This document shows, piece after piece, positions 1 through 64,000 of a DNA stretch of 64,000 bases. The stretch's first letter is position 1, and each line of letters opens with the position of its first letter. The notes below the pieces were generated by a model. The model ran no database searches and had not been told where the DNA came from. It worked only from the letters and a program-made list of their open reading frames with translations. The DNA is taken from the IMG/VR virus record IMGVR_UViG_3300032303_001313, positions 81,172 through 145,171 of that record. One strand, 5' to 3'. A program made the position numbers and the translations under genes. This DNA comes from a virus. Taxonomy: Duplodnaviria; Heunggongvirae; Uroviricota; Caudoviricetes.

Positions 1-1088
1 ATTAAGTTGCCCACATTCTCATAAGAAAATTGCTGCCCAACTTCTAATCCTCTATTGCGATTAATTTTATCTCTGTTTTCGTAATAGAATCTCATAGCAG
101 ACTTTATTTCTTGTTCATCTGGAATAAACCAAGTTTCTCTGCCAGTAAAGATATTTGAGAAAGCGGGATCAGAATGTTCGCAAATTCCACGAACACCGCT
201 AATTAACTTTCCACAATTATCATCTAGAATGAATTGTTTGGGGCCACCCTCGTTGCTACAAATCGGGGTATTTCCAAAACACATTGCATCAAAAGACGGT
301 ATTGACCATCCTTCACCATGAGTTGTATTTACAAAACAATCGCATGACTTATGCAATATATTGATTTGATCTTCCGTCATATCCTCTGTGATAATAAACT
401 CTGAATGATAATCCTGTACATTTGGATATATTCTCATTGTTTGCTTGATAGTATTGCATATGTTGGCAATATGATTATGAAGATTAACTGGGCTAACTCC
501 AAACTTTTTTACTTTTAGAACTAAAGATACTGGTTCGTATCTATCAAACTCGCTATGAAAACATCTTATTACTGCTTCGATATTCTTACGCTCATTTAAG
601 TCTGCAATATAGTAAAACTTGAATGTACTATTCTTATCTTTAAAATCGATACGCTCTTTTATATCTTTACTGAATTTAGATAGGTCACAAGCATATGGAA
701 CATACTTCAAGTTCAAGCCCGTATTGCTAAGATTATCTATTAGTGTCTTGTTTGGTATCCAAACTTCGTCAGCAAGAGATAAGTTTGATAACCAATTATT
801 GTAAGTTAAGGTGTCAGATTCCCCGACATATGAGGCTATATTCTTCTTAAACTTCTTTGTTCCAACAATATGATGTGGCAAAACGTGTTGTATACAATAA
901 TCAACACCACTCAAAGATTTTTGTTCTAATTGTAGTATTCTACTAGGAACTGGATGGTTATTAGGGGTTAGTTTTACATTTCTACATACTACATTAACAC
1001 CGATTTTATCTAGTGATAGTATAGAGTCAATAGCGGCTTTAGACCAACCGCTACCTTCTTTGTAATGTCCAATATAAAGTACCTTCAC
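1..1088 (-). CDS. glycosyltransferase, GT1/GT4 fold (partial; C-terminus runs off window start)
   Basis: Open minus-strand frame from a GTG at 1086-1088 with a GGAGA RBS. Translation carries an EGWSIPSFDAMCFGNTPI motif resembling the GT4 E-x7-E region. Absent from the ORF track because it is partial. Confidence 0.55.
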   Translation of the reverse strand, partial: MKVLYIGHYKEGSGWSKAAIDSILSLDKIGVNVVCRNVKLTPNNHPVPSRILQLEQKSLSGVDYCIQHVLPHHIVGTKKFKKNIASYVGESDTLTYNNWLSNLSLADEVWIPNKTLIDNLSNTGLNLKYVPYACDLSKFSKDIKERIDFKDKNSTFKFYYIADLNERKNIEAVIRCFHSEFDRYEPVSLVLKVKKFGVSPVNLHNHIANICNTIKQTMRIYPNVQDYHSEFIITEDMTEDQINILHKSCDCFVNTTHGEGWSIPSFDAMCFGNTPICSNEGGPKQFILDDNCGKLISGVRGICEHSDPAFSNIFTGRETWFIPDEQEIKSAMRFYYENRDKINRNRGLEVGQQFSYENVGNL

Positions 1089-1116
1089 TTTATGTCTCCG
1101 ATCTTACTAACTTTAT

Positions 1117-1755
1117 CTAAAAAAGGCATATTATTTCCTCACAATTCATGTTGTGTTGTTCTAAATGTTTATACTTTTCGTATATATCGTTATTGACATA
1201 CCAATCTTCTAGTGGGCCATATCCACATAGAACTACATTTCCGAATAGTATTTTGTATCCATAATCTTGTAATTTTGATCTATACTCTTTGTACTCTTTG
1301 AGTATTTTGTCTTTATGTTCTTTCGAATGATTTTGATCGCAACTATCAAAAGATTGAAACAAATTATGCTCTAATGTTAATACTTTGAATTTGTACTTAT
1401 CAAAATTGAAGTCTTTGAAAACTTTAGATTGTGCTGCGTCAACATCTATAGATAAATAATCTATTTCTTCTGGACAGTTGTTAGAATCTAGTATTGAGTT
1501 TATATTTACCAACTGTAGATCGGCTAGAATACATTTTGTTTTTCTGAAACTGCTTACGGAATGTATATAAACTTCATCATAATCTATTGCTAGTCCATTC
1601 CAACCGCGACTTTCAAAAAAATATGTATTGCTATAAAACCCCGGATTATAAAGTGGCAAGCCCCCAGTTCCAGCACCTATATCAACAAAATAACCATTAT
1701 CTATGTTCAATAGTTTATCTACAAAACTATCTTGACACGTTTGCGAATTATACAT
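1117..1755 (-). CDS. SAM-dependent methyltransferase (FkbM-like)
   Basis: DIGAGTGG glycine-rich SAM-binding motif near the N-terminus; sits beside glycosyltransferases. Confidence 0.5.
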   Translation of the reverse strand: MYNSQTCQDSFVDKLLNIDNGYFVDIGAGTGGLPLYNPGFYSNTYFFESRGWNGLAIDYDEVYIHSVSSFRKTKCILADLQLVNINSILDSNNCPEEIDYLSIDVDAAQSKVFKDFNFDKYKFKVLTLEHNLFQSFDSCDQNHSKEHKDKILKEYKEYRSKLQDYGYKILFGNVVLCGYGPLEDWYVNNDIYEKYKHLEQHNMNCEEIICLF

Positions 1756-3446
1756 TACAACCCTCTAGCCTTTAGCATTTCAATTCGTTTATTTTCCCAA
1801 AAATTTCTTCTAGATGCTAAATATACCATTTGATCATATGCTATATTGAAATCGAATGGATTTCTTGTATTCTTTGCGTCAAACATGGCCGAATTCTCAT
1901 TATAGTACATACCGCCCGTTACAGATGTTGTATTTCTATATGTTAAGTCTCTAATCATGCGTGATTCAAAATATGTATTAATTCTTTCTGGTTCGCCCAA
2001 AACTTCTGATATTAACCATCTAGATAAGTCTTGATAAGTAGTCCCGTCTGGAATAGATTCCGGCTTTGGTTTTGGTTTAATGACTCTAGGAGGATGTTTC
2101 CAATTATCAAAAGTTTCAGAAATTTCCACACTATCAAAGTATTTTTCCCAAGCCTGCCCGCTCTTATCCCATTGATAATGTTCTAGGAACGCTTGCCTTG
2201 TTAAGAAGCCCGCCCTTCTTCTTATACTAACGGGCTTCTCAAAAAACTCTTTGAACGCTTTGGCAGCAAAAACATTGTCTGGAACTGCCCTAAAACATCC
2301 TGTTTCTAATTCTTTGTAAAGAGCCTTGGGTGTTAGTGGAGTTCCTCCTAAATTTCTAACAACGCTTTCCATAGCAGAATAATCTGTAGCCATAATTGGA
2401 ATTCCACAAGCAGCCGCCTCAACTTGAGGTAAACCAAATCCTTCACAGTTAGCATACTGAACATATAAATCAAATAGATTGATTATCTTAGACAAATCTT
2501 CGTATCCAACACCATTCTTTACATTAGATAGTGTTGCACCAAATTGTCCAGTATATGGAGATTGTGCAATCGCCCCCTTAAATAAAGAAGCAAAAGGTCT
2601 TTCTGTTTGACCACAAATATATGTAAAGTAAACTTTAGAAGATAGATTGTATTGCTGTAATAATTCTGGAATGTCCCAACCCAAGTCTGGATAACTAGTA
2701 TGACAGTATAAATAATAATCAGAGTTATTCTCTACACTATCTAGAAGTAATCTAAATGCTTCAAATAGGTCTGGATATAGTTTACGTCTTTGATTACGCA
2801 TAACTGTTCCGATAATCTTAGCATTCGGGTCTATTCCAAAAGAGGCCCGCAATCCATCTTTATCTTCAATTGGTTGATATGCTGAATGAGCAGAGGGTGG
2901 CGAAATACCAATATAGTTGATTTTGTTACCAGACTGCTGCTTTAAAACTTCTCCAGCCCACTCGGAATATGTCAGGCAGGCGTCGGCCGATTGATACGTC
3001 GCAATCCATTGTCTTGCTTGGGGTCTGGCGTCCACCGTAGGCATTATACACCACTTGAAGTATGGGCGAAATGGCGACCTTTCTGCAAAGTCTAACATCC
3101 AGAAATCTCGTATATCACACACTATATCTGGCATAAAGTCCAAACATACTGTCTCAAATATGAGTTCTCCAAACTGAGATATTGGATTCTGATTATATTG
3201 TTCTTTCTCTTCTTGAGAACAAGTATTGTCTGGTACTACTCCGTAGAATTTCCAAGGTATTCCAGCGGCCCGTGGATCGTTTCTTTCTCCATATGAAGCC
3301 ATTTCTGCTATTTCATATTTACCAGTACTATACAAATAGTTTAGTATTTCTCTAGTATAGGTTGCATAGCCAGTATTTAGAAACGTGGCTTCGCTACAAA
3401 ACAATATTCTTGGTTTTCTCATGAGTCCTTGTAATCCTTGTGACAA
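1755..3446 (-). CDS. glycosyltransferase family 1 domain protein
   Basis: C-terminal EGFGLPQVEAAACGIPIMATDYSAM motif typical of GT1/GT4 enzymes; 563 aa. Confidence 0.6.
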   Translation of the reverse strand: MSQGLQGLMRKPRILFCSEATFLNTGYATYTREILNYLYSTGKYEIAEMASYGERNDPRAAGIPWKFYGVVPDNTCSQEEKEQYNQNPISQFGELIFETVCLDFMPDIVCDIRDFWMLDFAERSPFRPYFKWCIMPTVDARPQARQWIATYQSADACLTYSEWAGEVLKQQSGNKINYIGISPPSAHSAYQPIEDKDGLRASFGIDPNAKIIGTVMRNQRRKLYPDLFEAFRLLLDSVENNSDYYLYCHTSYPDLGWDIPELLQQYNLSSKVYFTYICGQTERPFASLFKGAIAQSPYTGQFGATLSNVKNGVGYEDLSKIINLFDLYVQYANCEGFGLPQVEAAACGIPIMATDYSAMESVVRNLGGTPLTPKALYKELETGCFRAVPDNVFAAKAFKEFFEKPVSIRRRAGFLTRQAFLEHYQWDKSGQAWEKYFDSVEISETFDNWKHPPRVIKPKPKPESIPDGTTYQDLSRWLISEVLGEPERINTYFESRMIRDLTYRNTTSVTGGMYYNENSAMFDAKNTRNPFDFNIAYDQMVYLASRRNFWENKRIEMLKARGL

Positions 3447-3745
3447 AAATCAAACTCGTTAATTCTAAAAATGATATCGTCGCTATCTGGATTTGAGTTT
3501 TTAGCAGAAGCGTTAATTACTAACTTTGTACCTTTAGTAGCATATTTCTCTAAAGTTTCTGCACCAGTATGCCACGCCTCGCAATGGATATAGGTAGGAA
3601 TTCTACTCTTTTCTCCACTTTTAGTTCTACGGTAACTATATGTTACCATAACAAATTCGGCTAGAACAACATCGTCAACTATTGAAACTCTTGGATTCTC
3701 TGTTAAGTATCCAGTAATAGAGCATGAATTCATCTTATCTCCCAT
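3419..3745 (-). CDS. SSB-like OB-fold protein (second SSB paralogue)
   Basis: The ITGYLTENPRV...AEFVMVTY...YIHCEAWHTGAETLEKYATKGTKLVI pattern resembles the bacterial SSB OB-fold. Confidence 0.4.
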   Translation of the reverse strand: MGDKMNSCSITGYLTENPRVSIVDDVVLAEFVMVTYSYRRTKSGEKSRIPTYIHCEAWHTGAETLEKYATKGTKLVINASAKNSNPDSDDIIFRINEFDFCHKDYKDS

Positions 3746-3782
3746 CTTAGTATATTAGCAGTAACTTTGACAAAAAACAACC

Positions 3783-5384
3783 TTAAACCTCATGGATATT
3801 GTCAACTATAAATGAGGAATCATTTCCATCCACTTTGCCACAAAACATTAAATTATTGCCCTCATATAAGATGTATTTGAATTGTTCTCTAACTTTTGGG
3901 AAAATGAGAACGCTATCTAACATACAGGTTTCATCCTCTATAGTTAAAAAGCACATTATTTTACCCTTAGATTCCCCCTTCGCTATAGTGTGTTCTGTTA
4001 CTCTTTGAATATTAGCAACAATGCATATGTTTTGCCCCTTCCTACCATTCACAATTTCTTTACAGGTTGTATTAGATGCAGAAGTATCTGTAGTCTCTAC
4101 TTTTGTCATACTAACTGGACAACCTAAGAATTTAACTTCTTGATCTATAACCCAACTAGGATCATCTTCTAAACTATAGGGCGGATTGATAAGTAGACTA
4201 ATTTCATTTATGACTACTTGTTTACGATCTGCTTTAAAAGTTCCTCCACCCTCTTTTTTGGTTGGGGCCAAATCCTTGAGACAGTCTACAAAGTTACCCC
4301 ATTTTTTAGTTGGATAATTGTTGACCACCCAAGTTTGTTCTGCCTTTGTTAAAGCCCTGTATATTTCGTACTCGTATAGAGCCTTGTTTCTACTCACAGC
4401 ACCCTTAAATCCCCTAAAGAATCCTATTGATGCTAGAGTTTTAAACGCAGTTGAACTAATACGCGATCCAAGGTAAATCAGAATCTCTACCCAAGTAAAC
4501 TTATCAATAGATTTCCCAACTTCTTTTTCGCATTCTGCTACTGCTTCTATTAACTTATCGCCGCTAGTGCCGGTTAGTGACTTTATATCTTTGATCCCAA
4601 AGTAAATCTTACCATTACGAATATTGAACTTTGTTTTGAAGTTGGTTATATTTGGAGTTTTAGTCTCAATATCAAATAGTTTGGCCTCAGATATTAATTC
4701 GTGAACTTCTTGGTGTGGGTCTGGCTTTTCATTCGCATAGTATAGGTAAGACAAAAAGAACTCTTGTGGATAATGGGCCTTGTAATATGCGCTCCAGTAT
4801 GAACACACGGCATATGAAACACTGTGAGACTTATTAAAGGCGTATCTTGATGATTTTTCAATCCATCCGAAAATCTCTTCTGCTTCTTCTTTTGTTACAA
4901 TACCAACACGTTCAGCACCAGCGATGAAAGACTTTTTAACCTCATTCATAAGGTCTGCTCTTTTCTTACCAATCGCTTTTCTAAGAACGTCTGCTTCTTG
5001 TAGATTGAATCCTGCCACCTTTTCAGCAATACGCATAGATTGCTCTTGATAAACAAGAACACCATAAGTTGGCTTGAGAATATCTTCTAGAATAGGATGT
5101 AAATATGTAACATCTTCACGCCCATGCTTTCTATCTACATAATGCTGTGTCATGCTTTTTCCATCAACAAAAGCCTTCAATGTTCCGGGTCTGATGATGG
5201 CAATAAGTGCAGATAATTCTTCTATGTTGTTTGGTGCTACTTTTTTAGACCAATTTTTACCTAGATTACTCTCTAATTGGAAGACTCCCTTAGTTCTTCC
5301 ATCAGCAAATAATTGCCAAGTTTTAGCATCATCATACTTAATATCACTTAACATACAAATTCCCGTCAGCAAACGCTTTGTCAA
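3783..5384 (-). CDS. dnaE: DNA polymerase III alpha subunit, C-terminal portion (fingers, beta-binding, OB)
   Basis: VFQLES, RPG, HGRE..YLHP..LE.TYG..VYQEQ, GKK and NKSHS..YA motifs are collinear with E. coli DnaE residues about 780-1100. Confidence 0.8.
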   Translation of the reverse strand: MTKRLLTGICMLSDIKYDDAKTWQLFADGRTKGVFQLESNLGKNWSKKVAPNNIEELSALIAIIRPGTLKAFVDGKSMTQHYVDRKHGREDVTYLHPILEDILKPTYGVLVYQEQSMRIAEKVAGFNLQEADVLRKAIGKKRADLMNEVKKSFIAGAERVGIVTKEEAEEIFGWIEKSSRYAFNKSHSVSYAVCSYWSAYYKAHYPQEFFLSYLYYANEKPDPHQEVHELISEAKLFDIETKTPNITNFKTKFNIRNGKIYFGIKDIKSLTGTSGDKLIEAVAECEKEVGKSIDKFTWVEILIYLGSRISSTAFKTLASIGFFRGFKGAVSRNKALYEYEIYRALTKAEQTWVVNNYPTKKWGNFVDCLKDLAPTKKEGGGTFKADRKQVVINEISLLINPPYSLEDDPSWVIDQEVKFLGCPVSMTKVETTDTSASNTTCKEIVNGRKGQNICIVANIQRVTEHTIAKGESKGKIMCFLTIEDETCMLDSVLIFPKVREQFKYILYEGNNLMFCGKVDGNDSSFIVDNIHEV

Positions 5385-6024
5385 AATTCATGTTTTGGTA
5401 TACTGCTCTATGAGTCTTCATTAGTTTAATAAATATGTTGGCTTCATCTTTTACGTCCTGTAAGGCATCGTGAGCATTTTCTAGTGAAAGTCCCATTCGT
5501 TCACGCAAAGAATCCATGCTAATAGACTTAACACCGGGATCGCTCTCTGTCCAAGCAAATATATTATCCATAATATCGAACTTGTATATCTTACTAAATA
5601 GTTTCTGATGATCACGTTCATTATCCCAAGGCCCGTACTCTTTACATAAACGATTGATGATAATTAAGTCGAAACCAATAATGTTAAATCCAACAGGAAT
5701 TGGGTTAAAAAATGGCTCGCCCTTCCAATTATAAGCAAGAACAAATTTGGCAAACTTTGACCATACAGATTCTAAAGAAGGGGCTTTTATAAGTTGCTCT
5801 CTAGTCTTTTGAGTTACTTTTAAAGCACCGTCTTCTACTGGATCAAATCCAGCAGCAATAGCCTTTTCGTCATCAAGTATTGGTTTAATTTCACTATTGA
5901 ATTGACCTTTAACTTTTAAGGTTCTACCATCAATTGCCAAAGCGGCCAATTGTGTTGGTTGAGTTTTATGAGGATTTCTACTTCCGCTCTCAAAATCGAA
6001 CACAATAAAATCTCTGTTAGCCAT
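5344..6024 (-). CDS. DnaQ-like DEDDh 3'-5' proofreading exonuclease
   Basis: Exo I FDFES, Exo II IGFD and Exo III H..DALQD motifs. The start ATG overlaps the stop of upstream dnaE-N (AATGGCTAA). Confidence 0.75.
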   Translation of the reverse strand: MANRDFIVFDFESGSRNPHKTQPTQLAALAIDGRTLKVKGQFNSEIKPILDDEKAIAAGFDPVEDGALKVTQKTREQLIKAPSLESVWSKFAKFVLAYNWKGEPFFNPIPVGFNIIGFDLIIINRLCKEYGPWDNERDHQKLFSKIYKFDIMDNIFAWTESDPGVKSISMDSLRERMGLSLENAHDALQDVKDEANIFIKLMKTHRAVYQNMNFDKAFADGNLYVK

Positions 6025-7684
6025 TTGTTGCTCCTGTTAATTCTTCTATGTACATCAATTTATCAAGTAAATTAATCGCTAAAATATCTAACTTTGGACG
6101 CCCTAATGCTTCTAATGCTGACATTTCTAGTCCTACAATCTTTTCATCTGTTCCATCTTGGCATACCATTGGGCATACCTCTTCTAAAGGTTCAGCAGAA
6201 ATAACAACTCCCGCCGGATGCTTTCCCTTAGATTTGTATGTTCCTTCAATCTTTATTGCTTGATCAAAGAACTCTGCATAATCGCCCTCAAGTTTGCCAT
6301 CTTCTGATATTCTACAAAAGTCCTTAAGTTCTTCTGAGTTGTTGATTAATGCCCACTTTATGATAGAACGATCTTCTTTATACATTTCTTCTAACTGGTC
6401 AGAGATTCTAGCCTCGTCTGGAATACAGTTACTAATAGCGTTCATTTCTGCAAAAGAACAGGCTTCATTAACACGCAATACTTCTTTGATAGCACTCTTA
6501 CCCTGTAAACTACCTAATGTGATCATTTGGCTTACATGGTTATGACCATACTTTTCTTTTAGGTAAGCAATAACCTCGTCACGCTTATTACCGGGAACAT
6601 CTATATCAATATCTGGTAGAGAAACATAATCGGCAGTATTTCTACCAGCATTATAGAATCTGGCAAATAGTAAGTCGAATTCAATAGGGTCGATTTTGGT
6701 GATACCAATTAGATAAGAAATCAAACAACCAGCAGCCGATCCTCTTCCCGGCCCAGTTAACCAGTCGCGACTATTAACGTAATGTATGATATCTTGCACA
6801 ACCAAAAAATACCCGAATAGAGTAGCATTCTTGATTACTTCAAACTCTTCTTTAAATCTATCTAAATATCTTGTTTTTACTGTTTCATCTTTGACCTTAC
6901 TTTGATCCACAAGTAATTTCTTCCAACCTTTTCTGCATAGTTCTTTTAAGTATTCTTCTTCTGATAAGTTGTTTGGGCATGGGAATTTTGGAAGAATTGG
7001 CTTGCTAAGAATGTTGTAATCTTCGCACTGATTACGAATTTGGTCTAATACTTTAGTATCTTTAGACTTAGACTCTTCTTTATCAAGAACGTAAAAAGTG
7101 TCATGAATAAAGAAGTCAACTTTGTCTACTAGTTTGTTTTCGGAAATAGACTTCCTAATTTGGGGAAGTGTTGTTTTCATTTCAGAGCAAAGTAGTATTC
7201 TATGTAGTTTAGCGTCTTGCTGATCTACATAATAACTAGGATCGCAATTTGTAAAGTCTTTTCCGCTTAAAACGTAGAAGTTATTGTTCTTCGATATTGT
7301 TGCTAAGTCTTGCTGCAATTGTCCATTTTTATCTAATGATGATACTAACTTGATTAAGTCAAACCATCCATTTTTGTTCTTTACAAATACTGCAAAATCA
7401 TCAAAAGAGCAACCAATTATGGGCTTAATTCCGCCCTCTTTGCAGGCTTGAAAGAATTCAACTGTTCCAGCAATAGTCTTATAGTCGCATATTCCGCAAG
7501 TATCGTAGCCATTTTCTTTGCACTTCTTTACTAAATGCTCTGGTTTAGAGTAAGCATTGCGTAAACTGTAGTGAGTATAATTCCTAAGAGGAAACCAAGA
7601 CATATTCTTCCTTTGTAAAAACTTTAACGTAACACAACTTGTTATACCGCCTTGGGGCCATAAGTTAATATGACCCCCATTCAA
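6017..7684 (-). CDS. dnaE: DNA polymerase III alpha subunit, N-terminal portion (PHP domain and palm)
   Basis: PHP motif HYSLRNA..; palm GPGRGSAAGCLISYLIGIT..DP..FDLLFARF..PDIDIDV; HPAGVVIS; ends at the KLDILAINLL (FDFLGLRTL-equivalent) fingers segment. Confidence 0.8.
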   Translation of the reverse strand: MNGGHINLWPQGGITSCVTLKFLQRKNMSWFPLRNYTHYSLRNAYSKPEHLVKKCKENGYDTCGICDYKTIAGTVEFFQACKEGGIKPIIGCSFDDFAVFVKNKNGWFDLIKLVSSLDKNGQLQQDLATISKNNNFYVLSGKDFTNCDPSYYVDQQDAKLHRILLCSEMKTTLPQIRKSISENKLVDKVDFFIHDTFYVLDKEESKSKDTKVLDQIRNQCEDYNILSKPILPKFPCPNNLSEEEYLKELCRKGWKKLLVDQSKVKDETVKTRYLDRFKEEFEVIKNATLFGYFLVVQDIIHYVNSRDWLTGPGRGSAAGCLISYLIGITKIDPIEFDLLFARFYNAGRNTADYVSLPDIDIDVPGNKRDEVIAYLKEKYGHNHVSQMITLGSLQGKSAIKEVLRVNEACSFAEMNAISNCIPDEARISDQLEEMYKEDRSIIKWALINNSEELKDFCRISEDGKLEGDYAEFFDQAIKIEGTYKSKGKHPAGVVISAEPLEEVCPMVCQDGTDEKIVGLEMSALEALGRPKLDILAINLLDKLMYIEELTGATNG

Positions 7685-7717
7685 AATTATTAAACCTGTA
7701 TATTCACATATTATTTA

Positions 7718-8701
7718 TTACCAACTCTTACAAGCCCAGTATCTTGCTTTGTATTTAGGGCCGGGATTGTCACATCTCATTCTTGCTCTAAAACTTTTAC
7801 GTCTAGCAGGAATGTCTTTTTTAATTTCCATATTTGGATCGCCAAAGTTTACTTTAACGACATTTCCTTTATCGTTCTTAACATATACGCTAAACTTCTT
7901 TGGGCCGTCTGGAGTTCTAAAAGGTTTATTTAATGTAACTTTTCTACCTTGGTATTCACTACCTTCTCCCATGTACATTAAAACCCTTCCATCTTTTTCG
8001 TAATAACCTTTGCGTCTATAAGTATAGACTTCACCAGTATGAGTATCTTGATATTGGTATTTACCTTCTGTTTCTAATAAGTCATCATCTTCATACTTGT
8101 CTGGACTGTAATATTTGACAAAATCATATATATTTTGTACATATATTTCTGCTTTAGAAATCATATCCTTAGTCCAATCTTCAAATTCTATCGGAGTATC
8201 AACCATTCCATCAATCTTTGATGCTATTTCAACAAGTTGATCACGCATTTTTTGAATTTGCTCAATAGCCATTGTGCTATCGCCAGACTGAGCCTTTTTC
8301 CAAGCCTCCGGGTCTGGACGATCCTTATCGCCTCTTTTTGCTGGTTTATAATTCTTACCCTCTCGTTCTTTTTTCTTTCTTATATTTTCCCAAAGTCCCG
8401 GCTTTTCTCCAGCAATATCCCACTCTTCTGTTTCTTCGCCAAAATCTTCATACTCTGCTTCGGCAGGAATGTGGAAATTATTTTCATCAATTTCTTCTTC
8501 ATATCCAACCTCCATTTGCATATAAAAGTCTGCGGATTCTACATAACCACAACCTTCTGTGGCTTGGCTCATGCAAATTGCAACTCTTTGAGAATTATCT
8601 GGATATTCTTTTTTCATAACATCGCTACTCATGCATCGTTCTACGAATTTATTTTTATCTTCATCTTTGTTTCTTTTAGGAAGTGGCATAGTTATCTCCA
8701 A
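7718..8701 (-). CDS. hypothetical acidic protein with basic Cys-containing C-terminus
   Basis: Long ORF, strongly acidic, C-terminus ...RARMRCDNPGPKYKARYWACKSW; no recognisable fold. Confidence 0.35.
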   Translation of the reverse strand: MEITMPLPKRNKDEDKNKFVERCMSSDVMKKEYPDNSQRVAICMSQATEGCGYVESADFYMQMEVGYEEEIDENNFHIPAEAEYEDFGEETEEWDIAGEKPGLWENIRKKKEREGKNYKPAKRGDKDRPDPEAWKKAQSGDSTMAIEQIQKMRDQLVEIASKIDGMVDTPIEFEDWTKDMISKAEIYVQNIYDFVKYYSPDKYEDDDLLETEGKYQYQDTHTGEVYTYRRKGYYEKDGRVLMYMGEGSEYQGRKVTLNKPFRTPDGPKKFSVYVKNDKGNVVKVNFGDPNMEIKKDIPARRKSFRARMRCDNPGPKYKARYWACKSW

Positions 8702-9530
8702 GTATTAGTTTTTTAGTGTCGTTAAAAATCTTTTCTAATCTTTCTCTAGGTATTCTATTTCGGAAGTAGTTGTAAATACTGTATATCATGATATCGTCAG
8801 GATTTTTAGTAATTTCCAACCAGCCAACGAAATAGTTCCATATTCTATCTTCTAATATGAGTGGATATTTCACACCGTCAGGTCTACCAAATCTATGATT
8901 CCACCTTAGACTAGGAAGGCAGATGTTTTTACCACCGTTACGTCTGAATTTCTCTGCAATATATCCTTCTTCTCCACCAAACCCCTTGAAATGTTCGTTT
9001 ACACCAACCCAATTTTCTTTTTCAAATGCTAATAGACCCATTCCCTGCATAGGAATTTCGAACGGGGTTTCTATATTATCTGTAGCCCAAATACCGAACA
9101 TATCTCCACTCCACTTTGGTGTGAAATGGGTAGATATTGATTTAAGATTGTCGTGTAGTAGCGGCCCTTGCACCAAATCCTTGCAGTTTGGGTGATCTTC
9201 AAAATACTTTAATAGACTACTAATTCCGCCCTTGTCTATTAAAACGTGGCAGTCTATGATTAATACATACTTACCAGTTGCATAATCAACTATTTTGTAT
9301 TTATTGAATGATGAATTTGTTCTATAAGGTATATACTTACCACCGCCAACATGACCTTCTAAAAAATTCCTACAGGCTAATGCGTGAGTTCCTGTTGGAT
9401 TATTATCAAGGACTATGAATTCTACATCGTCTAGATTAAGATCATGATACATTCTTAGTGATTGTATGGAGAAAAATACCCCATCATAATCATCATAAGT
9501 TGCCATTCCAATTGTAAGTAATTTACTCAT
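8676..9530 (-). CDS. glycosyltransferase family 2-like
   Basis: N-terminal TIGMATYDDYD...EFIVLDNNP resembles the GT2 DXD and Rossmann signature. Confidence 0.4.
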   Translation of the reverse strand: MSKLLTIGMATYDDYDGVFFSIQSLRMYHDLNLDDVEFIVLDNNPTGTHALACRNFLEGHVGGGKYIPYRTNSSFNKYKIVDYATGKYVLIIDCHVLIDKGGISSLLKYFEDHPNCKDLVQGPLLHDNLKSISTHFTPKWSGDMFGIWATDNIETPFEIPMQGMGLLAFEKENWVGVNEHFKGFGGEEGYIAEKFRRNGGKNICLPSLRWNHRFGRPDGVKYPLILEDRIWNYFVGWLEITKNPDDIMIYSIYNYFRNRIPRERLEKIFNDTKKLILGDNYATS

Positions 9531-9533
9531 ATA

Positions 9534-10553
9534 TTAACCCGGAGCAGAATAGAAGCCGATATTGAAACCTTCTCTAGTACATTCTTTTATAGTATGTTCC
9601 ATCCCATTAGTTTGTAAAACATCTTCAACATACTGGCATATATTCTTTTCACTTCCCGGCCACTTGTTTTTGCAATAATGACATAGTTTTGTGCATTTCC
9701 AGTTATCTCTGTTTTTAGATATTGGTTGGGGCTTTTCATTCTCTTTTATCTCTAAGAATCTTTTCTTCAACATATTCTTGAACTTTTCTTGATCAGACTC
9801 GTCAAAACACATTGAAAAAGGCCCGCCGTCTTTAATGAAGAAGATGCTCATTATTGACTGTTTGTAATCTGGAAATAGTTTGGAAATTGCATAGTTATAT
9901 AGCAATAGTTGTGGATCAGAACAAAGTTTCTCATATGTTTTCTCTTCACCAGTAGCCCAATCAAGACGCCTTCCCGTTTTCCAATCTATTACTTCAATTA
10001 CTCCGTCATCGACCTCTGTTACTAAGTCTATAGTCCCCTTAATAGCAAGTTGCCCCTTAACCTTCTCACCATTAATTTCATATTCATAGAAAGCCCAATC
10101 TTCATCAATTGGAATATCAAAGTGTGGTTCTGCTTCTACTATTTTGCGGTATCTAGGATCAAACTGACCCTCATTATACTTCAAAGTATTCCATACTAAT
10201 TCTGCACATTGATCTTTGTCAGTCTTGCTAAATGAATTCTTTGAATCTCTGGTATAGTTACAAAAACTGGAAGTTATTAGATTATCAACAACACTATCTT
10301 GTAACAATTCACTTCTCTTTATGGTAATGCCGCCCAACGCATCATCAATGACGGTAATCTTCGTCTTAGATGGATAATCTTGATTGAACTTTTTTAGTTT
10401 TGCTAGAACTTCCAAAACCTTATGAACTATAGTTCCTAATTCAGCCTTCTTACCACTATCTGATTGATGCCCCAATACATATGTAATAAAATACTGCATT
10501 TGACAGTAAGAATAGTTATTGTAACTGGACGATCTGAGATACGTTATAAGCAT
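9534..10553 (-). CDS. PD-(D/E)XK nuclease (Cas4/RecB-like exonuclease)
   Basis: IDLVTE...IEVIDWKTG core (D..E.K) plus a C-terminal Cys cluster CTKLCHYCKNKWPG consistent with the Fe-S Cas4-like family. Confidence 0.5.
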   Translation of the reverse strand: MLITYLRSSSYNNYSYCQMQYFITYVLGHQSDSGKKAELGTIVHKVLEVLAKLKKFNQDYPSKTKITVIDDALGGITIKRSELLQDSVVDNLITSSFCNYTRDSKNSFSKTDKDQCAELVWNTLKYNEGQFDPRYRKIVEAEPHFDIPIDEDWAFYEYEINGEKVKGQLAIKGTIDLVTEVDDGVIEVIDWKTGRRLDWATGEEKTYEKLCSDPQLLLYNYAISKLFPDYKQSIMSIFFIKDGGPFSMCFDESDQEKFKNMLKKRFLEIKENEKPQPISKNRDNWKCTKLCHYCKNKWPGSEKNICQYVEDVLQTNGMEHTIKECTREGFNIGFYSAPG

Positions 10554-10556
10554 TCT

Positions 10557-11300
10557 TCAACTCCAAATGAGATTAATTTTATTTAGGCTATTACACATTT
10601 CTTCTAGAGAAGTGTCTTTGTTGTCTATTATATGATCAAAGTTAGACCAATCGTACTTGTCTGCGTCTAGGGCTATTTCTGGCTCAGTTTGATCGTTAAA
10701 GACATTTCTTGTAAGCCTTACTATTATACCTCCAGCATCATGAACACCGTCTACTTCATTAGGAAATCTAATGTCTGGAATAAGGGCCATTGCTGGACAC
10801 TCAACTTTGATTTGTTTTATAGTAGCATTTAACCACGCACTTTTGTTTATCTTGCGTACTATTTTTGTTCCAAAATGTTCCATGAATTCTCTATTAGTCA
10901 TGAAGCCAGTTTTATTTTCAGTATTCTCTGGCATATCTTCCCACTTTATATGAGTGAGTTTATTCTTTTGCTTATCATTACCATACAAGTCTTTGAGTTC
11001 TAAATCAAACAAATCTATGGTTATTTTTTTTAAGTAGTCTGCAAAATGATAGACTTTAATATAGGGCCACAATTCCTTTTCAGCATACTCAGTGAAAATA
11101 GAATCTTTTCTAGTTACATCAAAAATCCCGTACCCACTAATACCATCTATATCTGATGTATTGATTACTAGTTGTCCCTCTTCATCTATATAGAAATCAA
11201 CTACCATACGTCTATTCTTTAGAACAGAACCGTTGATATAATTAGCGACAGTATTCTTTCCAGACTGCTTCTTTCCAGAAATTCCAATAATTCTTGTCAT
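10557..11300 (-). CDS. deoxynucleoside monophosphate kinase (T4 gp1-like)
   Basis: N-terminal GISGKKQSGKNTVANYI P-loop and IPDIRFPNEVD..GG.IVRLTR match the T4 dNMP kinase pattern. Confidence 0.65.
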   Translation of the reverse strand: MTRIIGISGKKQSGKNTVANYINGSVLKNRRMVVDFYIDEEGQLVINTSDIDGISGYGIFDVTRKDSIFTEYAEKELWPYIKVYHFADYLKKITIDLFDLELKDLYGNDKQKNKLTHIKWEDMPENTENKTGFMTNREFMEHFGTKIVRKINKSAWLNATIKQIKVECPAMALIPDIRFPNEVDGVHDAGGIIVRLTRNVFNDQTEPEIALDADKYDWSNFDHIIDNKDTSLEEMCNSLNKINLIWS

Positions 11301-11310
11301 CTGTTAACCT

Positions 11311-12321
11311 TTAAATGTGTGGTAAAATACTCTCTTGTATATCCTTGACTTCCATAGCACCAACGTCTTTAAGATCATACCTAGGAAGTCTTGGAAAAGA
11401 CAGTTTGTATGTTCTGTGTAATTGTCTCTGGATAGCGACTTTGGCTTCTCTACCCGCTTGATCTTGATCCATTAATACGATAATCTTAGTAATCGGTAGT
11501 TGATTTAACTTATATTCCTGTTCTTGACTTAATGTTTTACCAAACAATCCCATTACTTGATAAATACCGGCTTCGTACAATTTCCAAACGTCGCCCTGAC
11601 CTTCTACTAAAATAACAGAATTTGTTTTCTTGATATGTTCTACTGCCCTGTGGTAATTGTAAAATACAAACCTCTTATCAAACCCTTTTGGAGTAATAAG
11701 AAATTTGGGGGATTTATATTCATATATCGCCCTAGCAATACAAGCAATTATTTTTGATCCATCGTCATTATGGATGGGAATTATAGAACGTCCAAACAAC
11801 TTCGATTTTTTATCTAAACAGTCCCCTATCTCAAAGTATTTTAGCGTTTCTTCCTTAAATTTCCTGCTTAAAAAATACTGAGAAGGAACCGTACTACAGT
11901 ATTCGAAATCAATATCTTCGCTTTTCTTGCTAAATCTATCTTCTGTTAAACTAATCACAAGTTTTGAAAATTCGTCCTCATTAACTGGAGCATTACTAGT
12001 TACTTTGCTATTAACACCTAAAAACTTACAAGCCCATTTTAATGCTTCTGAAAATCCAACATCTGCACCGCTTTCTTTAGACAAAGTTCCACGAATTAGT
12101 CCAAATATATCGTTGCGATATTCTGACTGACAATCTCTAGTCCAGCATTTCCAAATACCTTTTTGCTTTGAAAATGAGAAGGCCCGAGGATTATCACTAC
12201 CATCATGAACGGGACAATTGCAATAGATATTATCGCCAAGAGTCTCGTATTCCATTCCTAACTTAATAAAAACCTCTTCGGCCCTATTATTCAATTGGTT
12301 TTTGATCTTGTATAAGTCCAT
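11311..12321 (-). CDS. dnaG: DnaG-type DNA primase (Zn-finger and TOPRIM)
   Basis: CNCPVHDGSDNPRAFSF zinc-finger; TOPRIM VILVEGQGDVWKLYEAG ... DQDQAGREA. Confidence 0.75.
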   Translation of the reverse strand: MDLYKIKNQLNNRAEEVFIKLGMEYETLGDNIYCNCPVHDGSDNPRAFSFSKQKGIWKCWTRDCQSEYRNDIFGLIRGTLSKESGADVGFSEALKWACKFLGVNSKVTSNAPVNEDEFSKLVISLTEDRFSKKSEDIDFEYCSTVPSQYFLSRKFKEETLKYFEIGDCLDKKSKLFGRSIIPIHNDDGSKIIACIARAIYEYKSPKFLITPKGFDKRFVFYNYHRAVEHIKKTNSVILVEGQGDVWKLYEAGIYQVMGLFGKTLSQEQEYKLNQLPITKIIVLMDQDQAGREAKVAIQRQLHRTYKLSFPRLPRYDLKDVGAMEVKDIQESILPHI

Positions 12322-13855
12322 TAATCTTTATCTTGTCTAGTGCGTTTTGGTCAACTAAGCCTGTATCAGAAATTGGTTGCTTTTTTAACTCATTTCTGGT
12401 TTTGATTTCTCTTAACCTAGCATGAGAACCTTGCATTACCATGTTAATATAGTCTCCATCTTCAAGTCCACCGCCGTGTCTTGCAACAATAGGCACTAAC
12501 TTTCTATTACCAGCATTTGGCCCATCTTCTGCCAACTCTTCTGGAGACTTGGTTTTGAAGATAGTAAATGATGTACACAGCCAGATTAGTCTATCAGAAC
12601 CGCTTACAGCGTCTGTGCTTTCTTTGGTAATACCGTCACGGTTTAACTGGACGAATGCTAAACATGGGATATCTAGTTTTACGCATAGATTGTGTAGTGC
12701 AGTAATTTGAAAACCTAGTGCTTGATACTCTTGGATGTTATTAGTAATAGAACTAGCAGACATTAACTTCAAGTAGTCAAATATGATCAAACAATTATTT
12801 GTGCGACCATTTTCATCACTTCCAACCTCTTTCATAACCCATCTTTTGATTAGGTTAAGAATTTGCTCAAAAGGTTTGCCCGCTACACTGATATAATGAT
12901 ATGGAATTGATTCTATTAATGTTACAGCGTCATGTACACTAGTTCGTTTTTCATCGTCAGATACATATCTACCTTTAGCAACCTCGTTTACTTCAACACC
13001 GCTGATATTTGCTATCAACCTATTAAAGTGATCTTTTTCGCTCATTTCTGTGTCTATAACTAAAACTGGGATGCCCATTTTGGTTACATTCAAGGCCACA
13101 TTGTCAGTAAATATACTCTTACCAACCTTGGGCCTTGCAGAAACTAAATCAACACACTGTCTGCGTAATCCGCCACCAATGGCTTCGTCATATCTAGAAT
13201 ATCCACTTGGAATTCCAATTATGTCGCACGGATTGCTCTCTACAAATTCAATATATTCTCTGATATTCTTACTAAGTTTTTCTGGAACGTCGCCGCTATC
13301 ATCTTCTCTTAGAAAGTCAGTAACTGGATTTTCTAATAGTTTAACAATTTCATCTATACTCTCAGTCCCATTCACTTCATCAACGTCTTTGCTAATCTTA
13401 GATATTAGTAGTTTGATCTTACGAGCAAATTCAAACTTTTTAATCTGGATAGCAAAGTGAAATACATTGTCTTTATGAACTGGGAATTGTAAGAGTGACT
13501 TTATATACTTGATTTCTTGATCAGTATTAATGTTCTCATATAGATTTAACTGTTGAGCAACCGACAAAATAGATGGTATATCAACCTTCTGATCATTTAT
13601 TACTATCTTTTCAACGCACTTGAATAGAATTTGATTATTTAAGTGTGTAAAAGTATCTTCTGTTACAATGTCTGAGACTGTAACATAAGCATCTAATCCA
13701 TATTGCATCAAGCCAGCCAGTACGGCCCGCTCTGATCCTATGTCAGAAAGTTGTGTTTCCATATTAACCACCAATACATCTACTGCATCGATAGTATTCA
13801 CCATAGATGGTTGACGGGTCTTCTTTGAATTTCTTACCGCAAACGTGGCATTCAA
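12287..13855 (-). CDS. dnaB: replicative DnaB-family helicase
   Basis: N-terminal SERAVLAGLMQYG; Walker A SARPKVGKS; RecA-like core; ends near primase. The true start may be an internal Met near 13762 (METQLSD). Confidence 0.85.
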   Translation of the reverse strand: MNATFAVRNSKKTRQPSMVNTIDAVDVLVVNMETQLSDIGSERAVLAGLMQYGLDAYVTVSDIVTEDTFTHLNNQILFKCVEKIVINDQKVDIPSILSVAQQLNLYENINTDQEIKYIKSLLQFPVHKDNVFHFAIQIKKFEFARKIKLLISKISKDVDEVNGTESIDEIVKLLENPVTDFLREDDSGDVPEKLSKNIREYIEFVESNPCDIIGIPSGYSRYDEAIGGGLRRQCVDLVSARPKVGKSIFTDNVALNVTKMGIPVLVIDTEMSEKDHFNRLIANISGVEVNEVAKGRYVSDDEKRTSVHDAVTLIESIPYHYISVAGKPFEQILNLIKRWVMKEVGSDENGRTNNCLIIFDYLKLMSASSITNNIQEYQALGFQITALHNLCVKLDIPCLAFVQLNRDGITKESTDAVSGSDRLIWLCTSFTIFKTKSPEELAEDGPNAGNRKLVPIVARHGGGLEDGDYINMVMQGSHARLREIKTRNELKKQPISDTGLVDQNALDKIKINGLIQDQKPIE

Positions 13856-14138
13856 CTTCTACCTTAGTGTACGGCTTACGCTTTCGTGGAACTTTTTCAA
13901 ACTTTGGTGTTTCGATATGTCTATCTTCACCATTATCTGTCCACTCATTATTTCTCGCTCTCACAGGTTCTCTTCTCCTTACATTATTGTCCTGCCTATT
14001 AACTCTAAAGTTTTCATCAACTCTGGCAGATGATGTTGATGGTTTGGGAATATCTGCTGGTGCATTATTTAGTAATGCCTCTAATAACGCTTTCTTTTGT
14101 TCTTCATTAAGCATCCCAAGAAAATCATTTGTATTCAT
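13764..14138 (-). CDS. hypothetical protein with C-terminal zinc ribbon
   Basis: CHVCGKKF...YYRCSRC. Confidence 0.3.
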   Translation of the reverse strand: MNTNDFLGMLNEEQKKALLEALLNNAPADIPKPSTSSARVDENFRVNRQDNNVRRREPVRARNNEWTDNGEDRHIETPKFEKVPRKRKPYTKVEVECHVCGKKFKEDPSTIYGEYYRCSRCIGG

Positions 14139-14611
14139 AGTCTCTTACCTCGTTCAAGTAGAATGTCGGCCTTTCTTTTTAGTTCAAATACTTTACCTTC
14201 TAATGCTTGCAGTCTAGCGTCTGCAACTTCTCTCATATGCTCAACCGATGATGCATAAGAGTTTATTTCGGCTAGTATATACTTCTTTGATTCATGCTTT
14301 GTATACTGACTAAAATCATTACTGTGTTGTACTATTAGTCTTTCAATTTGGTCGTGACACCATGATAAAGCAACCTTATTCTTGTTGATTTCATCTTGAA
14401 TATACGTTGAATATCCATATAATAGATATGCAGCATCTAATGCTTCCGCTTGGGTCATCTTTCTTAGTTGATCTAATGATAAGTCTGCTACAATCAAATA
14501 CTCTTCTCTAAAAGAAGAAAATTTGGTATTACTTATGTTTAGATAACTATCAACAGATGCCAAATGCTTTGCTAGTTTATCAGACGCTTTTAATTCTTGA
14601 TCGCCACTCAT
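14135..14611 (-). CDS. hypothetical protein
   Basis: ORF in operon register with flanking genes. Confidence 0.3.
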   Translation of the reverse strand: MSGDQELKASDKLAKHLASVDSYLNISNTKFSSFREEYLIVADLSLDQLRKMTQAEALDAAYLLYGYSTYIQDEINKNKVALSWCHDQIERLIVQHSNDFSQYTKHESKKYILAEINSYASSVEHMREVADARLQALEGKVFELKRKADILLERGKRL

Positions 14612-15002
14612 CGTCGCTTTCTGAATATTTTAGGACTATAAGATCAATATTGTTTAATTCACACCAAGTTTGTTTATCTTCATCCCTAACTTGAGCCTTG
14701 ATGAAATCCGCCATACTTTTATGGAAAAAGGGCGAATATTCATAATGTTGCTGACCGTGGACTTCAAAAGCCTTACTAATAGTTGGTATGTAAAAATCTA
14801 GGTAAAGAACAGACTTTCTATGAGGTAATGTACTACCGGGCAACTTAACTTCTTCTAGAATTCGATAACTATTATAGATTTCTTTTAATAGGTTTCTAGC
14901 CCTTAAATGATATTTGGAACGTTTACGGCTATCATCGTTAAATACATCATATCCCGTCAAGTTCCATACATATTCCTTGCCGCTGATTCCAACAATTTTC
15001 AC
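14580..15002 (-). CDS. hypothetical protein
   Basis: ORF; the 4-nt overlap with the recombinase gene stop suggests translational coupling. Confidence 0.3.
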   Translation of the reverse strand: MKIVGISGKEYVWNLTGYDVFNDDSRKRSKYHLRARNLLKEIYNSYRILEEVKLPGSTLPHRKSVLYLDFYIPTISKAFEVHGQQHYEYSPFFHKSMADFIKAQVRDEDKQTWCELNNIDLIVLKYSESDDEWRSRIKSV

Positions 15003-16102
15003 TGTAGTTCCTTAATCTTTAGGTATAGGAAATCACTTATTTGAGGGTTATTATTCAAGAATTCTGAAACACTATTAACGCCTTGAAACTTGAAGAATCT
15101 TTCAATATCTTCTGGAGAAGAAATATTGTTATCTGCTAGTAACTTGTTGACAATAGGATGGCTTGTGTCATCTACTGCGGCTTGAATAGTATACCAAGCA
15201 CCGGCAGTTTTGATAAGTCTAAACTCACAAGCAATATGAATAATCTCTTGAACTTCATCTACACCAATGCCATATTTAATCCAACTCTCAGCGGTACTAT
15301 TAGGTCTACCGCCAGCATTAGATGTTTTTATTACCCAGTTGGCAATTTGACCAACGTGAACTCCAGTATCTTTTGGAACTTGCCACTTGCCACGGTGAGT
15401 AATCACCATGTTTGTACCGGCTTGATACTGTACTTGATTACCACAATCCGCCATCTTTGCTGGGGCATATGGAGAACCTCCAGTATTAGCAATATTGTGT
15501 GTAACACCTATAAGAATAGATTTGTTCTTCATAAGTGTTCCACTTATACGCTTGCAGAACATAGAGAGCAATCTTGGAAGTGCATTTCGTACTCCAGTTC
15601 TTACTTCTCCCTCTAGTTCGCAAGCAGGAACCATATTCGATAAAGAATCTACTATGATTAGACAGCCGGGATCATTGTTAATGTAATATTCAATAATGTT
15701 TAGAAAGTCCTCTGCCGATAATACTCTCTCATTCGTAGATTCAACTATAAGAATACTATCAGATTGTAAACCCTTAATGCCTTCAAAATTTTGCTTTGAT
15801 AATCTACCTTCTGTATTGATATAGATTACCTTTTTGCCTAAACTCTGGCAGCGGGAAGCAAAATGTAGGGCGGTTGTTGTCTTACCACTCTTAGGATCGC
15901 CCGTCATAACAACTACAGAACCTTCTCTAAGGCCACCGCCCAAAGCAATGTCTAATGCTGGAGATAAACTGATAACAGATAGACTATTGATACTTTCAAG
16001 TACTTCTGTGCCACTTCTAACAACGTCGCCATACTTGCTTATGATTGAATTGCTGATTTCGTCTTCTGCGAACTTTGATGGTGCTTTCTTTGTCTTACTC
16101 AT
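14999..16102 (-). CDS. RecA/UvsX-family recombinase
   Basis: LDIALGGGLREGSVVVMTGDPKSGKTTTALHFAS (RecA Walker A region); about 367 aa. Confidence 0.75.
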   Translation of the reverse strand: MSKTKKAPSKFAEDEISNSIISKYGDVVRSGTEVLESINSLSVISLSPALDIALGGGLREGSVVVMTGDPKSGKTTTALHFASRCQSLGKKVIYINTEGRLSKQNFEGIKGLQSDSILIVESTNERVLSAEDFLNIIEYYINNDPGCLIIVDSLSNMVPACELEGEVRTGVRNALPRLLSMFCKRISGTLMKNKSILIGVTHNIANTGGSPYAPAKMADCGNQVQYQAGTNMVITHRGKWQVPKDTGVHVGQIANWVIKTSNAGGRPNSTAESWIKYGIGVDEVQEIIHIACEFRLIKTAGAWYTIQAAVDDTSHPIVNKLLADNNISSPEDIERFFKFQGVNSVSEFLNNNPQISDFLYLKIKELQ

Positions 16103-16109
16103 AAATTCC

Positions 16110-16709
16110 TCAAGAATATTGGTTAATGATTTGTTTTGCTATTTCGTAATCGTCATGATTTAAACACAGTATGCCTAATCCACGATCAGTACGTTCGCCC
16201 ACCCGTCTTTTGTTGTCTTTTACTCCATTATAGCCTGCTTGTTGAAGTTTACCAAACGCCCACGAAGGCCCGTCACAAAATTCGTTTATGTAGTCTATAT
16301 CATGTAGAATTACTATTCTAGGCTTTGTTTCTAAAACATATTCAATTTCTTGAGACACAGTACACAATCTATGATCGCCATTTAGTAACAAAATAGAATC
16401 CGATCTTAAAACTCTAGGTAAGACATTTACGCTCTTATTTTTCACTAGTGATACATCTACATCTTCGTAATCTTCAAGCATTTCCAATAAATTTGGTTTG
16501 AAATCTATATCTATCAAAATACATGGGGCGTATGTTATCTTGCTTGCTTCTAGTAAAGCAAATGTGGATACTCCATAACACGATCCAACTTCTATATATG
16601 TCGGGGGCGGGTCTACATTTATATTGAGTAAATAGTGCCTTATCATATCTGAATGTCTAACGTCCATAGACATAATATCGTCCATATATGGCACAATATG
16701 TTTACTCAT
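16110..16709 (-). CDS. class I SAM-dependent methyltransferase
   Basis: IEVGSCYGVST motif I-like region; LLNGDH. Confidence 0.4.
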   Translation of the reverse strand: MSKHIVPYMDDIMSMDVRHSDMIRHYLLNINVDPPPTYIEVGSCYGVSTFALLEASKITYAPCILIDIDFKPNLLEMLEDYEDVDVSLVKNKSVNVLPRVLRSDSILLLNGDHRLCTVSQEIEYVLETKPRIVILHDIDYINEFCDGPSWAFGKLQQAGYNGVKDNKRRVGERTDRGLGILCLNHDDYEIAKQIINQYS

Positions 16710-17212
16710 AGATTTCTCAATCTGTTAATGTTATTAGACTTACTTGGTTTAAATACTGTTGGGCGAACTTCAACTTGTTGAGTATCTGTTTCAACATCCA
16801 TGTTTACTTTAACGTTTTCTTTTTCTAATTCGGCGTGGTATTTAGCAATCACCTTTTCTGCTTCTGGATTGATTTTGTATCCACGACCATTCTGAACTCC
16901 TAGCACTAAAAGTCTATCAAAATCTTTAGACTGTATAGCCTTCAATATGGCTTCTTCGCTATACTTTTTCTTTAGTTGTATAGCAGCACCGTGCTGTTTC
17001 TTCCATATCCAATGATTAGGATCGCCCTTAGTCCAGAATTTATACGAGGGTTTACCTAACTTCAATCTTTCTGCTCTTCTAAGAACAATATATTCTGCAA
17101 CATATGCTTCAAAAGTACAATATTCACCCGTATGAATATGTTTGTATTTATGTGTTTCTGACCATTGCTTCTGATATTCTTGATTAAACAACTCTGGTTT
17201 TTGCGTAGTCAT
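16706..17212 (-). CDS. hypothetical protein
   Basis: ORF. Confidence 0.3.
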   Translation of the reverse strand: MTTQKPELFNQEYQKQWSETHKYKHIHTGEYCTFEAYVAEYIVLRRAERLKLGKPSYKFWTKGDPNHWIWKKQHGAAIQLKKKYSEEAILKAIQSKDFDRLLVLGVQNGRGYKINPEAEKVIAKYHAELEKENVKVNMDVETDTQQVEVRPTVFKPSKSNNINRLRNL

Positions 17213-17618
17213 ATATTAATGCTTCCTCAAAACAATCCTCTACCTTGCTTTCATCTTCTAATTCTTGTACTAGTTCTGGTATAATCCAGATGGTCTTTTT
17301 GACAATATCACCATATAATTTACCAACTGTAAATGTTTGACGGGCTTCGCTACCAAAAGAACCAATGATTGATCTGGTAAGGTAAACACCGTCAGTATTA
17401 GATGTATCAATTTCTATTGAGTGCGATCTATACTGTAAACCAACCTTAACAATTGAAAGATTATTCTCTTTACAATACCCTTTTAGAATAAGCCATTCAG
17501 AGTAATCTACTAAGTAGATTTCTAAACCATTAGACAAAATTGCTCTTATCCAAGTTTTTTGCTTATCTTTTTTGTATTCTTCAAGCCAATCTTTATATGA
17601 TGTTATGAAAGCGTTCAT
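17184..17618 (-). CDS. hypothetical protein
   Basis: ORF. Confidence 0.3.
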   Translation of the reverse strand: MNAFITSYKDWLEEYKKDKQKTWIRAILSNGLEIYLVDYSEWLILKGYCKENNLSIVKVGLQYRSHSIEIDTSNTDGVYLTRSIIGSFGSEARQTFTVGKLYGDIVKKTIWIIPELVQELEDESKVEDCFEEALIYDYAKTRVV

Positions 17619-17899
17619 TTGATTTTAATAACACACGGGGGGTTATAAGGTTTAGACCTTCTTGTTTCATCAATCATCATAGAAGCATTTTGTGTCATAA
17701 CGGTAGCACCGCCCTGTCTTGCAAACTGTTGATCTACAATAGTTGGTTGCTTATTCAACTTAGCCTTTACAACGTGCTTTTCTACAGCACTAACTGCTCT
17801 GTCTAAGTCTTTAGCAATTTCATCTACAGAAACTCCAGACTTAAACTTTTCTTCAACATAAAAGGCTTCTGCCTTTCCTAACGGGCCTGTCTTAGCCAT
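17615..17899 (-). CDS. hypothetical small protein, possibly a DNA-binding regulator
   Basis: Short ORF with helix-rich sequence VSVDEIAKDLDRAVSAVEKHV suggestive of an HTH. Confidence 0.25.
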   Translation of the reverse strand: MAKTGPLGKAEAFYVEEKFKSGVSVDEIAKDLDRAVSAVEKHVVKAKLNKQPTIVDQQFARQGGATVMTQNASMMIDETRRSKPYNPPCVIKIK

Positions 17900-18236
17900 T
17901 GATATAACTCCTTTGTGCTTTTGCCATATATGCTTGATTTCTTGTTCTTAGGAACATAAGAAAGTAGTTATATGTTTCAGCGTTTGTGGTTTTTAGATTC
18001 AGTTCTAGAACTTTTTCCCTATTACTATCTATTCCATATGGATCGTAGATTGCATTTCTGTGTGTCAAAACTTGAAAAGTATTTGATGCTACTGTACCAT
18101 TTGAGATAGTTTTCATCTTAGCATATACTCGTTCACTATCTTCCGATATTGGTCGCCCAATCTTGTTGATTGAAATCTCGACCACTTCTTTCTTATCGAT
18201 ATTGTCTACGTTGTCTGTTGAGTTAATAAACTTCAT
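17892..18236 (-). CDS. hypothetical protein
   Basis: ORF. Confidence 0.3.
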   Translation of the reverse strand: MKFINSTDNVDNIDKKEVVEISINKIGRPISEDSERVYAKMKTISNGTVASNTFQVLTHRNAIYDPYGIDSNREKVLELNLKTTNAETYNYFLMFLRTRNQAYMAKAQRSYING

Positions 18237-18580
18237 TTTTCACCTGTCATTATGTAATTTAACTTCTGTTTGTCGTTCATCTTCATTATATCTTTTCTAG
18301 ATGCGGGGCCGAAGTCTGCTAATGGTTCTTTTACTTCTTTGGCTTTATTCTTTTCTTCTATTTCTGAACGCTGGTAGTGTCCCTTTTTGGCCCAACTTCT
18401 ATCCATTACGCTTCCAATTGTGTTAGTCCCCTTCATGAATGATCCAAGCCCACCATATATTACCCTCTGTAGCGTTTCTTTACCGCAGTTTGGGCAAGTG
18501 GTCAAAGCGTCATCTTTTATAGACTGACTTATATCCTTCATTTCGTGCGAACATTCTTCGCAAGTATAATCGTACAGCAT
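18233..18580 (-). CDS. FmdB-family zinc-ribbon protein
   Basis: MLYDYTCEECSHE...CPNCGK matches the 'putative regulatory protein FmdB' Zn-ribbon. Confidence 0.45.
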   Translation of the reverse strand: MLYDYTCEECSHEMKDISQSIKDDALTTCPNCGKETLQRVIYGGLGSFMKGTNTIGSVMDRSWAKKGHYQRSEIEEKNKAKEVKEPLADFGPASRKDIMKMNDKQKLNYIMTGEK

Positions 18581-18586
18581 ATTTCC

Positions 18587-19267
18587 TCAAGATTCTAGTG
18601 CGTGTAAAACAGCACCTAAAATACCATTTCTTTGAATATCTTCATATCCTAAAGTGCATATTCCAATACCATTTATATCTGATAGTTTATCTATACACTC
18701 TAAAAGGCCATTTCCACGATATAGGTCTGTTTGTTTGGTATCTCCATTGATCATAACTTTAGAGTTTTCGCCCATTCTTGTAATGAACATTTTGATTTGT
18801 TCTAATGTGCAATTTTGGGCTTCGTCTAGAATCATATATGAATTATGGAATGTAGACCCTCTCATTGTTTCTAATGGTTCGAATCTTATTCTTCTGGTAT
18901 TGTAATAAAGACCAAACTTATCTCTTCCGAGGAAATAGCGTAAGTTTTCTTCCATAGGTTGTAAATACGGCTTAATCTTATCATTTAACTCACCCGGAAG
19001 TGAACCAATATCTTTGCCCGTACAAACTAATGGGCGGGTTACTATAATGGTTTCAATCTTATCTCTGAGAAGATGTTCTGACGCTACCCCGGCTGCAATA
19101 AATGATTTACCAGTACCAGAAGGCCCAGTACAAAAGATAATGTCGTTCTCAATAATAGAACGAATGTAATCTTTCTGGTTTTCTGTTTTGGCTGTTAATA
19201 CATTTTGTTTAGGTTCTTGTTTGCTTTTTTTGTTTTTTCTCGGATTGTTATTTGCCGCTGCTGCCAT
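18587..19267 (-). CDS. phoH: PhoH-like ATPase
   Basis: GPSGTGKSFIAAG Walker A and conserved PhoH core; common phage auxiliary gene. Confidence 0.85.
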   Translation of the reverse strand: MAAAANNNPRKNKKSKQEPKQNVLTAKTENQKDYIRSIIENDIIFCTGPSGTGKSFIAAGVASEHLLRDKIETIIVTRPLVCTGKDIGSLPGELNDKIKPYLQPMEENLRYFLGRDKFGLYYNTRRIRFEPLETMRGSTFHNSYMILDEAQNCTLEQIKMFITRMGENSKVMINGDTKQTDLYRGNGLLECIDKLSDINGIGICTLGYEDIQRNGILGAVLHALES

Positions 19268-19296
19268 TTAATTCTCCGTTGTTGGGAGCGTATTGG

Positions 19297-19719
19297 CTAG
19301 ATACCCGAACTGCCGAAGCCATTACTTCCCCGTTGCGAGGAACCTAACGAGTCATGTACTTCCATAAGTACGCAAGGAACCTCTTGGAATATAATCTGAG
19401 CGATTCTATCCCCGGTATTTATACTAACATTTTCATCAGAAGTGTTGTATAAGCATACCATTATCTCTCCCCTGTAACCACTATCCACTACTCCTGCTAG
19501 AACATCTATGCCCTGTTTAACAGATAGGCCCGATCTAGGCCAAATTAAACCGGCAAAATGTTCTGGCATTTGCAATGCAATTCCAGTACTGACAGTCTTG
19601 CGTTGTTTTGCGGGAATGATGGTGTCAATATTAGAATAAAGATCAAATCCAGCATCATTAGAATTTGCTTTTGTTGGCACTTTAGCATTAGAACTCAATA
19701 GTTGCACTTTAGTCATATG
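19297..19719 (-). CDS. dut: dUTP diphosphatase
   Basis: dUTPase motifs AGFDL, PRSGL, GVVDSGYRGE, GDRIAQ and R.GFGSSG. The likely start is the internal Met (MTKVQLL); the track ORF extends to 19773. Confidence 0.8.
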   Translation of the reverse strand, partial: HMTKVQLLSSNAKVPTKANSNDAGFDLYSNIDTIIPAKQRKTVSTGIALQMPEHFAGLIWPRSGLSVKQGIDVLAGVVDSGYRGEIMVCLYNTSDENVSINTGDRIAQIIFQEVPCVLMEVHDSLGSSQRGSNGFGSSGI

Positions 19720-19788
19720 ACTAATTTGAAAGTTAACGCTGTTTATTGCTATACCTTTACCACAAGAAATCATAGTAATCCTCCTTTA

Positions 19789-21987
19789 TTAAACAAGATC
19801 GCACTTTCCTCCAGAACAAGCCCACTCTTGTTCAGCCTTAACATTATTTTGTTCTTCAATAACGTTAGTGTAATCTACCTCTTTATATTCACGCATCATA
19901 TCTAACCAATCTTTCCAGTTATAAACATCTTTCATACAATATGTAAGTTGTTTAAGATCACCATTCATATACCTATCTGCAAATTTTTGGCATCTTTCAA
20001 GATATGCTTTCTTTTCTGTTCCTTTTACCTTTTGTCCAAATCCTAGTAAACTATCACAAGCGGCCCACAAATTATCTTCATAGAGTTGAAGTCCAACTTC
20101 TATTAAACCACTTACAAACATAGCGGCATCACCATAATATTGAATTTGCTCACTTGGTAAGTAAATTGTTGTAAAAGGGGCTTGTGCATAATCTTTGTCG
20201 CCAGCAATTGGAAGTAATGAAACGCCGCAGAAGTATTTGCGATTGGTATAAATAAATTCTGTTACATCATCCCACTCTTCGGGTTTAACATTAATTGTAT
20301 TTGATACATTGTGAACTAGCCACGGTTTAGTACACAGATTTTTATTTGTTCCTGTTATTACCCAGTTTTGTTGAGTACTTTTGACATACTTTAAAAGTTC
20401 TATAGCATTAACTTGGTTCTTGAGTTTTGAACCATCTGGAACCTCTACGCAAAAGGCTACAACATCATCCGAATCATTATTAGACCAAACACTTTCTTCG
20501 CAACATCTTGGGTTTTGTTCCTTAAAATATTGATAGATTGGTTCCATTTTGTTAGCCTGCACTCTGCGTATATATCTCTTAGCATGATGCGGGTGAATAC
20601 CAGAAGATGTTCCTAAAATACAACTAGATGTTCCTTCTGGTTTTACACAAGTTGTTCTTGCTGCTTGATTGATGCCAATAAGTTTAGCAATTTTTGCATT
20701 AACGTCTTTGACTATCTTAGCACCTTTTTTTTGCACTTCTTGATCTAAGCAGATTTCGTGCTGTTCCATAACACCCGTCATAGAAACGCCCAACAACGCT
20801 TCTCGACTTATGATTCTTTCGGAAACTTCTCCAAGATATGGAAACTTTGTAAATCCTGCTTGAAGTGTACCAATTATAGCCGCTGATTCGCAAGCCTCAT
20901 AAAAATCTTCTGCGGTCTTCAATTTTGCACAATTTATAGTAGATAGATTACAGGCTTGCCAACCTGTTTCACCAGTTACTTCATCTACCGGCCACATACC
21001 TATTTCAACACATGGATTTACAATTAGTTCTTTTGAATCAGACCAGACAAATCCGGGTTCACCGAACTCTTTTACAGAATTCATTAACTCTGCAAATTGC
21101 TCTTTAGTTGTTTCATTTCTTATTAACATCGCAGAATTATTTGATCTTCCACGCTGCGGATTTTCTATAAACCAACTGCCAGTTTTTGCTTTTGCCATTT
21201 CATCATCATCTGCTGAAAATACGCATATTGTAGCACTACGACGAACGCCTCCGCTAATAACAGCATCAGCACTAAACATAACTATATCATAGGCTTCTAT
21301 TGGCTTAATCTTATCTCGTCCAGACTTGACAGCGTTATCAAGTACTTTCTTAATATTGTTTAATGCCTTCTTTAGAGGCTCTGGGCCGGGGGCTTTGCCG
21401 CCACTAGACTTTAAATAAGAACCCGCCTGACGAATTTTGGAATAATCAAATACAACATTTTTTCCATTATATTCTGGAAATAGATCACATTTGTGAAAAT
21501 AACTTGAAATTAGAACCCCAACAGCATCAGACCATCCTTCTATTGAATCTTCAATTATGAATTTTTTTGATCCACTTTTTTCTTTTATAAGTGATGGCAT
21601 TTTGTCTATGTGATGCTTTTGTACTGAAAACCCCGTACCGCATCCACACAATAGGAGGTACATACATTCTTGGAAAAATCTTACTCTGTCAATATAAGAT
21701 GCAATACAATTATAGATACGGGCATTATGCTTAAAAATAGGCGATCCGCCAAACTGTAACGCCCTCTGAGAACCAAGAATTTTCTTCTTCTTCATATCTT
21801 CATATGCTTTAGAGATATATTCATTAATCTCTGCGTTATTTATGTCTTCTGGATTAACATACGCATCAACCATCATTTGCTTAACTCTATCAACCGCTTC
21901 ATACCATGTTTCTCTTCTCTTCTTTTCTGGTATCCACCTTGCATATTTTGATACGAATGTATAATTCATCAAAGACTTTAATGACAT
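19789..21987 (-). CDS. nrdJ: class II (adenosylcobalamin-dependent) ribonucleotide reductase
   Basis: 732-aa monomeric RNR-like protein with RNR active-site Cys/Glu regions, as in marine phages. Confidence 0.7.
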   Translation of the reverse strand: MSLKSLMNYTFVSKYARWIPEKKRRETWYEAVDRVKQMMVDAYVNPEDINNAEINEYISKAYEDMKKKKILGSQRALQFGGSPIFKHNARIYNCIASYIDRVRFFQECMYLLLCGCGTGFSVQKHHIDKMPSLIKEKSGSKKFIIEDSIEGWSDAVGVLISSYFHKCDLFPEYNGKNVVFDYSKIRQAGSYLKSSGGKAPGPEPLKKALNNIKKVLDNAVKSGRDKIKPIEAYDIVMFSADAVISGGVRRSATICVFSADDDEMAKAKTGSWFIENPQRGRSNNSAMLIRNETTKEQFAELMNSVKEFGEPGFVWSDSKELIVNPCVEIGMWPVDEVTGETGWQACNLSTINCAKLKTAEDFYEACESAAIIGTLQAGFTKFPYLGEVSERIISREALLGVSMTGVMEQHEICLDQEVQKKGAKIVKDVNAKIAKLIGINQAARTTCVKPEGTSSCILGTSSGIHPHHAKRYIRRVQANKMEPIYQYFKEQNPRCCEESVWSNNDSDDVVAFCVEVPDGSKLKNQVNAIELLKYVKSTQQNWVITGTNKNLCTKPWLVHNVSNTINVKPEEWDDVTEFIYTNRKYFCGVSLLPIAGDKDYAQAPFTTIYLPSEQIQYYGDAAMFVSGLIEVGLQLYEDNLWAACDSLLGFGQKVKGTEKKAYLERCQKFADRYMNGDLKQLTYCMKDVYNWKDWLDMMREYKEVDYTNVIEEQNNVKAEQEWACSGGKCDLV

Positions 21988-22012
21988 TTAATTCTCCTAT
22001 CTGCTTTTTCAA

Positions 22013-22645
22013 CTAACTAAATAATTTTCGAAACAATCTTTCAAGAACAAATTTTAGAACTACTGGTAAGACTACATATAATAGAAGAAATGTAAGAACA
22101 ACAGAACCGCATTTTAATTCTGCGTCATTTTTAATATTCTCAGTGACGAAATCTTTGCAGTCTCGCTTTAATTGTCTTTGTGAATATTTATCGCATGATG
22201 AAAAGTCCATACCGCCCTGACTTGCTATTGTAGCCCACTCACTAGCGTAGTGCAAGCACTTTTTTGCGAGTACGTTTCTTTCTTCGTCGCCGTATTCTGC
22301 ATCAATAGAACTTTCGATATCACTTACATTAAAAGAGCATCCAAATAACTCTTCTGATTTGTCATCATATTTGAAATTGATATCTGGTAGATATTTGAGT
22401 TTTAGAGTTCCACCATCTTTACCCAAAGTCAAGCCTTGTACATAAGCACTCAATTTGATGATCTTACGCCAAGTTACTTTAGGAAGAGATTCGGTAAAGG
22501 ATAAGATTATGTTTTCTGATGTGTCTTTTATGATTTTAATATCTAAAGGTTGGGGGAAACTTATATTTAGATTTTTGATATCATACCCATTCTTTGAGAA
22601 TATAAAATCAACAACTTGTTTTATTTGTGCGATAGGTATATTCAT
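22013..22645 (-). CDS. hypothetical protein with C-terminal transmembrane helix
   Basis: C-terminal VVLTFLLLYVVLPVVLKFVL. Confidence 0.3.
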   Translation of the reverse strand: MNIPIAQIKQVVDFIFSKNGYDIKNLNISFPQPLDIKIIKDTSENIILSFTESLPKVTWRKIIKLSAYVQGLTLGKDGGTLKLKYLPDINFKYDDKSEELFGCSFNVSDIESSIDAEYGDEERNVLAKKCLHYASEWATIASQGGMDFSSCDKYSQRQLKRDCKDFVTENIKNDAELKCGSVVLTFLLLYVVLPVVLKFVLERLFRKLFS

Positions 22646-22646
22646 G

Positions 22647-23135
22647 TTATTTCTTCTGTATTAATGCCCAAGCGAACCCCATGAAAACTTCTGATAATTT
22701 AAGTTTTTCTTCGTCATTTAACTTACTATTATCATCTGATCCAACTGTACTAGTAATTAGTTTTATGATTGAATCATCTAGACCTTCGTACTTATCTTTC
22801 ATAGATTCTTGGAAAAACTTTTGTGCTGCTAATGCCATTACATCATTAACTTGTTGAAGATCAGCGTCATAACCCTTTAAACGGTTAGCAAATTCTTGAC
22901 TAAATATAGCCATCTTTGCACGATCTGTTGGGTCTGTAATTAAATCTGAAACAGGATTAACGATAGATATGATAGTATCGTTTGGTTTATCAATATTAAG
23001 TATTGCTACGTCTGGTTTTGGTACAACAAAATTTGGAATATAGGGCCGTAACTCTATACCTAGTCCTGCAAGTACTAAAACTATGGCTATTACGTTCTTG
23101 ATATTAAGAAACTTTGACATTATTATCCTCTTCAA
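22647..23135 (-). CDS. membrane-anchored protein (N-terminal TM; i-spanin-like candidate)
   Basis: N-terminal VIAIVLVLAGLGI TM followed by a soluble domain. Confidence 0.3.
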   Translation of the reverse strand: MKRIIMSKFLNIKNVIAIVLVLAGLGIELRPYIPNFVVPKPDVAILNIDKPNDTIISIVNPVSDLITDPTDRAKMAIFSQEFANRLKGYDADLQQVNDVMALAAQKFFQESMKDKYEGLDDSIIKLITSTVGSDDNSKLNDEEKLKLSEVFMGFAWALIQKK

Positions 23136-23397
23136 TAACCTTGTTTAAAAGCGGGAATACTTCGTCTAATTTGTCCGAAGCCACCTTTAGGTTATAGGTG
23201 TCGCACTTGGTTTTTAACTGATACCAAAGGCTGACGATTTCAAGAAAACCTTCTTCATTGTCTGATTCTGTGTTCATTTGTTTATCCTTCTTTTTGTTCT
23301 TGAAAAATAGTTTTGATATGATGTATTGTACATCTACAAAGTTTGTGGCAAGAATTAGTAAGCCTGTTGCTACTAAAATAATACTTAACGTTGACAT
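23104..23397 (-). CDS. small membrane protein
   Basis: N-terminal LSIILVATGLLILATNFV TM. Confidence 0.3.
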   Translation of the reverse strand: MSTLSIILVATGLLILATNFVDVQYIISKLFFKNKKKDKQMNTESDNEEGFLEIVSLWYQLKTKCDTYNLKVASDKLDEVFPLLNKVIEEDNNVKVS

Positions 23398-23406
23398 TTT
23401 GACCTC

Positions 23407-23706
23407 TTATTTATTTTTAGAATGATATTGGCAATCTGTTTTGTGACCGTCGCCCTGTACAATAATCCCAGTTCCTCTACAACTACATTTTGCTGGGTCT
23501 GGATTTGTATCATCAACAACGGGTTTGGGAGAAGGCTCAATATTGAAAACTTCTTTTTCTGCATTATTGAATGCTGTTTTGCACTGTTCTTGCCATTCCG
23601 TTACATAAGAAGAGTACATATTTGTTATATCTTCTGGTTCAACACAATACATATTGTTTGAACATCCAGAAATTAATAAACTTAAGATAATGAAGTATTT
23701 ATACAT
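23407..23706 (-). CDS. lipoprotein (signal peptide and lipobox; o-spanin or Cor-like candidate)
   Basis: MYKYFIILSLLISGC lipobox; Cys-containing C-terminus. Confidence 0.4.
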   Translation of the reverse strand: MYKYFIILSLLISGCSNNMYCVEPEDITNMYSSYVTEWQEQCKTAFNNAEKEVFNIEPSPKPVVDDTNPDPAKCSCRGTGIIVQGDGHKTDCQYHSKNK

Positions 23707-23715
23707 ATAAAATCC

Positions 23716-24903
23716 TTAATAAATATTGAATTGAGACAAATTTAAAATATCAAGTTGATATCCAAGTACAGACATTGCATTATTGATTTCTGACATATAA
23801 TATGGTATAAAATTTGGATTACCTTGTACAGATAATAATACCATTTGATTATTAACTATTATAAATTGTGGATTTCCGCTATCTCCAGTAATCAAAGGTT
23901 CATTAAAAATCAACTGATTTGTATCTGTGGGGAAACTTGTTCTAAATTGACTATCGTTTAAGTCAGTAATAGAATTCCAAAGATAAATAAGACTTTTTTG
24001 TTCTTGATCATGATGAATGTATGGTAAAGTATTTCTACTCAATCCATACATGGATGGCAAATATCTGTACCAATCTATCGGCAAAAACTTACAAAAAGAA
24101 ATGCCTGACGGTTGGCCGTTTTCTATAGTGGCGTCAGAATTTAATACAACAATTACCATGTCTGGAGTTGGAGATTGATTTATTGTTAATACTTGCGTAA
24201 CTGTTCTAGTTATAACTTGATTGCTTTCATTAACAAATCTAACTGTATCTCCTATAATTGGATAAAAGTTGGCGTGTTTGCAATATATCATATGTCTAGG
24301 AGAAATTAATGTTCCTCCGCTTGCTCCACCGTGCCTAGAATTCCACGGACTGATAGAAGTAGTATTGACATTAGATATTAAACTATTTATATTTCTAATG
24401 TATGTTGAAGTATCGTGATTTTTTGAAGAAAATAAATTGATTTGTTTTTGTGGAATAGCAGTAACTCTAGAATTCATATCATCAATAATATGTTTTATTA
24501 GACTATTATTAGCATATCCTAAAAATATTGTTTTAAATAATTCAGAGGTTTGATTTAATATATTTATAGATACGCTGATATTATTCATTGTTGCTGTTAT
24601 GTTACATGATCCATTATTTACATGCGTAACATATCCATTTGCTACAGATGCAATATTTGTATTATCAGAAAACCACGTTATTGTGTTAATTCCTTGATTG
24701 TTGATTATTATAGGAGTTAAACTGTAATCAAGACAAGAATTTATATTGTCATATCGTGCATATACTTGATCTTTGGAATTAAAAGTTGAAGATGGTTGTG
24801 AAGAATTTATAATTCTTACAATTGGAGTTTTTGAAATTCCAACCAACTTTTCTGGAATTTTAAAACTTATGTTTCTGTTATTGATTTTAGAAATTATGTT
24901 CAT
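23716..24903 (-). CDS. tail fibre / receptor-binding-like protein
   Basis: Asn/Ser/Thr-rich 395-aa protein immediately downstream of a tail-fibre gene. Confidence 0.4.
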   Translation of the reverse strand: MNIISKINNRNISFKIPEKLVGISKTPIVRIINSSQPSSTFNSKDQVYARYDNINSCLDYSLTPIIINNQGINTITWFSDNTNIASVANGYVTHVNNGSCNITATMNNISVSINILNQTSELFKTIFLGYANNSLIKHIIDDMNSRVTAIPQKQINLFSSKNHDTSTYIRNINSLISNVNTTSISPWNSRHGGASGGTLISPRHMIYCKHANFYPIIGDTVRFVNESNQVITRTVTQVLTINQSPTPDMVIVVLNSDATIENGQPSGISFCKFLPIDWYRYLPSMYGLSRNTLPYIHHDQEQKSLIYLWNSITDLNDSQFRTSFPTDTNQLIFNEPLITGDSGNPQFIIVNNQMVLLSVQGNPNFIPYYMSEINNAMSVLGYQLDILNLSQFNIY

Positions 24904-24907
24904 ATTT

Positions 24908-26200
24908 TTATGGGTTTAAGTTTACTGTTACACCCCTAGATACAAGCGTAGACCTTGCTCCACTACCTATTGGTGATAATGTGGATAATCCTGCGCTTGT
25001 TCCAGCATTTAATGAAACAATTCTACCGGATGGATATAAAAAAGTACCGCTAGTGCCATTTAGATTAGCCAATCTTATTAAAGTATTTTCCACAGATGAT
25101 GAATTTAATCTATGTCCGCTTATAGTTACATCACCATTTACAAGTTTTAATCCTGACCCAAGATTAAAATTAACTAAGGTAGAAGATGACACTCCGCTAG
25201 GTATACTTATTGGACAGCCTATATATTCAATAGATGGTAAAAATATTCCAGATAATGCTGGTAAATTTACATAAGTACCACCAAAAGTAGTAGTAATATA
25301 TTTTAATTTTGGAAAATTTATTTGAGTTAATATTGCCATATTTGAAGGATTAAGTGTTGAAAGACTTTCAAGATTTGGTAAATCTATATTAGACATATTT
25401 GATTGTACGCTAGTAGCAAAAGTTAAATTTCCATTTTCCCAATATTCTAAATTTGGTGCATAAAAATTATTGAAATTAATAACATTAGGAACTATATTTC
25501 CAAAAATTGCTCTTACTTCTGGCATAGAAATAATATTCAATGGAAAACCCGATGATGATCCACCCGCAGTATTTATATTACCATTTAATATCTTCAAATT
25601 TGGAAAATATATTCCCGAACAAGTTGACGATGTAAAAGTTCCTACTGTCATACCATTAAGTCCAACATGATTGAACGTTACCGATGTTGCTCCGCTGGGT
25701 ATATTTGCCCAAGCAATATCATTCGTCCATAAGCCGGGATAATCAAAAGTTTTAGTATTTACTCCAGAACCTTCAATTCGTATAATATGCCGAGTTTGAC
25801 TTGGTACTACAGTAAGAGTTTGAGTGGAAAAAGTACTGAAACCACTAGCAAAAGTATATGATATAACATTCGGATTTTTTTCAATATATGATGTTCCGTC
25901 TGCTATTATTTTTCCACCAGTAGATATTCCATTTCCGACACGCAAATAATTTTTATCTAATGGAATGGCTATTTCACCACTATTCAATACTATTTGAGAT
26001 AAAGCAATATCAGTATCATTTAAGACGCTTAATCTCGCTTCTACAACATCTGGTAATTGAGTGCTGGTTAATTTGAAATTATTAAATGAAATCTTTTTAG
26101 TAATGGCATCGCCACTAGGATTGTCCATAAAAATAAACAAATCATCAGATGTTAAATTACCGCTACCGTCTGGTAATTGATTTATTCTAACAGTTCCCAT
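24908..26200 (-). CDS. tail fibre protein
   Basis: N-terminal LPDGSGNLTSDDLFIFMD...ITKKISFNNF anchor-like motif, then Gly/Ser/Thr/Asn-rich beta repeats. Confidence 0.5.
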   Translation of the reverse strand: MGTVRINQLPDGSGNLTSDDLFIFMDNPSGDAITKKISFNNFKLTSTQLPDVVEARLSVLNDTDIALSQIVLNSGEIAIPLDKNYLRVGNGISTGGKIIADGTSYIEKNPNVISYTFASGFSTFSTQTLTVVPSQTRHIIRIEGSGVNTKTFDYPGLWTNDIAWANIPSGATSVTFNHVGLNGMTVGTFTSSTCSGIYFPNLKILNGNINTAGGSSSGFPLNIISMPEVRAIFGNIVPNVINFNNFYAPNLEYWENGNLTFATSVQSNMSNIDLPNLESLSTLNPSNMAILTQINFPKLKYITTTFGGTYVNLPALSGIFLPSIEYIGCPISIPSGVSSSTLVNFNLGSGLKLVNGDVTISGHRLNSSSVENTLIRLANLNGTSGTFLYPSGRIVSLNAGTSAGLSTLSPIGSGARSTLVSRGVTVNLNP

Positions 26201-26201
26201 A

Positions 26202-26450
26202 TTAAACTCCTAATATGCCAGAAGACCCCGTTGTATAATAAGTAACATCATCGAATCTATTAGTTAACCGTGTTTCATTAGCAGTATATGAATAATTTTT
26301 GTTATATTCAAATGGGCTTATTGATGCTTGATAATTTCCACTACCGCTAATGGGTCTACCGGGCCAGCAATAAACTACAGCAGAACCATTCTGAATAGTT
26401 TCTCGACCAGATACTACGTTTGTTACTACGTCTGTAGTTGTAATAGGCAT
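26202..26450 (-). CDS. hypothetical protein
   Basis: ORF. Confidence 0.3.
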   Translation of the reverse strand: MPITTTDVVTNVVSGRETIQNGSAVVYCWPGRPISGSGNYQASISPFEYNKNYSYTANETRLTNRFDDVTYYTTGSSGILGV

Positions 26451-26463
26451 ATTTTACCTCTTA

Positions 26464-27384
26464 TTAGAAAATGTTTTTTAATGTCCACTGAACTTTTCTT
26501 CGTGGGAAACCATTTACGTTGCTAAATACCCAAGAGCCGTTTGATGCTAACATCTCAGCAGCATCTCTTTCTCTAATCCAAAAACTTCCATCTGGTTGAT
26601 CTAATCTCTTTTCGCCATTGTTCCATAATCCCCAAGAATTTTGAACTAAGAATAGTGTTTCATTATAGATTTCGTGAGTGTCATCCATAGCAATCCAAGC
26701 CATAGCGTGACTCCACGATCCAGACCGTGATGCAATACCGTACTTATCTCTACGGGAACTAAATCCCGAATTACTGCATACACTAATTGAATAACCATTG
26801 AATATTGCGTCTCTGGCTTGCTCTATAGTATTGATAAGACTAATAGTAAGAACTTGGTTTTTCTTAGCAACATCAACAAGTTCTTTTGGTACTCCGCTTC
26901 TTCCCCATCTTCCACCAATAGCACTATATTGCGAAAGATCATATTCTCCATACTTTTGACGCAATAGAATGCCGCCGGTTTCATGAACGAACCGTGCGGC
27001 AGTAGAACAAGTCATTCCCTCTCCGCTGTGGCCTCTAGCACCGTAAATACCTTCTGTAGCACCACGGGTTATGAAATCTTCTCGTTCGCCGTTTATAATA
27101 ATCTCGGAAGAGCGAGTAACGTCTACTGCATTTCGTGTTGCATGACTGACACAATCCCCTTGGACTTGTCTTTCTTGTGGGCCAAATGTTGGATCAAATT
27201 TAAGTAGAGACTTGAATGGTAGAGCAAGTTTACCTTTACCACTACCACTCAAATCATAAGCCGCCACCCCGAATAGTGGGTGTGGAAGTTCTCCTAAAAG
27301 TTTATCAAGTTCCTTTGGATCACAATATGATCCTACGAAACCTTCACGATACGCTTTTAGTAAATCTCTTGGCGACTTAAACAT
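26464..27384 (-). CDS. papain-like (C1-family-like) cysteine peptidase
   Basis: QGDCVSHAT (papain QGxCGSCW-like Cys site), HAMAWIA (His) and NSWGLWNNG (papain NSWG..WG) motifs. Confidence 0.5.
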   Translation of the reverse strand: MFKSPRDLLKAYREGFVGSYCDPKELDKLLGELPHPLFGVAAYDLSGSGKGKLALPFKSLLKFDPTFGPQERQVQGDCVSHATRNAVDVTRSSEIIINGEREDFITRGATEGIYGARGHSGEGMTCSTAARFVHETGGILLRQKYGEYDLSQYSAIGGRWGRSGVPKELVDVAKKNQVLTISLINTIEQARDAIFNGYSISVCSNSGFSSRRDKYGIASRSGSWSHAMAWIAMDDTHEIYNETLFLVQNSWGLWNNGEKRLDQPDGSFWIRERDAAEMLASNGSWVFSNVNGFPRRKVQWTLKNIF

Positions 27385-27601
27385 TCTTAGTGTTATCCTT
27401 TGCCCACTTTACTACTGTGTTAATTACCACAACAGTAACTGGAACAACTAGGGCGGTCATACTACCAAGGTCTAACTTGGTAAGATGTTCACCAAAATAT
27501 GTTAATACAGCCGCTAAACCAACTAATAAAGCATTCTTACCAACAGAAATTAAATCTGTGGTGTTGAGTGCAAAAGATGTTGAACCCTTCTGATCTGCCA
27601 T
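27377..27601 (-). CDS. holin-like small membrane protein
   Basis: 74 aa with two predicted TM helices and a charged C-terminus; adjacent to the peptidase. Confidence 0.35.
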   Translation of the reverse strand: MADQKGSTSFALNTTDLISVGKNALLVGLAAVLTYFGEHLTKLDLGSMTALVVPVTVVVINTVVKWAKDNTKNV

Positions 27602-27602
27602 G

Positions 27603-28232
27603 TTATATCTCCTTGATTATTGAAATACTAATTAGAAATCCACCTTGCTCTTTTTCGTTAATCTTATAGGGAAATCCTATCATTTTAACTAATTTACTAT
27701 CTACTGTACTTACTGTTTTGACTAATTCTCGGTTCATTTCTAGGCACGATTTTAATTCATTGAACAGTTTTTCTCGGTCTTTTTCTTCTATGTAGTTAAG
27801 CCAGTTGTATCCATCCACATCGCTAATTACATCTTGTGTAAGTTCGAAAAAGTTATTGTTTGTCCAAACTAATCTTCCCTGACTATCTGTTTCAAAAAGT
27901 GCTGCACTATGATAATGTAAAGATGCTTTTGTTCGTTGTTCTATTACTATTTGTCTTTTATCCATCTTATTTACAGTGTTTTTAAGATCATTTATAGAGT
28001 CTTTGAGACTATTACCACCATTAGTGGTTAGTTCTTTTTTGATTGTGTCTAGAGATTTGAATACTTCTTCTTGTCCACTCATTAGTTTCATAGCGGGTTT
28101 GATCATTTTCATCCATAATAGGCTAAAAAATGTACCTATTCCGCCAAGAATGCTGAATAATAGCGTTATGTGATCTGGATTTGTGAGGTCTACCATATAA
28201 TCCTCCAAGGAGAAAGATATCCAGTGCCTCAA
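27603..28232 (-). CDS. membrane-anchored PAS-like domain protein
   Basis: N-terminal TM (LLFSILGGIGTFFSLLWM) and a C-terminal PAS-like sequence (DSQGRLVWTNNNFFELT...). Confidence 0.3.
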   Translation of the reverse strand: MRHWISFSLEDYMVDLTNPDHITLLFSILGGIGTFFSLLWMKMIKPAMKLMSGQEEVFKSLDTIKKELTTNGGNSLKDSINDLKNTVNKMDKRQIVIEQRTKASLHYHSAALFETDSQGRLVWTNNNFFELTQDVISDVDGYNWLNYIEEKDREKLFNELKSCLEMNRELVKTVSTVDSKLVKMIGFPYKINEKEQGGFLISISIIKEI

Positions 28233-28269
28233 AGCGAGGCACTGGTGCTACAGAATAATACAGAACGAA

Positions 28270-28890
28270 TTATTCGTTACTATCTTTAGCCTTATACGCA
28301 ACATTTCTTGTTGGAAGTGGTGCGCCGAATCTATAGGTAAGTTCGCCGGGAACTGCTCTTGTTGGTGACGCAGCATCATCAATAGCAGGGAAGTTTCCGC
28401 TCGTTGAAACGTATGTCACAGCAGTACCAGCACCCGTACCTTTTGTACGACCGGGAACCACACCGCTAGAAGGAACAGCATATAGATCGAACTTAGCGGT
28501 AGCGTAAGTACCAAACTGAGTTGTTTTTAGGTTCTTGTTAATAACCTGACCAACTGCCCCACCGGGAATAGTTAGAAGGGTTGAACCAGAACCATTGATA
28601 GAACCAGCGTTGATATCGCCAGCAGCCATAAAGAGATAGCCGCTTCCATAAGGTGGAGTATAGGCAAATGTGCCTGCACTTCTAACCTTGATAACTCCCT
28701 TGGGATCGGTAAATCCGATTTGCCCACTAGCGGAGTCTTGCACAACAGTTGTGCCATAAGCAGCAACTGCTGGAAGATTTTTGATTAAAGATAATTCACG
28801 AATATTGTATTCTGGTGAACTACCAATATTTAGTATAACGCCGCCATTGTTACGAAAAACCGTTCCAGAACCCGCTGTAGTGGTTGCCAT
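28270..28890 (-). CDS. Gly/Thr/Ala-rich protein (possible virion protein)
   Basis: GC-elevated ORF with a strong AAGGAG RBS; beta-rich composition. Confidence 0.3.
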   Translation of the reverse strand: MATTTAGSGTVFRNNGGVILNIGSSPEYNIRELSLIKNLPAVAAYGTTVVQDSASGQIGFTDPKGVIKVRSAGTFAYTPPYGSGYLFMAAGDINAGSINGSGSTLLTIPGGAVGQVINKNLKTTQFGTYATAKFDLYAVPSSGVVPGRTKGTGAGTAVTYVSTSGNFPAIDDAASPTRAVPGELTYRFGAPLPTRNVAYKAKDSNE

Positions 28891-28974
28891 AATCTTCTCC
28901 TTGAAAAAGTATTGGTGTAAAGTATTGCATCCACTTATCCTTTATGCGTCCAGTTCCTATTGTCATATACACAT

Positions 28975-29475
28975 TTAGTTGAATTTATGCCTTATACCAT
29001 CGGCCAATTTGTGTATTTTTCGTCTTACACTTTCTCTATTTTTGCCTACATTTTCAGCAATTTCTGATATAGTCATATTACTCATTTTATGATTAATGAG
29101 TTGTTGATCATCTTCATTAGGAAACTCGTCCATTAAATCTATCATGAAAAATGGATTTTCATTTGAAGGAACGTTGCTATGAAGTTTCCCGTGGCATTTA
29201 TTCTTATTGCTAAATTTTATCTCTTTCATACATTCTATAAATACGCCGCGATAAAGGTAGGTTGTAAACTTAGCCCCTTTCTTTTCATCGTGATTTAAGA
29301 AAGTCTTCCAAAGAGCATTAAGTTGGCAAGTCTTAATAGTGTCTGAGTCCAACTGATTCCTAAACCTTCGTGCGGACTTGTTCATAATCTTGAGAATATT
29401 CTCGTCTTGCATAGCAATTTCAAGTTTAGAATCAATGTCAGTCATTCTTTTCTCCTTTAATAAGTTCTTGCTCAA
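28975..29475 (-). CDS. phage sigma factor (regions 2 and 4)
   Basis: KFTTYLYRGVFIECMKEI (region 2.2/2.3-like) and the C-terminal HTH ISEIAENVGKNRESVRRKIHKLADGIRHK (region 4). Confidence 0.5.
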   Translation of the reverse strand: MSKNLLKEKRMTDIDSKLEIAMQDENILKIMNKSARRFRNQLDSDTIKTCQLNALWKTFLNHDEKKGAKFTTYLYRGVFIECMKEIKFSNKNKCHGKLHSNVPSNENPFFMIDLMDEFPNEDDQQLINHKMSNMTISEIAENVGKNRESVRRKIHKLADGIRHKFN

Positions 29476-29884
29476 TGTCGTATCTTACGTCTTGGAAGTC
29501 AAACATTTGTCCTATTCCAACAAAAAATCTGTATCTACTAAATACTTTCAATATTTCTACCCCTTTTATTTTATTTAGAATATCTTTTATTCTAGGCGTT
29601 ATATCAAAGTTAGTATGACCAATCCAGCAGTCGAAGTTTGAAAGCATAGCAACATCTTCAACGACTTGCGGCGTAATTGGTAATAACTTACTTATCGCTA
29701 TTGGTGAATGCTTCTTATCATCCTCTTCAAACGAGTCATCATCTTCATCATCTTCGTCCTCGTCTTCTTCCGAATGTATAGAAAGCATATTTTGTACAAC
29801 ATTTTGCAATATTGGGCAACTTATCTGCTTCTCAACATAATCTTCATATTTTTGCCACCCTATCTTTTTTTGAGTCTTTGACAT
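29438..29884 (-). CDS. acidic protein (poly-Asp/Glu tract)
   Basis: EEDEDEDDEDDDSFEEDD tract; overlaps the sigma-factor gene start. Confidence 0.3.
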   Translation of the reverse strand: MSKTQKKIGWQKYEDYVEKQISCPILQNVVQNMLSIHSEEDEDEDDEDDDSFEEDDKKHSPIAISKLLPITPQVVEDVAMLSNFDCWIGHTNFDITPRIKDILNKIKGVEILKVFSRYRFFVGIGQMFDFQDVRYDIEQELIKGEKND

Positions 29885-29894
29885 TTAGTTCTCC

Positions 29895-30278
29895 TTACTT
29901 ATTCATGAATATCTCTGACGGCTTAATGCATGGCTCATTATCTGCGTCTACACCTAAACCCTTTAACATCTTCATCTTTGTGGATGGGGAAATTTGGCTG
30001 AAAACTTTCATAATATGGTCGCCATTACCATCATTAATCATAGCCTCTTTAATGATATCAATAGCCTCTACTACTGATTGATCAGATGCTAAAATGTCTA
30101 ATATTCTACATAAAGATTTTATAGACTCTTCACTATAATCTTGCATTTGAACATCTAGTATTGGCGAGTCTAAATCGTTATCAAGTACAACAAATGTAAC
30201 AGATGCTAATACATTTGGCCCATCTTCTGCCAATATTTCTGGTTCTTTTTCCTTTTTTTTGAGAAAATCAAATAACAT
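29895..30278 (-). CDS. hypothetical acidic protein
   Basis: ORF. Confidence 0.3.
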   Translation of the reverse strand: MLFDFLKKKEKEPEILAEDGPNVLASVTFVVLDNDLDSPILDVQMQDYSEESIKSLCRILDILASDQSVVEAIDIIKEAMINDGNGDHIMKVFSQISPSTKMKMLKGLGVDADNEPCIKPSEIFMNK

Positions 30279-31341
30279 CTAAAATCTTCCTTCCTGTGTT
30301 ATGCCAACTAAACTGTTTAGCAGTATCTAATCCAGCACTATTAACTTTCAATCTACCCTGCGTATTCAACAAATGAATGTCTCGCATATGTTGTATAGCA
30401 GCAATTTTGGCTTGATTATCAAACTTGGCCCAATTACCCTGACCATGAAACCATTTTCCATCATATGCTGTTTCTGTTTCACTTATAGGAATTAGTTGGC
30501 AATTGTGTTTATTACAAAACTCTGTATGGGCAGAATAATCTGTGGTAATTATGTGTTTTCCGCAAGCCATCATTTCAAGCACTTCTAGATTCCACCCCTC
30601 TGCCCGTGAGGGAAATATGCCACAGTGAACTTGTGACATAATGTTATACACTTCCTCTTGAGTCCTTTGATATGGGATAATGTGTATTTTTGAGCCTAAT
30701 TTGGAGTTTTTGTATAAGTCTATCCACTCCATAGTCTCATTATCTTTAAGAAAAGGATTTGAACACATCATAAAAAATTCAACATTATCATCTTCGTTGA
30801 ATGCAAGATTGAATAGTTCAACTAATACATCATGCCCCTTACGAATTTCCCATTTGCCACAATTAAGGAATCTCGTCGGGGTGTCAACTGGCATAGCAGA
30901 TTCTTTGAATATAGAAGAGTCAACCCCTAAAGGGACAACTTTTACATTTTCTTCTAAAATCTTGATATTCTCAAGTATTACTTTCTTAGCCCATTCTGAG
31001 CATACGAAAATCATATCAAGAGATTCAAGTTGATGTTTTTCTACATCATTGAACTTATCTAATTCAAAGATAGGGAATCCTATCCTTTTGCCACGACCCA
31101 CAAATTGGGCCATATCGTGCTGATGCCATATTTTAATGCACGGGGCGTCATATGAGAAAAATCTACCTTTATCTAAACATTTTCTTACTAATTCTGCATC
31201 ATTATTGTTATTGACCGATGGCGACCCAATCACATTTAGTGATACGTCTTTGGAATGAAGATCAGATAAGGATTTGAGAATGTTAAGACCAGTAACTCCA
31301 TATCCTAGACTATTGATTGGGGCCAGTAAGTTTATTTTCAT
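30268..31341 (-). CDS. glycosyltransferase (GT1/GT4 fold)
   Basis: N-terminal KINLLAPINSLGYGVTGLNILKSL and a C-terminal GT4-like region (CGKHIITTDYSAHTEF). Confidence 0.55.
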   Translation of the reverse strand: MKINLLAPINSLGYGVTGLNILKSLSDLHSKDVSLNVIGSPSVNNNNDAELVRKCLDKGRFFSYDAPCIKIWHQHDMAQFVGRGKRIGFPIFELDKFNDVEKHQLESLDMIFVCSEWAKKVILENIKILEENVKVVPLGVDSSIFKESAMPVDTPTRFLNCGKWEIRKGHDVLVELFNLAFNEDDNVEFFMMCSNPFLKDNETMEWIDLYKNSKLGSKIHIIPYQRTQEEVYNIMSQVHCGIFPSRAEGWNLEVLEMMACGKHIITTDYSAHTEFCNKHNCQLIPISETETAYDGKWFHGQGNWAKFDNQAKIAAIQHMRDIHLLNTQGRLKVNSAGLDTAKQFSWHNTGRKILDVI

Positions 31342-31892
31342 GCGTTTACCTTATTGTATTTGAAAAAGAACCACCTTTTTAGTTTTGATACATCTTGCTC
31401 ATTGTTTATTTTATCAAGATAGCCAAGTATTTCACTTAATGAGTTAAAGATATGTTCATGGGGTAACATAAAAAACAACCAGTTTGGTGCGTGTCTTTTA
31501 CCCTGTTTGCACCATACTAATACTGGCTTTTTTTGCCTGTTAGCAGTAACTATTTCTTCATATGTACCACAGGCATGAATATCTATATCTATGTAGGCAA
31601 TAATAAAGTCTGAAATATCAACGCATCTTAGGTCTGCATTTCTTATGATACCAAACTCAGGTTTAATCTTATCAAACTGACCAGTTTCTTTATATGAATC
31701 TATTATATTTCTTGTATCTTCGTTCTCTATAACCCCATCTATTGGTTTGTTACATGGATCAATAACTGTAACCCCCATTTTTCTTAGGAGTCCACCTATC
31801 CTTTGTCTCCATTCAATACCACAGTCTGGAACTCTATCCATAGCACCGACTAGATATGTTCTCATTCCAACAAGATTATTCACTGAATCCAT
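31338..31892 (-). CDS. nucleoside 2-deoxyribosyltransferase-like protein
   Basis: Size (184 aa) and the TYLVGAMD N-terminal motif resemble Ndt/DUF4406 family members. Confidence 0.3.
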   Translation of the reverse strand: MDSVNNLVGMRTYLVGAMDRVPDCGIEWRQRIGGLLRKMGVTVIDPCNKPIDGVIENEDTRNIIDSYKETGQFDKIKPEFGIIRNADLRCVDISDFIIAYIDIDIHACGTYEEIVTANRQKKPVLVWCKQGKRHAPNWLFFMLPHEHIFNSLSEILGYLDKINNEQDVSKLKRWFFFKYNKVNA

Positions 31893-32283
31893 TATCTATA
31901 CTCCACCATATTTTGTTTATGTCTAGTGACTCTATAATCATACTGCACCTTTCACAAGGTTTACTATATCTTAGTTCGCCCCTTCTGTTAAGACGAATAA
32001 CAACCATTTTCAAACTGTTGTCAATATAGTGCTTTCCCCACAGTCTAGAAATCAAGTCTGTTTCTGCGTGGAAGTGGGGATATACTAACTCAGTATTGAA
32101 ACGCTTTGAAAGAACAAAAGCCTTGGTGTGAGTTTTTTCTGGATTATTTTGACCAATAGCCAAAAGTTTATTTCTCTTGAAACCAAAAGCAAAATGAAAG
32201 AATTTGTATTTTATACTTCTTTCTTCTTTTACTTTAGGAAGCAAACTAAGTGCAATTTGGTGAGATTGATCTAATATGTTCAT
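31876..32283 (-). CDS. zinc-dependent CDA-fold deaminase (divergent, small)
   Basis: HAETDLI (H-x-E) and SKPCERCSMII (PCxxC) zinc-binding signature of the cytidine/dCMP/tRNA deaminase superfamily. Confidence 0.5.
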   Translation of the reverse strand: MNILDQSHQIALSLLPKVKEERSIKYKFFHFAFGFKRNKLLAIGQNNPEKTHTKAFVLSKRFNTELVYPHFHAETDLISRLWGKHYIDNSLKMVVIRLNRRGELRYSKPCERCSMIIESLDINKIWWSIDNGFSE

Positions 32284-32735
32284 AATGTAATGGTATTAAC
32301 TGTTACTAACTTAATGAATTGCTCAATAGTTGTGATTTCGTGATTGTCAAAAATGTCGCTAGTCTTATTCTTAGCCTCAGTCTTTTTGTAACCAAGAGCA
32401 ACTAAGCAGCCGATGCAATCATTGTAAAGAGCCTCGTCACGCTGCGGCTTAAATGGTTGTGCGGCCACTGGAGTAGAAGGTGGGGGAGTAGTAACGGGTT
32501 TTGTTGTAGGCGTTGCAACCTTCTGCTTGGGCTTGGAAACTGTAGTTCTACGAACTTTAGGACGATTGGGGATAACTGGAATTGGTTCAAAGTAGTCATC
32601 AACATAACCAATGATATACTTGTCACTGATTTTGTTATCTTTGTTGTAATAACCCTTGATAGTATATACAACTAATGCAATTACGAAAATAATTGCAAAG
32701 ATAGTGCCTACATATGGTTCTGGTTGTGGATTCAT
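32280..32735 (-). CDS. membrane-anchored Pro/Thr-rich protein with RuvA-C-like C-terminus
   Basis: Likely start at MNPQPEPYV; TM IFAIIFVIALVVYTI; C-terminal CIGCLVALGYKKTEAKN resembles RuvA domain III. Confidence 0.3.
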   Translation of the reverse strand: MNPQPEPYVGTIFAIIFVIALVVYTIKGYYNKDNKISDKYIIGYVDDYFEPIPVIPNRPKVRRTTVSKPKQKVATPTTKPVTTPPPSTPVAAQPFKPQRDEALYNDCIGCLVALGYKKTEAKNKTSDIFDNHEITTIEQFIKLVTVNTITL

Positions 32736-32857
32736 GGTTGTTACCTTACCGTGGATTCTACCATATAGTATCGACTTGTCAAGTGTCGGAAGATTAAAAA
32801 AAATGGCCCGAAGCACAGAGCAACGGGCCACTTTCTTAAATCAGTAGAGTTGAAAAC

Positions 32858-33199
32858 TCACTCTTTTTCGCTTTCCTGTCCAACAACAGCGGCAGCAGCA
32901 GGCCCAAGAGAAATCTCGTCTGCCATTATACAGACAGACATTTTCTTGTTACCTTCCTTATCTGGATATTCTTCAATCTTCAACTTTCCTTGAACTCCAA
33001 CTAACCTTCCTCTTGTTAGATGAACCTTTAGAGCCTCTGCCATTTTTCCAAAACATAGAATATTAAGGAAAAGAGGTTCTTCGTCTCTTCGATCATTTAC
33101 TGCCATTCGGAACTTTGCCATAGTAGTACCCTTTTGAGTTGTACTAATATCAGCGTCCTTTGTTAGTCTTCCGCAACCAAGCCATGTATTCATATTCAT
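32858..33199 (-). CDS. ssb: single-stranded DNA-binding protein
   Basis: OB-fold pattern (LGCGRLTKDADI...AKFRMAVNDRR...FLNILCFGKMAE...GRLVGVQGKL) and an acidic C-terminus. Confidence 0.65.
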   Translation of the reverse strand: MNMNTWLGCGRLTKDADISTTQKGTTMAKFRMAVNDRRDEEPLFLNILCFGKMAEALKVHLTRGRLVGVQGKLKIEEYPDKEGNKKMSVCIMADEISLGPAAAAVVGQESEKE

Positions 33200-33203
33200 G
33201 CTA

Positions 33204-33542
33204 TCATACCTCCAAAGCCTGACGAATTCTTCCTCTTAGTACCTGAGTATTACCATTGTTACGACTAGCAATAGTAGCACTATAAAACTGTCTTGCAACA
33301 GAACGTGGAATTCCTAGAAGACGGGCTGCAAATTCAGTTCCTCGCCTTGTGTCAGAAGTAATCCAAAATCCTGCCAATCCTGCCAATCCTGCTTTATGAG
33401 CAAGTGCTGTAATAGGATTTAGGGAACGTCCACGCCAAAACCCGCTCTTAATAACAGCAGTAATCCTGCCGTCGTTATCAACATTCCAGTTATATGCTTT
33501 TGCAACATTCTCTAGTCGATCAAAAATCTCGTTATACTTCAT
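33204..33542 (-). CDS. hypothetical protein
   Basis: GC-elevated ORF containing a 9-bp tandem repeat (AGLAGLAG). Confidence 0.3.
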   Translation of the reverse strand: MKYNEIFDRLENVAKAYNWNVDNDGRITAVIKSGFWRGRSLNPITALAHKAGLAGLAGFWITSDTRRGTEFAARLLGIPRSVARQFYSATIASRNNGNTQVLRGRIRQALEV

Positions 33543-33544
33543 AA

Positions 33545-33805
33545 TTATTCTCCAGTTACTGATGTAGTTAAACTATCCTCAAACTTCTTTACCTTTTCCG
33601 AACACTTATTAACATACAGAGATAGATGTTCTATATCTGTTGCAATTTTCTTTTGACTTTCTTGCAACTCTAGTATCCTTGCTACAACTGAGTTTATATG
33701 CTCTTTAGCCATATCAAGAACGGCTTTTGTTTCATCCATTTTTATTCTCCTTGTTTCCGTATTATACCACTCATGATCCATAAAAACATTATCCCTTCTG
33801 CTCAT
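33545..33805 (-). CDS. hypothetical coiled-coil protein
   Basis: ORF. Confidence 0.3.
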   Translation of the reverse strand: MSRRDNVFMDHEWYNTETRRIKMDETKAVLDMAKEHINSVVARILELQESQKKIATDIEHLSLYVNKCSEKVKKFEDSLTTSVTGE

Positions 33806-33989
33806 AAGTCAAGTAATCAAGTACTTGAGTATGAGTCCAATTAGGTTGGTAATTATCGTCAGTAGACAAACGTGCTAGTTCTATATATTCACGCTCTAAT
33901 CTAACTAGTAATTCTGCTAAGAATTCTAGTCTATTTTCATGCATACAATCTTCTATTAGAGTTAATGCTGTTCTAACTTCGCTGTTCAT
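33789..33989 (-). CDS. hypothetical protein
   Basis: ORF. Confidence 0.25.
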   Translation of the reverse strand: MNSEVRTALTLIEDCMHENRLEFLAELLVRLEREYIELARLSTDDNYQPNWTHTQVLDYLTYEQKG

Positions 33990-34413
33990 ATTCTATTAAC
34001 TCCACTTTTGCTTGTTTGAATAACCAACGAGATATTTCAAGATTTGATTTCCATCTATCGATTTGACAAGTATATGATACTACTCTTTTAATCTTTTTCT
34101 GTATTACAACACTAGCACAATTTGGGCATGGCATGAATGGGTAAGTATATAATGTACATGATTGTAAACTTTGATTAGCAAAAAGTATTGCATTCATTTC
34201 ACCATGCACTATCACCTTGTATTTAATATCACGATCAAATAACATACTTGGATCGTCAGGAACATTTTGTGGGAATCCATTATATCCTATGGATATTATC
34301 TGATTGCAATCATTTACTATAACAGCCCCGACCTTTGTTGATGGGTCTTTTGACCAATTTGAAATATGTTCTGCTAAATCAAGGAACCTATGATCCCACT
34401 TTGGAATACTCAT
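33973..34413 (-). CDS. dCMP deaminase
   Basis: VHGEMNAI (HxE) and PCPNCA zinc-binding motifs; ComEB/dCMP-deaminase size. Confidence 0.8.
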   Translation of the reverse strand: MSIPKWDHRFLDLAEHISNWSKDPSTKVGAVIVNDCNQIISIGYNGFPQNVPDDPSMLFDRDIKYKVIVHGEMNAILFANQSLQSCTLYTYPFMPCPNCASVVIQKKIKRVVSYTCQIDRWKSNLEISRWLFKQAKVELIEYEQRS

Positions 34414-34545
34414 ACCATAATAATCCTAAATTAGCAAATACATAACCGGCCCACATTACACCGTGAGGATTGTCGCCCTGCCGAAAACAACTAATACAAG
34501 TTGTAAGATAGCATATTGTTGAGATAATAATAGCGGGAATAGCCA

Positions 34546-35646
34546 TCAAACACTCCGATCAAAATGTACTCTATTGACTCTTATGAACTCTGCACACTTT
34601 GGTAGGTCTTTCAAAGTATCTGCACCAACATATGCGCACGCACTTCTTATTCCACCAAGTATATCCTCAATTACTATAGACACATCGCCCTTATATGGCA
34701 CTCGTATTGTACGACCTTCGCTTGCACGATATGACTTTATTCCGCCATATTTTTCTTGTGCTGTATGAGAACTCATTCCATAGTAAGTAAACTCTGTTTT
34801 TCTTTTTTCTAATTTGAAATTATTTTCGGGATATTGTTTTCCAAAACCATACTCTATAGTATTGTCGTATTTCCAAAATCCCTCACATTGCTCAGTACCT
34901 GCTAAAATTCCTCCAAGCATCACAAAGTCGGAACCAGCCGCAAACGCTTTTACAACATCTGAGGAAGTTCTACAACCCCCATCAGCACAAATCAATCCTA
35001 GTCGCCTGTCTCCATTTTTTAATCCGTGTGCTGCATGAGAACATTCTATAATAGCAGAAAGTTGTGGATAACCCACTCCGGTTTTCAATCTTGTTGTACA
35101 AGCAGAGCCGGGGCCAATACCAACCTTAACTATGTCTGCACCGCCATGAAGAATTAGTTCATGAACCATTTCTGGAGTACATACATTACCAGCCATTATA
35201 ATTGGCTTATTTCCAAACTTATCTCTTATTTTACGACAGTGTTCTACAAAATTATCGGTATATCCATTTGCAACATCAATACAGATATTTGGAATATATG
35301 CTATTCTATCAATTATTTCTGAAAGTTTTTCTACTTCATTACCATTAATACCCATGCTATACCAGTAGGTATTTACTTCTATGGGATTTTTGACGTAATC
35401 TTCTATTTGATAATATTTGTGTAGGCAAGTAATGCATCTTTTTTCTGATAGAGATTTTGCCATTTCAAATGTACCAGTGGTATCCATATTTGCAATACAA
35501 ATTGGTGTTCCTGTCCAAGTCAAAGACGAATGAAAAAAATGAAATGTTCTGCTGATATCTACATTTTTTCTAGAGGCCGCTTTACTTCTCTGTGGAACTA
35601 AAAGCACATCATCAAAATCCAATTTAACTTCATTATCTATTTTCAT
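34546..35646 (-). CDS. GMP reductase / IMP dehydrogenase family protein (GuaC-like, no CBS domains)
   Basis: TIM-barrel catalytic motifs GIGPGSACTTR and GGCRTSSDVVKAFAAG; 366 aa without CBS insert. Confidence 0.7.
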   Translation of the reverse strand: MKIDNEVKLDFDDVLLVPQRSKAASRKNVDISRTFHFFHSSLTWTGTPICIANMDTTGTFEMAKSLSEKRCITCLHKYYQIEDYVKNPIEVNTYWYSMGINGNEVEKLSEIIDRIAYIPNICIDVANGYTDNFVEHCRKIRDKFGNKPIIMAGNVCTPEMVHELILHGGADIVKVGIGPGSACTTRLKTGVGYPQLSAIIECSHAAHGLKNGDRRLGLICADGGCRTSSDVVKAFAAGSDFVMLGGILAGTEQCEGFWKYDNTIEYGFGKQYPENNFKLEKRKTEFTYYGMSSHTAQEKYGGIKSYRASEGRTIRVPYKGDVSIVIEDILGGIRSACAYVGADTLKDLPKCAEFIRVNRVHFDRSV

Positions 35647-36166
35647 CGTTAACCCTTCTGCATAATTCTATAAATTCTTTGATATCCATATCCATTTTTA
35701 TTTGATTAATTTTTTTATGCACCCAATGGACATTTGATTTTTTATATCCAATATTATTATTGATTCTATCAAGAGATGCTGTAGTTTCTACTCTATTATG
35801 TGATTTTCCTCTTTTGCCAAATTGAATATTTAATCCAGATATAGCACACTTACTATTTTGTTTTTCAAAAATAGCCCAAGCTTCTTCTATTGACAGATCA
35901 AATGCAATGCCTCTTTTTTGTGCATTTCTTTTATATTGATACCATATACCGCCTTGAATATCTTTGTAGCCTTTCCATTTTCTATGGAGTGATCCTTTAG
36001 TAGTTTCTCTACAGCCGCACGTTTTAGTAATTCCAAACTTATTTCTAGCTATTATTTTTTGGCGACCACACTCACACACACATCTATATTTTGATATTTT
36101 ATTGTTTTCTTTTATAATTTCTAATATTTGTAGACTATATTTTTTATGACCTACGTCGTTTTTCAT
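35633..36166 (-). CDS. HNH homing endonuclease (HNH_3-type)
   Basis: KCAISGL...SLDRINNNIGYKKSNVHWV with an N-terminal CxC..C zinc knuckle; free-standing between guaC-like and rIIB-like genes. Confidence 0.6.
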   Translation of the reverse strand: MKNDVGHKKYSLQILEIIKENNKISKYRCVCECGRQKIIARNKFGITKTCGCRETTKGSLHRKWKGYKDIQGGIWYQYKRNAQKRGIAFDLSIEEAWAIFEKQNSKCAISGLNIQFGKRGKSHNRVETTASLDRINNNIGYKKSNVHWVHKKINQIKMDMDIKEFIELCRRVNDENR

Positions 36167-36339
36167 TTTTGTTCCTTTATAATGTACTGGTTATGTATTT
36201 ATATACACTATAAGCGGTATTTCAATGGTCCCATCTGCTCAAAAAAGATCCTCATAGAACGAGTAAGACATTATTCATCAGTCACTCCAAAGAAAAAACC
36301 GACAGGGGAATTTCTTCCCCCATCGGCTTTGACACACAA

Positions 36340-37209
36340 TCAAACACTAACAGTCTGCCTACGCTTGGAAAGAACTCTATTAAGCCTATCCATCTTTGCA
36401 GTAACCTCAACAACCCAATCGCGGTTACGCTTCTTACGATTAACATGCTCAATATCATCGCCGGTCATATGAACGACCTTATCAAAAATTGTATTGAATT
36501 CAGATACAACTTCGTAACGACAAGTGCGGAGTTTCTGATACTTACTATCATAAGGAACACACATAACGTCGCGTGGATTGACCTTACAAATCATCAGTTT
36601 ATTTCCGCCGTCATTGTCATCATCAAGATCGATACCGCCATAACTCTTTGCATAGTCAATTGCACCAACATGAAGCCCCTTACCACAACCAGTACTACGA
36701 TTAGAATTAACGTCTGATCGACTGACAGTAGGAGTGCATCCAACACTATTATCAAAAGAGCAAGAGTAAATATCCTTGTAGTCCGAACGAACAGCCTTGT
36801 AAGCAAGGAAATGTCCATCATATGTAATGGGCATATTCTTGTTGTTCATAAAATCAAACAGTTCAACAATAGCATGATCGGACGGATTCTGACTCATGTT
36901 ATCAAGGAAATTAAGCATAGGCTCAAATGGAAATCCTTGCTGAATCATATCCACAACAGTATTGGTGAACATATCCGGCATCTTAATTCCATCCCACATC
37001 AAATTACCATCTTCGCACTGAACATATCCATCACAGAAATTATTAACGTGAGAAATCATGTCATAGCAAGCCTCAAAATACTCAACATTGTCATTCTTAA
37101 GGTGAGTAATCAACTTATTGTAATTTGGGTGAGCCTTACCAAAAACGTAAATCTCGCCCCCAACAACCGCCGTCACGTTACCATCATTAGCAATAATGTA
37201 CTTCATCAT
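36340..37209 (-). CDS. rIIB: rIIB-like protein
   Basis: Position immediately downstream of the rIIA-like gene; size and conserved N-terminus. Confidence 0.4.
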   Translation of the reverse strand: MMKYIIANDGNVTAVVGGEIYVFGKAHPNYNKLITHLKNDNVEYFEACYDMISHVNNFCDGYVQCEDGNLMWDGIKMPDMFTNTVVDMIQQGFPFEPMLNFLDNMSQNPSDHAIVELFDFMNNKNMPITYDGHFLAYKAVRSDYKDIYSCSFDNSVGCTPTVSRSDVNSNRSTGCGKGLHVGAIDYAKSYGGIDLDDDNDGGNKLMICKVNPRDVMCVPYDSKYQKLRTCRYEVVSEFNTIFDKVVHMTGDDIEHVNRKKRNRDWVVEVTAKMDRLNRVLSKRRQTVSV

Positions 37210-37232
37210 TTTCTCCTTTGTGTGTTATACTC

Positions 37233-39362
37233 TCAAACGCTAGCCAAAACACGTTGACTATCGCGTTCAACGGAATCGATGTACCTAGCAATCGCCTTTT
37301 GATCATTCTCGTTGTACGGTACGCTCATAAATCGGAGCAGTTCGTACTTAGACATTTCTGCATCGAAAATATCGATGAACCTATTATCGGGCTTAATCTG
37401 CCCAATATTAATCGACCGAACATTAGGAATCAACTTAGACATTTCATAGATAGGAAGAATATCATCCTTAATCTTATTGAACTTCGTAGTATGTTCCTTG
37501 AATTCTACCGCAGTCTCTCTAGCAAGATTGTATTCCGAAGTCTTTTCCAGAACGGGCATCCACTTGTTCAAGTTTTGCTTTGAAAGTGAAGTGGGAGTCA
37601 GGGCGATCTTGATGTTATCCTCATTCATATCGATGATATTATTGAAGATAGTAGTAAGAATAGTTTCACCCTTTGTCCAATTATCACGGAAAGCAATCTT
37701 ACGATTTTCGACCACAGATGGCTTAAGAAGGTAAAACACGGCATCGCCAAGCATATCTTCATGATTTTCATGAATGTAGTTTAGAATGTGTGCGAGAGTA
37801 TTCTCGTCACTATTCCTATGACCAATATCGATAATGTTCCTAGACTCTGCAAAATAGTGAGCATTTTCATATTTAACACTCATGTTACAGATTTCAAACT
37901 GAGCAGTCTCAGGATTGAAAACCCGTGCTTGAATAGCGGGGCCACCGCCACCACTACTGCTACGATCATAGTTCACTTTTTCAAGCGAAGAAGTAAGAAC
38001 AATATCTTCTGTAGTGGCATCGCCCATAAGTGTGAGAAGTTGGCAATTCTCGGCAGTTTCGCCTTCACGCAACTTGTAGATGTAATGATACTGATTCATA
38101 CCAGTATTATACTTATCCTTCATTGCTTGACGAATACGACTGATTCCGCCACGCTTAAGATCGTCCACGAAAAAGATACTCTTGTAATAGTAAGGAGAGA
38201 ACACAATTCGTTCAATATCCTTCTTGACTTCAATCTTAGACCTATATGACGACTTTTCAGCAGAACTAACACTCAACTTCTTATTGATTTCGATATATTC
38301 TCCAGCCATATTATCAAACAACTTAACATCATTCCATGTAATAGACTTGTTAAGAGATTCAATAACTGCTCCTATAGAAGCACAACGATTGCCAAGTTCA
38401 ACGTACTTGAGTCGAGCCTTGAACAGAGTCGGCTGAGAATTAATCTCTTCGACCACCTTAGCCTTGATTTCCTCGTAAATACTATTCACCACATTGGTAA
38501 TAGTCTCACAAGTGGACTTTCCATACGAAAGAGATTCACGACTAGGAGTAATATCCACATCGCCAATCTTCACAAAGATTCGCAGACTAGTAGAATCATT
38601 AAGGAACTTGCAAACCTTATCTTCTGGCTGTCCAACTTTGTCAGAATGAATAGGATATGCAATCTGCCCCATGATAACAAGGTTGTTATTAGACTTAGCA
38701 TCATAGTACCAATTGTCACCACTAATCACTTTAGTGGGATTGTGGATATCAATCTTACTACCAAGAATATTGGGCTTGGTATTGAAAAACTTGTAGACAT
38801 TAGCCGCCTCATTCTCAAAGCGGTAAATGTCGAACTCATTCACACTAAGAGAAACCTTAATACCGTTAGGTTCGTCCGTAGGAAGAGTTTCCATAAGCGA
38901 AAACACCGGATTACCATTAGAATCCTTGTAAGCGTTGTAAATACGTCGCTCGCCGTCCACAAAAGACTCGACAGTAAAACTATCGGCATATGCGAACGGG
39001 GACTTGCTACCAAGACCAAGGCAACCCACAGAATCGTTACTATTATTTCGCGTACTAAGGAAATAAGTAGTATACAACTTCATACAGTTTTCATGACTCA
39101 TGCCCGTGCCGTAGTCACGAATATAGAAGGTGGGAACGAGGCGGGTGGGAATATGAACGTCAAATGGGACGTTAGCCTTGCCAGCCTCAACGTGAGAATC
39201 GTAGGCATTAGTAGAAAGTTCTCGCACGACCGCAAGAATCTTATTAGAATACAGACCATCAGAAAGAATAAAGAAAGCCTTTGCCGAAGCCTCAATACTG
39301 TACTTCGACTCTTCAAAATCGCCCGACTTCTCAACAGTGTGCGTACCAGTGTGCATTTTCAT
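37233..39362 (-). CDS. rIIA: rIIA-like protein (GHKL/HATPase_c domain)
   Basis: ELSTNAYDS (GHKL N-box) and DYGTGMS (G1 box) near the N-terminus; about 709 aa. Confidence 0.6.
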   Translation of the reverse strand: MKMHTGTHTVEKSGDFEESKYSIEASAKAFFILSDGLYSNKILAVVRELSTNAYDSHVEAGKANVPFDVHIPTRLVPTFYIRDYGTGMSHENCMKLYTTYFLSTRNNSNDSVGCLGLGSKSPFAYADSFTVESFVDGERRIYNAYKDSNGNPVFSLMETLPTDEPNGIKVSLSVNEFDIYRFENEAANVYKFFNTKPNILGSKIDIHNPTKVISGDNWYYDAKSNNNLVIMGQIAYPIHSDKVGQPEDKVCKFLNDSTSLRIFVKIGDVDITPSRESLSYGKSTCETITNVVNSIYEEIKAKVVEEINSQPTLFKARLKYVELGNRCASIGAVIESLNKSITWNDVKLFDNMAGEYIEINKKLSVSSAEKSSYRSKIEVKKDIERIVFSPYYYKSIFFVDDLKRGGISRIRQAMKDKYNTGMNQYHYIYKLREGETAENCQLLTLMGDATTEDIVLTSSLEKVNYDRSSSGGGGPAIQARVFNPETAQFEICNMSVKYENAHYFAESRNIIDIGHRNSDENTLAHILNYIHENHEDMLGDAVFYLLKPSVVENRKIAFRDNWTKGETILTTIFNNIIDMNEDNIKIALTPTSLSKQNLNKWMPVLEKTSEYNLARETAVEFKEHTTKFNKIKDDILPIYEMSKLIPNVRSINIGQIKPDNRFIDIFDAEMSKYELLRFMSVPYNENDQKAIARYIDSVERDSQRVLASV

Positions 39363-39405
39363 AATTGCTAGTCTCCAAAAAGTGCTAAGTGCTGTGTGTG
39401 CTATG

Positions 39406-39433
39406 AGTGTACCAGAGTTATCGGCACTGTCAA
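39406..39433 (-). promoter_or_regulatory. sigma70-like promoter candidate upstream of rIIA-like gene
   Basis: On the minus strand: TTGACA, 16 nt, then TACACT about 45 nt upstream of the rIIA ATG, in a 249-bp intergenic region. Confidence 0.3.
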
Positions 39434-39611
39434 GCGTCTGTCTTGAAAAAAAATTATTCGCTCTCTCTAATCCTATACATTATGGAATAACACCACATAC
39501 TTCCATATTCGCTAGTGCTACATGACAGATTTGTAGACATTACATCTATATTTTGATTTTCATATAACCAGTGTTCAACTGATAGTTTGTCATTAAAGAA
39601 TTTTACTTTGA

Positions 39612-39914
39612 TCATTGAATTCCCTCTACATCAAAAGATATTGGTTCTAAAGCAAAGTCAACAAGATATCCATCTACATAATCAAACCATTGATCCAAAA
39701 ATTCTTTAATTGAGTTTATATTTTCTGTGCAATATCTATAAGAGTTATAGTCATTTATAGAATCATCCCATATAACTATAGAATCATAATCAGATTCAAC
39801 ATTTTCTGGTTCTTCTTTGAAATATCTTGCTACTAATAAATCTATCGGAGAATGTCGGCTATTTTTCATAGCACGAATGATATCACTCTCTTTCATTTCA
39901 AGTCTGATCTTCAT
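39612..39914 (-). CDS. hypothetical protein
   Basis: ORF. Confidence 0.3.
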   Translation of the reverse strand: MKIRLEMKESDIIRAMKNSRHSPIDLLVARYFKEEPENVESDYDSIVIWDDSINDYNSYRYCTENINSIKEFLDQWFDYVDGYLVDFALEPISFDVEGIQ

Positions 39915-40545
39915 TCCACCCTAAAGCCTCGCTAGTAATAGGAAGTTGTTCCACGAATATTCTCTTGCATTCATTAGCAATTTCCATATGTTCTTTTTGA
40001 GTACCATTACCAGAACGTAACTGAATATAGTGAATCCACGAACGAACCGTTCCATGCATGAATAAACGTGTTGGTGTTGCTAGCGGGAGAATGAATCTAC
40101 TACACTCTTTAGCAATTCCATCCTCTATCATACCGTCATACAAGGCTTTCGATTTTGCAAAATGTTCGCGGATTTTGGTATTCCACTTAACCCGTGTTTC
40201 ATCTGTTATATCATCAATACTGTTTTGTCTGTTTTTAGTATCTTGGCGACGTAGTTGAAATACAGGGATTTCTTCCGCTAATAGAGTTGTATCAGCATAT
40301 CTTTGGCTAAACTCTTGAAAGTAAAACGATTTGTGTCTTAGTATTTGTGCTGCAAGACCTCTAGTTGTATTGATTTCAACAATAAATGTTGCCATTTCAA
40401 AGATAGACCAATGTTTGTGATCTATACAATACTTTAACAATTTAGCATAGTTATCGTTGTTTTGATTATTTGGATTGCTTACTCTAGCACAATATGCTAT
40501 TAACTTTTCTGCATCTGGTGTTATAGTAATTAACGTGACGCTCAT
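39898..40545 (-). CDS. thyX: flavin-dependent thymidylate synthase
   Basis: ThyX signature RHKSFYFQEFSQRY (RHRxxSxxxxSxRY). Confidence 0.85.
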   Translation of the reverse strand: MSVTLITITPDAEKLIAYCARVSNPNNQNNDNYAKLLKYCIDHKHWSIFEMATFIVEINTTRGLAAQILRHKSFYFQEFSQRYADTTLLAEEIPVFQLRRQDTKNRQNSIDDITDETRVKWNTKIREHFAKSKALYDGMIEDGIAKECSRFILPLATPTRLFMHGTVRSWIHYIQLRSGNGTQKEHMEIANECKRIFVEQLPITSEALGWNEDQT

Positions 40546-41012
40546 AATACCTCCCCTATGTTTGAAACTTCTATATTGCCATTAGGATAAAATACGAAAA
40601 TGGTTTTGTTTTTCTTTTTAGCATAATCATGAGTATACCAAGTTCCACCTTTGGTTTGATGGGAATTTTCCATTGGAACAACCAACAATATTTCACTATT
40701 ATCCACAATATCTCTATTGCGAGCAAAGTATGTCTTTGGTTCTAGTATAATATCAGATTTATGATATGCTCTTAACGAAGTTTCAATTGGAGGATAATTA
40801 ACAGTTTTGTACCCTAATTCTTGGGCAATATTAGCAACCTCAACATCTACACCAATGCAATCTCCATGATGTAGTTCTAGTTCAAATGTCGAATTTGGGG
40901 GAATAATTAGACTACCTATATTCGATAGAGAAAGATATTCTCTCACAAAAGATTGTTGACTAGTATTCATTCCGTTTCTTGTTCCGGTAACTCCGATATT
41001 TAATGTTTTCAT
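40542..41012 (-). CDS. Rossmann-fold nucleotide-binding protein (SLOG/DprA-like, tentative)
   Basis: GVTGTRNG ... HHGDCIGVDVEVA pattern suggestive of a SLOG-type nucleotide-binding fold. Confidence 0.25.
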   Translation of the reverse strand: MKTLNIGVTGTRNGMNTSQQSFVREYLSLSNIGSLIIPPNSTFELELHHGDCIGVDVEVANIAQELGYKTVNYPPIETSLRAYHKSDIILEPKTYFARNRDIVDNSEILLVVPMENSHQTKGGTWYTHDYAKKKNKTIFVFYPNGNIEVSNIGEVL

Positions 41013-41248
41013 GTTTCATCCTCAACGTATGATATGTCAAATTCTTCTAGTGGACAAAGTTCTTCGTCCCAAACACCGTTTCGTAATCCTCGACCAAGTA
41101 TATGACCAGCCTTTAGCCATTCTTTTTCATAATCTTCTTTAGGAATTCTTTTTGAGGTTCTGCCCCAATCGCAAAATGTAGCATCAAATACCTCTGTTCC
41201 AGCATCAAACCATTCATTAGGTTTGGATATAAACTTAACGTATTTCAT
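41009..41248 (-). CDS. hypothetical protein
   Basis: ORF. Confidence 0.3.
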   Translation of the reverse strand: MKYVKFISKPNEWFDAGTEVFDATFCDWGRTSKRIPKEDYEKEWLKAGHILGRGLRNGVWDEELCPLEEFDISYVEDET

Positions 41249-41730
41249 CTTTCAAATCTATCCGTTTTAGTTTCCCACCAAAAATGTACCATAGTTGTAC
41301 TACCATCAAAATATATTGGACAAAAATCTGGACTAAAAACACTATTTAGATCACAGGCTACACAAGTAAAGAATAAGTCTGATTGATCAAAGCCATAATC
41401 TAATAATTTCTGTTCAATCTTTTTGAAATTGTTGCCACTCAAACAGCCACTATCAATTACTATAAGTTTACTATAAGGATCAAGTTGATCTGGATGAATA
41501 AATGCTTCAAATTCATTCTTATATGGAATATTAACAGGTTCTATATCAATAGGTTCATTTTGATTTGATAATTTATGAGACATTAACTGTGCCATAAGTC
41601 CAGAATATTCATAACTTAATTGTAATATTGCAATTTTTTCTTGATATGGAAATGAATATCTGATCTCATTACAGATTTTATCTATGCACTTAGTTTCCCA
41701 TTCTCGGTCTATGTATAGATTTTTAAGCAT
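41245..41730 (-). CDS. phosphoribosyltransferase-like protein (tentative)
   Basis: KLIVIDSGCLSGNNF resembles the PRTase PRPP-binding loop. The likely start is an internal Met (MLKNLYI); the track ORF extends to 41832. Confidence 0.25.
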   Translation of the reverse strand: MLKNLYIDREWETKCIDKICNEIRYSFPYQEKIAILQLSYEYSGLMAQLMSHKLSNQNEPIDIEPVNIPYKNEFEAFIHPDQLDPYSKLIVIDSGCLSGNNFKKIEQKLLDYGFDQSDLFFTCVACDLNSVFSPDFCPIYFDGSTTMVHFWWETKTDRFER

Positions 41731-42031
41731 AATCGTTTGTTGTAAATTTTTTTGCTTCTTTTTTGTCTTGGAATTGTTTTTGATGATCCAACCATTTATT
41801 ATGGCTAAGATTATTATAGATTTCTGTAGCAACTTTACTCACACTTAAAGCGACCCCAGTTATTGCAGGATCAGAATCCTTGCACCAATAATAACTAGCA
41901 CCGTTAATGGTATCATCTTTTTCTTTTATGATAGAGTAACCCCATTTTTTAGCCCAACTTTTTACTTCTGTTATCTTAAGAGCCATACTTTTGTGCTTGC
42001 AAAGTTTTCTTATACATAAATCCGGCTGCAA
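41723..42031 (-). CDS. hypothetical protein
   Basis: ORF. Confidence 0.25.
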   Translation of the reverse strand: MQPDLCIRKLCKHKSMALKITEVKSWAKKWGYSIIKEKDDTINGASYYWCKDSDPAITGVALSVSKVATEIYNNLSHNKWLDHQKQFQDKKEAKKFTTNDYA

Positions 42032-42263
42032 ATCCTTTCATATACATTTCTTTCATTACAGCAATATGGTTTTTATTTTGATTTACAAAGTCTAGATTTT
42101 GTGCCACCCATTCGTGATAACTTTTTTCTTCGTCGCAAAATTCTTCTGTTTCTATCATAATTTTACTTTCAATATTTAGTAATGTGCTATATACAAGTAT
42201 ATAACCCGTTTCAACTTTGTCAAGGCTGATTTTTTTTGATAGTTTCCCTAATCCAACCAACAA
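41976..42263 (-). CDS. hypothetical protein
   Basis: ORF. Confidence 0.25.
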   Translation of the reverse strand: MLVGLGKLSKKISLDKVETGYILVYSTLLNIESKIMIETEEFCDEEKSYHEWVAQNLDFVNQNKNHIAVMKEMYMKGFAAGFMYKKTLQAQKYGS

Positions 42264-42978
42264 ATTTACTCACCCTTGTATGACCGCCTTCATCATTATA
42301 GATCGACAGGGGCTTTCTTCCCTTTGCCATGATAGAAGAATTTATCCCCACCAATTTGTTATTTATGAACAATCCGCCGCCGCTATCACCAGTAGCAATA
42401 AGAAACTCTAATTCTGTTTTAGGTTTTATTGATGGTGTACATATGAGAAGATCGCTAATTATAAAATCAATTTTGTTTGTTCCCGCCCGTCTGTTTCCAT
42501 CACGAAATTTCTTACCTGTGTTGAAATCGCCCACCCATCCATAACCAGATATATCACCAACTTTTCCAACCTCATCATTATTTGTATACAATTCTGGATA
42601 TGTTTTTAGTTTTAAGTCCGATGACAATCTGCACAACGCTATATCTGCAATTTCAAATCTTTCTTCTCTAAAGTCTGGATGCCGTATTATTTTGTCCACC
42701 AATATAGAGTTCTTGTTTTTAAAATCATGAACACAAACAAACTCATTGTTTTCTAATACATGAGAGGCGGTCAAAACCCAACGTTTATCAATAGCAACAG
42801 ATGATGCTAAAAAGGGGACTAATGTATTATCCTCGTTGTACATTCCTATGATTTGTACTACACAGTCAAATTTCTTACCATGTTCTATGTATTTGTGATC
42901 TGGAGTATCTGGATCAATTGTTCCGGCAAAAATGTTAAGAGAAAAACATAGAATGAGACTGAAAAGTATAGTTTTCAT
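42220..42978 (-). CDS. secreted trypsin-like (S1) serine peptidase
   Basis: Signal peptide MKTILFSLILCFSLNIFA; LTASHV (TAAHC-like His); GDSGGGLF (GDSGGP Ser). Confidence 0.6.
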   Translation of the reverse strand: MKTILFSLILCFSLNIFAGTIDPDTPDHKYIEHGKKFDCVVQIIGMYNEDNTLVPFLASSVAIDKRWVLTASHVLENNEFVCVHDFKNKNSILVDKIIRHPDFREERFEIADIALCRLSSDLKLKTYPELYTNNDEVGKVGDISGYGWVGDFNTGKKFRDGNRRAGTNKIDFIISDLLICTPSIKPKTELEFLIATGDSGGGLFINNKLVGINSSIMAKGRKPLSIYNDEGGHTRVSKFVGWIRETIKKNQP

Positions 42979-43010
42979 GATGCGACCTATTTCTTTAATG
43001 TATATACATG

Positions 43011-43037
43011 AAAAAGGGGCAGCATTATGCCACCCCC
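43011..43037 (-). terminator. rho-independent terminator candidate
   Basis: Minus-strand GGGGGUGGCAUAAUGCUGCCCC imperfect hairpin followed by a U-tract, downstream of the 43065 gene. Confidence 0.3.
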
Positions 43038-43064
43038 TCTATTCATACACATTAACTAGGGATT

Positions 43065-43357
43065 TCACTCTTCGCGAGCGTATGTAACCCCAAATTCTCC
43101 CGGCTTTGCAGGAGCAACAGTGTCTAGTGCGACGAATTCAACAACTGCTGGCGAACTAACGTTTCCAGCGTCATCAACGTCTACTAGGCTTAGAACAACA
43201 TTATCGTTGTCCGAAAATGAGACTTCTCCAAAACTTGTTGTATCTGGAGAAAATGGTGTTGTCTCACGAACTTCACCATTAACTGTAACAGTAAGTCTTC
43301 GTTCTGCGACATCCTTATCTACTACTGCACCGGCAGTTACATTATAAACTAGCATAT
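43065..43357 (-). CDS. hypothetical beta-rich (Ig-like?) protein
   Basis: GC-elevated ORF; probable start at MLVYNVTAG with a GAGAGGG RBS; the track ORF extends to 43538. Confidence 0.3.
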
Positions 43358-43704
43358 GCTTACCCTCTCTTCTTATTAAGTAAACTCTGAAAGCAATTGG
43401 ATAGATATTACGCATATCCATCCTCTTAAGGATTCTTAAGTATTGTCTGAATAGTTTGTTATTTAACCAGAAAAATAGCATTTTTCCCCCTTGGTTCTGC
43501 TTCTGTACTGTTATACACCGTGGAGGAAAAATTTCCAACTACCAACTATGCCCCTCTATTCTGTTTACTATCTGATTTGCCACTTCTTTAATTTCTAAAG
43601 CCTGTATTCTTAATCTTTGTTGTTCAATTTGTCTTTTCAAAGACCCGTTTATATCTTCTAGCAGTTTTATCTTACTGTTAAGACCGTTAATGTAATCATC
43701 CAAA

Positions 43705-44082
43705 TCAAACGATTTCATTTAAAGCCTTTTCCAACTCTTCCAAATTTATCTTGTTTTCTATATTTTCAATAGTACGTTTATTCGTGCTATGGGTGTGTTC
43801 CATATGGCAATTACAGCACATTACGCGACACTTCTTTATTTCGCTGATTAACTCTTCAACACTATGTCTTTTGTGGTACAATCTATACATTCCACCAGCA
43901 CAAGTACGTTTGGAACACCCGTTCTTAGTTACTTCTGCTTTTTCAAATTCTGGTAAATGATCAAAACATAGGGCAGATGGATGTTTGTTATACTTACAAA
44001 TGCAGCAACCAACCGACACCTTGTATATATCGACTAATTCATGCCTACGTTTTATTATCTCAGAACTTGTCACATTAACCAC
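43705..44082 (-). CDS. HNH endonuclease (zinc-finger HNH)
   Basis: CCICKYNKHPSALCFDHLPE...CCNCH pattern. Confidence 0.5.
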   Translation of the reverse strand: MVNVTSSEIIKRRHELVDIYKVSVGCCICKYNKHPSALCFDHLPEFEKAEVTKNGCSKRTCAGGMYRLYHKRHSVEELISEIKKCRVMCCNCHMEHTHSTNKRTIENIENKINLEELEKALNEIV

Positions 44083-44344
44083 TTACCGCAATATCATTTG
44101 GAATTAAGTTGGGAATTAAACATTGCATTGTAGTAAAAGTTGATGGATTACTAAGTATAGTAGACCTTGTTGGAGTCTTCTTATCAAATACTAGTTTGAT
44201 ATGATCCCTTATGATCTGAATTTGCTCTTTGGATAGTTCAGATACATTACTTAGTTCTAAATATCCTTGTAACCAATATATAAAGTTTTCTGGCGTCATA
44301 ATATTCTCCTTATTTATTGTATCACTGCTGTTTGCCATTGTCAA
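44075..44344 (-). CDS. hypothetical protein
   Basis: ORF. Confidence 0.3.
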   Translation of the reverse strand: MTMANSSDTINKENIMTPENFIYWLQGYLELSNVSELSKEQIQIIRDHIKLVFDKKTPTRSTILSNPSTFTTMQCLIPNLIPNDIAVSG

Positions 44345-44897
44345 GCCTGCTCCATACGTTCTTACAAAAATCTATTACTTCATCATCTGAAAAAGTATTT
44401 TTAGCATAGTTATATATCAAAGCAACGAATCTTACATTACCTTCAATGTATCCAATAGAGTTATCTATTCTATCTAGTGACGCTTGATATGGCGTATGAT
44501 GATTAAGTTTTAGAGTTAATTCTATTCCACTAATAGAACATTTACCATCTTGTTTTTCCCAAAGGTCTTTTAGATATTGTGGTGTAATGTTAACATTGTA
44601 ATTTTTTGTGCTTTCTATTTCTCTACGCTTGGCTCTGTTAACAAATGGCTTAAATGGACTAAGTTCATCTTTAGTTCTACCGCCACATTTCAAAGTCCAT
44701 ACTGGAAAAGGTTCGTATGATTTAAGATGATCGCAAGATGCTTTTCCAGCACAGTTCCTGCTACAATAAAAAATCTTTCTTCCTTTACGCTGTTGTCTTT
44801 CTATTTCTTTGGCATTCTTAGTAGATTCTATGCCACAATAATCGCATATGATACTAATTGTTTTTTTCATGATTGTTTCCTCCACAGTATTATACAC
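44322..44897 (-). CDS. HNH homing endonuclease (HNH_3-type; paralogue of 35633..36166)
   Basis: KCSISGIEL...ASLDRIDNSIGYIEGNVRFV; N-terminal CDYCG...C zinc knuckle. Confidence 0.6.
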   Translation of the reverse strand: MYNTVEETIMKKTISIICDYCGIESTKNAKEIERQQRKGRKIFYCSRNCAGKASCDHLKSYEPFPVWTLKCGGRTKDELSPFKPFVNRAKRREIESTKNYNVNITPQYLKDLWEKQDGKCSISGIELTLKLNHHTPYQASLDRIDNSIGYIEGNVRFVALIYNYAKNTFSDDEVIDFCKNVWSRLDNGKQQ

Positions 44898-44927
44898 ACA
44901 AAACGGTGGAGACGCACTAAAAAATAA

Positions 44928-45277
44928 GTGGAGGCGTTGAGATTTGAACTCAAGTCCAGAGTAATTTCAATACAAACTTCTACATCCTTAGTTAATTGTT
45001 ATCGTACAACTAAACAAAACTAACAGAATTATCTGTGTCAGATTGAGTACAATCATCATCCTCATTTATGTTTGGTGAGGCTACCATATCCGATTATCGG
45101 AGTCAGCATGATTGGGCAATACGGTTCATACCACCGCACTCTTGCCTAACTGGGTCAGGCAGCGAGAGCGAAACGAGTTTCGCCAATTAACATTTCAATC
45201 GACTTTTATACTGGCCGGTCGATTAACCAGTGGATGCCATCTATATCTACGTTTACCTGTCGATACCTTTCGCCCCC
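44928..45277 (-). ncRNA. ssrA: tmRNA (SsrA); encoded tag ends ...FALAA
   Basis: Minus strand. The 5' GGGGGCGAAAGGUAUCGACAGG matches the tmRNA 5' consensus GGGG..GG.UUCGAC.GG. The 3' T-arm UUGAGUUCAAAUCUCAA plus acceptor CGCCUCC pairs with the 5' GGGGGCG (one G.U). Internal frame GGC GAA ACU CGU UUC GCU CUC GCU GCC UGA encodes GETRFALAA followed by stop. Confidence 0.7.
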
Positions 45278-45284
45278 GTTTGTT

Positions 45285-45665
45285 TTATTTTAGAAATTTA
45301 AGAAGGTTGTCGGCCCCCTTATATCCTACCGCTCTACCTACCTCTTTTCCACCTTGGAATTTTACGAATGATGGTATGCTCTTTATGTTATACCCCTCAA
45401 CAATGTCTTTTTCCTTGTCGAAGTCAATTTCAATTATGGTGTAAGACTTTAGTTCTTCGGACAAATCCTTGTTTTGTTGCATATCTCTCTGAGCAATTTG
45501 GCAAAAGTGACACCATTTTGCTGAGAAAATTATTAGTGTTTTGTCTTCTTTTTCAACACTAAATGCTGTTACTGCCGACAAAACTAGTGCAAGAAAAAGG
45601 CCCAGTATAACGAATTTGTTCATAAATTGTCTCCACAATGTAAGTCGCTTCCATACTTTATACAC
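45285..45665 (-). CDS. periplasmic thioredoxin-like protein
   Basis: N-terminal TM/signal (FVILGLFLALVLSAVTA) and a WCHFCQ CxxC active site. Confidence 0.65.
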   Translation of the reverse strand: MYKVWKRLTLWRQFMNKFVILGLFLALVLSAVTAFSVEKEDKTLIIFSAKWCHFCQIAQRDMQQNKDLSEELKSYTIIEIDFDKEKDIVEGYNIKSIPSFVKFQGGKEVGRAVGYKGADNLLKFLK

Positions 45666-45851
45666 TCAATTTTCTGGTTGATAAGTCAATTTAGGTATCA
45701 TTTCAGATGTGGTATTTTCAACTTCCTTTAGACTTATTATCAGTATTTTACCTATAGGGTTGGGATCAGAATTGATTAGTTTCTGAATAGCACAGGTTAT
45801 TTCGTAATACGATAATTCTTCGTTTACATGAAAATAAACAGTTTTACTCAT
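45666..45851 (-). CDS. hypothetical protein
   Basis: ORF. Confidence 0.25.
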   Translation of the reverse strand: MSKTVYFHVNEELSYYEITCAIQKLINSDPNPIGKILIISLKEVENTTSEMIPKLTYQPEN

Positions 45852-46017
45852 CTTTTAGACTTTCTAGGTTTTGCAAATGAAATAGTCTTGCAAGTAAATA
45901 GAACCGTTCATTGTCAAGATTTCGTATTTCATCATTAATAAACTCAACCCTACTTTTAATAGAATCAATTTTATTATCGCTGACGTAATCGTTCAACTGT
46001 TTTTCTCTTTTAGTCAT
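45844..46017 (-). CDS. hypothetical protein
   Basis: The track ORF (to 46059) would overlap the tRNA by 27 nt; the internal Met (MTKREKQ) gives a non-overlapping start. Confidence 0.3.
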   Translation of the reverse strand: MTKREKQLNDYVSDNKIDSIKSRVEFINDEIRNLDNERFYLLARLFHLQNLESLKDE

Positions 46018-46032
46018 TATAACTCCTTTATA

Positions 46033-46105
46033 AGCAGCAGAAGGGAATCGAACCCTCAACAGCCAGATTGGAAATCTAGTACTCTACCAGTTGAGTTACT
46101 GCTGC
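46033..46105 (-). tRNA. tRNA-Gly (anticodon UCC)
   Basis: Hand-folded cloverleaf on the minus strand: acceptor GCAGCAG/CUGCUGC, D-stem ACUC/GAGU, anticodon stem CUAGA/UCUGG, loop UUUCCAA, T-arm GAGGG-UUCGAUU-CCCUU, discriminator U. Confidence 0.7.
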
Positions 46106-46383
46106 ACTTCTTCTAGGTGTGGATACCTGTCTCCAACATTATACTCGTCCCATTCGGATTTGTCAAGGTAGACCGTTTCACTTTCTCCATTCTTCGAAAA
46201 AGTAAGCAAGTATTTTGCTTGTACATGAACATCATAAGGAAGAATAAGATCGCCAATAATTACGAATGAACATTCGTTGTGGGCGGGGATAATCCGCTTA
46301 TTAGTTACATTCCCGTCATCTATACATCCAACCATTAGTGCTAGGGATACTAATAGTAGCCCTATTGTGTTAATCATTTTCAT
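46096..46383 (-). CDS. lipoprotein
   Basis: MKMINTIGLLLVSLALMVGC signal peptide and lipobox. Confidence 0.4.
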   Translation of the reverse strand: MKMINTIGLLLVSLALMVGCIDDGNVTNKRIIPAHNECSFVIIGDLILPYDVHVQAKYLLTFSKNGESETVYLDKSEWDEYNVGDRYPHLEEVQQ

Positions 46384-46390
46384 TTATCCT

Positions 46391-46594
46391 TTATCCGTAA
46401 TAGTAAAATTCAAATCCGAATCCTAATAGTCTTATTTTAATACCATATCCCCAATCATATGAAAAATAATAACATTCTGTTCTTAAGTCTAGAGCAAATC
46501 CATAGCGATAAGTATCGTCGGTAATATCGTTAAATCCTGGCTTTTCTATTCCAATAAAGTCTATTGGATGGAAAAATTTTAGTGATTTACTCAT
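46391..46594 (-). CDS. hypothetical protein
   Basis: ORF. Confidence 0.25.
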   Translation of the reverse strand: MSKSLKFFHPIDFIGIEKPGFNDITDDTYRYGFALDLRTECYYFSYDWGYGIKIRLLGFGFEFYYYG

Positions 46595-46791
46595 TTATTA
46601 CACCCCATACACTCTTTACATTTTGGGCATTGAATATGAGGGATAAAATCTGGGTAAGAAGGACTCACAGTATATTCTTCCCCGAATTGTTTTTCGCTAT
46701 CATAAAATTCATTACAATGTGGACAATTCCATTGAGCGGGGCTTTTAGCCATTCTCGACTCTCCAAAACTACCAACTTTGTATGGTTTCAT
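46591..46791 (-). CDS. zinc-ribbon protein
   Basis: CPHCNEF...CPKCKECMGC. Confidence 0.3.
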   Translation of the reverse strand: MKPYKVGSFGESRMAKSPAQWNCPHCNEFYDSEKQFGEEYTVSPSYPDFIPHIQCPKCKECMGCNK

Positions 46792-47063
46792 AGTTTTGAG
46801 AATTCCTCTATTATATGCCTTGCTTGTTCAATCATTTCCGTTGGTGCAGAGTTATGATCAACTCGTATTTTTTCTATTTTTTGCCAGCCATATTCAGACC
46901 AAATAGATAGTAGATATGTAGTATTACTTTGGAAATCAAATCTAAATAGTGTCGATTTTGATTCTTTTGTAAGAATATCGGTTTTATAACTTTTCAGTAT
47001 GATTCCAGCAACAGATTTTGAATTATCGCCAAAAAAATCTTCATTTATGATTTCAATTATCAT
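46788..47063 (-). CDS. hypothetical protein
   Basis: ORF. Confidence 0.25.
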   Translation of the reverse strand: MIIEIINEDFFGDNSKSVAGIILKSYKTDILTKESKSTLFRFDFQSNTTYLLSIWSEYGWQKIEKIRVDHNSAPTEMIEQARHIIEEFSKL

Positions 47064-47370
47064 CTTTCAAAAACGCCTCATTTAGTTTCACGTTAATACC
47101 ATCAGTAAAGCAAATACTGAAATTAGTATCGTATAAAGGTAATCTTACTCCTACAACTTTATTTGTTTCGTCTTCTCTAATTAAACAAATATCAGAACCT
47201 TCTCCCTTAATCCATTCACTATATGTTGACTTACTATTATCCACCATTAGTTCAACGCTTGTAGAATCTTCGTCAATAAACAAAGTTGCACAAGGTTTGA
47301 ACTTTTTAGACTCTTCTTCAAGTTCCTTCATAAAATCTTCCCATAACTTGTCATGGATATTTTTTATCAT
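47053..47370 (-). CDS. hypothetical protein
   Basis: ORF. Confidence 0.25.
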   Translation of the reverse strand: MIKNIHDKLWEDFMKELEEESKKFKPCATLFIDEDSTSVELMVDNSKSTYSEWIKGEGSDICLIREDETNKVVGVRLPLYDTNFSICFTDGINVKLNEAFLKDDN

Positions 47371-47379
47371 TAGTCAATC

Positions 47380-48450
47380 TCACTTAGAAACATCTATGAC
47401 GGTTTGTAGACTCTTATCAAAACTATCTGTTAGTACATTAATCTTCATATCAGAAGGAATATACCCTTTTATATTGCTGAATGCACCTTTTATACTCTCT
47501 GCCACTTGAATCTTAGCATACAAATCTGATCCCGGTACACTATAAGAGGCTAACTTTAACTTTAGAGCATCTGCTTCTGCTCTACCCATAGCAAGAATAC
47601 CTTCTGCTCTTAGTATACCGCTCTCTTTTTCTGCTTCGGCTTCAAAAATTCTTTGCTTTTTGTTGGCTTCTGCTGCTAGAATTGAACTTTCTGCCTTTTG
47701 TTGAGCAAGAAGTAAGGCAACCTCTTTATCTCGCTGTGCTTCTACCACGGTCTTTTCATAATTTGCTTGTGCTTCGGCCTTGGCTTTTTTAGCCTCTGCT
47801 AAAGCCGCACGTTCTTCTTGAACAAATCTAAGTTCTCTTTGAATAGCAACCTGCTTTTGCTGAATTTCTGTAAGATATGTAGGATCAAGACCAATATGTT
47901 TGATATTACAATTCTCTACAATAATCCCCTTCTCTAAGTATTCTGGATGGTTTGTTAGAGCATCCTCTATTTCTTTTTGTAGAGCAACAAGCCCCTCACC
48001 GCTATAAGCATCAATAGCCTTTTTATTGGTAGCATGATCCTTGATAACTCTCAAAAGTGTTGGAATAATAACCTTCTGGTCAATATTTTGTCCAACAGTC
48101 TTGTGATTCTCAACAATCTTTTTAGCGTCAACTCTATATCGTAGACTCATTTCTACTTCCATATCCTGACCTTCGGCAGATTGAACATGGTAAGAATCAT
48201 TCTGACTCTTATCTAATTCAACAACCTGGGCGCTTATATCGTAGGTATAAACCTTGTAGAAGAATCCCGGCATATACATATATGTTTTGGGGGTTAGAAT
48301 TTCGTTCTGAATACCACCGCCCCAAGTTTCTAGAACACCAACCTCATTACCCTTAATTGTTACAGTCTTAAAGAACAATAACGTAAAAACAATCAGCATT
48401 ATGGAAGCAATTCCGATCAGAGTATATCCTACAGCCTTATTCATGTTCAT
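47380..48450 (-). CDS. SPFH/band-7 (prohibitin/HflK-C-like) membrane protein
   Basis: N-terminal TM, SPFH core and an Ala/Glu/Lys-rich coiled-coil (EERAALAEAKKAKAEAQANYEK...). Confidence 0.7.
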   Translation of the reverse strand: MNMNKAVGYTLIGIASIMLIVFTLLFFKTVTIKGNEVGVLETWGGGIQNEILTPKTYMYMPGFFYKVYTYDISAQVVELDKSQNDSYHVQSAEGQDMEVEMSLRYRVDAKKIVENHKTVGQNIDQKVIIPTLLRVIKDHATNKKAIDAYSGEGLVALQKEIEDALTNHPEYLEKGIIVENCNIKHIGLDPTYLTEIQQKQVAIQRELRFVQEERAALAEAKKAKAEAQANYEKTVVEAQRDKEVALLLAQQKAESSILAAEANKKQRIFEAEAEKESGILRAEGILAMGRAEADALKLKLASYSVPGSDLYAKIQVAESIKGAFSNIKGYIPSDMKINVLTDSFDKSLQTVIDVSK

Positions 48451-48629
48451 TTTATCTCCTTTTTAAGATCATTATTGTCACTGGTTATAACTTTGACAGA
48501 TGCAACTACTAGTGCAAAGAAAGTTACAATCAAAATATACGGAAGAAACTTAACAACTACTGATACTTTTAGTAAAGTCAAAATTATCAAAAAAACTATC
48601 CATACCATCAAAAGTGCTATATATTTCAT
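48447..48629 (-). CDS. small membrane protein (possible NfeD-like partner of the SPFH protein)
   Basis: 60 aa with two TM segments; ATGA overlap with the SPFH gene stop. Confidence 0.35.
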   Translation of the reverse strand: MKYIALLMVWIVFLIILTLLKVSVVVKFLPYILIVTFFALVVASVKVITSDNNDLKKEIK

Positions 48630-48636
48630 ATTATCC

Positions 48637-49146
48637 TCATGGCTTATAGTTCACAACAATTACTTTAAGATTTGAAAGTTCTTTCTCAATTATCTTCTCT
48701 ATTCTGTTCCAATCTCCACCTGCTAATCCTGCTCCAATTTTAGGCATACCTATAGTTTTACCACTAACGAATATTTGATTAATTTTTCTCATGCAAACTG
48801 TAAATGCTTCGTAATCAAAAGGTTCAACATCGCCGTCAGAATGATTCTTACCATACTTATACTGAGTATAAGCATTAACAACAGCAACTTGTTTGTCATA
48901 GTTAGATTTTTCGCTAAAACATACATCACAATATTTGTAATCTATATTACCTAATTTATTGATAGTTGGGCCTTCTCGTTCCATACGAAATTTATCACAA
49001 CCAAAAGCCTTTGCCATTTGTGGAGCAATTCCGGCCCCCATTGTGCTAAAGCAATTACATCCATGAACAACAATATCAAAATGTCCTTCTTGGGCAAGTT
49101 TAATCAAATCCCCGTCTATGTATTCAATCACTTCCTTTTTCTCCAA
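48637..49146 (-). CDS. macro domain protein (ADP-ribose binding/processing)
   Basis: IVVHGCNCFSTMGAGIAPQMAKAFG matches the macro-domain VNAAN...GGGV motif; later GIGAGLAGG. Confidence 0.65.
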   Translation of the reverse strand: MEKKEVIEYIDGDLIKLAQEGHFDIVVHGCNCFSTMGAGIAPQMAKAFGCDKFRMEREGPTINKLGNIDYKYCDVCFSEKSNYDKQVAVVNAYTQYKYGKNHSDGDVEPFDYEAFTVCMRKINQIFVSGKTIGMPKIGAGLAGGDWNRIEKIIEKELSNLKVIVVNYKP

Positions 49147-49183
49147 GGCTTGTAACCAAGACTAATTAATGTTTGTCCGTTGA

Positions 49184-49564
49184 TCATAACTTTTCCCAAT
49201 GTTCCTTAATAAATCCGCTAATTTGTTTGAAATCCCAACCACATCCATCATTTAAGTAAATTAAGTCAATTTTGTAATCTTTGTAATCTTCTACTATTGA
49301 TGGTATTGGCGTTTCAATGATACCAATAGAAGTTTTAATTCCAGCCCATTCACATACTTCACTTGGTAATGTGTTACAATAACCGTTATAAAAACAAAGA
49401 CCTTTTATATTTTCAAATCTAATATCACCACCTTGCTTCATACATAAATCGGTTAGAACTCCTAAACAACAATGTTTTCCATCCTTACATAATCCTCCCC
49501 CACCTTGCGTGTATTCTCCACTCTCAAGAGCATCACACCAAAGATCAGCAATTTCTTTACGCAT
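49184..49564 (-). CDS. uncharacterised 'HCCLGVL' family protein (paralogue 1 of 3)
   Basis: Shares W..AL.SG...QG.G.L.......HCCLGVL ... W.AG ... ND.G motifs with 52032..52445 and 52414..52770. Confidence 0.45.
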   Translation of the reverse strand: MRKEIADLWCDALESGEYTQGGGGLCKDGKHCCLGVLTDLCMKQGGDIRFENIKGLCFYNGYCNTLPSEVCEWAGIKTSIGIIETPIPSIVEDYKDYKIDLIYLNDGCGWDFKQISGFIKEHWEKL

Positions 49565-50261
49565 AGTACGCCCTTTCTGCTAAAACTTTATCACAAGACC
49601 AAACAGTATTATTACTTATAGTTACAAGAAACAAACCGTTTGTCATAGTATACTTCTCATTTACAACACTAGCATTTAGCAACAACGAAGAACCTAGTTC
49701 GTATTGTCCATGACTATGATGAATATGTCCATAAACACAAACTTTGGGCTTATTTTGCCTAATCATTGAAGTAAGTTTTTTTGATCCTACCAACTCTGGT
49801 TGTGATCCGTTAAAACTCGGAACAGAATCCCCATAACTATAAGGAGGCCCGTGAGTAATCAACACATCAACATCATTAGGAATTAGATCATAAACATTAT
49901 TCAAGTCCTCTTCATCAAGGTTAAATGCCCAATCATAAAATCTACGCTGCCAAGGGCTACCGTAAAACTTTAGACCGTTATAAACAAATGATTCATCAAT
50001 TAGAAACTTACAATTAGGAATGTTAACTTCCTTATGAAGATATTCTCCTACATAATCATGATTTCCATAAGTGCAGATAACTTGCTTTGTTTTGCTAATC
50101 CACTGGGCAAATTCCTTGTGTAGCCAATTACGCTGATATTCAGCATCAGTTCGTGGATGGTTAACAAAGTTGGGGCAAATATCTCCACTAATTACCAGAA
50201 CATCACACTCTGGAATATGGAAAAATTGACCGTGATTGTCACTTGCAAAGCAGATTTTCAT
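49557..50261 (-). CDS. calcineurin-like metallophosphoesterase
   Basis: MPE motifs D.H (SDNHG), GD (SGDI), GNHD and GH.H (GHIHHSHG). Confidence 0.7.
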   Translation of the reverse strand: MKICFASDNHGQFFHIPECDVLVISGDICPNFVNHPRTDAEYQRNWLHKEFAQWISKTKQVICTYGNHDYVGEYLHKEVNIPNCKFLIDESFVYNGLKFYGSPWQRRFYDWAFNLDEEDLNNVYDLIPNDVDVLITHGPPYSYGDSVPSFNGSQPELVGSKKLTSMIRQNKPKVCVYGHIHHSHGQYELGSSLLLNASVVNEKYTMTNGLFLVTISNNTVWSCDKVLAERAYYA

Positions 50262-50270
50262 ATTGTTTCC

Positions 50271-51107
50271 TTAACAACTACGCAGCATTCCGCAGTAATA
50301 AGAGTCTATCTTACTACACGAAACTGGTTTGTCAACAGATCGCAGTATGGTTTCTTTACAAAAAGTATTCAATGTAACATCATCTTGAGGTATTGTCTTA
50401 ACGGGCAAATCTTTAACTATTCTAGAATACAAGTCTATTTTTTCTCTTAAATATTCATTAAGACAGTGTATTCTGTCGCCTTCGTCAAGTTCAGCCCCAC
50501 TCTTTTTTCTAACTAACAAATCATTTACCTTGTCTTTTATCTCAGTATCATGTAGTTCGTTTTGAAGTAGAGTATCAAACAACATAGGAGCATGAGTTTT
50601 GGTGCGGAATATCCATGAACAGCACAAAACTGGCCTAAGAACATAAAAGTATTTCTTAAGTTTTACACTATCCTTTTGCAAGAATAAGTCGAAGTTATTT
50701 CGGGCCATGTGTAAATAGTGATAAATACTACTCTTAGGATCAAAAAACTTTTCTCTTAAACTTCGTAGTTTATTGATGAACGTATCATCTTGGCTATAGA
50801 TTATGGGGCTATCTAACCACTCTAAAAGACAAGGATTACTCTTAGCAAATAATCGCAAACTCTTTTTAAGTTCCCACCCACTAAAGTCAAGATCATTCTC
50901 ATTAATCATCTTTTCAATAGTATCTTTTAAGTTGTTACTAATACTAAAATAATAGTCAAGATTATTAACATACAAGAATCTAACATCGTAATCACTGTTT
51001 ATGCTGCTAAATCCCCATGCTCTACTGCCGCTTTCAACAGCATATAGAATCTTGATCTTACGTTCTTTTTCAAGAAGGCTAAGATTATGTATGATATTTG
51101 GTGTCAT
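50271..51107 (-). CDS. pol-beta-superfamily nucleotidyltransferase (minimal NTase; PF10127/RlaP-like)
   Basis: YAVESGSRAWGFSSINSDYDVRF has the G-S-x9-13-D-x-D NTase signature; a third acidic residue lies in DLDFSGWEL. Confidence 0.5.
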   Translation of the reverse strand: MTPNIIHNLSLLEKERKIKILYAVESGSRAWGFSSINSDYDVRFLYVNNLDYYFSISNNLKDTIEKMINENDLDFSGWELKKSLRLFAKSNPCLLEWLDSPIIYSQDDTFINKLRSLREKFFDPKSSIYHYLHMARNNFDLFLQKDSVKLKKYFYVLRPVLCCSWIFRTKTHAPMLFDTLLQNELHDTEIKDKVNDLLVRKKSGAELDEGDRIHCLNEYLREKIDLYSRIVKDLPVKTIPQDDVTLNTFCKETILRSVDKPVSCSKIDSYYCGMLRSC

Positions 51108-51363
51108 ATTTTCTTATTTCTCTATTATGAAGTTGGACTAAGTATTGTAGAACATCATCATTCAAACTTTCTCCACACAAAATTTCGTTAACACAATATT
51201 CGTAATCTTTCGGTTTATAGTAGATTTTTTCATCAGAATCTATTGTAATATGGCTATATGTTACCATGCAACAGTCTGGAAAATCAGTTGTTTCAGTATA
51301 TTTCCAAGGTAAAGTTTTAGCATATTCAAATGCTTCTTCGTAAGAATCAAATACTTTTTTCAT
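51085..51363 (-). CDS. hypothetical protein (overlaps start of nucleotidyltransferase gene)
   Basis: ORF. Confidence 0.3.
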   Translation of the reverse strand: MKKVFDSYEEAFEYAKTLPWKYTETTDFPDCCMVTYSHITIDSDEKIYYKPKDYEYCVNEILCGESLNDDVLQYLVQLHNREIRKYDTKYHT

Positions 51364-51562
51364 TAGGTTATCCCCACAATCCCCCGAGTATCATCAATCC
51401 ATATATCAACTACAATATTTTGCCTTTGGTTATTTTCCTACATTATATTGAAAACGCCCCCATTATGTGCGTTAGAACCCTAGCGAACCAGCATATAGCA
51501 GGATCATACGGGAGCAAGAGGCACAGGACGTTACCTAACGGCGATCAACCCGCTGGTGACTG

Positions 51563-51778
51563 TTAATTCAGTTCTTCTCCAGTATTATAGTCGATAATGG
51601 GCTTTTTGCAAGCCCCAATCATTCTCTCTAACTGCCAAATTAAACTTTCAGTATCTTCACCTATAGGATAGGTTGGTTGTTCAGATATGTTTATAATATC
51701 TCCAATCTCGTTGGTATAAACTTGATGTATACTATAACTAGCATCCATGTCTTTTACTACTCTATATGACCAACTCAT
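51563..51778 (-). CDS. hypothetical protein
   Basis: ORF. Confidence 0.3.
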   Translation of the reverse strand: MSWSYRVVKDMDASYSIHQVYTNEIGDIINISEQPTYPIGEDTESLIWQLERMIGACKKPIIDYNTGEELN

Positions 51779-51854
51779 TTTAGACCTTCCTCATTCAAAT
51801 CACAAAAGTGAACTTGTGCCAAATCAATATGCCTCCCTTTGGACACTCTACAAT

Positions 51855-52031
51855 TTGTTCACTCAGCATTTTTGCCCTCAATTATTCCTAATATTGTTCT
51901 CATACTCATATCAATAGTATAACATAATTCAGCAACTTTACTATCATGGTAATCAAATTTAACAGCCAATTGTTGAATATCATTAGCAATAAGTTTGATG
52001 TTGATTATATCAGCGTCTGATAATGATCTCA
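51855..52031 (-). CDS. hypothetical small protein (58 aa; below ORF-track cutoff)
   Basis: Hand-translated: MRSLSDADIINIKLIANDIQQLAVKFDYHDSKVAELCYTID... The start abuts the stop of the 52032..52445 gene. Confidence 0.3.
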
Positions 52032-52445
52032 TTAAAGAGTTTCAACATTCTGTTCGATAGTTTTAGAGATAGTCCCGAAAGTCTTACCAAGATCGTTCAT
52101 ACTAGCAAGATTAGTATAAATTATTCCAATTCCATTATCAATATCTTCAATAGTTATTCCTCCACCGTCATGACTTTTCATACCAGCCCACTTTTGTACT
52201 TCTATAGGTAAATAAATACCTTGTATAGATATAGTTTTCTTTTTGTTTTTCCTCATTGTGTTATTATACAACTCGCATAGAACCCCCAAGCAACAATGCT
52301 CTGGTTGATTTTTTGTGTCATAATATCTAAGCACACCGTGTCCTTGCTTAAATTCTCCGCTTCTAAGAGCCTTGACCCATTTTTCAGCAATTGCCTTTTT
52401 CATATAGTTCCTTTCAAAGAGTTTCGGTATTTTTTTCAATAGCAT
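52032..52445 (-). CDS. uncharacterised 'HCCLGVL' family protein (paralogue 2)
   Basis: KWVKALRSGEFKQGHGVL....EHCCLGVLCELYN...QKWAGM...MNDLGKTF...IEQNVETL. Confidence 0.45.
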   Translation of the reverse strand: MLLKKIPKLFERNYMKKAIAEKWVKALRSGEFKQGHGVLRYYDTKNQPEHCCLGVLCELYNNTMRKNKKKTISIQGIYLPIEVQKWAGMKSHDGGGITIEDIDNGIGIIYTNLASMNDLGKTFGTISKTIEQNVETL

Positions 52446-52770
52446 TGGCTATAACCTTAAAAGATTGACCATGATCATTCATCAAAGTAAGATCATTTAA
52501 CCCTGTCCCAAATGACCCATCACGACTTTGCATACCAGCCCAATTCATTACTTTTCTAGGAAGTAAATTGTCTGACGATCCAAACCTTGTACCTGATAAG
52601 GTTTTCTTCTTACTCTTTTTCATTTCGTCATTATACAACTCACAAAGAACGCCCAAGCAACAATGCGTAGGATTTCCGTTATCGTCATCTATCTTCAAAA
52701 ATCCTTCTGCCTGCTTGAACTTACCGCTTCTAAGAGCCTTAATCCACTTTGTAGCAACTGTCTTTTTCAT
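52414..52770 (-). CDS. uncharacterised 'HCCLGVL' family protein (paralogue 3, tandem to paralogue 2)
   Basis: KWIKALRSGKFKQAEGFL....THCCLGVLCELYN...MNWAGM...MNDHGQSF...IEKNTETL. Confidence 0.45.
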   Translation of the reverse strand: MKKTVATKWIKALRSGKFKQAEGFLKIDDDNGNPTHCCLGVLCELYNDEMKKSKKKTLSGTRFGSSDNLLPRKVMNWAGMQSRDGSFGTGLNDLTLMNDHGQSFKVIANAIEKNTETL

Positions 52771-52772
52771 AG

Positions 52773-53300
52773 TTATATTCCTTTAAGTCCCATTTCCTTC
52801 ATTTGTAAAATAACTTCACCATTTCCTATAGCATCATTAACCGGATTGTGATCGTGAATTGTTTTTCTAAGGTGTTTCCATTTTGTTCTAACGTTTTTTA
52901 CCATACCGCAATAAAGATCGCCAATTCGTCGCCCGCTATATCCAAAAGGATTGCTTCCATAATAAACGTGAAAATAGTAGTTGATAAACTGCCAATCATA
53001 GCAAGGATTGTCGCTAACAAATATTGGTCGATCAATACTATTTCGCTCTATCCATTCTGCAAATTCTTTTATAACTGTTGATGGGTCATCAAAAGTTTCG
53101 TGCTGTTTTCGTGAAAAACCACTTATAGAAAGTGCTTCCTTATCATAGTTATCAGAAATTGGTCTAACTTTTCCATAAAATGTTTTGTTTAAACAGTCAT
53201 CAACAATAACTGCCCCAAAACAAACCATACTATAAAGTGGAGGCACAGGCCCATCACTCTCAACATCAACTACTATCCAACTCATTTTATTCCTCAACAA
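52773..53300 (-). CDS. small DEDDh 3'-5' exonuclease (oligoribonuclease/DnaQ-like)
   Basis: WIVVDVESDG (Exo I DxE), the region around SDNPCYDW (Exo II) and HNPVNDAIGNGE (Exo III H...D). Confidence 0.55.
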   Translation of the reverse strand: MLRNKMSWIVVDVESDGPVPPLYSMVCFGAVIVDDCLNKTFYGKVRPISDNYDKEALSISGFSRKQHETFDDPSTVIKEFAEWIERNSIDRPIFVSDNPCYDWQFINYYFHVYYGSNPFGYSGRRIGDLYCGMVKNVRTKWKHLRKTIHDHNPVNDAIGNGEVILQMKEMGLKGI

Positions 53301-53333
53301 TCACAATATACATCTTCAATAACCCTGACGGTC

Positions 53334-53906
53334 TTATTCTTGAACGTTTTCATTTTTCTTACCAAATAGTTTTTGTAATTCCTTGAAACTCCAAGGTTCT
53401 CCAAATACTTTACCATAATTCTTCGTGTTGTCAACTCCAACATCCAAAGTTTTGCGATAACTCATTTGATCTTCATAATCTAATTTTCCATGACTATGAC
53501 CATATAGCATCCAACTACCTTTATGAGAAGCGGGCCAAACTCTTGAGGCATAATGACTTAGATATATTCTTTGGTTACAACATATTACTTCTTTAACTTC
53601 TTGAACACTAGTGAATCCTATATCTATTCTAGCAGCACTCATATTATCTATATATTTGGATCGTTTGTCATGATTGCCTAGTATTAGATGAATATCTTTA
53701 CAAACTATTCTTGATACATATTGTTCTGGTTTACCACCTTTAAGACAAAAATCACCCAGCATATATAGAGTATCATCAACGCCAACAACATTATTGATAT
53801 TGTCGATTATAACTTGATCCATTATGTGAACATTATCAAATGGACGATCACAATACTTAATGATATTATAATGACCAAAATGAGTATCAGATGTAAAATA
53901 TATCAT
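53334..53906 (-). CDS. calcineurin-like metallophosphoesterase
   Basis: SDTHFGH, LGDF, GNHD and GHSHG motifs. Confidence 0.7.
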   Translation of the reverse strand: MIYFTSDTHFGHYNIIKYCDRPFDNVHIMDQVIIDNINNVVGVDDTLYMLGDFCLKGGKPEQYVSRIVCKDIHLILGNHDKRSKYIDNMSAARIDIGFTSVQEVKEVICCNQRIYLSHYASRVWPASHKGSWMLYGHSHGKLDYEDQMSYRKTLDVGVDNTKNYGKVFGEPWSFKELQKLFGKKNENVQE

Positions 53907-54062
53907 TTGTAAATGAACTTAAAGGAAATAAAAGCAGCATTTCAATCTTATAGAAACCCTGCCGAAACTTTACGGAAGTTGATTATGGGAATACCCGCGA
54001 TCCCAACCTTTCGGCATCAACATTTTCATTATACCACGCTAGAGCAAGTTGTCAATCACCGC

Positions 54063-54266
54063 TTACAGCAGTTTGTTTTCTTTCAATATACTGTACAAAT
54101 TTTTCAATTCATTTTCATCAATCCTTATTTCGTCAGGATCAAAACTATTGTAGTTGAATACTCTAATCAAATAAGGTCTATTTTTAATATTGGGATTATG
54201 ATGAATTTCAATAACATCATATTCCAGATTAAATGTTCTCTGCTTCGTGTTGGTTATGTTTAGCAT
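54063..54266 (-). CDS. hypothetical protein
   Basis: ORF preceded by the conserved ATCAGGAGCATCGCA RBS element. Confidence 0.3.
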   Translation of the reverse strand: MLNITNTKQRTFNLEYDVIEIHHNPNIKNRPYLIRVFNYNSFDPDEIRIDENELKNLYSILKENKLL

Positions 54267-54693
54267 TTTTATTGCGATGCTCCTGATGGCGAACTTGTAT
54301 TTCTTTTGTCCACTTCCTTAGTCTATTACCTTCGCAATGGTTTGGGCCTCTTCCGTAGACCTGCTCAACGACGACAAATACCTCAACTTGCGATCCTTCT
54401 GCAAGAGCCTTCTGTAATGCTTCAACCTGCGGAAGCATTCCTTTATTTATCCAAGCCACCGCCTCGCCGTTAACGTGCAACTTGTGCCAATCCGAACCTT
54501 GCACCCAATGTGAAGTTGTTCCAAGATACTCGCCCATCGCTGACTTATATTTTTGTCCGATTGTAGTGGGTACAACCGGACGCTCAACATAGTTTGTTGA
54601 TTCTATTGATTCAATATGAATCGACAGCAAACTCACAAAAGAGTGAGTAACAATTGGATGCAAAGAAGTATCTGGACTGTCTGGTTTGGTCAT
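54229..54693 (-). CDS. hypothetical protein in GC-rich islet
   Basis: ORF with about 47% GC against a genome background of about 33%; no recognisable motif. Confidence 0.35.
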   Translation of the reverse strand: MTKPDSPDTSLHPIVTHSFVSLLSIHIESIESTNYVERPVVPTTIGQKYKSAMGEYLGTTSHWVQGSDWHKLHVNGEAVAWINKGMLPQVEALQKALAEGSQVEVFVVVEQVYGRGPNHCEGNRLRKWTKEIQVRHQEHRNKNAKHNQHEAENI

Positions 54694-54791
54694 GGCATTA
54701 TCTTTGTCGGGGTTTGTTCATCTAATTTTTGACCGGCTCGGACTACAAAGCCAAAAGCCTTGTCGTCCTGCGGTGTAGTCGAATCACTCAT
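54690..54791 (-). CDS. hypothetical micro-protein (33 aa) in GC-rich islet
   Basis: Hand-translated MSDSTTPQDDKAFGFVVRAGQKLDEQTPTKIMP; AGGAG RBS; the TGA stop overlaps the ATG of the next gene (ATGA). Confidence 0.3.
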   Translation of the reverse strand: MSDSTTPQDDKAFGFVVRAGQKLDEQTPTKIMP

Positions 54792-54821
54792 GCGATGCTC
54801 CTGATCCTTCACGTTCTGTGG

Positions 54822-55028
54822 CTACCTGCCGTCGTCCACAAGAGGCCCGCGACTCGCCATGTATCGTCCGCATTCTCCACACCTCGGCGGCCATTCTCCG
54901 CAGCCGTGAATAGGGCAATCGTCGTCAGGCTCAAGGCCAACCGTAGAGCAGCGGCAAGTTCGATCTGCTCTACAAATGTGCGCCACAGAACCACGCGATA
55001 GAATGGACTGCTCGGCGTTGTCGTTCAT
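54822..55028 (-). CDS. zinc-ribbon protein in GC-rich islet
   Basis: About 57% GC; probable start MNDN with an AAAGGAGA RBS; the track ORF extends to 55067. C-terminal CPIHGCGEWPPRCGECGRYMA zinc ribbon. Confidence 0.4.
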   Translation of the reverse strand: MNDNAEQSILSRGSVAHICRADRTCRCSTVGLEPDDDCPIHGCGEWPPRCGECGRYMASRGPLVDDGR

Positions 55029-55072
55029 GGTTGCTGTCTCCTTTGTTCGCGGCTGTTGACGTAGCAAGTAAA

Positions 55073-55396
55073 TTATACACTATTTTGACCTTGTAGGACA
55101 TTTTTCATAAAGTTCATATAGTTGAGCATAATCCAATCTCCTTGAGTAACATTGCCAACTATTACATAGTTATCATTTTGAGAATAGTCTTGATTCCTAT
55201 CATATTGTATGTAAAAATCCTCAGAACAAGAGGACTTCATAGCATTTAGGTCAATAACTAATTCTTGGGCTTCTTTATGCCCATTAACTATACAAGAACA
55301 TTCTATAAGGCTCATGTTACTACTCTTGGATTTTAGTTCCGACATCGTATGGATATCCATTTTCGGGATCGTCACTATATATGCCTTCGTAGGCAT
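55073..55396 (-). CDS. hypothetical protein
   Basis: ORF. Confidence 0.3.
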   Translation of the reverse strand: MPTKAYIVTIPKMDIHTMSELKSKSSNMSLIECSCIVNGHKEAQELVIDLNAMKSSCSEDFYIQYDRNQDYSQNDNYVIVGNVTQGDWIMLNYMNFMKNVLQGQNSV

Positions 55397-55411
55397 TTTC
55401 CCAATATGGGT

Positions 55412-55717
55412 TCAGTATAAACTGTTGAATAAATTAGGCTGGTAATACCTTCGGCAACGCTTGAGGAAAGACGGAAGAAGACTACGCAGTTTGAAAGGAA
55501 GATCGTTTTCACTAATATTCCTCTTAAGAGCGCGTTCAATAGCAATCTTAAGACCAAACTTCTTGCTGAAACGATCACCGGCTCGGCACTGAGCGAACCC
55601 AATGTTATACGCAACGTTATCAACCTTTACTGCAACCAGAACCCCGTTTGGAACCCCGTTATCGTCGCGGTTGTAGGTAATAAGCGTGTACTGCGGAATA
55701 TCAAAATTGTCGGTCAT
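55412..55717 (-). CDS. hypothetical protein
   Basis: ORF; likely start MTDNFD; the track ORF extends to 55750. Confidence 0.3.
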   Translation of the reverse strand: MTDNFDIPQYTLITYNRDDNGVPNGVLVAVKVDNVAYNIGFAQCRAGDRFSKKFGLKIAIERALKRNISENDLPFKLRSLLPSFLKRCRRYYQPNLFNSLY

Positions 55718-55768
55718 TATTTTTCTCCTTAGATTTGTTTTGCGATGCATGATTTCATTCTACCCTAG

Positions 55769-56071
55769 TCATCGGTCACTGTCAAGCGTTGACTTGAGTT
55801 TTTTACGAATGTCATTACCATTTCCCTTAATTATGTTGAATTCTAGATAATCTTTCCAATCAGAATATCCTTCGGCCCATTTATATTTACTTTCATTTAC
55901 CGATAGGCCCAAAGCATATATCATATCATTAATGAATGTGTCCGTAGTTATCTTTAAATCCTCTGGATAATAGTTATCTATAAAAAACTTCATTCTCTCA
56001 ATCATGTTTAGTACATCTTTATCATTCATCACAATCTCCATTGCATTCGAATTGATCGTACCCTTCATCAA
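55769..56071 (-). CDS. hypothetical protein
   Basis: ORF. Confidence 0.3.
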   Translation of the reverse strand: MMKGTINSNAMEIVMNDKDVLNMIERMKFFIDNYYPEDLKITTDTFINDMIYALGLSVNESKYKWAEGYSDWKDYLEFNIIKGNGNDIRKKLKSTLDSDR

Positions 56072-56327
56072 AACCGATATCGTAGTAATGATCTTTGAAC
56101 TTTTCGTGATACAAGTCTCTGATATCTAATAAGAAATCGCCCATCAGTTCAGAATTTAAGAAATTTTCTACTAATTCTTCATATTTAGATGGTAAATTGT
56201 TTTGAACGGAATAATCATATGACAGATTTCTTAATAATTTCTCTATTTTCTCTTTTTCTTTTTTAGTAAGAGAAGTAATAAGGTCTTTATCATTGTTGAA
56301 CATATTTACTAGCCTTGAAAATACCAT
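56022..56327 (-). CDS. hypothetical protein
   Basis: ORF. Confidence 0.3.
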   Translation of the reverse strand: MVFSRLVNMFNNDKDLITSLTKKEKEKIEKLLRNLSYDYSVQNNLPSKYEELVENFLNSELMGDFLLDIRDLYHEKFKDHYYDIGFDEGYDQFECNGDCDE

Positions 56328-56429
56328 TGGTCAAACTTCTGTAAAAGGTATACTGTTCCATTGAGGTAAATTAAACCCCACAGTAGATTATACTCCCACT
56401 TGGGGATAGTTACTTTGTCTTTAAACATT

Positions 56430-57983
56430 TTACCAACTCAACCTTTTGTGTTCTAGACGATCTCTAATATCTTTTAGATTATGGTCTACACAAAGTTCAC
56501 CATTTTTATAAACAATCTCTAGTTCGCCCAGTTTTTCTTCTTCAATCGACACTTCATCAAATAGAACATATTTATTATTAATCACTTCGATCTTGAGCAA
56601 TCCCTTGGCACTCTTTTTAAGTCCATCGTCTGTTACAGGGTCTTTGAAGATATTTCTATTTTCACCATCAACAACACAATATGTACTCTTAACAGCAATA
56701 CCTAGACTATCTCTAGTATTATAGTTGTATGTATAACTGCCGATACCGAATACTACGTTATTGCTTGCAAAACCCTTTCTTTCTAGTCTCTTACAAATTT
56801 CGTCTGCTCTTTGTAGCGAAATACTATCGCCATAGATTACTCCGATATGACTATCCAATACCTTATAGCCCTTGCTGTTAATTGTGCCGCCAAAAACGTC
56901 CCACAATAGTTCAACAACACCCTTAATTTCAGGACTATTTGTTTTAATTGGTTTGCTATCAGCACGAACTAAATAGTTCCCAGACCATCTTTCAACAATA
57001 TCGTCTACATGATAGAGTTCTCCATTAATATTTTGAGTTTCAAAACCACAAACAATATCAACAGGATCACCGCTATCTGGTCGAATAACCAGTTTTCCAT
57101 CACGACTAAGAATCTTGTCTTTAAGTTTAGTGACAAATGTGGTACAAACTTCCCACAAATCAAAACTATCGCTAACAATACTCACAATGCCGCTAGGAAA
57201 AGTATCTAGAATTCTATCAAAACTATCTAGTTCGTTTTCTTTTCCGTAACTTGTCATTATGCTATGTTCTGTAGCAGGAACACTACTACCAATCAATTCT
57301 TTAGTTATATCAGCATTGTAATATTCTTCTAGCATAAAAACGCTAGGAATAGTATCAGTACCAGTAAAACTAAGCAAATGTCCCGCTTGATTAAAGGTGC
57401 TTTCTGTGCTACTTCTTCCTCGTTGAGCAAAATCGTGTCCCTGCCATTGTACAAAACTAGTATCGTCGCAAGTTTTATTTGCGTGTTCTGTTAGCAACTT
57501 TTTATATTGGTATGCAATTGTAGCATTAACACAACAGTCCCAAATAGTGGTACTCATTTGAGTTTCTAGAAAGTTAACTAGCCATGCAAAATCACGATGA
57601 GTATTAGTAATTGTGAAGAAAGGAATCTTCTCATTAACTAGCGAACCTTCTGGTAACGCTTTAATCTTAATAGGAAGATAGCCCAAGTTATGCAACTTCG
57701 TAATATGATCTGTTGGCATATCATAAAAACTAAAGTGTTTGTGAAATCGCTTAAATTGTGCCAGCACTTCTTCTAGTGGCCTATTGAAAAAGTTCTCATT
57801 CCACTGATTAATTAGGTATTCTTTGATGTAGTATTGCAGACCAAAAAATACTGCTTTGTCGCATTTTAGGTGCTTATAACTACGGGGAGTCATATTACTA
57901 TAAAGTTTAGTAATTCCTTTTGGATACATCATCCAGTGAAACTGTTTATAAGAATCACTTAGAAGAATTGGTAGAATTTGCAT
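56430..57983 (-). CDS. nicotinamide phosphoribosyltransferase-like enzyme (NAMPT family; Namat-like of NARP1)
   Basis: 517 aa; C-terminal FGIGSYTYNYNTRDSLGIAVKST...FKDPVTDDGLKKSAKGLL matches the NAMPT FKDPV.D...KKS.KG region. Confidence 0.75.
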   Translation of the reverse strand: MQILPILLSDSYKQFHWMMYPKGITKLYSNMTPRSYKHLKCDKAVFFGLQYYIKEYLINQWNENFFNRPLEEVLAQFKRFHKHFSFYDMPTDHITKLHNLGYLPIKIKALPEGSLVNEKIPFFTITNTHRDFAWLVNFLETQMSTTIWDCCVNATIAYQYKKLLTEHANKTCDDTSFVQWQGHDFAQRGRSSTESTFNQAGHLLSFTGTDTIPSVFMLEEYYNADITKELIGSSVPATEHSIMTSYGKENELDSFDRILDTFPSGIVSIVSDSFDLWEVCTTFVTKLKDKILSRDGKLVIRPDSGDPVDIVCGFETQNINGELYHVDDIVERWSGNYLVRADSKPIKTNSPEIKGVVELLWDVFGGTINSKGYKVLDSHIGVIYGDSISLQRADEICKRLERKGFASNNVVFGIGSYTYNYNTRDSLGIAVKSTYCVVDGENRNIFKDPVTDDGLKKSAKGLLKIEVINNKYVLFDEVSIEEEKLGELEIVYKNGELCVDHNLKDIRDRLEHKRLSW

Positions 57984-57999
57984 TTTAGGTATATACTCC

Positions 58000-58221
58000 T
58001 TAAAGGTAGATTTTGTTTATAAAAGAAAGGCACTTTTTGCAATTCTCAGTATCGTGCCAACTATATCCATCTTTCTCTGTTCTGTAGAAGTGTCCATCCT
58101 CGCTATACCAACCACCCCTATACCAACATAAGAATTGATATATAATGTCAAATATTATTATTATTGGAAAGAAAAAAATGGACACTATTATTATCAAACC
58201 AATAAAATCTGAATCATTCAT
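58000..58221 (-). CDS. small membrane protein
   Basis: IGLIIIVSIFFFPIIIIF TM. Confidence 0.3.
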   Translation of the reverse strand: MNDSDFIGLIIIVSIFFFPIIIIFDIIYQFLCWYRGGWYSEDGHFYRTEKDGYSWHDTENCKKCLSFINKIYL

Positions 58222-58222
58222 T

Positions 58223-58507
58223 TTAATGCCTCAAATTTTTACTATCTTCCCACTTAGTGTATTGTGAGCCAAAAACCGTTATCATAACCTTGTCATACAT
58301 ATAGTCCAGATAATCATCATCCCATCGGCCATTATTAATTGAATCTCTAACCTTAAGAGCATATTGAATAATAGGACTCCAATTTTGGTATTCTGTTATT
58401 ATAGGAAGTTCTTGTTCTGTTTTTCTTCGTTCAAGTTCTTTTTCAAGATCAGTAGTAGAAAAATCTCTGATATCAACAATGGTATCAACAATCATATTAT
58501 TCTCCAA
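58223..58507 (-). CDS. hypothetical protein
   Basis: ORF. Confidence 0.3.
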   Translation of the reverse strand: MENNMIVDTIVDIRDFSTTDLEKELERRKTEQELPIITEYQNWSPIIQYALKVRDSINNGRWDDDYLDYMYDKVMITVFGSQYTKWEDSKNLRH

Positions 58508-59384
58508 ATGTAGTTGCTAGAGCGTCCAAACAATCGTAAACAATAATGTTATTACACTCATTTTTGACCGCCCCTTGCAAACTATTTGTTGTATAAACCT
58601 TATTAAAGGCTGTTAATACAATATCTTTTCCTCTTGTAAAAGACGAATGAGTAACCCACAAGTCCATAGTTATGTTATTAAATTTCTTATGAAATTCATG
58701 AGCCAACATAACATGAGTACCAAATCCTGTACCAATATCATCAACTAGTAATAGTTTCTTACAATTAAGGTCTATATCTGGTATTGTTGGGTTGCTCAAC
58801 TGACCAGTAGCAGGATCACGATTTTTTGTACATATATGAATTGGAAGATTCAATGCTTGACTCCATTGTTCGCATCTATTTAATGCCCCCTTATCTGGAC
58901 AAATAATACCATCATACTTATTATTTTTTAGGTTATGAGCATAATTATACGAACCAATATTTTCTACTGTTGTTGCATAGTTATTAAAGAGTTCTTCAAA
59001 AATGTCAGAGTGAATATCCAAACATTGTATGTGAAAATCAATTCCCATATCCCAATCTACACTAGTCAAAAACTTAGTAAAAACCCTTAGCGAAAAAGGT
59101 TGATTAGTAGTTGATGCTCGGTCTTGTCTAGCATGAGGAACATAAGGAATATAAAGGTTAACGCTTTTAGGAGAGTTATTAGATATAACATCAGTTAACA
59201 ATCCTATTTTCATTAGTTCAGCATCATTTTCATACTTCCACACTATAACAACATCTTGTTGATTTGTCATTTCAGAATCAAACTTAACAAAACTTTCTCC
59301 ATCAGGGAAGTTTAGGAATTCCAAATGTTTAGGATAAGTTCTTTCTAAGAGACTATTGTTGTTTTTTATGTATACATTAATCAT
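58497..59384 (-). CDS. ribose-phosphate pyrophosphokinase-like enzyme (PRPP synthetase family; Adps-like of NARP1)
   Basis: NLYIPYVPHARQDRA (Prs PYxxYARQDR) and the LLLVDDIGTGFGT PRPP-binding loop. Confidence 0.75.
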   Translation of the reverse strand: MINVYIKNNNSLLERTYPKHLEFLNFPDGESFVKFDSEMTNQQDVVIVWKYENDAELMKIGLLTDVISNNSPKSVNLYIPYVPHARQDRASTTNQPFSLRVFTKFLTSVDWDMGIDFHIQCLDIHSDIFEELFNNYATTVENIGSYNYAHNLKNNKYDGIICPDKGALNRCEQWSQALNLPIHICTKNRDPATGQLSNPTIPDIDLNCKKLLLVDDIGTGFGTHVMLAHEFHKKFNNITMDLWVTHSSFTRGKDIVLTAFNKVYTTNSLQGAVKNECNNIIVYDCLDALATTFGE

Positions 59385-59471
59385 GTTGTTTTCCTTTGGT
59401 TTTCTTACAACTATACCACACTATCGTATTTTGTTCTAGCCCAGTAATATCCTGTTTGTCTATTTTTCATA

Positions 59472-59717
59472 TTATTCTCCATTATAAGGTTCCGGTAGTG
59501 GTGGTTTCTCCATCCATGCTATTACTTTCCATTCGCTAGTGTCGTAGTGTTGCATTTCGTCCATATAGAAAGCCCATCTATCATTATAGAGATAAGTCGC
59601 TTCTGTAACAAAAATGCGTTCGTCATCTTCGCCATATTTTGGTTCGAAAACAGTTACATAAAATATATAACTTCTTGATGATGATGGATAACCTTGTGAT
59701 ATTGGAGTCCATTTCAT
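59472..59717 (-). CDS. hypothetical protein
   Basis: ORF. Confidence 0.3.
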   Translation of the reverse strand: MKWTPISQGYPSSSRSYIFYVTVFEPKYGEDDERIFVTEATYLYNDRWAFYMDEMQHYDTSEWKVIAWMEKPPLPEPYNGE

Positions 59718-59887
59718 TTTTCAACCAACTCCAGAGTTGTTTCATCTTTGAATCTTATTTCTATCCACTTTTTGTGTACAAGATCACTACGATCAGTAAT
59801 TGTAGTAAGCATTGATATGGGGCAGTCGTCTTTCCCCTCATTTATCTTACTGTTTAAGTAATGTATTAGAGAAGTCATATTATCCAT
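59712..59887 (-). CDS. hypothetical small protein (57 aa; below ORF-track cutoff)
   Basis: Hand-translated MDNMTSLIHYLNSKINEGKDDCPISMLTTITDRSDLVHKKWIEIRFKDETTLELVEK. The start is embedded in the upstream stop (TATGGATAA) and the stop overlaps the next ATG (ATGA). Confidence 0.35.
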
Positions 59888-60209
59888 ACTTCTTCTTTAA
59901 CCTTTCGTACCGTTTTAGTTCTCTGTTCTTCACCTTGTCTTTATAACCATTCTCTAGTTTGATTCTTTTTTCGTACTCTTTGTCTGTTTCATATCTCTTG
60001 ATAAAGATACAGAATTTGAATTCTTCATATTCTTCACCAGCATAGTCTATGTATATTTCTTCATTTAGTCCTAAAGTATATTTTCCGTCGTAATACTCCT
60101 TAAGTGATGTTAATGTTGTTATAACATCCTCAAAAGAGCCACACAAATCGCACCAATTATCAAGTTCGCCAAGTTTTTCAATAACAAACTGTTTTTCAGA
60201 CTTTTTCAT
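59880..60209 (-). CDS. hypothetical protein
   Basis: ORF. Confidence 0.3.
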   Translation of the reverse strand: MKKSEKQFVIEKLGELDNWCDLCGSFEDVITTLTSLKEYYDGKYTLGLNEEIYIDYAGEEYEEFKFCIFIKRYETDKEYEKRIKLENGYKDKVKNRELKRYERLKKKYG

Positions 60210-60415
60210 CTATCCACTCCTATATCCTTGTTAAAATTCAAATGGTCAGGATTAATCAAATCAACCATATAGTCTTGCATTAAGCCATGTAGAGAATCAT
60301 TATCTACTGCTGTAACCCAAATGTCTTCTATAATCTTATCAACAAGGCTACAAACCGCCTCAAAATCATTACGATCCAGAGTTTCTAGTTCTTTTTTGAC
60401 ATTTACTTCACTCAT
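60206..60415 (-). CDS. hypothetical protein
   Basis: ORF. Confidence 0.3.
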   Translation of the reverse strand: MSEVNVKKELETLDRNDFEAVCSLVDKIIEDIWVTAVDNDSLHGLMQDYMVDLINPDHLNFNKDIGVDR

Positions 60416-60656
60416 TTATTGTTATCTCCACTATTTGATCTATATGGTCATGATTGAGTGCTAATTTATCTTTGGCGAATTCTACTATCTTACCATTGCG
60501 TAAGCCAGCATATTTGAAACGATCAAATGTTAATGCCTTATTCCAGCAAGCCCAAGCAAATGATAAGCCAGTTGTGTGTGCGTTATTATGGTACTCTATA
60601 TCTTTTCCTGTCCATTGATAGACGAACTCTTCAAACTCTTCATCCCTTTGATTCAT
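60408..60656 (-). CDS. hypothetical protein
   Basis: ORF. Confidence 0.3.
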   Translation of the reverse strand: MNQRDEEFEEFVYQWTGKDIEYHNNAHTTGLSFAWACWNKALTFDRFKYAGLRNGKIVEFAKDKLALNHDHIDQIVEITINE

Positions 60657-60853
60657 TATTCGCTCTTTTCAGTTAAAACTTTCCACCGGAATTTAACAAC
60701 ACCATTTTCATCAGCAACCCATTGTGCAGCATTATTTTTTACAGCATCTTCCCTTACACTTTTGCCCGCTTCACAACCCCCAACAACAGCACTAAAACCA
60801 CCCCACAACAAGAAAATACAAATACAAACAAGGGTTTTATCAGAATCATACAT
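60656..60853 (-). CDS. small secreted protein / lipoprotein
   Basis: Signal peptide with VVGGC lipobox-like site. Confidence 0.3.
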   Translation of the reverse strand: MYDSDKTLVCICIFLLWGGFSAVVGGCEAGKSVREDAVKNNAAQWVADENGVVKFRWKVLTEKSE

Positions 60854-61095
60854 TATTTTTTCTCCAAAGTATTATTCACTTGAAGTACCTCATTAGTATA
60901 TTTATAATGAATATTAGTCCAAAATTCATCCTGTTCAATAATTAGTTCGTAGTTGTAAAACTTCCCTTCGTAAAACATAGGAACACTAGAAGGTATTCTA
61001 CCATCTTTAGCGGTTAAACTATTTCCACACAACGGGCCACCAACTAAAGGGATTATTGTGTTGTAATCTTTATCCATTAATATTCCTCCCACCAT
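60853..61095 (-). CDS. hypothetical protein
   Basis: ORF. Confidence 0.3.
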   Translation of the reverse strand: MVGGILMDKDYNTIIPLVGGPLCGNSLTAKDGRIPSSVPMFYEGKFYNYELIIEQDEFWTNIHYKYTNEVLQVNNTLEKK

Positions 61096-61409
61096 ACAAT
61101 TTTAGGATTGTTTTGCTCATACATATTTACTAATTCACTTAATGATAATACATTTTCTGTTATGATGCCAAATAACCATTCGCTAAATCTTCTATAATGA
61201 TCGTCCCTCATTATTGGCAATCCAATTTCTTGATTATATGGATCACCAGTACCATAAATATCAATTCGGCCACCACTCCAGTTTTCAATTATCTCGTCAT
61301 AAATTAAGGTTTCATCACCATAAGTTTTAGTAACAACTCTAGTTAGACCACGATTTTTATACCAACCTATGCTTACTGGCCCCATCCAATTAGTAGAATA
61401 AGTAATCAT
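61077..61409 (-). CDS. hypothetical protein
   Basis: ORF. Confidence 0.3.
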   Translation of the reverse strand: MITYSTNWMGPVSIGWYKNRGLTRVVTKTYGDETLIYDEIIENWSGGRIDIYGTGDPYNQEIGLPIMRDDHYRRFSEWLFGIITENVLSLSELVNMYEQNNPKIVWWEEY

Positions 61410-61999
61410 TAGTCATTTTTTAGTATATCGTAGATTTCTTGAAGGCGACGATTTTCAAATTTATAATCTCCATTTACAATATTATTAGGACATCTCATCT
61501 TAACATCATTAACATGATCATAAAATATCTTACTAATTAGTGCAAACTTTTCTTCTACTGTTTTAGGACGCTTTTCCAAGTATTTAATAACAGCCTTTAG
61601 TGCGTCAGGTAAAGAATTAAAGTAAAAATTCACCCTATTATCTTCTTCAACATCCAAAGAGTGAAATATAGTTCCGTCTTTATTTACAAAACCAAAATTG
61701 CTTTGGATGTAGTACATTTTGTACTGATATTTTCCACACAGAAGAATACTATCTACCCATTTAATTTTTACATCTTCAATTGTTAGTATATCTTTAATCA
61801 TTAGTTTTCCTTTCGTAATCTTAACAAATTTTGGATAATCGCCTTCCCAAGAGTTGATGTAGCAATCAGAGTTATCGTTGCTAGAAAAACTCATGCAAGT
61901 AGTCCAACTTTCTTTTTGCGACATAAATTTCCCGCACGTTCCGCATCGCGGCAGATATTGTCCACAAGTTTTATCTATTGAGCAAGTGTGAGTTTTCAT
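61409..61999 (-). CDS. hypothetical protein with N-terminal zinc ribbon
   Basis: N-terminal CSIDKTCGQYLPRCGTCGKFMS is the same zinc-ribbon module as the C-terminus of 54822..55028. Confidence 0.35.
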   Translation of the reverse strand: MKTHTCSIDKTCGQYLPRCGTCGKFMSQKESWTTCMSFSSNDNSDCYINSWEGDYPKFVKITKGKLMIKDILTIEDVKIKWVDSILLCGKYQYKMYYIQSNFGFVNKDGTIFHSLDVEEDNRVNFYFNSLPDALKAVIKYLEKRPKTVEEKFALISKIFYDHVNDVKMRCPNNIVNGDYKFENRRLQEIYDILKND

Positions 62000-62151
62000 A
62001 AATATTATTCGGTTTTATCTGTATCTTATCACTAGGATTAACAGCGTATGCAACTTAATCATGCCTTACTAATTTTTTGATAACAGACCGGACGCACCGA
62101 AACCGGGACACAATCATTCTACCACCCAGCAGCGTTTTGTCAACCCGTTCC

Positions 62152-62391
62152 TTACATATAATGCTTAAAAATGTACAATACCACAACAACCAGTGTTAAA
62201 AAAGAAAAAATACTAAGACAGAATCCTGATATTACATGAATTATCATATTAACGGCGGATATTTGTCCCTTAGAAATAAGTAGCATATTGATTACTACTA
62301 CCATAAAAGATACTAGACTAATAAGACCAAAAGTTATACCAAGTTCAATTATTGTCATTTTTTTCCTTTTGTTCAACGTAAATATAGTCAT
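62152..62391 (-). CDS. small membrane protein (two TM)
   Basis: Hydrophobic 79-aa ORF. Confidence 0.3.
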   Translation of the reverse strand: MTIFTLNKRKKMTIIELGITFGLISLVSFMVVVINMLLISKGQISAVNMIIHVISGFCLSIFSFLTLVVVVLYIFKHYM

Positions 62392-62833
62392 GCTTGTATT
62401 TGAAATTTACAACGCCACTTTTACTATCTACAACCCACTCACCAACATTATTTTCAATAGCCTCATTAGTTAGACTTTTATACATAATGTGTGATCCGGT
62501 GAAAAATGATGCTGGTGCTACTGTAAATACAGTAATTATCCATAGAATCATAAAACCAGTTTCTATTTTGTCTAAATCGCGTTCTTTTGTAGGTTTACAG
62601 TAACTCATATTATTTTTCTCCAAAGTATCAGTTAGATAATTAATCAAATTCCACACTTCATTCTCAGTATAAGGATACAAATTCACATTCATAGTTTTAC
62701 AATTAGCCCAACTCTCAACCCTAATCTTATATTCTTCTAAAGAATCAAGAATCGTCTTAATATCTTTTTTCTCAAGATTAATGTTCATTAATACTTTGCC
62801 CAATCTGGAGGATAACGATAAGTATGCAAACAA
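62345..62833 (-). CDS. hypothetical protein
   Basis: ORF. Confidence 0.3.
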   Translation of the reverse strand: MFAYLSLSSRLGKVLMNINLEKKDIKTILDSLEEYKIRVESWANCKTMNVNLYPYTENEVWNLINYLTDTLEKNNMSYCKPTKERDLDKIETGFMILWIITVFTVAPASFFTGSHIMYKSLTNEAIENNVGEWVVDSKSGVVNFKYKHDYIYVEQKEKNDNN

Positions 62834-62985
62834 TCACTATTAGGCCAATATATAACATAGCCTTGTCCACGACCATTATCATTAGTCAATATACAATCTC
62901 TCCAAAAAAAGACTGTTCCATCAGAACAAGTTTCTTTGTTAAAAACTCTTTCCAAGACAAATTCTGGTACAGTATAATTGGTCAT
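62788..62985 (-). CDS. hypothetical protein
   Basis: ORF. Confidence 0.25.
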   Translation of the reverse strand: MTNYTVPEFVLERVFNKETCSDGTVFFWRDCILTNDNGRGQGYVIYWPNSDCLHTYRYPPDWAKY

Positions 62986-63151
62986 CTAAAATCCATCCCA
63001 AACAGTATCACTAGGGTTTTCAAGACTTGTACTCATTAAGAAATATTCTTCACCAAATCTTTCTTCGGCCCAATCTAGTGCTTTGTCGCCATCATCAAAT
63101 GGGCCAAAGTATTGAGTTCTTTCTTTTTCATCAACAACTATTAATATGAAT

Positions 63152-63466
63152 TTACTCATTATTTTCCCCCAATTTCTTAAGACACTCCCTATCCTCGGCC
63201 ATTACTGACTTTGCAATATCTAACGGATCAGCCCTATTTCCTTGATTATCTTCAAAAGACTCGCCGCCAACAAGCCTATCGTAGAACAATAGTTCTTTTG
63301 AATTTTTGTTTTCCATTATTTTATTTAACATCCAATTAGCACCAGCAACGAAAGAGCCAAAATTGTCTCCCGCTTCATCGTTATTATTTGAAAATTTATG
63401 TCCATTTTGATCAAATACATATTCTTCTGCCGCATCAAACAATTCAGACTCTTTTAGTTTGTCCAT
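63152..63466 (-). CDS. hypothetical acidic protein
   Basis: ORF; the last minus-strand gene before the strand switch. Confidence 0.3.
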   Translation of the reverse strand: MDKLKESELFDAAEEYVFDQNGHKFSNNNDEAGDNFGSFVAGANWMLNKIMENKNSKELLFYDRLVGGESFEDNQGNRADPLDIAKSVMAEDRECLKKLGENNE

Positions 63467-63493
63467 GTGTATATATCTCTATGGAGGTATCAA

Positions 63494-64000
63494 ATGATTA
63501 CGATTTTGTTGGCAATATTATCGGCTGATTTTGTTTCTGGTATATTTCATTGGTGGGAAGATAGGTACGGTAATCCAAACTGGCCCATAATTGGTAAGTA
63601 TATTGTTGAGCCTAATATCAATCACCACAAACATCCTAGAATGTTTTGTGAGGGTAGTTATCTTGAACGAAACTGGACTACTCTAATTCCTTCCTTAACT
63701 TTGTCTGCTTGTTTCTATTACTACGGTTTATACTTCTTATCTTTAGTGTTTTTGTTTGTTTCTCAAAGTAATGAAATACATTGTTGGGAGCATACTAAAA
63801 CGAACCGTTTAATTCGGCTGTTACAAAACTGGGGAATTCTGCAAGACAAAAAGACTCATTCTCTCCATCACAAAAGACCGTATGATACAAATTACTGTAT
63901 TATTACTATGCTTGTTAATCCAGTGTTGAATTACTTTATGTTTTGGTATTGCTTAGAACAGTCAATATATTGTTTAAGTGGAATCAAAACTAGACCAGAA
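63494..64000 (+). CDS. histidine-box membrane protein (fatty-acid desaturase/TMEM189-Kua-like), partial at window end
   Basis: Plus-strand ORF with a GGAGG RBS 6 nt upstream. Hydrophobic, with His boxes NINHHKHP, EIHCWEH and HSLHHKRP; runs off the window, so it is absent from the ORF track. Confidence 0.4.
   Translation, partial: MITILLAILSADFVSGIFHWWEDRYGNPNWPIIGKYIVEPNINHHKHPRMFCEGSYLERNWTTLIPSLTLSACFYYYGLYFLSLVFLFVSQSNEIHCWEHTKTNRLIRLLQNWGILQDKKTHSLHHKRPYDTNYCIITMLVNPVLNYFMFWYCLEQSIYCLSGIKTRPE

Follow-up and report, generated by a model that had tools for sequence, protein, structure and literature searches.

Pol III alpha encoded in two pieces around a DnaQ-like exonuclease gene in an uncultured aquatic tailed phage

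The window analyzed here, a stretch of 64,000 nucleotides, encodes the alpha subunit of Pol III by two separate ORFs on the minus strand, dnaE-N and dnaE-C, with an exonuclease gene located between them (Table 1). Where DnaE is otherwise a single polypeptide of approximately 1100-1200 aa, the window has one ORF of 528 aa and another of 523 aa, which are separated by a 226-aa gene. A preliminary description of the sequence had already reported that dnaE is split in two and that the gap is precisely filled by a complete DEDDh exonuclease gene, its start and stop codons overlapping with the flanking halves. Both statements are borne out by the ORFs, by the Pfam assignments and by the adjoining positions of the halves on DnaE models. 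The module is part of a full replication cluster comprising DnaB, a primase, a dNMP kinase, the SSB and a UvsX-like recombinase; a clamp or clamp loader was not detected among the window ORFs checked.

Table 1. Genes and sequence elements of the split dnaE locus and its neighbours (coordinates of the window)
Feature	Position	Strand	Remarks
dnaE-N	6017..7603	-	528 aa; ORF list and Pfam; start from relatives and SD
DEDDh exonuclease gene, DnaQ-like	5344..6024	-	226 aa; Pfam RNase_T and phrog_192
dnaE-C	3783..5354	-	523 aa; Pfam DNA_pol3_finger, NCBIfam, conserved start
Overlap of exonuclease start and dnaE-N stop	6017..6024	-	8 nt, ATGGCTAA; sequence reading
Overlap of dnaE-C start and exonuclease stop	5344..5354	-	11 nt, ATGTTAAGTGA; sequence and relatives' starts
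SD of dnaE-N	7607..7612	-	AGGAAG, 3 nt 5' of ATG 7603; sequence reading
SD of exonuclease gene	6031..6035	-	AGGAG, within final dnaE-N codons; encodes dnaE-N 'LTG'
Candidate weak SD of dnaE-C	5361..5367	-	Purine-rich GACGGGA, within final exonuclease codons; inference
Degenerate PHP motif I	7565..7588	-	LRNYTHYS for H-x-H...D; alignment to Taq alpha
SSB gene	3419..3745	-	Pfam SSB 2e-9; downstream neighbour kept in split and unsplit relatives
PD-(D/E)XK exonuclease gene	9534..10553	-	phrog_69 4e-22; upstream synteny anchor (PDDEXK_1 in relatives), also with unsplit dnaE

In the N-half, a degenerate PHP domain is followed by the palm and the thumb, and the fingers are represented by their first helix; the protein terminates with EELTGATNG. 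Pfam matches were obtained to PHP (2e-15) and to DNA_pol3_alpha (5e-68), the latter covering the whole profile (1-260 of 260). All three catalytic aspartates reside on this half, within the motifs PDIDIDV (6616-6596) and KLDILAI (6094-6074), which align with PDIDTD and KMDFLG of Taq and contain the equivalents of E. coli D401, D403 and D555. At the four metal ligand positions of the PHP domain that were checked (H11, H13, D20 and the TDH histidine of Taq), dnaE-N possesses R, Y, N and Y. The ligands are gone in all loci of group A, the clade of the window, and HHDH is kept in the majority of the distant loci with the gene order dnaE-N, exonuclease gene, dnaE-C (N-exo-C). Judged by these residues, the PHP domain of dnaE-N is probably not an active exonuclease. 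The start of the gene had previously been placed at TTG 7684. This has to be revised to ATG 7603, which has its own SD and gives a protein beginning with MSWFPL, matched by MNWFPL or MDWFPL in relatives.

The gene at the break encodes a protein with the motifs Exo I (FDFES, 6000-5986, with D10 and E12), Exo II (GFDL, 5676-5665, with D119) and Exo III (HDALQD, 5472-5455, with H185 and D190). These five residues are invariant in 63 unique relatives as well as across the wider exonuclease family. The protein matched Pfam RNase_T over its full length (1-164 of 164; 3e-10, 41.3 bits at a cut-off of 24) and phrog_192, 'DNA polymerase exonuclease subunit' (3e-21), and its profile gave the PolC-type exonuclease of T. 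maritima (4e-8) and ExoI as top matches among solved structures. It is not an equivalog of epsilon, as scores of only 16.7 bits (cut-off 222.7) and 20.4 bits (cut-off 236) were obtained with the NCBIfam models dnaQ_proteo and PRK06310, respectively, and its likeness to bona fide epsilon is thus weak. The C-terminal tail (residues ~200-226) is conserved. AlphaFold modelling of fold and tail was unsuccessful (pLDDT 37.6).

For the C-half, the fingers motifs GVFQLES, IIRPG, YQEQ, LRKAIGKK (4985-4962) and FNKSH (4838-4824) were identified, and Pfam DNA_pol3_finger was matched with 6e-48 (profile positions 22-164 of 166). The fingers are probably followed by the HhH/beta-binding region, for which HHH_6 yielded only 20.3 bits (cut-off 25.6), and by a putative C-terminal OB domain; a clamp-binding motif was not identified in dnaE-C. 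The alignment extends over positions 584-1051 of the 1146 positions of NCBIfam PRK05673 and over residues 587-855 of E. coli alpha. On every full-length DnaE model compared, the two halves occupy adjoining positions: the N-half ends at 613 and the C-half begins at 622 on phrog_405, the corresponding values being 564 and 584 on PRK05673, 571 and 583 on TIGR00594, and ~568 and 587 on E. coli alpha. The alignment of the halves to DnaE, which the preliminary description had proposed as a check, hence assigns the break to a variable loop in the fingers at about residues 569-586 of E. coli alpha.

As stated before, the genes overlap at both junctions. The upstream overlap amounts to 8 nt, whereas the downstream overlap is most likely 11 nt long and not, as had been proposed, 41 nt. 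ATG 5354 (MLSDIKYDD...) is the most likely start of dnaE-C because C-halves begin at M-x-[DE]-YND in relatives in which another gene separates them from the exonuclease gene. An overlap of 8 or 11 nt between N-half and exonuclease gene recurs in many relatives, and in nearly all relatives the exonuclease ATG is preceded at 6-10 nt by an SD-like motif, whatever gene lies upstream. The tripeptide LTG on both sides of the exonuclease gene had been interpreted as reminiscent of a target-site duplication. This proved to be spurious since each LTG is otherwise explained. On the N side, its codons (tta ACA GGA Gca) constitute the exonuclease SD. The LTG of 'RLLTGI' on the other side results from translating GACGGGA in the frame of the C-half; it lies 5' of the conserved C-half start, where the end of the exonuclease (...AFADGNLYVK) is encoded in another frame.

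The N-exo-C order is conserved far beyond chance. It was found in 80 of 80 close IMG/VR loci, in about 20 intermediate loci of 40-60% identity (L084, L085, L095-L114) and in all 147 distant loci, which represent 97 distinct sequences with three separate ORFs each; a single lineage is the exception among all related loci examined. Three genes were also called independently in ENA, JGI and Logan assemblies. In many relatives, whole extra genes, encoding HNH or Endonuclease_7 proteins, an FkbM methyltransferase or unknown products, are inserted at the N/exo or the exo/C junction. All three genes are under strong purifying selection, with dN/dS values of 0.058 for the N-half, 0.031 for the exonuclease gene and 0.042 for the C-half. 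The module family is abundant in both freshwater and marine metagenomes, its exonucleases forming more than 1000 clusters at 90% identity.

The exceptional lineage answers the question, raised in the preliminary description, of whether relatives with an intact dnaE exist. It is a related lineage sharing the same genomic backbone (PD-(D/E)XK nuclease to SSB, glycosyltransferases), in which the orthologous exonuclease gene lies directly upstream of an unsplit dnaE. The gene-insertion event that had been postulated must therefore be modified: no foreign gene was acquired, but the exonuclease gene and the N-half segment stand in exchanged positions in the two layouts. This local swap is old and lineage-wide. 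Congruent exonuclease and DnaE trees, along with an exonuclease divergence that follows DnaE divergence from 84% down to 37% identity, speak for a long shared inheritance and against a recent horizontal spread. The trees also suggest that the layouts have switched more than once, as the locus L096 is nested within unsplit forms with bootstrap values of 92 (DnaE tree) and 82 (exonuclease tree).

Several other explanations for the split were considered. Indels could in principle yield overlapping ORFs in a single window, and a sequencing frameshift or indel had been named beforehand as a finding that would argue against a genuine split. Yet the same break is kept in more than 200 independent contigs (ENA, JGI, Logan) with varied junction structures, and an intact 681-nt gene lies between the halves. 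The low dN/dS values (0.03-0.06) and the intact catalytic motifs speak against a decaying pseudogene, so that the probability of an artefact or a dead gene is next to nil. It is also very improbable that a split intein, or a trans-splicing device of another kind, ligates the translated halves, even though fractured DnaE genes have been described (PMC2677866) and split inteins do occur in dnaE of relatives, at GPGRG/SAAG in L029/L030, of which L029 carries a free-standing endonuclease gene, and at other sites in L093 and L277. Besides, L052 and L116 harbor classical HNH inteins within their C-halves. Inteins are conspicuous in those relatives that have them. By contrast, only ~10 residues at the end of the N-half and ~2 at the beginning of the C-half exceed the DnaE alignment in the window, which leaves no space for an intein. 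The search for intein signals suggested in the preliminary description yielded neither an intein/Hint domain by Pfam, nor an intein motif, nor a Cys/Ser/Thr +1 nucleophile context at the break. The overlapping stop and start codons and the internal DEDDh domain of PolC could point to a single N-exo-C polypeptide (or to N-exo or exo-C fusions) generated by programmed frameshifting or read-through. However, the reading frames are unequal at both junctions, no slippery heptamer was seen on reading both overlaps and every one of the three genes is provided with an SD-like motif. Moreover, the three products cannot depend on fusion since complete genes intervene between the ORFs in many relatives. 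Among the best 150 C-half representatives (50%-identity clusters), no fusion to an exonuclease occurs and 135 stand alone as C-halves; the 120 best exonuclease homologues are all 224-226 aa long. An exonuclease domain inserted into one polypeptide, the other case named beforehand, is accordingly contradicted, and a fusion product has hardly any probability left.

Somewhat more weight must be given to two further possibilities. Many relatives have HNH or Endonuclease_7 genes beside the exonuclease gene, at one junction or at both. This, and the repeated switch of the layout suggested by L096, would be compatible with a recent mobile event, in which a homing-endonuclease cassette with the exonuclease as cargo was inserted into dnaE of this particular genome. 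In the window, though, neither junction carries an endonuclease gene, divergence of the exonuclease has kept pace with that of DnaE and the LTG 'duplication' is accounted for by the SD sequence. A recent insertion is therefore quite unlikely. The halves might also no longer cooperate, for instance if the host replicase is used and one or both halves have adopted a different role, and the lack of a detectable clamp or clamp loader in the annotated parts of the window would fit this idea. On the other hand, all polymerase motifs are kept in both halves, the genes have been inherited together in fixed order and under strong purifying selection over a deep family, and the module belongs to a full replication cluster; a loss of cooperation is thus unlikely.

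We consider it likely that the locus serves an uncultured tailed phage of aquatic origin as its replicase module, with an alpha subunit in two pieces and a proofreader encoded between them, which assemble without covalent joining. Spacing and overlaps make co-transcription of the three genes probable, and the overlapping stop and start codons would allow translation in series from the N-half via the exonuclease to the C-half. The products may then form a three-piece Pol III core by non-covalent assembly, with a composite active site to which the N-half would contribute the catalytic aspartates and the C-half those residues of the fingers to which the incoming nucleotide binds. Due to the loss of the PHP metal ligands in the clade of the window, the DEDDh exonuclease is the sole candidate for a proofreader, and its C-terminal tail may attach it to the polymerase, in the way E. 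coli epsilon uses its C-terminal segment. The layout is an old and stable character of a large phage family, and what sets it apart from the sister layout is the exchange of two adjacent segments at one permissive loop. A more far-reaching reading, which is less likely than not, is that N-exo-C serves as standard replicase throughout a large family of uncultured aquatic phages with genomes of ~150-240 kb, a natural three-piece core in which gene order programmes sequential, coupled synthesis and assembly and in which segments were swapped repeatedly at one loop. Repeated swaps at a single fingers loop would imply that a mechanism of rearrangement acts recurrently or that this site is under very strong selection. 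Conceivable mechanisms are endonuclease-stimulated repair, or a tandem duplication of the exo-N block after which the outer copies were lost.

If this interpretation is correct, the module would be the first intein-free split of a C-family replicase among those traced in the literature. As the catalytic carboxylates lie on one side of the break and the fingers that bind the nucleotide on the other, the loop would be a site at which Pol III alpha naturally tolerates a split, which could be used in engineering and in studies on palm-fingers communication. A proofreader gene within the polymerase gene would be a compact means of keeping the subunits in step, and, with both layouts present in the same genomic backbone, the evolution of gene order can be tested here on a clean example. 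Unless the pattern is recognized, annotation pipelines will go on reporting a 'truncated' dnaE in this family.

The preliminary description had noted that this arrangement is not known from characterized C-family polymerases, and no description of the N-exo-C layout was found in the literature. The module resembles the Pol III core of E. coli (alpha, epsilon, theta) in that a DnaE whose PHP domain lacks exonuclease metal ligands is combined with a separate DEDDh proofreader, which, like epsilon, has a C-terminal tail past the catalytic domain. The differences from E. coli are that alpha is made as two polypeptides, with the break in the fingers, that the gene for the proofreader is nested in that for the polymerase rather than placed at an unlinked locus, and that the exonuclease is only a distant relative of epsilon. 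A theta homologue was not detected, the small ORF X located beside the exonuclease gene in relatives having no family match. PolC of Firmicutes also pairs a DEDDh exonuclease with a C-family polymerase, but there the link is physical, since the exonuclease domain lies within PHP on the same polypeptide, whereas here a separate gene is placed between palm/thumb and fingers. Two proteins likewise make up the C-family catalytic module of group 2.2 jumbo phages, which possess a minimal split Pol III alpha with genes far apart and a family B main replicase (PMC7824862); in contrast to the window module, theirs is devoid of PHP and other domains and has no exonuclease in between. DnaE in two pieces is also found in split-intein systems (cyanobacterial dnaE-n/dnaE-c; metagenomic 'fractured genes', PMC2677866), but as the break described here lacks an intein, ligation is not expected. 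Compared with the cyanobacterial break (NCBIfam PRK09532/PRK07373) and with the three split-intein sites of the relatives, it lies elsewhere in dnaE. Further parallels are the 'genes in pieces' of T4-related phages. The T4-family gp43 of Aeromonas phages 25 and 44RR is split into 43A and 43B, which co-purify and are active, and nrdA of phage Aeh1 is split by mobE, giving a functional split NrdA (PMC2988022). As in these phages, an essential replication enzyme is encoded without an intein by two adjacent genes, whose products are here presumed to reassemble, and homing endonuclease genes are linked to the break, in the present case in relatives. The T4-related examples concern a family B polymerase or a ribonucleotide reductase with an endonuclease gene or an untranslated spacer at the break, whereas the phage module described here splits a family C polymerase by the gene of a presumed partner subunit, conserved over a deep family.

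On the minus strand, positions 3783-7684 contain three head-to-tail ORFs encoding an N-terminal piece of the Pol III alpha subunit (dnaE-N), a DEDDh exonuclease (exo) and the C-terminal piece of the polymerase (dnaE-C). The break had been assigned to the fingers domain in the preliminary description, which was confirmed as the two halves adjoin on all four full-length DnaE references. Since the pieces abut on every one of these models, the break can be placed in the variable loop past the first fingers helix, at approximately E. coli residues 569-586. All three catalytic aspartates (PDIDIDV, KLDILAI) reside on the N-half and the fingers motifs YQEQ, LRKAIGKK and FNKSH all on the C-half, thus the active site is shared between two products. 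The exonuclease ATG overlaps the N-half stop codon by 8 nt, in ATGGCTAA. For dnaE-C, a TTG start at 5384 and a 41-nt overlap with exo had been proposed. However, in relatives with an extra gene between exo and dnaE-C the C-half opens directly at M-x-[DE]-YNDxxTW, which identifies ATG 5354 (MLSDIKYDD...) as the conserved start in the window and gives an overlap of 11 nt, ATGTTAAGTGA. The LTG tripeptides on both sides of exo, formerly regarded as a target-site duplication, have another explanation. The N-side codons (tta aca gga g) are the AGGAG Shine-Dalgarno sequence of the exonuclease gene, and a similar motif is located 6-10 nt ahead of the exonuclease ATG in nearly all relatives, regardless of the upstream gene. 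The C-side "RLLTGI" precedes the true start of the C-half and corresponds to the last codons of the exonuclease (AFADGNLYVK-stop) in another frame.

Features of the split replicase module in the window and in related loci (L numbers), with the position of the break on full-length DnaE references
Feature	Coordinates	Strand	Remarks
dnaE-N (first ORF)	start ATG 7603 (MSWFPL...)	minus	PHP domain and complete Pfam DNA_pol3_alpha (palm/thumb), profile 1-260/260; AGGAAG upstream; same start point in relatives
exo (second ORF)	6024..5344	minus	full-length RNase_T (DEDD)
dnaE-C (third ORF)		minus	Pfam DNA_pol3_finger from position 22 of 166-position model, then weak HhH match
Break on phrog_405 model	N-half up to 613, C-half from 622
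Break on NCBIfam PRK05673 model	N-half up to 564, C-half from 584
Break on NCBIfam TIGR00594 model	N-half up to 571, C-half from 583
Break on E. coli alpha	N-half up to about 568, C-half from 587
Small ORF X	L093:5064-5315, L096:2977-3207, L272:2057-2290, L273:2067-2312, L278:7922-8137
Split intein in N-half	L029:2581-5345, L030:3350-5315		relatives of window 6017-7603
Split intein at FNK/SHS	L093:6001-10687
HNH intein in C-half	L052:7125-9485, L116:5011-7377
FkbM-family gene	L010:5327-6001, L063:5399-5998		between N-half and exo
FkbM-family gene	L274:918-1535		nearby, unsplit layout

When IMG/VR was scanned with the exonuclease, 80 distinct loci (73-84% identity) were obtained, all 80 with the order N, exo, C. 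Further scans, for which remoter DnaE relatives served as seeds, added about 20 loci (50-60% identity), again without exception N-exo-C. The latter scans also revealed a second large group of distant relatives on contigs of up to 237 kb (identities of about 40% for N, 37% for exo and 43% for C), in which three separate ORFs occur in the same order at 147 of 147 loci (97 distinct sequences). An exhaustive HMMER search with the C-half covered 1.84 billion cluster representatives, the best 150 of which (37-59% identity) were assessed. Among these, 135 are stand-alone C-halves with a Met start near the same point and seven more lack the Met start, only three are intact DnaE proteins and none is fused to an exonuclease. 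Gene calls from independent ENA, JGI and Logan assemblies gave the series PHP+DNA_pol3_alpha, RNase_T, (Endonuclease_7), DNA_pol3_finger. Nei-Gojobori dN/dS values of close relatives are 0.058 for N, 0.031 for exo and 0.042 for C, and the exonuclease residues D10, E12, D119, H185 and D190 are invariant in relatives. An artefact or a pseudogene is excluded. The split noticed earlier is kept across close, intermediate and distant loci as well as in independent assemblies, which rules out a sequencing error.

A single chain could still be restored by an intein at the break, or the exonuclease could be an integral domain translated together with the polymerase. Inteins do exist in the dnaE of relatives, where they are situated at other sites and are obvious. 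At the break itself there is none: a Pfam search of the window's three ORFs did not find a Hint domain, and only about ten residues at the end of the N-half and about two at the start of the C-half extend beyond the DnaE alignment. In many relatives, whole extra genes (HNH, Endonuclease_7, FkbM methyltransferase, unknowns) interrupt the module at the N/exo or the exo/C junction, therefore the three products cannot rely on recoding into a single chain. These interposed genes, together with the lack of fused representatives, speak against one polypeptide. The products of N, exo and C would instead assemble non-covalently, for which the active split gp43 (43A/43B) and split NrdA of T4-related phages provide a precedent (PMC2988022).

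The dnaE of the N-exo-C phage family is an intein hot spot, and the N/exo and exo/C junctions are clearly favoured landing sites of selfish endonuclease genes. Of the stand-alone C-half representatives, 55 of 135 are longer than 620 aa and probably bear inteins. In the relatives L029 and L030, the N-half is also fractured by a split intein at GPGRG/SAAG (N-part ...GPGRG-CFLPDT..., C-part MKLTKK...VHN-SAAG), and in L029 a free-standing 291-aa endonuclease-like gene (DUF7487/TnsA-like N) is located between the intein-split parts. This arrangement and the inteins of other relatives correspond to the "fractured genes" described by Dassa et al. 2009 (PMC2677866). L093 harbors a split intein together with a 295-aa endonuclease gene, L052 and L116 a classical HNH intein after IIRPG. 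The FkbM-family methyltransferase (Pfam Methyltransf_21) found at three loci is an unusual cargo for such a position.

An intact dnaE was indeed detected in relatives sharing the backbone of the window, which carry exo upstream of the unsplit gene. In the window, DnaB, primase, dNMP kinase, a PD-(D/E)XK nuclease and two genes (one glycosyltransferase-like) are followed by N, exo, C, SSB and glycosyltransferases. The unsplit relatives show the order PD-(D/E)XK nuclease, small ORF(s), exonuclease, dnaE (1052-1139 aa), SSB and glycosyltransferases, the SSB being missing from one of four loci (L274). As their exonuclease is an orthologue (54-57% identity) on a shared backbone, the layouts differ only in the order of the exo gene and the N-half segment. 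Projected alignments of the exonuclease and of DnaE (832 columns) gave congruent neighbour-joining trees. The whole family is separated from distant unsplit phage DnaEs without a neighbouring exonuclease (100% bootstrap), the distant split group is basal (99%) and the clade to which the window belongs is monophyletic (100%). Unsplit forms cluster with the split locus L096 (100% on the DnaE tree), which is the sister of the unsplit L274 (92% for DnaE, 82% for the exonuclease). Whichever layout came first, the trees require at least two switches. By parsimony, a split ancestor may have a slight edge in this neighbour-joining analysis of projected alignments. The divergence of the exonuclease parallels that of DnaE, which is evidence of a long shared inheritance and against recent mobility. 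Duplication intermediates (two exo copies, or an intact dnaE accompanied by a stand-alone N-half) were not encountered among about 250 loci. The protein representative P0195 (755 aa), considered as a layout intermediate, adjoins an uncalled 930-nt stretch in its scaffold and is uninformative.

The window has R, Y, N and Y in place of the PHP ligands (Taq H11, H13, D20 and the TDH histidine; 7565-7588, 7478-7492). Because these ligands are missing, the DEDDh enzyme is the only plausible proofreader of the phage. They are absent across the window's clade, and HHDH is retained in most of the distant split group, therefore the exonuclease occurs independently of PHP decay. The exonuclease-family profile matched best with the PolC-type exonuclease of T. 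maritima and ExoI. As scores with the NCBIfam epsilon models were far under the cut-offs, the protein should be named DnaQ-like rather than a true epsilon. The C-terminal 27 residues or so are conserved and may serve as a tether, by analogy to E. coli epsilon. An AlphaFold2 model of the exonuclease, based on a shallow alignment of close homologues, failed with a pLDDT of 37.6. Neither a clamp nor a clamp loader was found among the 20 larger window ORFs searched, and a promoter/terminator scan gave no enrichment.

A small ORF (ORF X, 58-83 aa; SLCDL...YQVHSDN.K.KFS...AVNKF.E.K) immediately precedes exo in both layouts, in several examined unsplit loci (L093/L094, L272, L273, L276) and, among split forms, in L095-L097 and L278; the window lacks it. 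It resembles theta (HolE) in size and position, but there is no Pfam or PHROG support for the family and no sign of homology, and this assignment was rejected. In the distant split group (L120-L266), another conserved ORF of 56-72 aa (...EY.KI...(V/I)SCC(K/R)..NA...; 89 unique sequences) occupies the spacer of roughly 180 nt that separates the N-half stop codon from the start of exo. Most distant stand-alone C-halves (107 of the 135 representatives; also P0125, P0133, P0123, L084:5992-7647) have an N-terminal extension of about 30 aa with a CxC motif (e.g. YEFECGCRF...) and at least one additional Cys or His ahead of the conserved ...TW motif. This extension, which the window's C-half lacks, could be a small metal-binding element aiding docking onto the N-half. 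Upstream of dnaE-N, a 327-aa ORF (7718-8701) has an acidic, low-complexity middle and matches the phage family phrog_7595 only with its last 80 or so residues; in relatives, its place is taken by a 343-aa ORF and a separate 79-aa DUF6356 gene.

All sizeable ORFs of the window (1-64000) are on the minus strand. They make up an early/metabolic region of the phage, with genes for DnaB, primase, dNMP kinase, a UvsX-like recombinase, class I/II RNR, PhoH and RIIA, and also encode NAMPT and a PRPP-synthetase-like protein (NAD salvage), RlaP, an SPFH protein, a trypsin-like protease and several glycosyltransferases. Between 22000 and 26000, the GC content falls to 0.31-0.32 and the GC skew, elsewhere steadily negative, disappears; ORFs 23716-24903 and 24908-26200 gave only weak Big_2 and Mtd_N matches. 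The stretch may encode variable receptor-binding functions or be a recent acquisition.

Isolated phages gave only two matches of about 100 nt at the DNA level and a best protein identity to either half of about 36%. INPHARED isolates comprise no close relative of either half and no N-exo-C layout. Among isolates, a related exonuclease was confined to Bacteroides DAC phages, Chryseobacterium MA9V-3 and Rctr197k, and in no case do DnaE halves flank it. The GTDB genome scan detected the module only on five MAG contigs, whose inconsistent taxonomy allows no host inference. In the literature, searched mainly outside subscription journals, no description of N-exo-C was found, and surveys of C-family polymerases and viral replicases do not mention it (PMC3919608, PMC4889955, PMC12926913). 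Neither the fractured-gene paper (PMC2677866) nor a jumbo-phage survey (PMC7824862) describes it, the latter reporting a different, minimal split Pol III. From the comparative evidence, what appears to be new here relative to these systems is an intein-free split replicase gene of family C with the gene of a putative partner subunit at the break.

Follow-up and report, generated by a model that had tools for sequence, protein, structure and literature searches.

The 350-nt non-coding stretch described below raises two questions: whether it encodes a working transfer-messenger RNA (tmRNA, ssrA), and whether that RNA belongs to the phage in which it is found. The stretch is on the minus strand of a 64,000-nt segment of an uncultured large phage (the entire segment is termed the window). 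An earlier note, made from the sequence alone, had proposed a phage-encoded tmRNA at positions 44928–45277. The locus is probably a functional one-piece tmRNA gene and a part of the phage genome.

The tmRNA gene

ARAGORN places a tmRNA at exactly 44928..45277 on the minus strand, with the tag GETRFALAA* and a coding part at nt 94–123 (nt n of the tmRNA is window coordinate 45278-n). These are the same coordinates as in the earlier note. The Rfam tmRNA model RF00023 matches 44926..45277 (minus strand) over the whole model, positions 1–374 of 374, with 99.3 bits (the gathering score is 47; E = 1.4e-37). This is far beyond chance. Positions 44928..45277 of the minus strand can be annotated as ssrA, non-coding. 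The gene and the elements of its tRNA-like part are:

44928..45277, minus strand: tmRNA (ssrA), one-piece, 350 nt (ARAGORN and Rfam RF00023)
45271..45277, minus strand: acceptor stem, 5′ strand GGGGGCG, nt 1–7; the partner of G3 is the U at nt 346, U70 in tRNA numbering (sequence)
44929..44936, minus strand: acceptor stem, 3′ strand CGCCUCC, nt 342–348, and discriminator A, nt 349 (sequence)
44937..44953, minus strand: T-arm, stem UUGAG/CUCAA, nt 325–329 / 337–341, loop UUCAAAU (RF00023 alignment)

The 5′ end of the tmRNA reads GGGGGCGAAAGGUAUCGACAGG. The 5′ and 3′ ends together form a 7-bp acceptor stem, and both alanine identity elements are present, i.e. the G3·U70 wobble pair and discriminator A73. 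The T-arm has a 5-bp stem and a 7-nt loop that fits the UUCRANY pattern; its stem is unusually AU-rich, with G-C in just two of the five pairs. CCA is not encoded, and the discriminator A is followed by CUU. CCA can be added post-transcriptionally, and a missing encoded CCA does not bar an RNA from being a tmRNA. The tmRNA-like 5′ end, the T-arm, the acceptor pairing and the missing CCA had all been described before and are found in the sequence. The higher GC content that had been remarked on is also present, 0.42 at positions 45000–45449 compared with 0.31–0.35 in most flanking 300-nt segments.

The messenger part and the tag

ARAGORN also agrees with the internal frame that had been proposed for the tag, at 45184..45155. 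The elements of the messenger part are as follows:

45155..45184, minus strand: tag frame GGC GAA ACU CGU UUC GCU CUC GCU GCC UGA, which encodes GETRFALAA and a stop (ARAGORN)
45182–45184, minus strand: resume codon GGC, start of the tag frame
45155–45157, minus strand: stop codon UGA, end of the tag frame
45189 and 45188, minus strand: frame-setting U-5 and A-4, in the context UAAUU before GGC

The tag is nine codons long and its C-terminus is ALAA. All 44 aligned family members have U89, A90 and G94. G94 is the first base of the resume codon, and U89/A90 correspond to U85/A86 of E. coli, which set the tag reading frame (PMC2481249). Five aligned sequences have the GETRFALAA tag (the window, L053, L280, L272 and L281), and none of them differs from the others in the 27 coding nt; L276, L278 and L286 can be read as having the same 27 nt. 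The tag and its 27 coding nucleotides are unchanged while the whole tmRNAs are 79%–94% identical; no part of the tmRNA is more conserved than the stretch that codes for the tag.

Fold, pseudoknots and covariation

The single-sequence fold has an energy of -104.6 kcal/mol (z = -3.7 relative to shuffled sequences). The helices and pseudoknots (PK) between the two halves of the tRNA-like part are:

45232..45259, minus strand: helix 2, 5′ strand, nt 19–46, partner nt 291–321 (fold and covariation)
44957..44987, minus strand: helix 2, 3′ strand, nt 291–321, with the conserved AUGUAGA (alignments)
45197..45231, minus strand: PK1, stems ACUGG/CCAGU, nt 47–51 / 64–68, and AAUCGAC/GUCGAUU, nt 54–60 / 75–81 (covariation)
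45139..45166, minus strand: helix 5, nt 112–114 / 137–139 and 118–124 / 128–134, which encloses the stop codon (fold and alignment)
45105..45137, minus strand: PK2, stems nt 141–145 / 153–157 and nt 146–152 / 167–173 (covariation)
44992..45101, minus strand: 3′ ring with hairpin A, nt 177–189, PK3, nt 192–218, hairpin 10, nt 224–237, hairpin B, nt 242–255, and helix 11, nt 265–286 (covariation)

In an alignment of a close subgroup of nine sequences, 96.3% of the cells in these helices are paired, compared with 32%–36% in slid controls. Compensatory changes are seen in 28 pairs, and the observed value is not reached in any of 500 shuffles. A 12-sequence alignment gives 89.2% paired cells (35%–43% in controls) and 45 compensatory pairs. 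Pseudoknots PK1 and PK2 and most of the 3′ helices are backed by such changes.

Helix 2 joins the tRNA-like part to the pseudoknot ring; 87%–100% of its cells are paired and several pairs are compensatory, e.g. C45–G292 is replaced by U-A or G-C. PK1, placed between helix 2 and the resume codon, consists of two interleaved stems with 99%–100% of cells paired. Both stems show compensatory changes in the 12-sequence alignment; in the nine-sequence subgroup stem 1 is invariant and covariation is seen in stem 2 only. The layout of PK1 is a close mirror of that in E. coli. Helix 5 has 98%–100% of cells paired in the close subgroup, and its length varies among more distant relatives. In PK2, compensatory pairs are found at seven of seven positions of the second stem and three of five of the first (12-sequence alignment).

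Within the 3′ ring, the second stem of PK3, hairpin 10, hairpin B and helix 11 have 91%–100% of cells paired and three to five compensatory pairs each in the nine-sequence subgroup. The first stem of PK3 has weaker support there (75% of cells paired). The PK4 region folds as three covarying hairpins/helices, and interleaved pairing is not demonstrated in that region.

All cells of the T-arm are paired, with compensatory changes in three to four of the five pairs; variants of its stem are GCGAG/CUCGC in L053 and AUGAG/CUCAU in L280. The pairing of the two ends is likewise conserved in related phages, as expected if the acceptor stem read from the window is real. None of the 44 family members departs from G1-C, G2-C, G3·U or discriminator A73, while positions 4–7 covary; three of the 44 rows in this list look mis-parsed, which does not affect the invariance of pairs 1–3. 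(The acceptor stem was counted by an anchored script, since differences in linker length cause MAFFT to misalign the 5′ end.)

Comparison of the window tmRNA with that of L053 shows 26 differing positions: 15 are unpaired, four make up two compensatory pairs, five keep the pairing and two break a pair. Together with the unchanged tag, these differences suggest that the RNA is under selection.

Neighboring genes and the phage genome

The surroundings of the tmRNA contain the following:

45285..45623, minus strand: thioredoxin-fold gene with a hydrophobic N-terminus and a C-H-F-C motif (PF00085, E = 4.5e-13)
46033..46105, minus strand: tRNA-Gly(UCC) (ARAGORN and Rfam, 66.1 bits)
46138..46166, minus strand: perfect sigma-70 consensus TTGACA-17-TATAAT, a candidate promoter (12 of 12 consensus matches)
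44322..44870, minus strand: Endonuclease VII / HNH-like (His-Me finger) open reading frame, directly downstream (PHROG matches)

The earlier note had named a thioredoxin, an HNH endonuclease and a tRNA-Gly about 750 bp away as neighbors. The thioredoxin is borne out by its Pfam match, and its stop codon is 7 nt ahead of the tmRNA 5′ end. The tRNA-Gly(UCC) is on the same strand as the tmRNA, 756 nt upstream. The endonuclease holds at the level of PHROG families (endonuclease, endonuclease VII and HNH: phrog_3322, 2.3e-24; phrog_1035, 3.3e-17; phrog_3118, 2e-10), but no Pfam family is matched, and the open reading frame is Endonuclease VII/His-Me-finger-like. The slot downstream of the tmRNA is variable among relatives; L053 has a tRNA and a different HNH gene there.

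The 7-nt gap that separates the thioredoxin stop codon from the tmRNA has no apparent promoter of its own, and a scan near the tmRNA found no terminator. The sigma-70 consensus is 33 nt upstream of the tRNA-Gly and is a candidate promoter for a transcript with the tRNA-Gly, small open reading frames, the thioredoxin and the tmRNA. An Rfam search near the tmRNA gave no other family, and no riboswitch match at E <= 1. Shine-Dalgarno sites are found in 56 of the 90 open reading frames in the window (12% background), and perfect sigma-70 promoters are present.

Almost all genes in the window are on one strand. They include rIIA/rIIB, a split Pol III alpha, DnaB, a RecA/UvsX-like protein, RNR, ThyX and NAMPT, with a full replication module; RNA-repair (RlaP) and NAD-salvage genes are present as well. 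The strong Pfam matches of the window include no integrase, which makes a virulent lifestyle plausible.

These observations bear on the possibility that the stretch is an ssrA-derived attachment site, left by a temperate phage that integrates in the tmRNA gene of its host. Integration at ssrA is common among prophages. Examples in the viral collection are a Pseudomonas phage, with a match annotated as attR, and a Moorella phage, with a match next to an integrase. However, attachment sites hold only the 3′ part of ssrA, and the window has a full-length gene with its 5′ half, pseudoknots and tag. Given also the lack of an integrase among the strong Pfam matches, the rIIA/rIIB genes and the replication module, the likelihood of such a remnant is close to nil.

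Related tmRNAs in viral genomes

There is no close relative of the phage in the cultured-phage collection. Megablast and blastn searches of cultured phages with the region and with the tmRNA found nothing, and for the tmRNAs of two other family members the match is confined to the last 30–65 nt of unrelated phage tmRNAs or attachment sites. IMG/VR gave no match for the exact 3′-end pattern, nor in a search with the SPFH protein.

The PK1 motif retrieved at least 120 IMG/VR contigs with tmRNAs, and at least 67 of these also encode homologues of window proteins. A thioredoxin directly upstream of the tmRNA recurs in the subset that can be scored, with gaps of 3–21 nt. This arrangement is kept even in the GETQLALAA subgroup, where the tmRNAs are only about 55% identical. 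The order thioredoxin, tmRNA, ..., trypsin-like, ThyX, rIIA, rIIB is found in L053/L274, L278 and L286, where proteins are only 46%–84% identical. An encoded CCA is found in 0 of 57 family members examined. The relatives L278 and L286 encode CCA.

Phage tmRNAs as such are already known. That of the window belongs to a large, conserved and so far uncultured viral family, and no cultured member of this family was found in the collection searched. With at least 120 deeply diverged viral contigs, a conserved genome position, a strongly conserved tag and no accompanying SmpB, the family is a good comparative handle, and it could reveal the features that a phage keeps to plug into the rescue machinery of its host.

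Loci found through the SPFH protein (L002–L008, 54%–85% identity) were tried as a comparison set and set aside, as their genes are in a different order and their flanks contain no tmRNA. The tmRNA may not be universal in the phage group, because SPFH relatives at 81%–85% identity show none within the 3–10 kb of flank fetched.

Proposed function

The tmRNA most likely is co-transcribed with the upstream tRNA-Gly, small open reading frames and thioredoxin genes. RNase P would free its 5′ end, and the 3′ end would be trimmed and provided with CCA by a host enzyme. The G3·U70 pair and A73 would enable the host alanyl-tRNA synthetase (AlaRS) to charge it with alanine. Host SmpB and EF-Tu may then deliver the RNA to ribosomes that have run to the 3′ end of a broken message and stalled. 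Translation would resume at GGC, in the frame set by U-5/A-4, and the nascent chain would gain the tag (A)GETRFALAA before termination at UGA. The ALAA C-terminus would direct the tagged protein to ClpXP-type proteases.

SmpB was sought by phmmer, tblastn and Pfam; it was found neither in the window nor in 10 kb past one contig end, nor in the 2.15 Mb of sequence that flanks related loci. The tblastn query was an E. coli sequence; as a positive control it found an SmpB in a bacterial locus at E = 4e-33. The phage tmRNA thus presumably uses the SmpB of the host, and presumably also its AlaRS and CCA-adding enzyme.

An RNA that must draw on the host pool, with no SmpB of its own found, could also act as an inhibitor. 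It would compete with the host tmRNA for SmpB, AlaRS or stalled ribosomes and so shut down or re-route host trans-translation, or, in a variant of this proposal, stop the host tmRNA from sensing or limiting infection. There is a possible precedent in mycobacteriophage DS6A, where a molecule with only the tRNA-like domain (TLD) may inhibit tmRNA by titrating SmpB (PMC4131195). An RNA that acted purely as a decoy, however, could do without an intact messenger part. All messenger features are retained in this tmRNA: U-5/A-4, the resume codon, the nine-codon frame, the ALAA C-terminus and the stop codon enclosed by helix 5. Conservation within the RNA is highest in the stretch that codes for the tag. 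A decoy is thus improbable.

For a functional tmRNA, the benefit to the phage may be extra rescue capacity at a time when host and phage messages are being cleaved; rescue would free ribosomes and recycle amino acids. Extra capacity had already been suggested in the earlier note, together with a redirection of tagging, and both are ideas of what the RNA could do.

A more specific proposal starts from the family. The tmRNA would be a long-standing, vertically inherited part of an uncultured large-phage lineage, fixed behind the thioredoxin gene and with its own minimal nine-residue tag family, x-x-x-x-[F/L]-A-[L/I/M]-A-A. Counter-defence would be the actual task of the RNA, i.e. to clear ribosomes stalled by RNA-cleaving immunity of the host or by phage-induced message decay, alongside the RlaP and NAD-salvage genes in the window. 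Taken as a whole this is speculative and rather unlikely.

Comparison with known tmRNA systems

The phage RNA shares with the bacterial one-piece tmRNA (SsrA, RF00023, e.g. that of E. coli) the tRNA-like part with G3·U70, helix 2, and a PK1 directly before the resume codon. Also common to both are U-5/A-4, a short tag that ends in ALAA, a stop in helix 5 and the general plan of a 3′ ring, in which PK2 is well supported in the phage RNA. Unlike the bacterial RNA, it is phage-encoded, its T-stem is AU-rich and CCA is not encoded. It is 350 nt long, compared with 361–399 nt in the bacterial tmRNAs recovered in the analysis, and its linker from the acceptor stem to GG is shortened by 2 nt. It has GGC (Gly) as resume codon instead of GCN, the tag has only nine codons, and the PK3/PK4 region consists partly of simple hairpins with GAUAA loops.

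Its tag resembles the SsrA tags of Bacteroidota (GETNYALAA in Bacteroides; GETNFALAA and GETSFALAA in MAGs), which likewise have nine residues, a G-E-T start and an aromatic-ALAA end. GETRFALAA shares seven of nine residues with GETNYALAA, and the resume codon is GGC in both. The Bacteroides tag, which is comparable in type and ends in ALAA, causes strong degradation (bioRxiv 10.1101/2025.03.18.644028).

The resemblance raises the possibility that the gene is a passenger, a host ssrA acquired recently by illegitimate recombination, with no role in the phage and heading for decay. A scan for GET-x-F-ALAA with one genome per species yielded 19 tmRNAs, of which MAGs of Bacteroidota or Chlorobiota account for 17, and the native Bacteroides tag is itself of this kind. 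But the phage RNA is just 44%–50% identical over its length to those bacterial tmRNAs, and the Bacteroidota among them differ in the 5′ tRNA-like part (phage, GGGGGCGAAAGGUAUCGAC; Bacteroidota, GGGGCUGAC.GGUUUUGAC). The tmRNA is found in the same genomic place in many diverged phages and has evolved by compensatory change. In addition, the Shine-Dalgarno use and the perfect sigma-70 promoters look non-Bacteroidota and fit poorly with what is established about translation and promoters in such a host. A passenger gene is therefore very improbable, still more so than a decoy.

Bacteroidota were also considered as the host on the basis of the tag scan. This assignment is not accepted, because the scan pattern was chosen with Bacteroidota already in mind, the RNAs have low identity and a different 5′ part in the Bacteroidota, and the phage uses Shine-Dalgarno and sigma-70 signals.

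Phage-borne tmRNAs have been listed for twenty years, and no function is known to have been shown for them. Cultured phages with a complete ssrA in lytic-type genomes include the mycobacteriophage Bxz1 group, Bacillus phage G, Streptomyces phages (e.g. Daubenski) and Caulobacter phages. Their ssrA is usually near tRNA genes and is without a described function (PMC4131195; PMC1475703). These RNAs have no sequence similarity to that of the window past the last ~30 nt of the tRNA-like part, and their tags differ from GETRFALAA, e.g. ANSKFAFALAA.

OM43 phage Melnitz and the pelagimyophages likewise have a tmRNA that is conserved across an uncultured or aquatic myophage group, and the same roles have been suggested for it, i.e. 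upkeep of the hijacked translation machinery or tagging of host proteins. Their tmRNA is however a circularly permuted two-piece molecule with a glutamine riboswitch, whereas that of the window is one-piece and has no riboswitch match at E <= 1. Translation-rescue genes are also present in large uncultured phages, the huge phages with tmRNA and SmpB (Al-Shayeb et al. 2020). Unlike in these, the searches of the window and of the surroundings of related tmRNAs yielded no SmpB, and the contigs are about 105–145 kb, which is not huge.

About 2.3% of 18,146 phage genomes carry a tmRNA (PMC9004378). About half of the tmRNA family described here was missed by ARAGORN and found by Rfam, which gave a tmRNA match in 14 of 14 sampled loci missed by ARAGORN. 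Surveys based on ARAGORN may undercount viral tmRNAs.

Identification of the tmRNA gene

A tmRNA (ssrA) gene had been proposed in an earlier note at 44928-45277 on the minus strand, with ARAGORN and the Rfam model RF00023 as checks; both call a tmRNA there. ARAGORN places the gene at 44928..45277(-), with the tag peptide GETRFALAA* coded by gene nt 94-123, and RF00023 matches 44926..45277(-) over model positions 1-374, i.e. its whole length (99.3 bits, E = 1.4e-37; gathering score 47). The hallmarks listed in that note are all present in the sequence: the 5′ end GGGGGCGAAAGGUAUCGACAGG, the T-arm UUGAG-UUCAAAU-CUCAA, the 3′ acceptor strand CGCCUCC, and the tag frame GGC GAA ACU CGU UUC GCU CUC GCU GCC UGA. 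The discriminator A is succeeded by CUU, thus CCA is not encoded. The gene is also richer in GC than its surroundings, as had been claimed (0.42 versus 0.31-0.35 in most adjoining windows).

A single-sequence fold closes the acceptor stem, T-arm and helix 2 (-104.6 kcal/mol, z = -3.7). The gene displays the sequence-level features of RF00023 members save an encoded CCA, with the PK3/PK4 (pseudoknot) region resolved in part only; an encoded CCA is dispensable for tmRNA membership. The gene carries all the sequence-level determinants expected of a working tmRNA.

Conservation of structure and tag

Helices of the window tmRNA (tmRNA nt n is window coordinate 45278-n)
H1: nt 1-7 / 342-348
H2: nt 19-21 / 319-321, 22-25 / 314-317, 31-39 / 301-309 and 41-46 / 291-296
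PK1: nt 47-51 / 64-68 and 54-60 / 75-81
H5, enclosing the stop codon: nt 112-114 / 137-139 and 118-124 / 128-134
PK2: nt 141-145 / 153-157 and 146-152 / 167-173
Hairpin A: nt 177-181 / 185-189
PK3: nt 192-195 / 202-205 and 198-201 / 215-218
Hairpin 10: nt 224-228 / 233-237
Hairpin B: nt 242-246 / 251-255
H11: nt 265-272 / 279-286
T-arm: nt 325-329 / 337-341

This structure was tested on an alignment of 12 sequences (50-93% identical) and on a close subgroup of 9. In the 12-sequence alignment 89.2% of cells are paired versus 35-43% in slid controls, and 45 pairs show compensatory change; the subgroup shows 96.3% versus 32-36%, and 28 such pairs. In both, 0/500 shuffles reach the observed paired fraction, compensatory counts or covariation score, and the pseudoknot folding suggested as a check finds support in the helices of PK1 and PK2. 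Further pair types discriminate less well: their count is reached by 1/500 shuffles (12 sequences) and 77/500 (9 sequences). Support is lowest for the first stem of PK3 (75% paired). Three covarying helices are demonstrated in the PK4 region, with no interleaved pairing demonstrated there in either alignment.

The acceptor stem was counted by an anchored script because tool alignments shift the 5′ end. Pairing of the 5′ and 3′ ends, raised in the earlier note as something to compare in related phages, is conserved: G1-C, G2-C and G3·U are invariant in 44/44, and positions 4-7 vary with compensation, e.g. GGGCUAG/CUAGUCC, GGGUGCG/CGCAUCC and GGGCCGG/CCGGUCC. The tmRNA of L053, a related IMG/VR locus, differs from that of the window at 26 positions, of which 15 are unpaired, 4 form two compensatory T-stem pairs, 5 preserve pairing and 2 disrupt a pair.

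All 44 aligned tmRNAs share the frame-setting bases U-5 and A-4 as well as the resume codon's first base. In E. coli tmRNA, A86 (the A-4 equivalent) is indispensable, and the reading frame is set by U85 and A86 jointly (PMC2481249). The 27 tag-coding nt are identical in 5/5 aligned GETRFALAA sequences, with the same reading in three loci found by Rfam only, while outside these nt the GETRFALAA tmRNAs differ by up to about 20%. As read from these alignments, selection preserves both the structure and the tag. The phage tmRNA may possibly act as a decoy that titrates SmpB; however, this does not account for conservation being highest in the messenger part.

Related viral tmRNAs

A loose pattern of the tRNA-like part detected L053 (128,858 bp) and L131 in IMG/VR, whose tmRNA has 92.6% identity to that of the window and the same tag. 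A PK1-derived pattern matches at least 120 viral IMG/VR contigs. ARAGORN calls a tmRNA in 63 of the 120 PK1-motif loci listed (L159-L269 set), and Rfam shows a full-length tmRNA (76-127 bits) in 14/14 sampled loci that ARAGORN missed; therefore all 120 listed are probably tmRNAs. ARAGORN-based counts of viral tmRNAs may run about two-fold low for this family.

Among the matches listed, 43 distinct ARAGORN tmRNA sequences (325-365 nt) display 50-93% identity to the window tmRNA. Their tags are GETQLALAA (the commonest), GTNQLALAA, AEKQFALAA, GKTTLALAA, AEPSFAIAA and similar. Scanning metagenomes for GETRFALAA-coding sequence yielded eight further loci (five by ARAGORN, three by Rfam only), with tmRNAs 79-94% identical.

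Several relatives show local peculiarities. The tmRNA at L272:1760-2149, which shares the tag and 82% identity with that of the window, carries 37 inserted nt in its PK1 loop; the insertion contains a perfect hairpin, GCUUGGUGUUUCUUUAAAGAAACACCAAGC. In L286, L281 and L276 identity to the window reaches 94% over the 5′ half, up to and including PK2. Their PK3-to-H11 region (window 44992..45101) has the same helices in a different sequence, a pattern suggestive of module exchange within the tmRNA gene. The tmRNAs at L278:5551-5900 and L286:5307-5660, missed by ARAGORN, have an odd T-arm, GCGAU-UUUCGAAG-AUCGC, with an 8-nt loop without GUUC and, unlike the window, encode CCA.

Phage tmRNAs are already well documented: in Bxz1-group mycobacteriophages and Bacillus phage G (PMC4131195), as two-piece forms in Melnitz and pelagimyophages, with a survey count of 402/18,146 phage genomes (PMC9004378), and as annotated genes in Streptomyces phages, which were matched in the cultured-phage search. 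Huge phages carry tmRNA plus SmpB (Al-Shayeb et al. 2020), in contrast to the window and related flanks, where no SmpB was found. What is new here is the size and coherence of an uncultured viral family and its fixed thioredoxin-tmRNA junction; no cultured representative was found in the collection searched with the window tmRNA and two other family tmRNAs.

Gene order and origin

Genes adjoining the tmRNA
45285..45623(-): thioredoxin-fold gene (PF00085, E = 4.5e-13), directly upstream
44322..44870(-): endonuclease VII/HNH-like ORF, directly downstream
44075..44344: 89-aa ORF, after the endonuclease VII-like ORF
43705..44082: second HNH ORF, after the 89-aa ORF

The thioredoxin neighbor proposed in the earlier note is borne out by the Pfam match; the N-terminus of this thioredoxin resembles a signal peptide, and its active site reads C-H-F-C. 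An HNH endonuclease had also been proposed, and an HNH-like ORF does adjoin the tmRNA, its assignment, like that of the second HNH ORF, coming from PHROG matches only. The thioredoxin stop codon lies 7 nt before tmRNA G1; relatives have about 0-21 nt between the two, and in L053 the tmRNA begins immediately past the thioredoxin ORF.

Homologues of window proteins, including ThyX, thioredoxin, a trypsin-like protease, rIIA and rIIB, are carried in the fetched flanks of 67 of the 120 listed loci. The order thioredoxin, tmRNA, (variable slot), 138-aa protein, trypsin-like protease, ..., ThyX, rIIA, rIIB is found in L053/L274, L278 and L286, where proteins are 46-84% identical versus 88-94% for the tmRNA. 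A short junction persists even in the GETQLALAA subgroup, whose tmRNAs have about 55% identity: 3-21 nt separate the end of the thioredoxin gene from the tmRNA. Because order and junction are conserved in diverged relatives, the comparison marks the tmRNA gene as an old, fixed element of the phage lineage. A passenger recently taken from the host is contradicted by this synteny and by the covariation, as well as by the 44-50% identity to bacterial tmRNAs with the most similar tags. The tmRNA is probably not universal in the phage group, none being present in the 3-10 kb fetched flank of phages related via an SPFH protein. The completeness of the gene and the lack of an integrase among the strong Pfam matches in the window exclude an attachment-site remnant.

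Some relatives carry a class-II tRNA of 87 nt, 34 nt downstream of the tmRNA (L053:7011-7097), in the slot occupied by endonuclease genes in the window. ARAGORN reads it as Ser, anticodon ACU, in L053, L131, L273 and L274; A34 is unusual for a serine tRNA. L234, L194 and L196 have an 87-nt Rfam tRNA match alone, without an anticodon call; its distance from the tmRNA is no more than about 20 nt in L234 and L194, and about 600 nt in L196.

Genome and host

The metagenomic source contig is 105,613 bp long, and related records reach 145 kb. Window genes are almost all on the minus strand and include a DnaB-like helicase, Toprim primase, RecA/UvsX-like recombinase, ribonucleotide reductase, ThyX, dUTPase, dCMP deaminase, rIIA, rIIB and PhoH. 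A Pol III alpha-type polymerase (PHP, DNA_pol3_alpha and finger domains; 3783..7684(-)) is split into two ORFs; a 226-aa ORF for an RNase_T-family exonuclease (5347..6024) sits between the two and overlaps each. The arrangement is reminiscent of PolC, although here the parts are three separate or frameshifted genes. The window region has no nucleotide match to any cultured phage, and identity to known phages does not exceed 31-40% for rIIA or about 35% for Pol III alpha; by these comparisons there is no close cultured phage.

Host signals conflict. The tag is of Bacteroidota type (GETRFALAA versus native GETNYALAA), whereas the tRNA-like 5′ part is unlike that of Bacteroidota, a Shine-Dalgarno core precedes 56/90 window ORFs (12% background), and two perfect sigma-70 promoter matches are present. 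Bacteroidota make little use of Shine-Dalgarno sites or of TTGACA/TATAAT (-35/-10) promoters, so both signals argue against a Bacteroidota host.

Proposed expression and mode of action

A tRNA-Gly had been noted nearby, and ARAGORN calls tRNA-Gly(UCC) at 46033..46105. A perfect sigma-70 consensus (46166..46138(-), TTGACA-17-TATAAT, 12/12) lies 33 nt upstream of it and a second lies at 54028..54055(-), the spacers of the pair being 16 or 17 nt. Sites with at least 11/12 matches number 11 versus 4.25 expected from shuffles, 7 of them on the coding strand.

Transcription may start at the candidate promoter before tRNA-Gly; it would then cover the small ORFs and the thioredoxin gene and continue into the tmRNA. 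A promoter would not fit in the 7 nt that separate the thioredoxin stop codon from the tmRNA, and a scan shows no terminator near the tmRNA. From established knowledge of trans-translation, RNase P would make the 5′ end, which with a gap of a few nt would leave the thioredoxin message almost without a 3′ untranslated region, and the 3′ end would be trimmed. Since CCA is encoded neither in the window nor in the 57 family relatives examined, its addition by a host enzyme is proposed. AlaRS would charge the RNA via G3·U70 and A73. Host SmpB would be required. No SmpB gene is found in the window, 10 kb past one contig end or 2.15 Mb of related flanks, with a query that detects a bacterial SmpB (E = 4e-33). 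Translation would restart at the GGC codon, append (A)GETRFALAA and stop at UGA. ALAA at the C-terminus is the classic ClpXP-type degron. The Bacteroides native tag GETNYALAA, very similar to GETRFALAA, drives strong degradation (bioRxiv 10.1101/2025.03.18.644028).

As a guess, the phage may gain extra rescue capacity during message cleavage. The tmRNA may possibly act against RNA-cleaving host defences. RlaP and NAD-salvage genes are present in the same window.

An RlaP match, an RNA-repair-pathway nucleotidyltransferase (PF10127, E = 2.3e-80; 50271..51107(-)), lies about 5 kb upstream of the tmRNA, and together with PhoH suggests an RNA-maintenance theme. A Macro-domain protein, NAMPT and a PRPP-synthetase-like protein (48637..49146, 56430..57983 and 58497..59384, all minus strand) look like a NAD-salvage set; such sets are linked to countering NAD-depleting defences. 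The relative L006 additionally carries Nudix proteins.

The leader of the endonuclease VII-like ORF (44868..44912(-)) displays a possible 7-bp hairpin, UCUCCAC...GUGGAGG, which would bury the GGAGG ribosome-binding site and has TATAAT in its loop; the fold is not significant (z = -1.4). The leader recalls T4 gene 49 and I-TevI, for both of which control by a hairpin plus internal promoter is known.

Follow-up and report, generated by a model that had tools for sequence, protein, structure and literature searches.

A probable NARP1 gene pair with a divergent Adps in an uncultured large phage

The 64,000-nucleotide stretch of phage DNA analysed here (the window) contains two large genes that very probably form a NARP1 module; we put the chance of this at ca. 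85%. The pairing had been proposed in a preliminary description of the same DNA, and the clades to which both proteins belong, a clamp motif and the catalytic residues argue for it. In such a module, the Prs-like protein would act as an Adps, an ADP-ribose pyrophosphokinase: the beta-gamma pyrophosphate of ATP would be moved onto ADP-ribose (ADPR), at the terminal ribose, to give ADPR-pyrophosphate. The NAMPT-like protein would act as a Namat, a nicotinamide ADP-ribose transferase, with nicotinamide displacing the pyrophosphate of ADPR-pyrophosphate to yield NAD+ directly. Acting together during infection, the two enzymes would replenish NAD+ in cells whose Sir2-, TIR- or SEFIR-type defences break it down to ADPR and nicotinamide. 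What the two enzymes do, which substrates they prefer and that they counter host defences are inferences from sequence.

The locus is best regarded as an ordinary new example of a described system. NARP1 is present in ca. 4% of sequenced phages, according to its defining paper, and has already been described and structurally characterised, so another find is unsurprising. The present one extends NARP1 to an uncultured large-phage lineage whose Adps branch has no member among 50,697 deposited phage genomes (best identity, 33%).

Organization of the locus

Both large genes are located on the minus strand. The Prs-like (Adps-like) gene occupies positions 58497-59384 and codes for 295 aa; the NAMPT-like (Namat-like) gene lies downstream, at 56430-57983, and codes for 517 aa. 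Size, position and strand of both open reading frames (ORFs) were as described earlier. The 513 bp between them contain two small ORFs of the ORF listing, both on the minus strand: ORF90/94 (58223-58495/58507; 90/94 aa) and ORF73 (58000-58221; 73 aa). Spacers among the four genes are 2-16 nt long, each gene is preceded by a Shine-Dalgarno sequence, and a promoter/terminator scan revealed no terminator-like sites on the coding strand of the four-gene block, which thus appears to be packed like an operon. The scan as a whole was uninformative, promoter-like sites being fewer than expected from shuffled sequence. Gene families, strand and order (Adps upstream of Namat) are the same as in the NARP1 systems of the Bacillus phages SPbetaL1 and FADO, Vibrio phage ICP1 and Escherichia phage Bas63 (Osterman et al., 10.1101/2024.02.11.579819; PMC12774641; PMC13586617). 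NARP1 calls for Adps and Namat to be encoded within 10 genes of each other; here two small ORFs separate them.

As in those NARP1 systems, the pair is carried by a large phage of lytic type and lies in an accessory region. Such a location had been suggested earlier, and comparison of the flanking 18 kb with a 95%-identical relative agreed with it, revealing a mosaic in which conserved blocks are interspersed with small-ORF segments that are not homologous. The phage that carries the pair is large (contigs of 105-163 kb) and uncultured, without a close cultured relative; a megablast search with the 4-kb locus returned no match among phage genomes.

The proposed protein families were confirmed by Pfam (NAPRTase/NAMPT_N and Pribosyltran_N), with NCBIfam and PHROG in agreement. 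The labels that Pfam and NCBIfam attach to the two proteins, Prs and NAPRTase/NAMPT, would also suit a classical salvage pathway, NARP2-like or host-assisted, in which a true PRPP synthetase is paired with a NAMPT-like enzyme that makes NMN, and either an NMNAT encoded elsewhere or the host NadR/NadD/PncC finishes the synthesis. We consider such a pathway highly improbable for reasons that concern each protein and its surroundings. At the level of gene content, Namat is reported to adjoin 97% of Adps-clade genes, and NARP1 and NARP2 to occur together in no phage (Osterman et al., 10.1101/2024.02.11.579819).

The Namat-like protein

The 517-aa protein, which includes IFKDPVTDDGLKKSAKGLL, matched Pfam NAPRTase (E=1e-42) and NAMPT_N. 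Its best match in PDB was 9W5X/9W5W, the SPbetaL1 Namat (PMC12774641), an enzyme validated biochemically, with 513 bits versus 240 bits for human NAMPT. PDB entries 9KE8/9KEO were matched as well, with 422 bits. When the 50,697 phage genomes were ranked by tblastn, identities were bimodal, with NARP1 phages at 33-51% and a second mode, at 27-31%, consisting of KVP40-like, Slopekvirus and jumbo-phage Nampt. Identity to the Namat of SPbetaL1, FADO and ICP1 was 50.0%, 48.7% and 48.2%, respectively, by tblastn and 51-53% by alignment, while Vibrio D490 and Klebsiella PMBT1 Nampt, which are of the KVP40 type, were ca. 33% identical. In a neighbour-joining (NJ) tree (the Adps and Namat trees are both distance-based only), the Namat clade was separated from KVP40, D490 and PMBT1 with 100% bootstrap support, and the window protein was nested inside it.

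The residues that distinguish the two kinds of enzyme point the same way. The selectivity-clamp helix carries the motif GSYTYNYNTRD (aa 415-425; 56709..56741, minus strand, located by alignment), which fits the Namat signature GSxΦxΦxΦTRD, defined as GSxΦ1xΦ2xΦ3TRD with aromatic x (PMC12774641). This signature was found in all Adps-linked homologues, whereas KVP40-type (NARP2) controls have GGGLLQ, in full GGGLLQQxDRD. The selectivity-clamp loop is S35-Y36-K37-H38 (57870..57881, minus strand), with K37 at the position of SPbetaL1 R40. According to the published rule, the third residue of this loop is R, K or Y, and in the case of K or Y the next residue stacks (PMC12774641). With Lys at the R40-equivalent position followed by His, the window protein would use a Bas63-like stacking mode. 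The putative catalytic histidine, H240, is part of an ATEHS motif (codon 57264..57266, minus strand), falls in an invariant alignment column and corresponds to H243 of the Namat of Vibrio phage Gary, a mutant of which is listed in the supplement of 10.64898/2026.01.28.702374. Equivalents of Arg306, Asp215 and the His are intact, and all contacts to nicotinamide, ribose-phosphate and adenine (F, R, D, A, R, D) are kept, as in the NARP1 references.

Alignments also revealed ca. 29 extra residues (aa ~316-346; 56946..57038, minus strand) relative to SPbetaL1 Namat. They were dismissed as a special feature, the site being known as hypervariable: the insertion there is ca. 80 aa long in Felixounavirus PHB11, ca. 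50 aa in Pakpunavirus HJ01 and ca. 45 aa in the P0008 partner.

By these sequence features, the NAMPT-like protein is a member of the Namat clade and not a KVP40-type Nampt. The preliminary description had raised a grouping with KVP40-type NadV as the outcome that would speak for classical salvage; nesting in the Namat clade and the clamp motif point away from it. With NARP2 (KVP40; Nampt/NadV plus Nmnat/NatV) the locus shares a NAMPT-fold enzyme and a presumed purpose, the restoration of NAD+. The clamp motif is missing from the KVP40-type enzymes, and the partner here is an Adps-clade gene. What the Namat assignment leaves to a salvage route is the PRPP-dependent NMN synthesis that Namat enzymes retain to some extent in vitro (10.1101/2024.02.11.579819; PMC12774641).

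The Adps-like protein and its PP loop

The 295-aa protein matched Pfam Pribosyltran_N, with a weak additional match to Pribosyltran, and is 24-28% identical to validated Adps. On the Prs model TIGR01251 it just reached the generic cut-off (116.4 versus 113), and its best PDB matches were archaeal class III PRPP synthetases; both results would fit a true PRPP synthetase. However, known and putative Adps score alike on this model (96-128 for ICP1, SPbetaL1, FADO and PHB11, the last a putative Adps homologue from the Felixounavirus genus of Bas63, which reaches 128), while a real Prs scores 423-533 across the Prs models (E. coli Prs, 423 on TIGR01251). The window protein also remained far below every Prs equivalog cut-off, with 79 versus 297 on PRK01259 and 110 versus 296 on PRK00934.

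In an NJ tree with a small PRPP synthetase outgroup (six sequences, four of them partial), the window subfamily and known Adps formed a clade with 100% bootstrap support that contained neither archaeal class III nor bacterial class I PRPP synthetases; within it, the window subfamily branched off deeply as the sister group of the known Adps sampled, not from among them. A comparison of Adps and canonical Prs by HMM, which had been proposed in the preliminary description, came out on the Adps side, with leave-one-out-calibrated scores of 181 (Adps) versus 112 (PRPP synthetase); in the calibration, the score difference was +78 to +174 for known Adps and -83 to -136 for true PRPP synthetases. All of the 150 nearest representatives in a search of 1.84 billion proteins were Adps-type, and 108 of them have a DDICDG loop. 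The clustering with ribose-5-phosphate-using PRPP synthetases that had been named as a possible objection was thus absent from the tree, the HMM comparison and the nearest homologues alike. We conclude that the protein is, as judged by these comparisons, a member of a divergent, so far metagenome-only subfamily of the Adps clade.

Several other discriminators were tried and discarded. Pairwise phmmer scores of the window protein to class III PRPP synthetases (54-73 bits) overlap those to known Adps (38-90 bits), and phrog_619 gives 193 for E. coli Prs versus 205 for the window protein. The motifs PDxGA and KxRDxxTG are not specific to Adps, as some archaeal class III enzymes have them (PDxGA in S. 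solfataricus and M. jannaschii, KxRDxxTG in S. solfataricus only). ICP1 residues F92 and D216 are useless as family tests because they vary even among validated Adps.

The fold is that of class III and class I PRPP synthetases (T. volcanium 3LPN, S. solfataricus 4TWB, E. coli Prs). FxDGE, ARQDR, PDxG, KxR and the DD pair are common to the window protein and these enzymes, and its length is about that of class III. Unlike them, and like Adps, it has a proline in Y-x-P-x-AR and a Ser after the active-site His. The ORF contains IPYVPHARQDR and the loop LLLVDDIGTGFGTH. Within the former, PYVPHARQDR (aa 80-89; 59118..59147, minus strand) includes R86, which corresponds to R87 of ICP1 Adps, and the clade-typical P83, where class I and class III PRPP synthetases carry G or A; Y-x-P-x-[AS]-R was present in 117 of the 126 scorable nearest homologues. 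K187 (codon 58824..58826, minus strand) lies in an invariant column and is equivalent to ICP1 K185, SPbetaL1 K162 and Gary K192, the catalytic role of the Adps lysine having been reported (PMC13586617; 10.1101/2024.02.11.579819). In alignments, K187, D215/D216, H125, D164, R86 and F26 were all kept, as was the short C-terminus of the reference Adps.

Another difference from the reference systems concerns the PP loop, which in ICP1 Adps forms the donor site for ATP (PMC13586617). The window protein no longer has the canonical loop for ribose-5-phosphate, [DS]-T-[GA]-G-T. In its place stands VDDIGTGFGTH (aa 214-224; 58713..58745, minus strand), a subfamily-specific derivative of the Adps loop DDICDGG-T-F. 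The form DDIGTGFGTH is kept throughout the subfamily, and no characterised Adps shares it. This would be expected if the system were an altered or extended NARP1, in which the remodelled loop shifts donor or acceptor specificity, and/or the 90-aa product of ORF90 or a distal Macro-domain protein works as an accessory, for example in a dispersed NARP1-AP. We consider this very unlikely. Graded intermediates among the homologues (DDICDGGGT, DDICDGGYT, DDIGDGFGT and DDIGTGFGT) join the loop to the standard DDICDGG-T, and the partner Namat has a standard clamp. The derived loop of this Adps branch is of some value as a naturally occurring check on the "PP-loop rule" published for the recognition of Adps.

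Neighbouring NAD+ genes and the inserted small ORFs

Phage-encoded classical salvage calls for an NMNAT. No CTP_transf_like Pfam match was present in the precomputed annotation across the window, and a phmmer search with KVP40 NatV gave a best E value of 1.7. An NMNAT was not found in the 64-kb window, in ca. 4 kb beyond its start, or in related loci; the screen covered 68 kb of a genome measuring 105 kb or more. NARP3 consists of a PnuC-like transporter and a NadR-like bifunctional enzyme (PMC13464706), and neither domain was among the Pfam matches of the window genes.

A Macro-domain protein, homologous to Adpp, is encoded at 48637..49146 on the minus strand, 7.3 kb and 17 genes downstream of the pair and outside the operon. 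Adpp is an ADPR-1''-phosphate phosphatase. The window protein is 33% identical to the validated Gary Adpp (E=2e-20), keeps H-x-CNCF, IG-GLAGGDW and the catalytic His, and matched Pfam Macro (22.9; cut-off 22) and phrog_335 "phosphatase" (E=4e-46). An Adpp homologue is also found 3.7-7.2 kb downstream in two relatives, and three-gene NARP1 operons are known (10.64898/2026.01.28.702374), which would favour an extended module. The linkage of Macro genes to NARP1 is nevertheless weak, because 2712 phage records contain the family and NARP1 is lacking in many of these phages, and the gene was downgraded as a module part for that reason; it is a possible distal helper. In NARP1-AP, by definition, Adpp lies within two genes either side of the pair (10.64898/2026.01.28.702374), whereas the homologue here is 17 genes away, and no Macro domain was present in the two spacer ORFs or in the five genes either side of the pair.

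The spacer itself was resolved by blastn against the 95%-identical relative (L016), in which the two large genes are separated by 12 bp. Relative to it, the window carries a 519-bp insertion (57987..58505) that holds both ORF90/94 and ORF73 and that is lacking in L016 and most other members. The Adps-like gene lies 12-95 bp upstream of the NAMPT-like gene, directly adjacent to it, in five further subfamily members (47-94% identity), and gaps in reference NARP1 operons are -4 to 45 bp, some genes overlapping. The earlier remark that the window departs from a tight pair was thus borne out, the tight pair being the arrangement of most relatives. We conclude that, on present sequence comparisons, ORF90 and ORF73 entered the operon recently, on a 519-bp insertion. 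Co-transcription with the pair is probable, and both ORFs are probably dispensable for the NAD+ pathway.

Of the two small ORFs reported earlier, one was said to code for a membrane protein, and ORF73 indeed has one strongly hydrophobic segment near the N-terminus (Kyte-Doolittle mean 3.07 over residues 9-27); its product would be a mini-protein that spans the membrane once and has a tail containing Cys and His. A homologue search returned nothing other than ORF73 itself, which is absent from all related loci. ORF90, translated from the ATG at 58495 (90 aa), codes for a small, acidic, predicted helical protein with just three other clusters among 5.8 billion proteins. Neither ORF matched a Pfam or PHROG family, and neither matched Adpp (Macro) or aRad1 by Pfam or HMM. 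The AlphaFold2 model of ORF90 (pLDDT 57.6) was too poor for a fold search.

Members of the ORF90 family stand at the same position in three related loci (L018, L019 and L020); in a fourth (L015), the position is upstream of Adps. The family lies beside the pair, in one of two positions, in five of the nine loci examined in this phage group, and the C-terminal half of its protein is strongly conserved. This recurrence is consistent with the earlier suggestion that the spacer ORFs are accessory components, and with an extended NARP1. Against both stand the absence of the insertion from the 95%-identical relative and most other members and, in the case of ORF90, the lack of a detectable fold or family, and we treat an accessory role as tentative. 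Little weight is given to a stronger version, that this phage group evolved a variant NARP1 in which the PP loop alters substrate or donor use and a dedicated 90-aa helical accessory factor was added, which we judge unlikely. By analogy with Adpp and aRad1, such a factor might act on an ADPR product that has been modified, or stop a counter-measure of the host. If functional, the 90-aa neighbour would be a new accessory in the NAD+ arms race; the evidence does not require one.

A gene between Adps and Namat has precedents. The order in Vibrio phage Gary is Adps-Adpp-Namat (10.64898/2026.01.28.702374), and in Pakpunavirus HJ01 a 72-aa ORF separates Adps from Namat. The window resembles the Gary NARP1-AP in having extra coding sequence between the pair and in encoding an Adpp-type Macro protein; unlike in Gary, the inserted genes are not Macro-domain genes and the Adpp-like gene is distant. 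The locus was also observed to be a hot spot for insertion of small genes and homing endonucleases.

Arrangement and genomic setting of the gene pair

The ORF list of the window contains a NAMPT-like gene (517 aa; 56430-57983, minus strand) and a Prs-like gene (295 aa; 58497-59384, minus strand), which share a common strand and are separated by 513 bp holding two small ORFs, ORF73 (73 aa; 58000-58221) and ORF90 (90/94 aa; 58223-58495/58507). The list exactly reproduces the coordinates of the preliminary description, which had called one of the small ORFs a membrane protein, and hydropathy analysis revealed a single strongly hydrophobic segment at the N-terminus of ORF73. Pfam, PHROG, and NCBIfam searches placed the large proteins in the NAPRTase/NAMPT and Prs families. 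All four genes are packed with spacers of 2-16 nt, each is preceded by a Shine-Dalgarno-like sequence (GGAG, GAGG, or AAGGAG), and a scan of the coding strand of the four-gene stretch found no terminator-like sites.

The source is a large, uncultured phage. Metagenomic contigs with lengths of 28.8, 105.6, and ca. 145 kb also carry genes of the window, and a 162.7-kb contig holds a relative that is 94-95% identical. Megablast of the locus against phage genomes returned no match, and among 50,697 phage records none had a protein more than 31% identical to the window PolIII-alpha; as judged from sequence comparison, there is no close cultured relative. Precomputed Pfam hits along the window revealed a module for replication and nucleotide metabolism (an apparently split PolIII-alpha, RNase T, DnaB, primase, RecA, class II RNR, dUTPase, PhoH, ThyX, rIIA/rIIB, and dCMP deaminase), followed by a long series of small unknown ORFs, within which the NAMPT/Prs pair lies. 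In comparison with the 95%-identical relative (locus L016), conserved segments in this series are interspersed with non-homologous ones, and the label "accessory region", given to it earlier, is therefore fair.

Assignment of the Prs-like and NAMPT-like proteins

The pair had been proposed to be a NARP1 module, the alternative being a canonical PRPP synthetase together with a KVP40-type NadV/Nampt that is paired with an NMNAT elsewhere. The Prs-like protein is only 24-28% identical to Adps of ICP1, SPbetaL1, and FADO, and at most 33% identical to its counterparts in 1252 matching phage records. Several possible markers were rejected: phrog_619 does not discriminate (E. coli Prs scored almost equal to the window protein), its pairwise scores to archaeal class III PRPS overlap those to known Adps, the PDxGA and KxRDxxTG motifs occur in some class III PRPS too, and ICP1 F92 and D216 were dropped because these positions vary even between validated Adps.

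Four calibrated comparisons did separate the two groups. Against canonical Prs models, the window protein behaves like validated Adps (TIGR01251: 116, with validated and related Adps at 96-128 and E. coli Prs at 423; PRK01259: 79, 64-94, and 533 in the same order). In a neighbor-joining tree (28 sequences, 265 columns, 200 bootstraps), the window subfamily (100% support) was sister to the known Adps sampled and formed one clade with them, also with 100% support; three archaeal class III enzymes, a class III-like metagenomic protein, and the Prs proteins of B. subtilis and E. coli fell outside. The protein scored 181 with an HMM of 11 known Adps and 112 with a PRPS model, and leave-one-out controls were clean (differences of +78 to +174 for Adps and -83 to -136 for PRPS). 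A phmmer search of 1.84 billion representatives yielded 7088 hits, the best 150 of which were all Adps-type (difference of at least +57); among these 150, the ICP1/Bas63-type DDICDG loop was present in 108, and the proline of Y-x-P-x-[AS]-R in 117 of the 126 sequences that could be scored. Alignment revealed that the catalytic lysine K187, as well as D215/D216, H125, D164, R86, and F26, are kept. As in all Adps, a serine directly follows the active-site histidine, and the [DS]-T-[GA]-G-T loop that is canonical for ribose-5-phosphate is no longer present; a distinct loop, DDIGTGFGTH, characterises the subfamily and is connected to the standard one by intermediates (DDICDGGGT, DDICDGGYT, and DDIGDGFGT). 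We conclude that the Prs-like protein, rather than grouping with canonical PRPP synthetases, is a predicted, though divergent, Adps.

The top PDB-sequence match of the NAMPT-like protein was 9W5X/9W5W (513 bits, compared to 240 bits for human NAMPT), which is SPbetaL1 Namat with nicotinamide and with NAD+ (PMC12774641). A tblastn search of phage genomes gave a bimodal distribution: the best matches were to phages with experimentally validated NARP1 (SPbetaL1, 50.0%; FADO, 48.7%; ICP1, 48.2%), the remaining Adps-linked homologues extended down to ca. 33% identity, and KVP40-like, Slopekvirus, and jumbo-phage Nampt lay below the drop, at 27-31%. In the sequence motif described as specific to Namat (GSxΦ1xΦ2xΦ3TRD; PMC12774641), the x positions are aromatic and stack on the ADPR-PP adenine. 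This motif reads GSYTYNYNTRD in the window protein and is broadly matched in 12/12 other aligned Adps-linked homologues; GGGLLQ stands in its place in two NARP2-type controls and in KVP40 Nampt (supplement of the aRES paper). All residues contacting nicotinamide, ribose-phosphate, and adenine are kept, as is the catalytic histidine (H240). At the clamp-loop site equivalent to SPbetaL1 R40, a lysine followed by a histidine agrees with the published mode of "K or Y then stacking residue". The ca. 29 extra residues at aa 316-346 are unremarkable, since other Namats have insertions of 45-80 residues at the same site. A bootstrapped neighbor-joining tree nested the protein among the Namats, which were separated from KVP40-type Nampt with 100% support, and it is predicted to be a Namat.

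An NMNAT, which would point to NARP2, was found neither in the window, nor in ca. 4 kb beyond its start, nor in related loci, and Pfam hits along the window included no PnuC or NadR domains of the NARP3 type. With both proteins in the Adps and Namat clades, the sequence evidence supports the earlier proposal, and we read the pair as a NARP1 module carried by a phage lineage that is new and uncultured. By analogy with characterised systems, the Adps-like enzyme would convert ADPR and ATP to ADPR-PP, which the Namat-like enzyme would condense with nicotinamide to yield NAD+. NARP1 itself is already characterised; what is new is the phage lineage, and what distinguishes this NARP1 is a deep-branching Adps subfamily and two small genes recently inserted into the operon.

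Small genes within the predicted Adps-Namat pair

In five other subfamily members (94, 69, 55, 52, and 47% identity), the Adps gene lies immediately upstream of a NAMPT-like gene (488-532 aa) with a gap of 12-95 bp. This is the association by which the Adps clade was defined by Osterman et al. (10.1101/2024.02.11.579819), with 97% of its genes adjoining a Namat. Alignment with L016 revealed that window positions 57987-58505 (519 bp) replace a 12-bp spacer, contain exactly ORF90 and ORF73, and change the final codons of Adps; the two-gene insertion is recent.

Among 5.8 billion protein clusters, ORF73 had no homologues other than itself, and ORF90 matched only three other clusters, which occupy the equivalent position in relatives L018, L019, and L020 (in L020, the homologue is truncated to 59 aa). 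Relative L015 has a full-length, 35%-identical homologue directly upstream of Adps; L014, L016, and L017 lack ORF90. Strong conservation of the C-terminal half shows that ORF90 is a real gene. Pfam and PHROG searches returned no family for it, it resembles neither Adpp nor aRad1, and AlphaFold2 modelled it with low confidence (pLDDT 57.6). We conclude that ORF90 is a recurrent neighbor of the pair, that ORF73 is a lineage-specific addition, and that both are probably dispensable for the NAD+ pathway. The earlier suggestion that the spacers may be accessory components finds little support: ORF90 recurs beside the pair in relatives, but L016 lacks both ORFs and ORF73 stands alone. A gene between Adps and Namat is not new, as there are precedents in the Adps-Adpp-Namat operon of Vibrio phage Gary, the 72-aa ORF of Pakpunavirus HJ01, and the 1.4-kb gap of Aeromonas phage Aszh-1.

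Macro-domain gene and other neighbors

No Macro gene, as in NARP1-AP, was found within five genes on either side of the pair. A Macro-domain homologue of Adpp is located 17 genes downstream of Namat (48637-49146, minus strand); it is 33% identical to the validated Adpp of phage Gary (E=2e-20) and retains the histidine that is mutated in H24A. Two relatives have equivalents, 3.7-7.2 kb away from the pair. Because 2712 phage records contain this family, and many of them lack NARP1, we regard the gene as a possible helper and not as part of the module. Its best phage relatives, in the Cellulophaga (Bacteroidota) phages phi4:1 and phi17:2 (45.6%), may hint at the host.

Several other features were observed in related loci. 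In L015, a more distant relative whose Adps belongs to the same subfamily, genes related to ADP-ribose are clustered (9259-9750 and 11975-12454): downstream of Namat, a NADAR-domain gene follows at 1 kb and an Adpp-like Macro gene at 3.7 kb. In L020 (5194-7617), Namat is split just past the catalytic-histidine region (window aa ca. 245-251) by a reverse-strand 209-aa ORF matching homing-type endonuclease families (phrog_1035 endonuclease VII, E=1e-16). In L017 (8667-10259), an RlaP nucleotidyltransferase gene lies directly 3' of Namat, and an extra 148-aa phosphoribosyltransferase-domain (PF00156) gene is found 1.2 kb downstream.

In the window, the replicative polymerase is apparently a split PolIII-alpha (3783-7684, minus strand), in which a PHP/DNA_pol3_alpha ORF and an independent "finger" ORF lie on either side of an RNase T-like exonuclease gene. 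A tmRNA (44926-45277, minus strand; ARAGORN tag peptide GETRFALAA; Rfam RF00023, 99.3 bits versus a gathering score of 47) and a tRNA-Gly(UCC) (46033-46105, minus strand) are also present. A GC-rich patch at 54000-56000 (0.41 versus 0.32-0.35 in its surroundings), mostly without counterpart in L016, contains several overlapping ORFs, including an 81-aa Cys-rich one (54822-55067). Downstream of the pair lies a phosphoesterase/nucleotidyltransferase cluster (49557-50261, 50271-51107, 52773-53300, and 53334-53906, all minus strand) with two Metallophos genes, RlaP, a Rv2179c-like exonuclease, and three DUF8296 paralogues, to which L016 adds RtcB and HD_4 genes.
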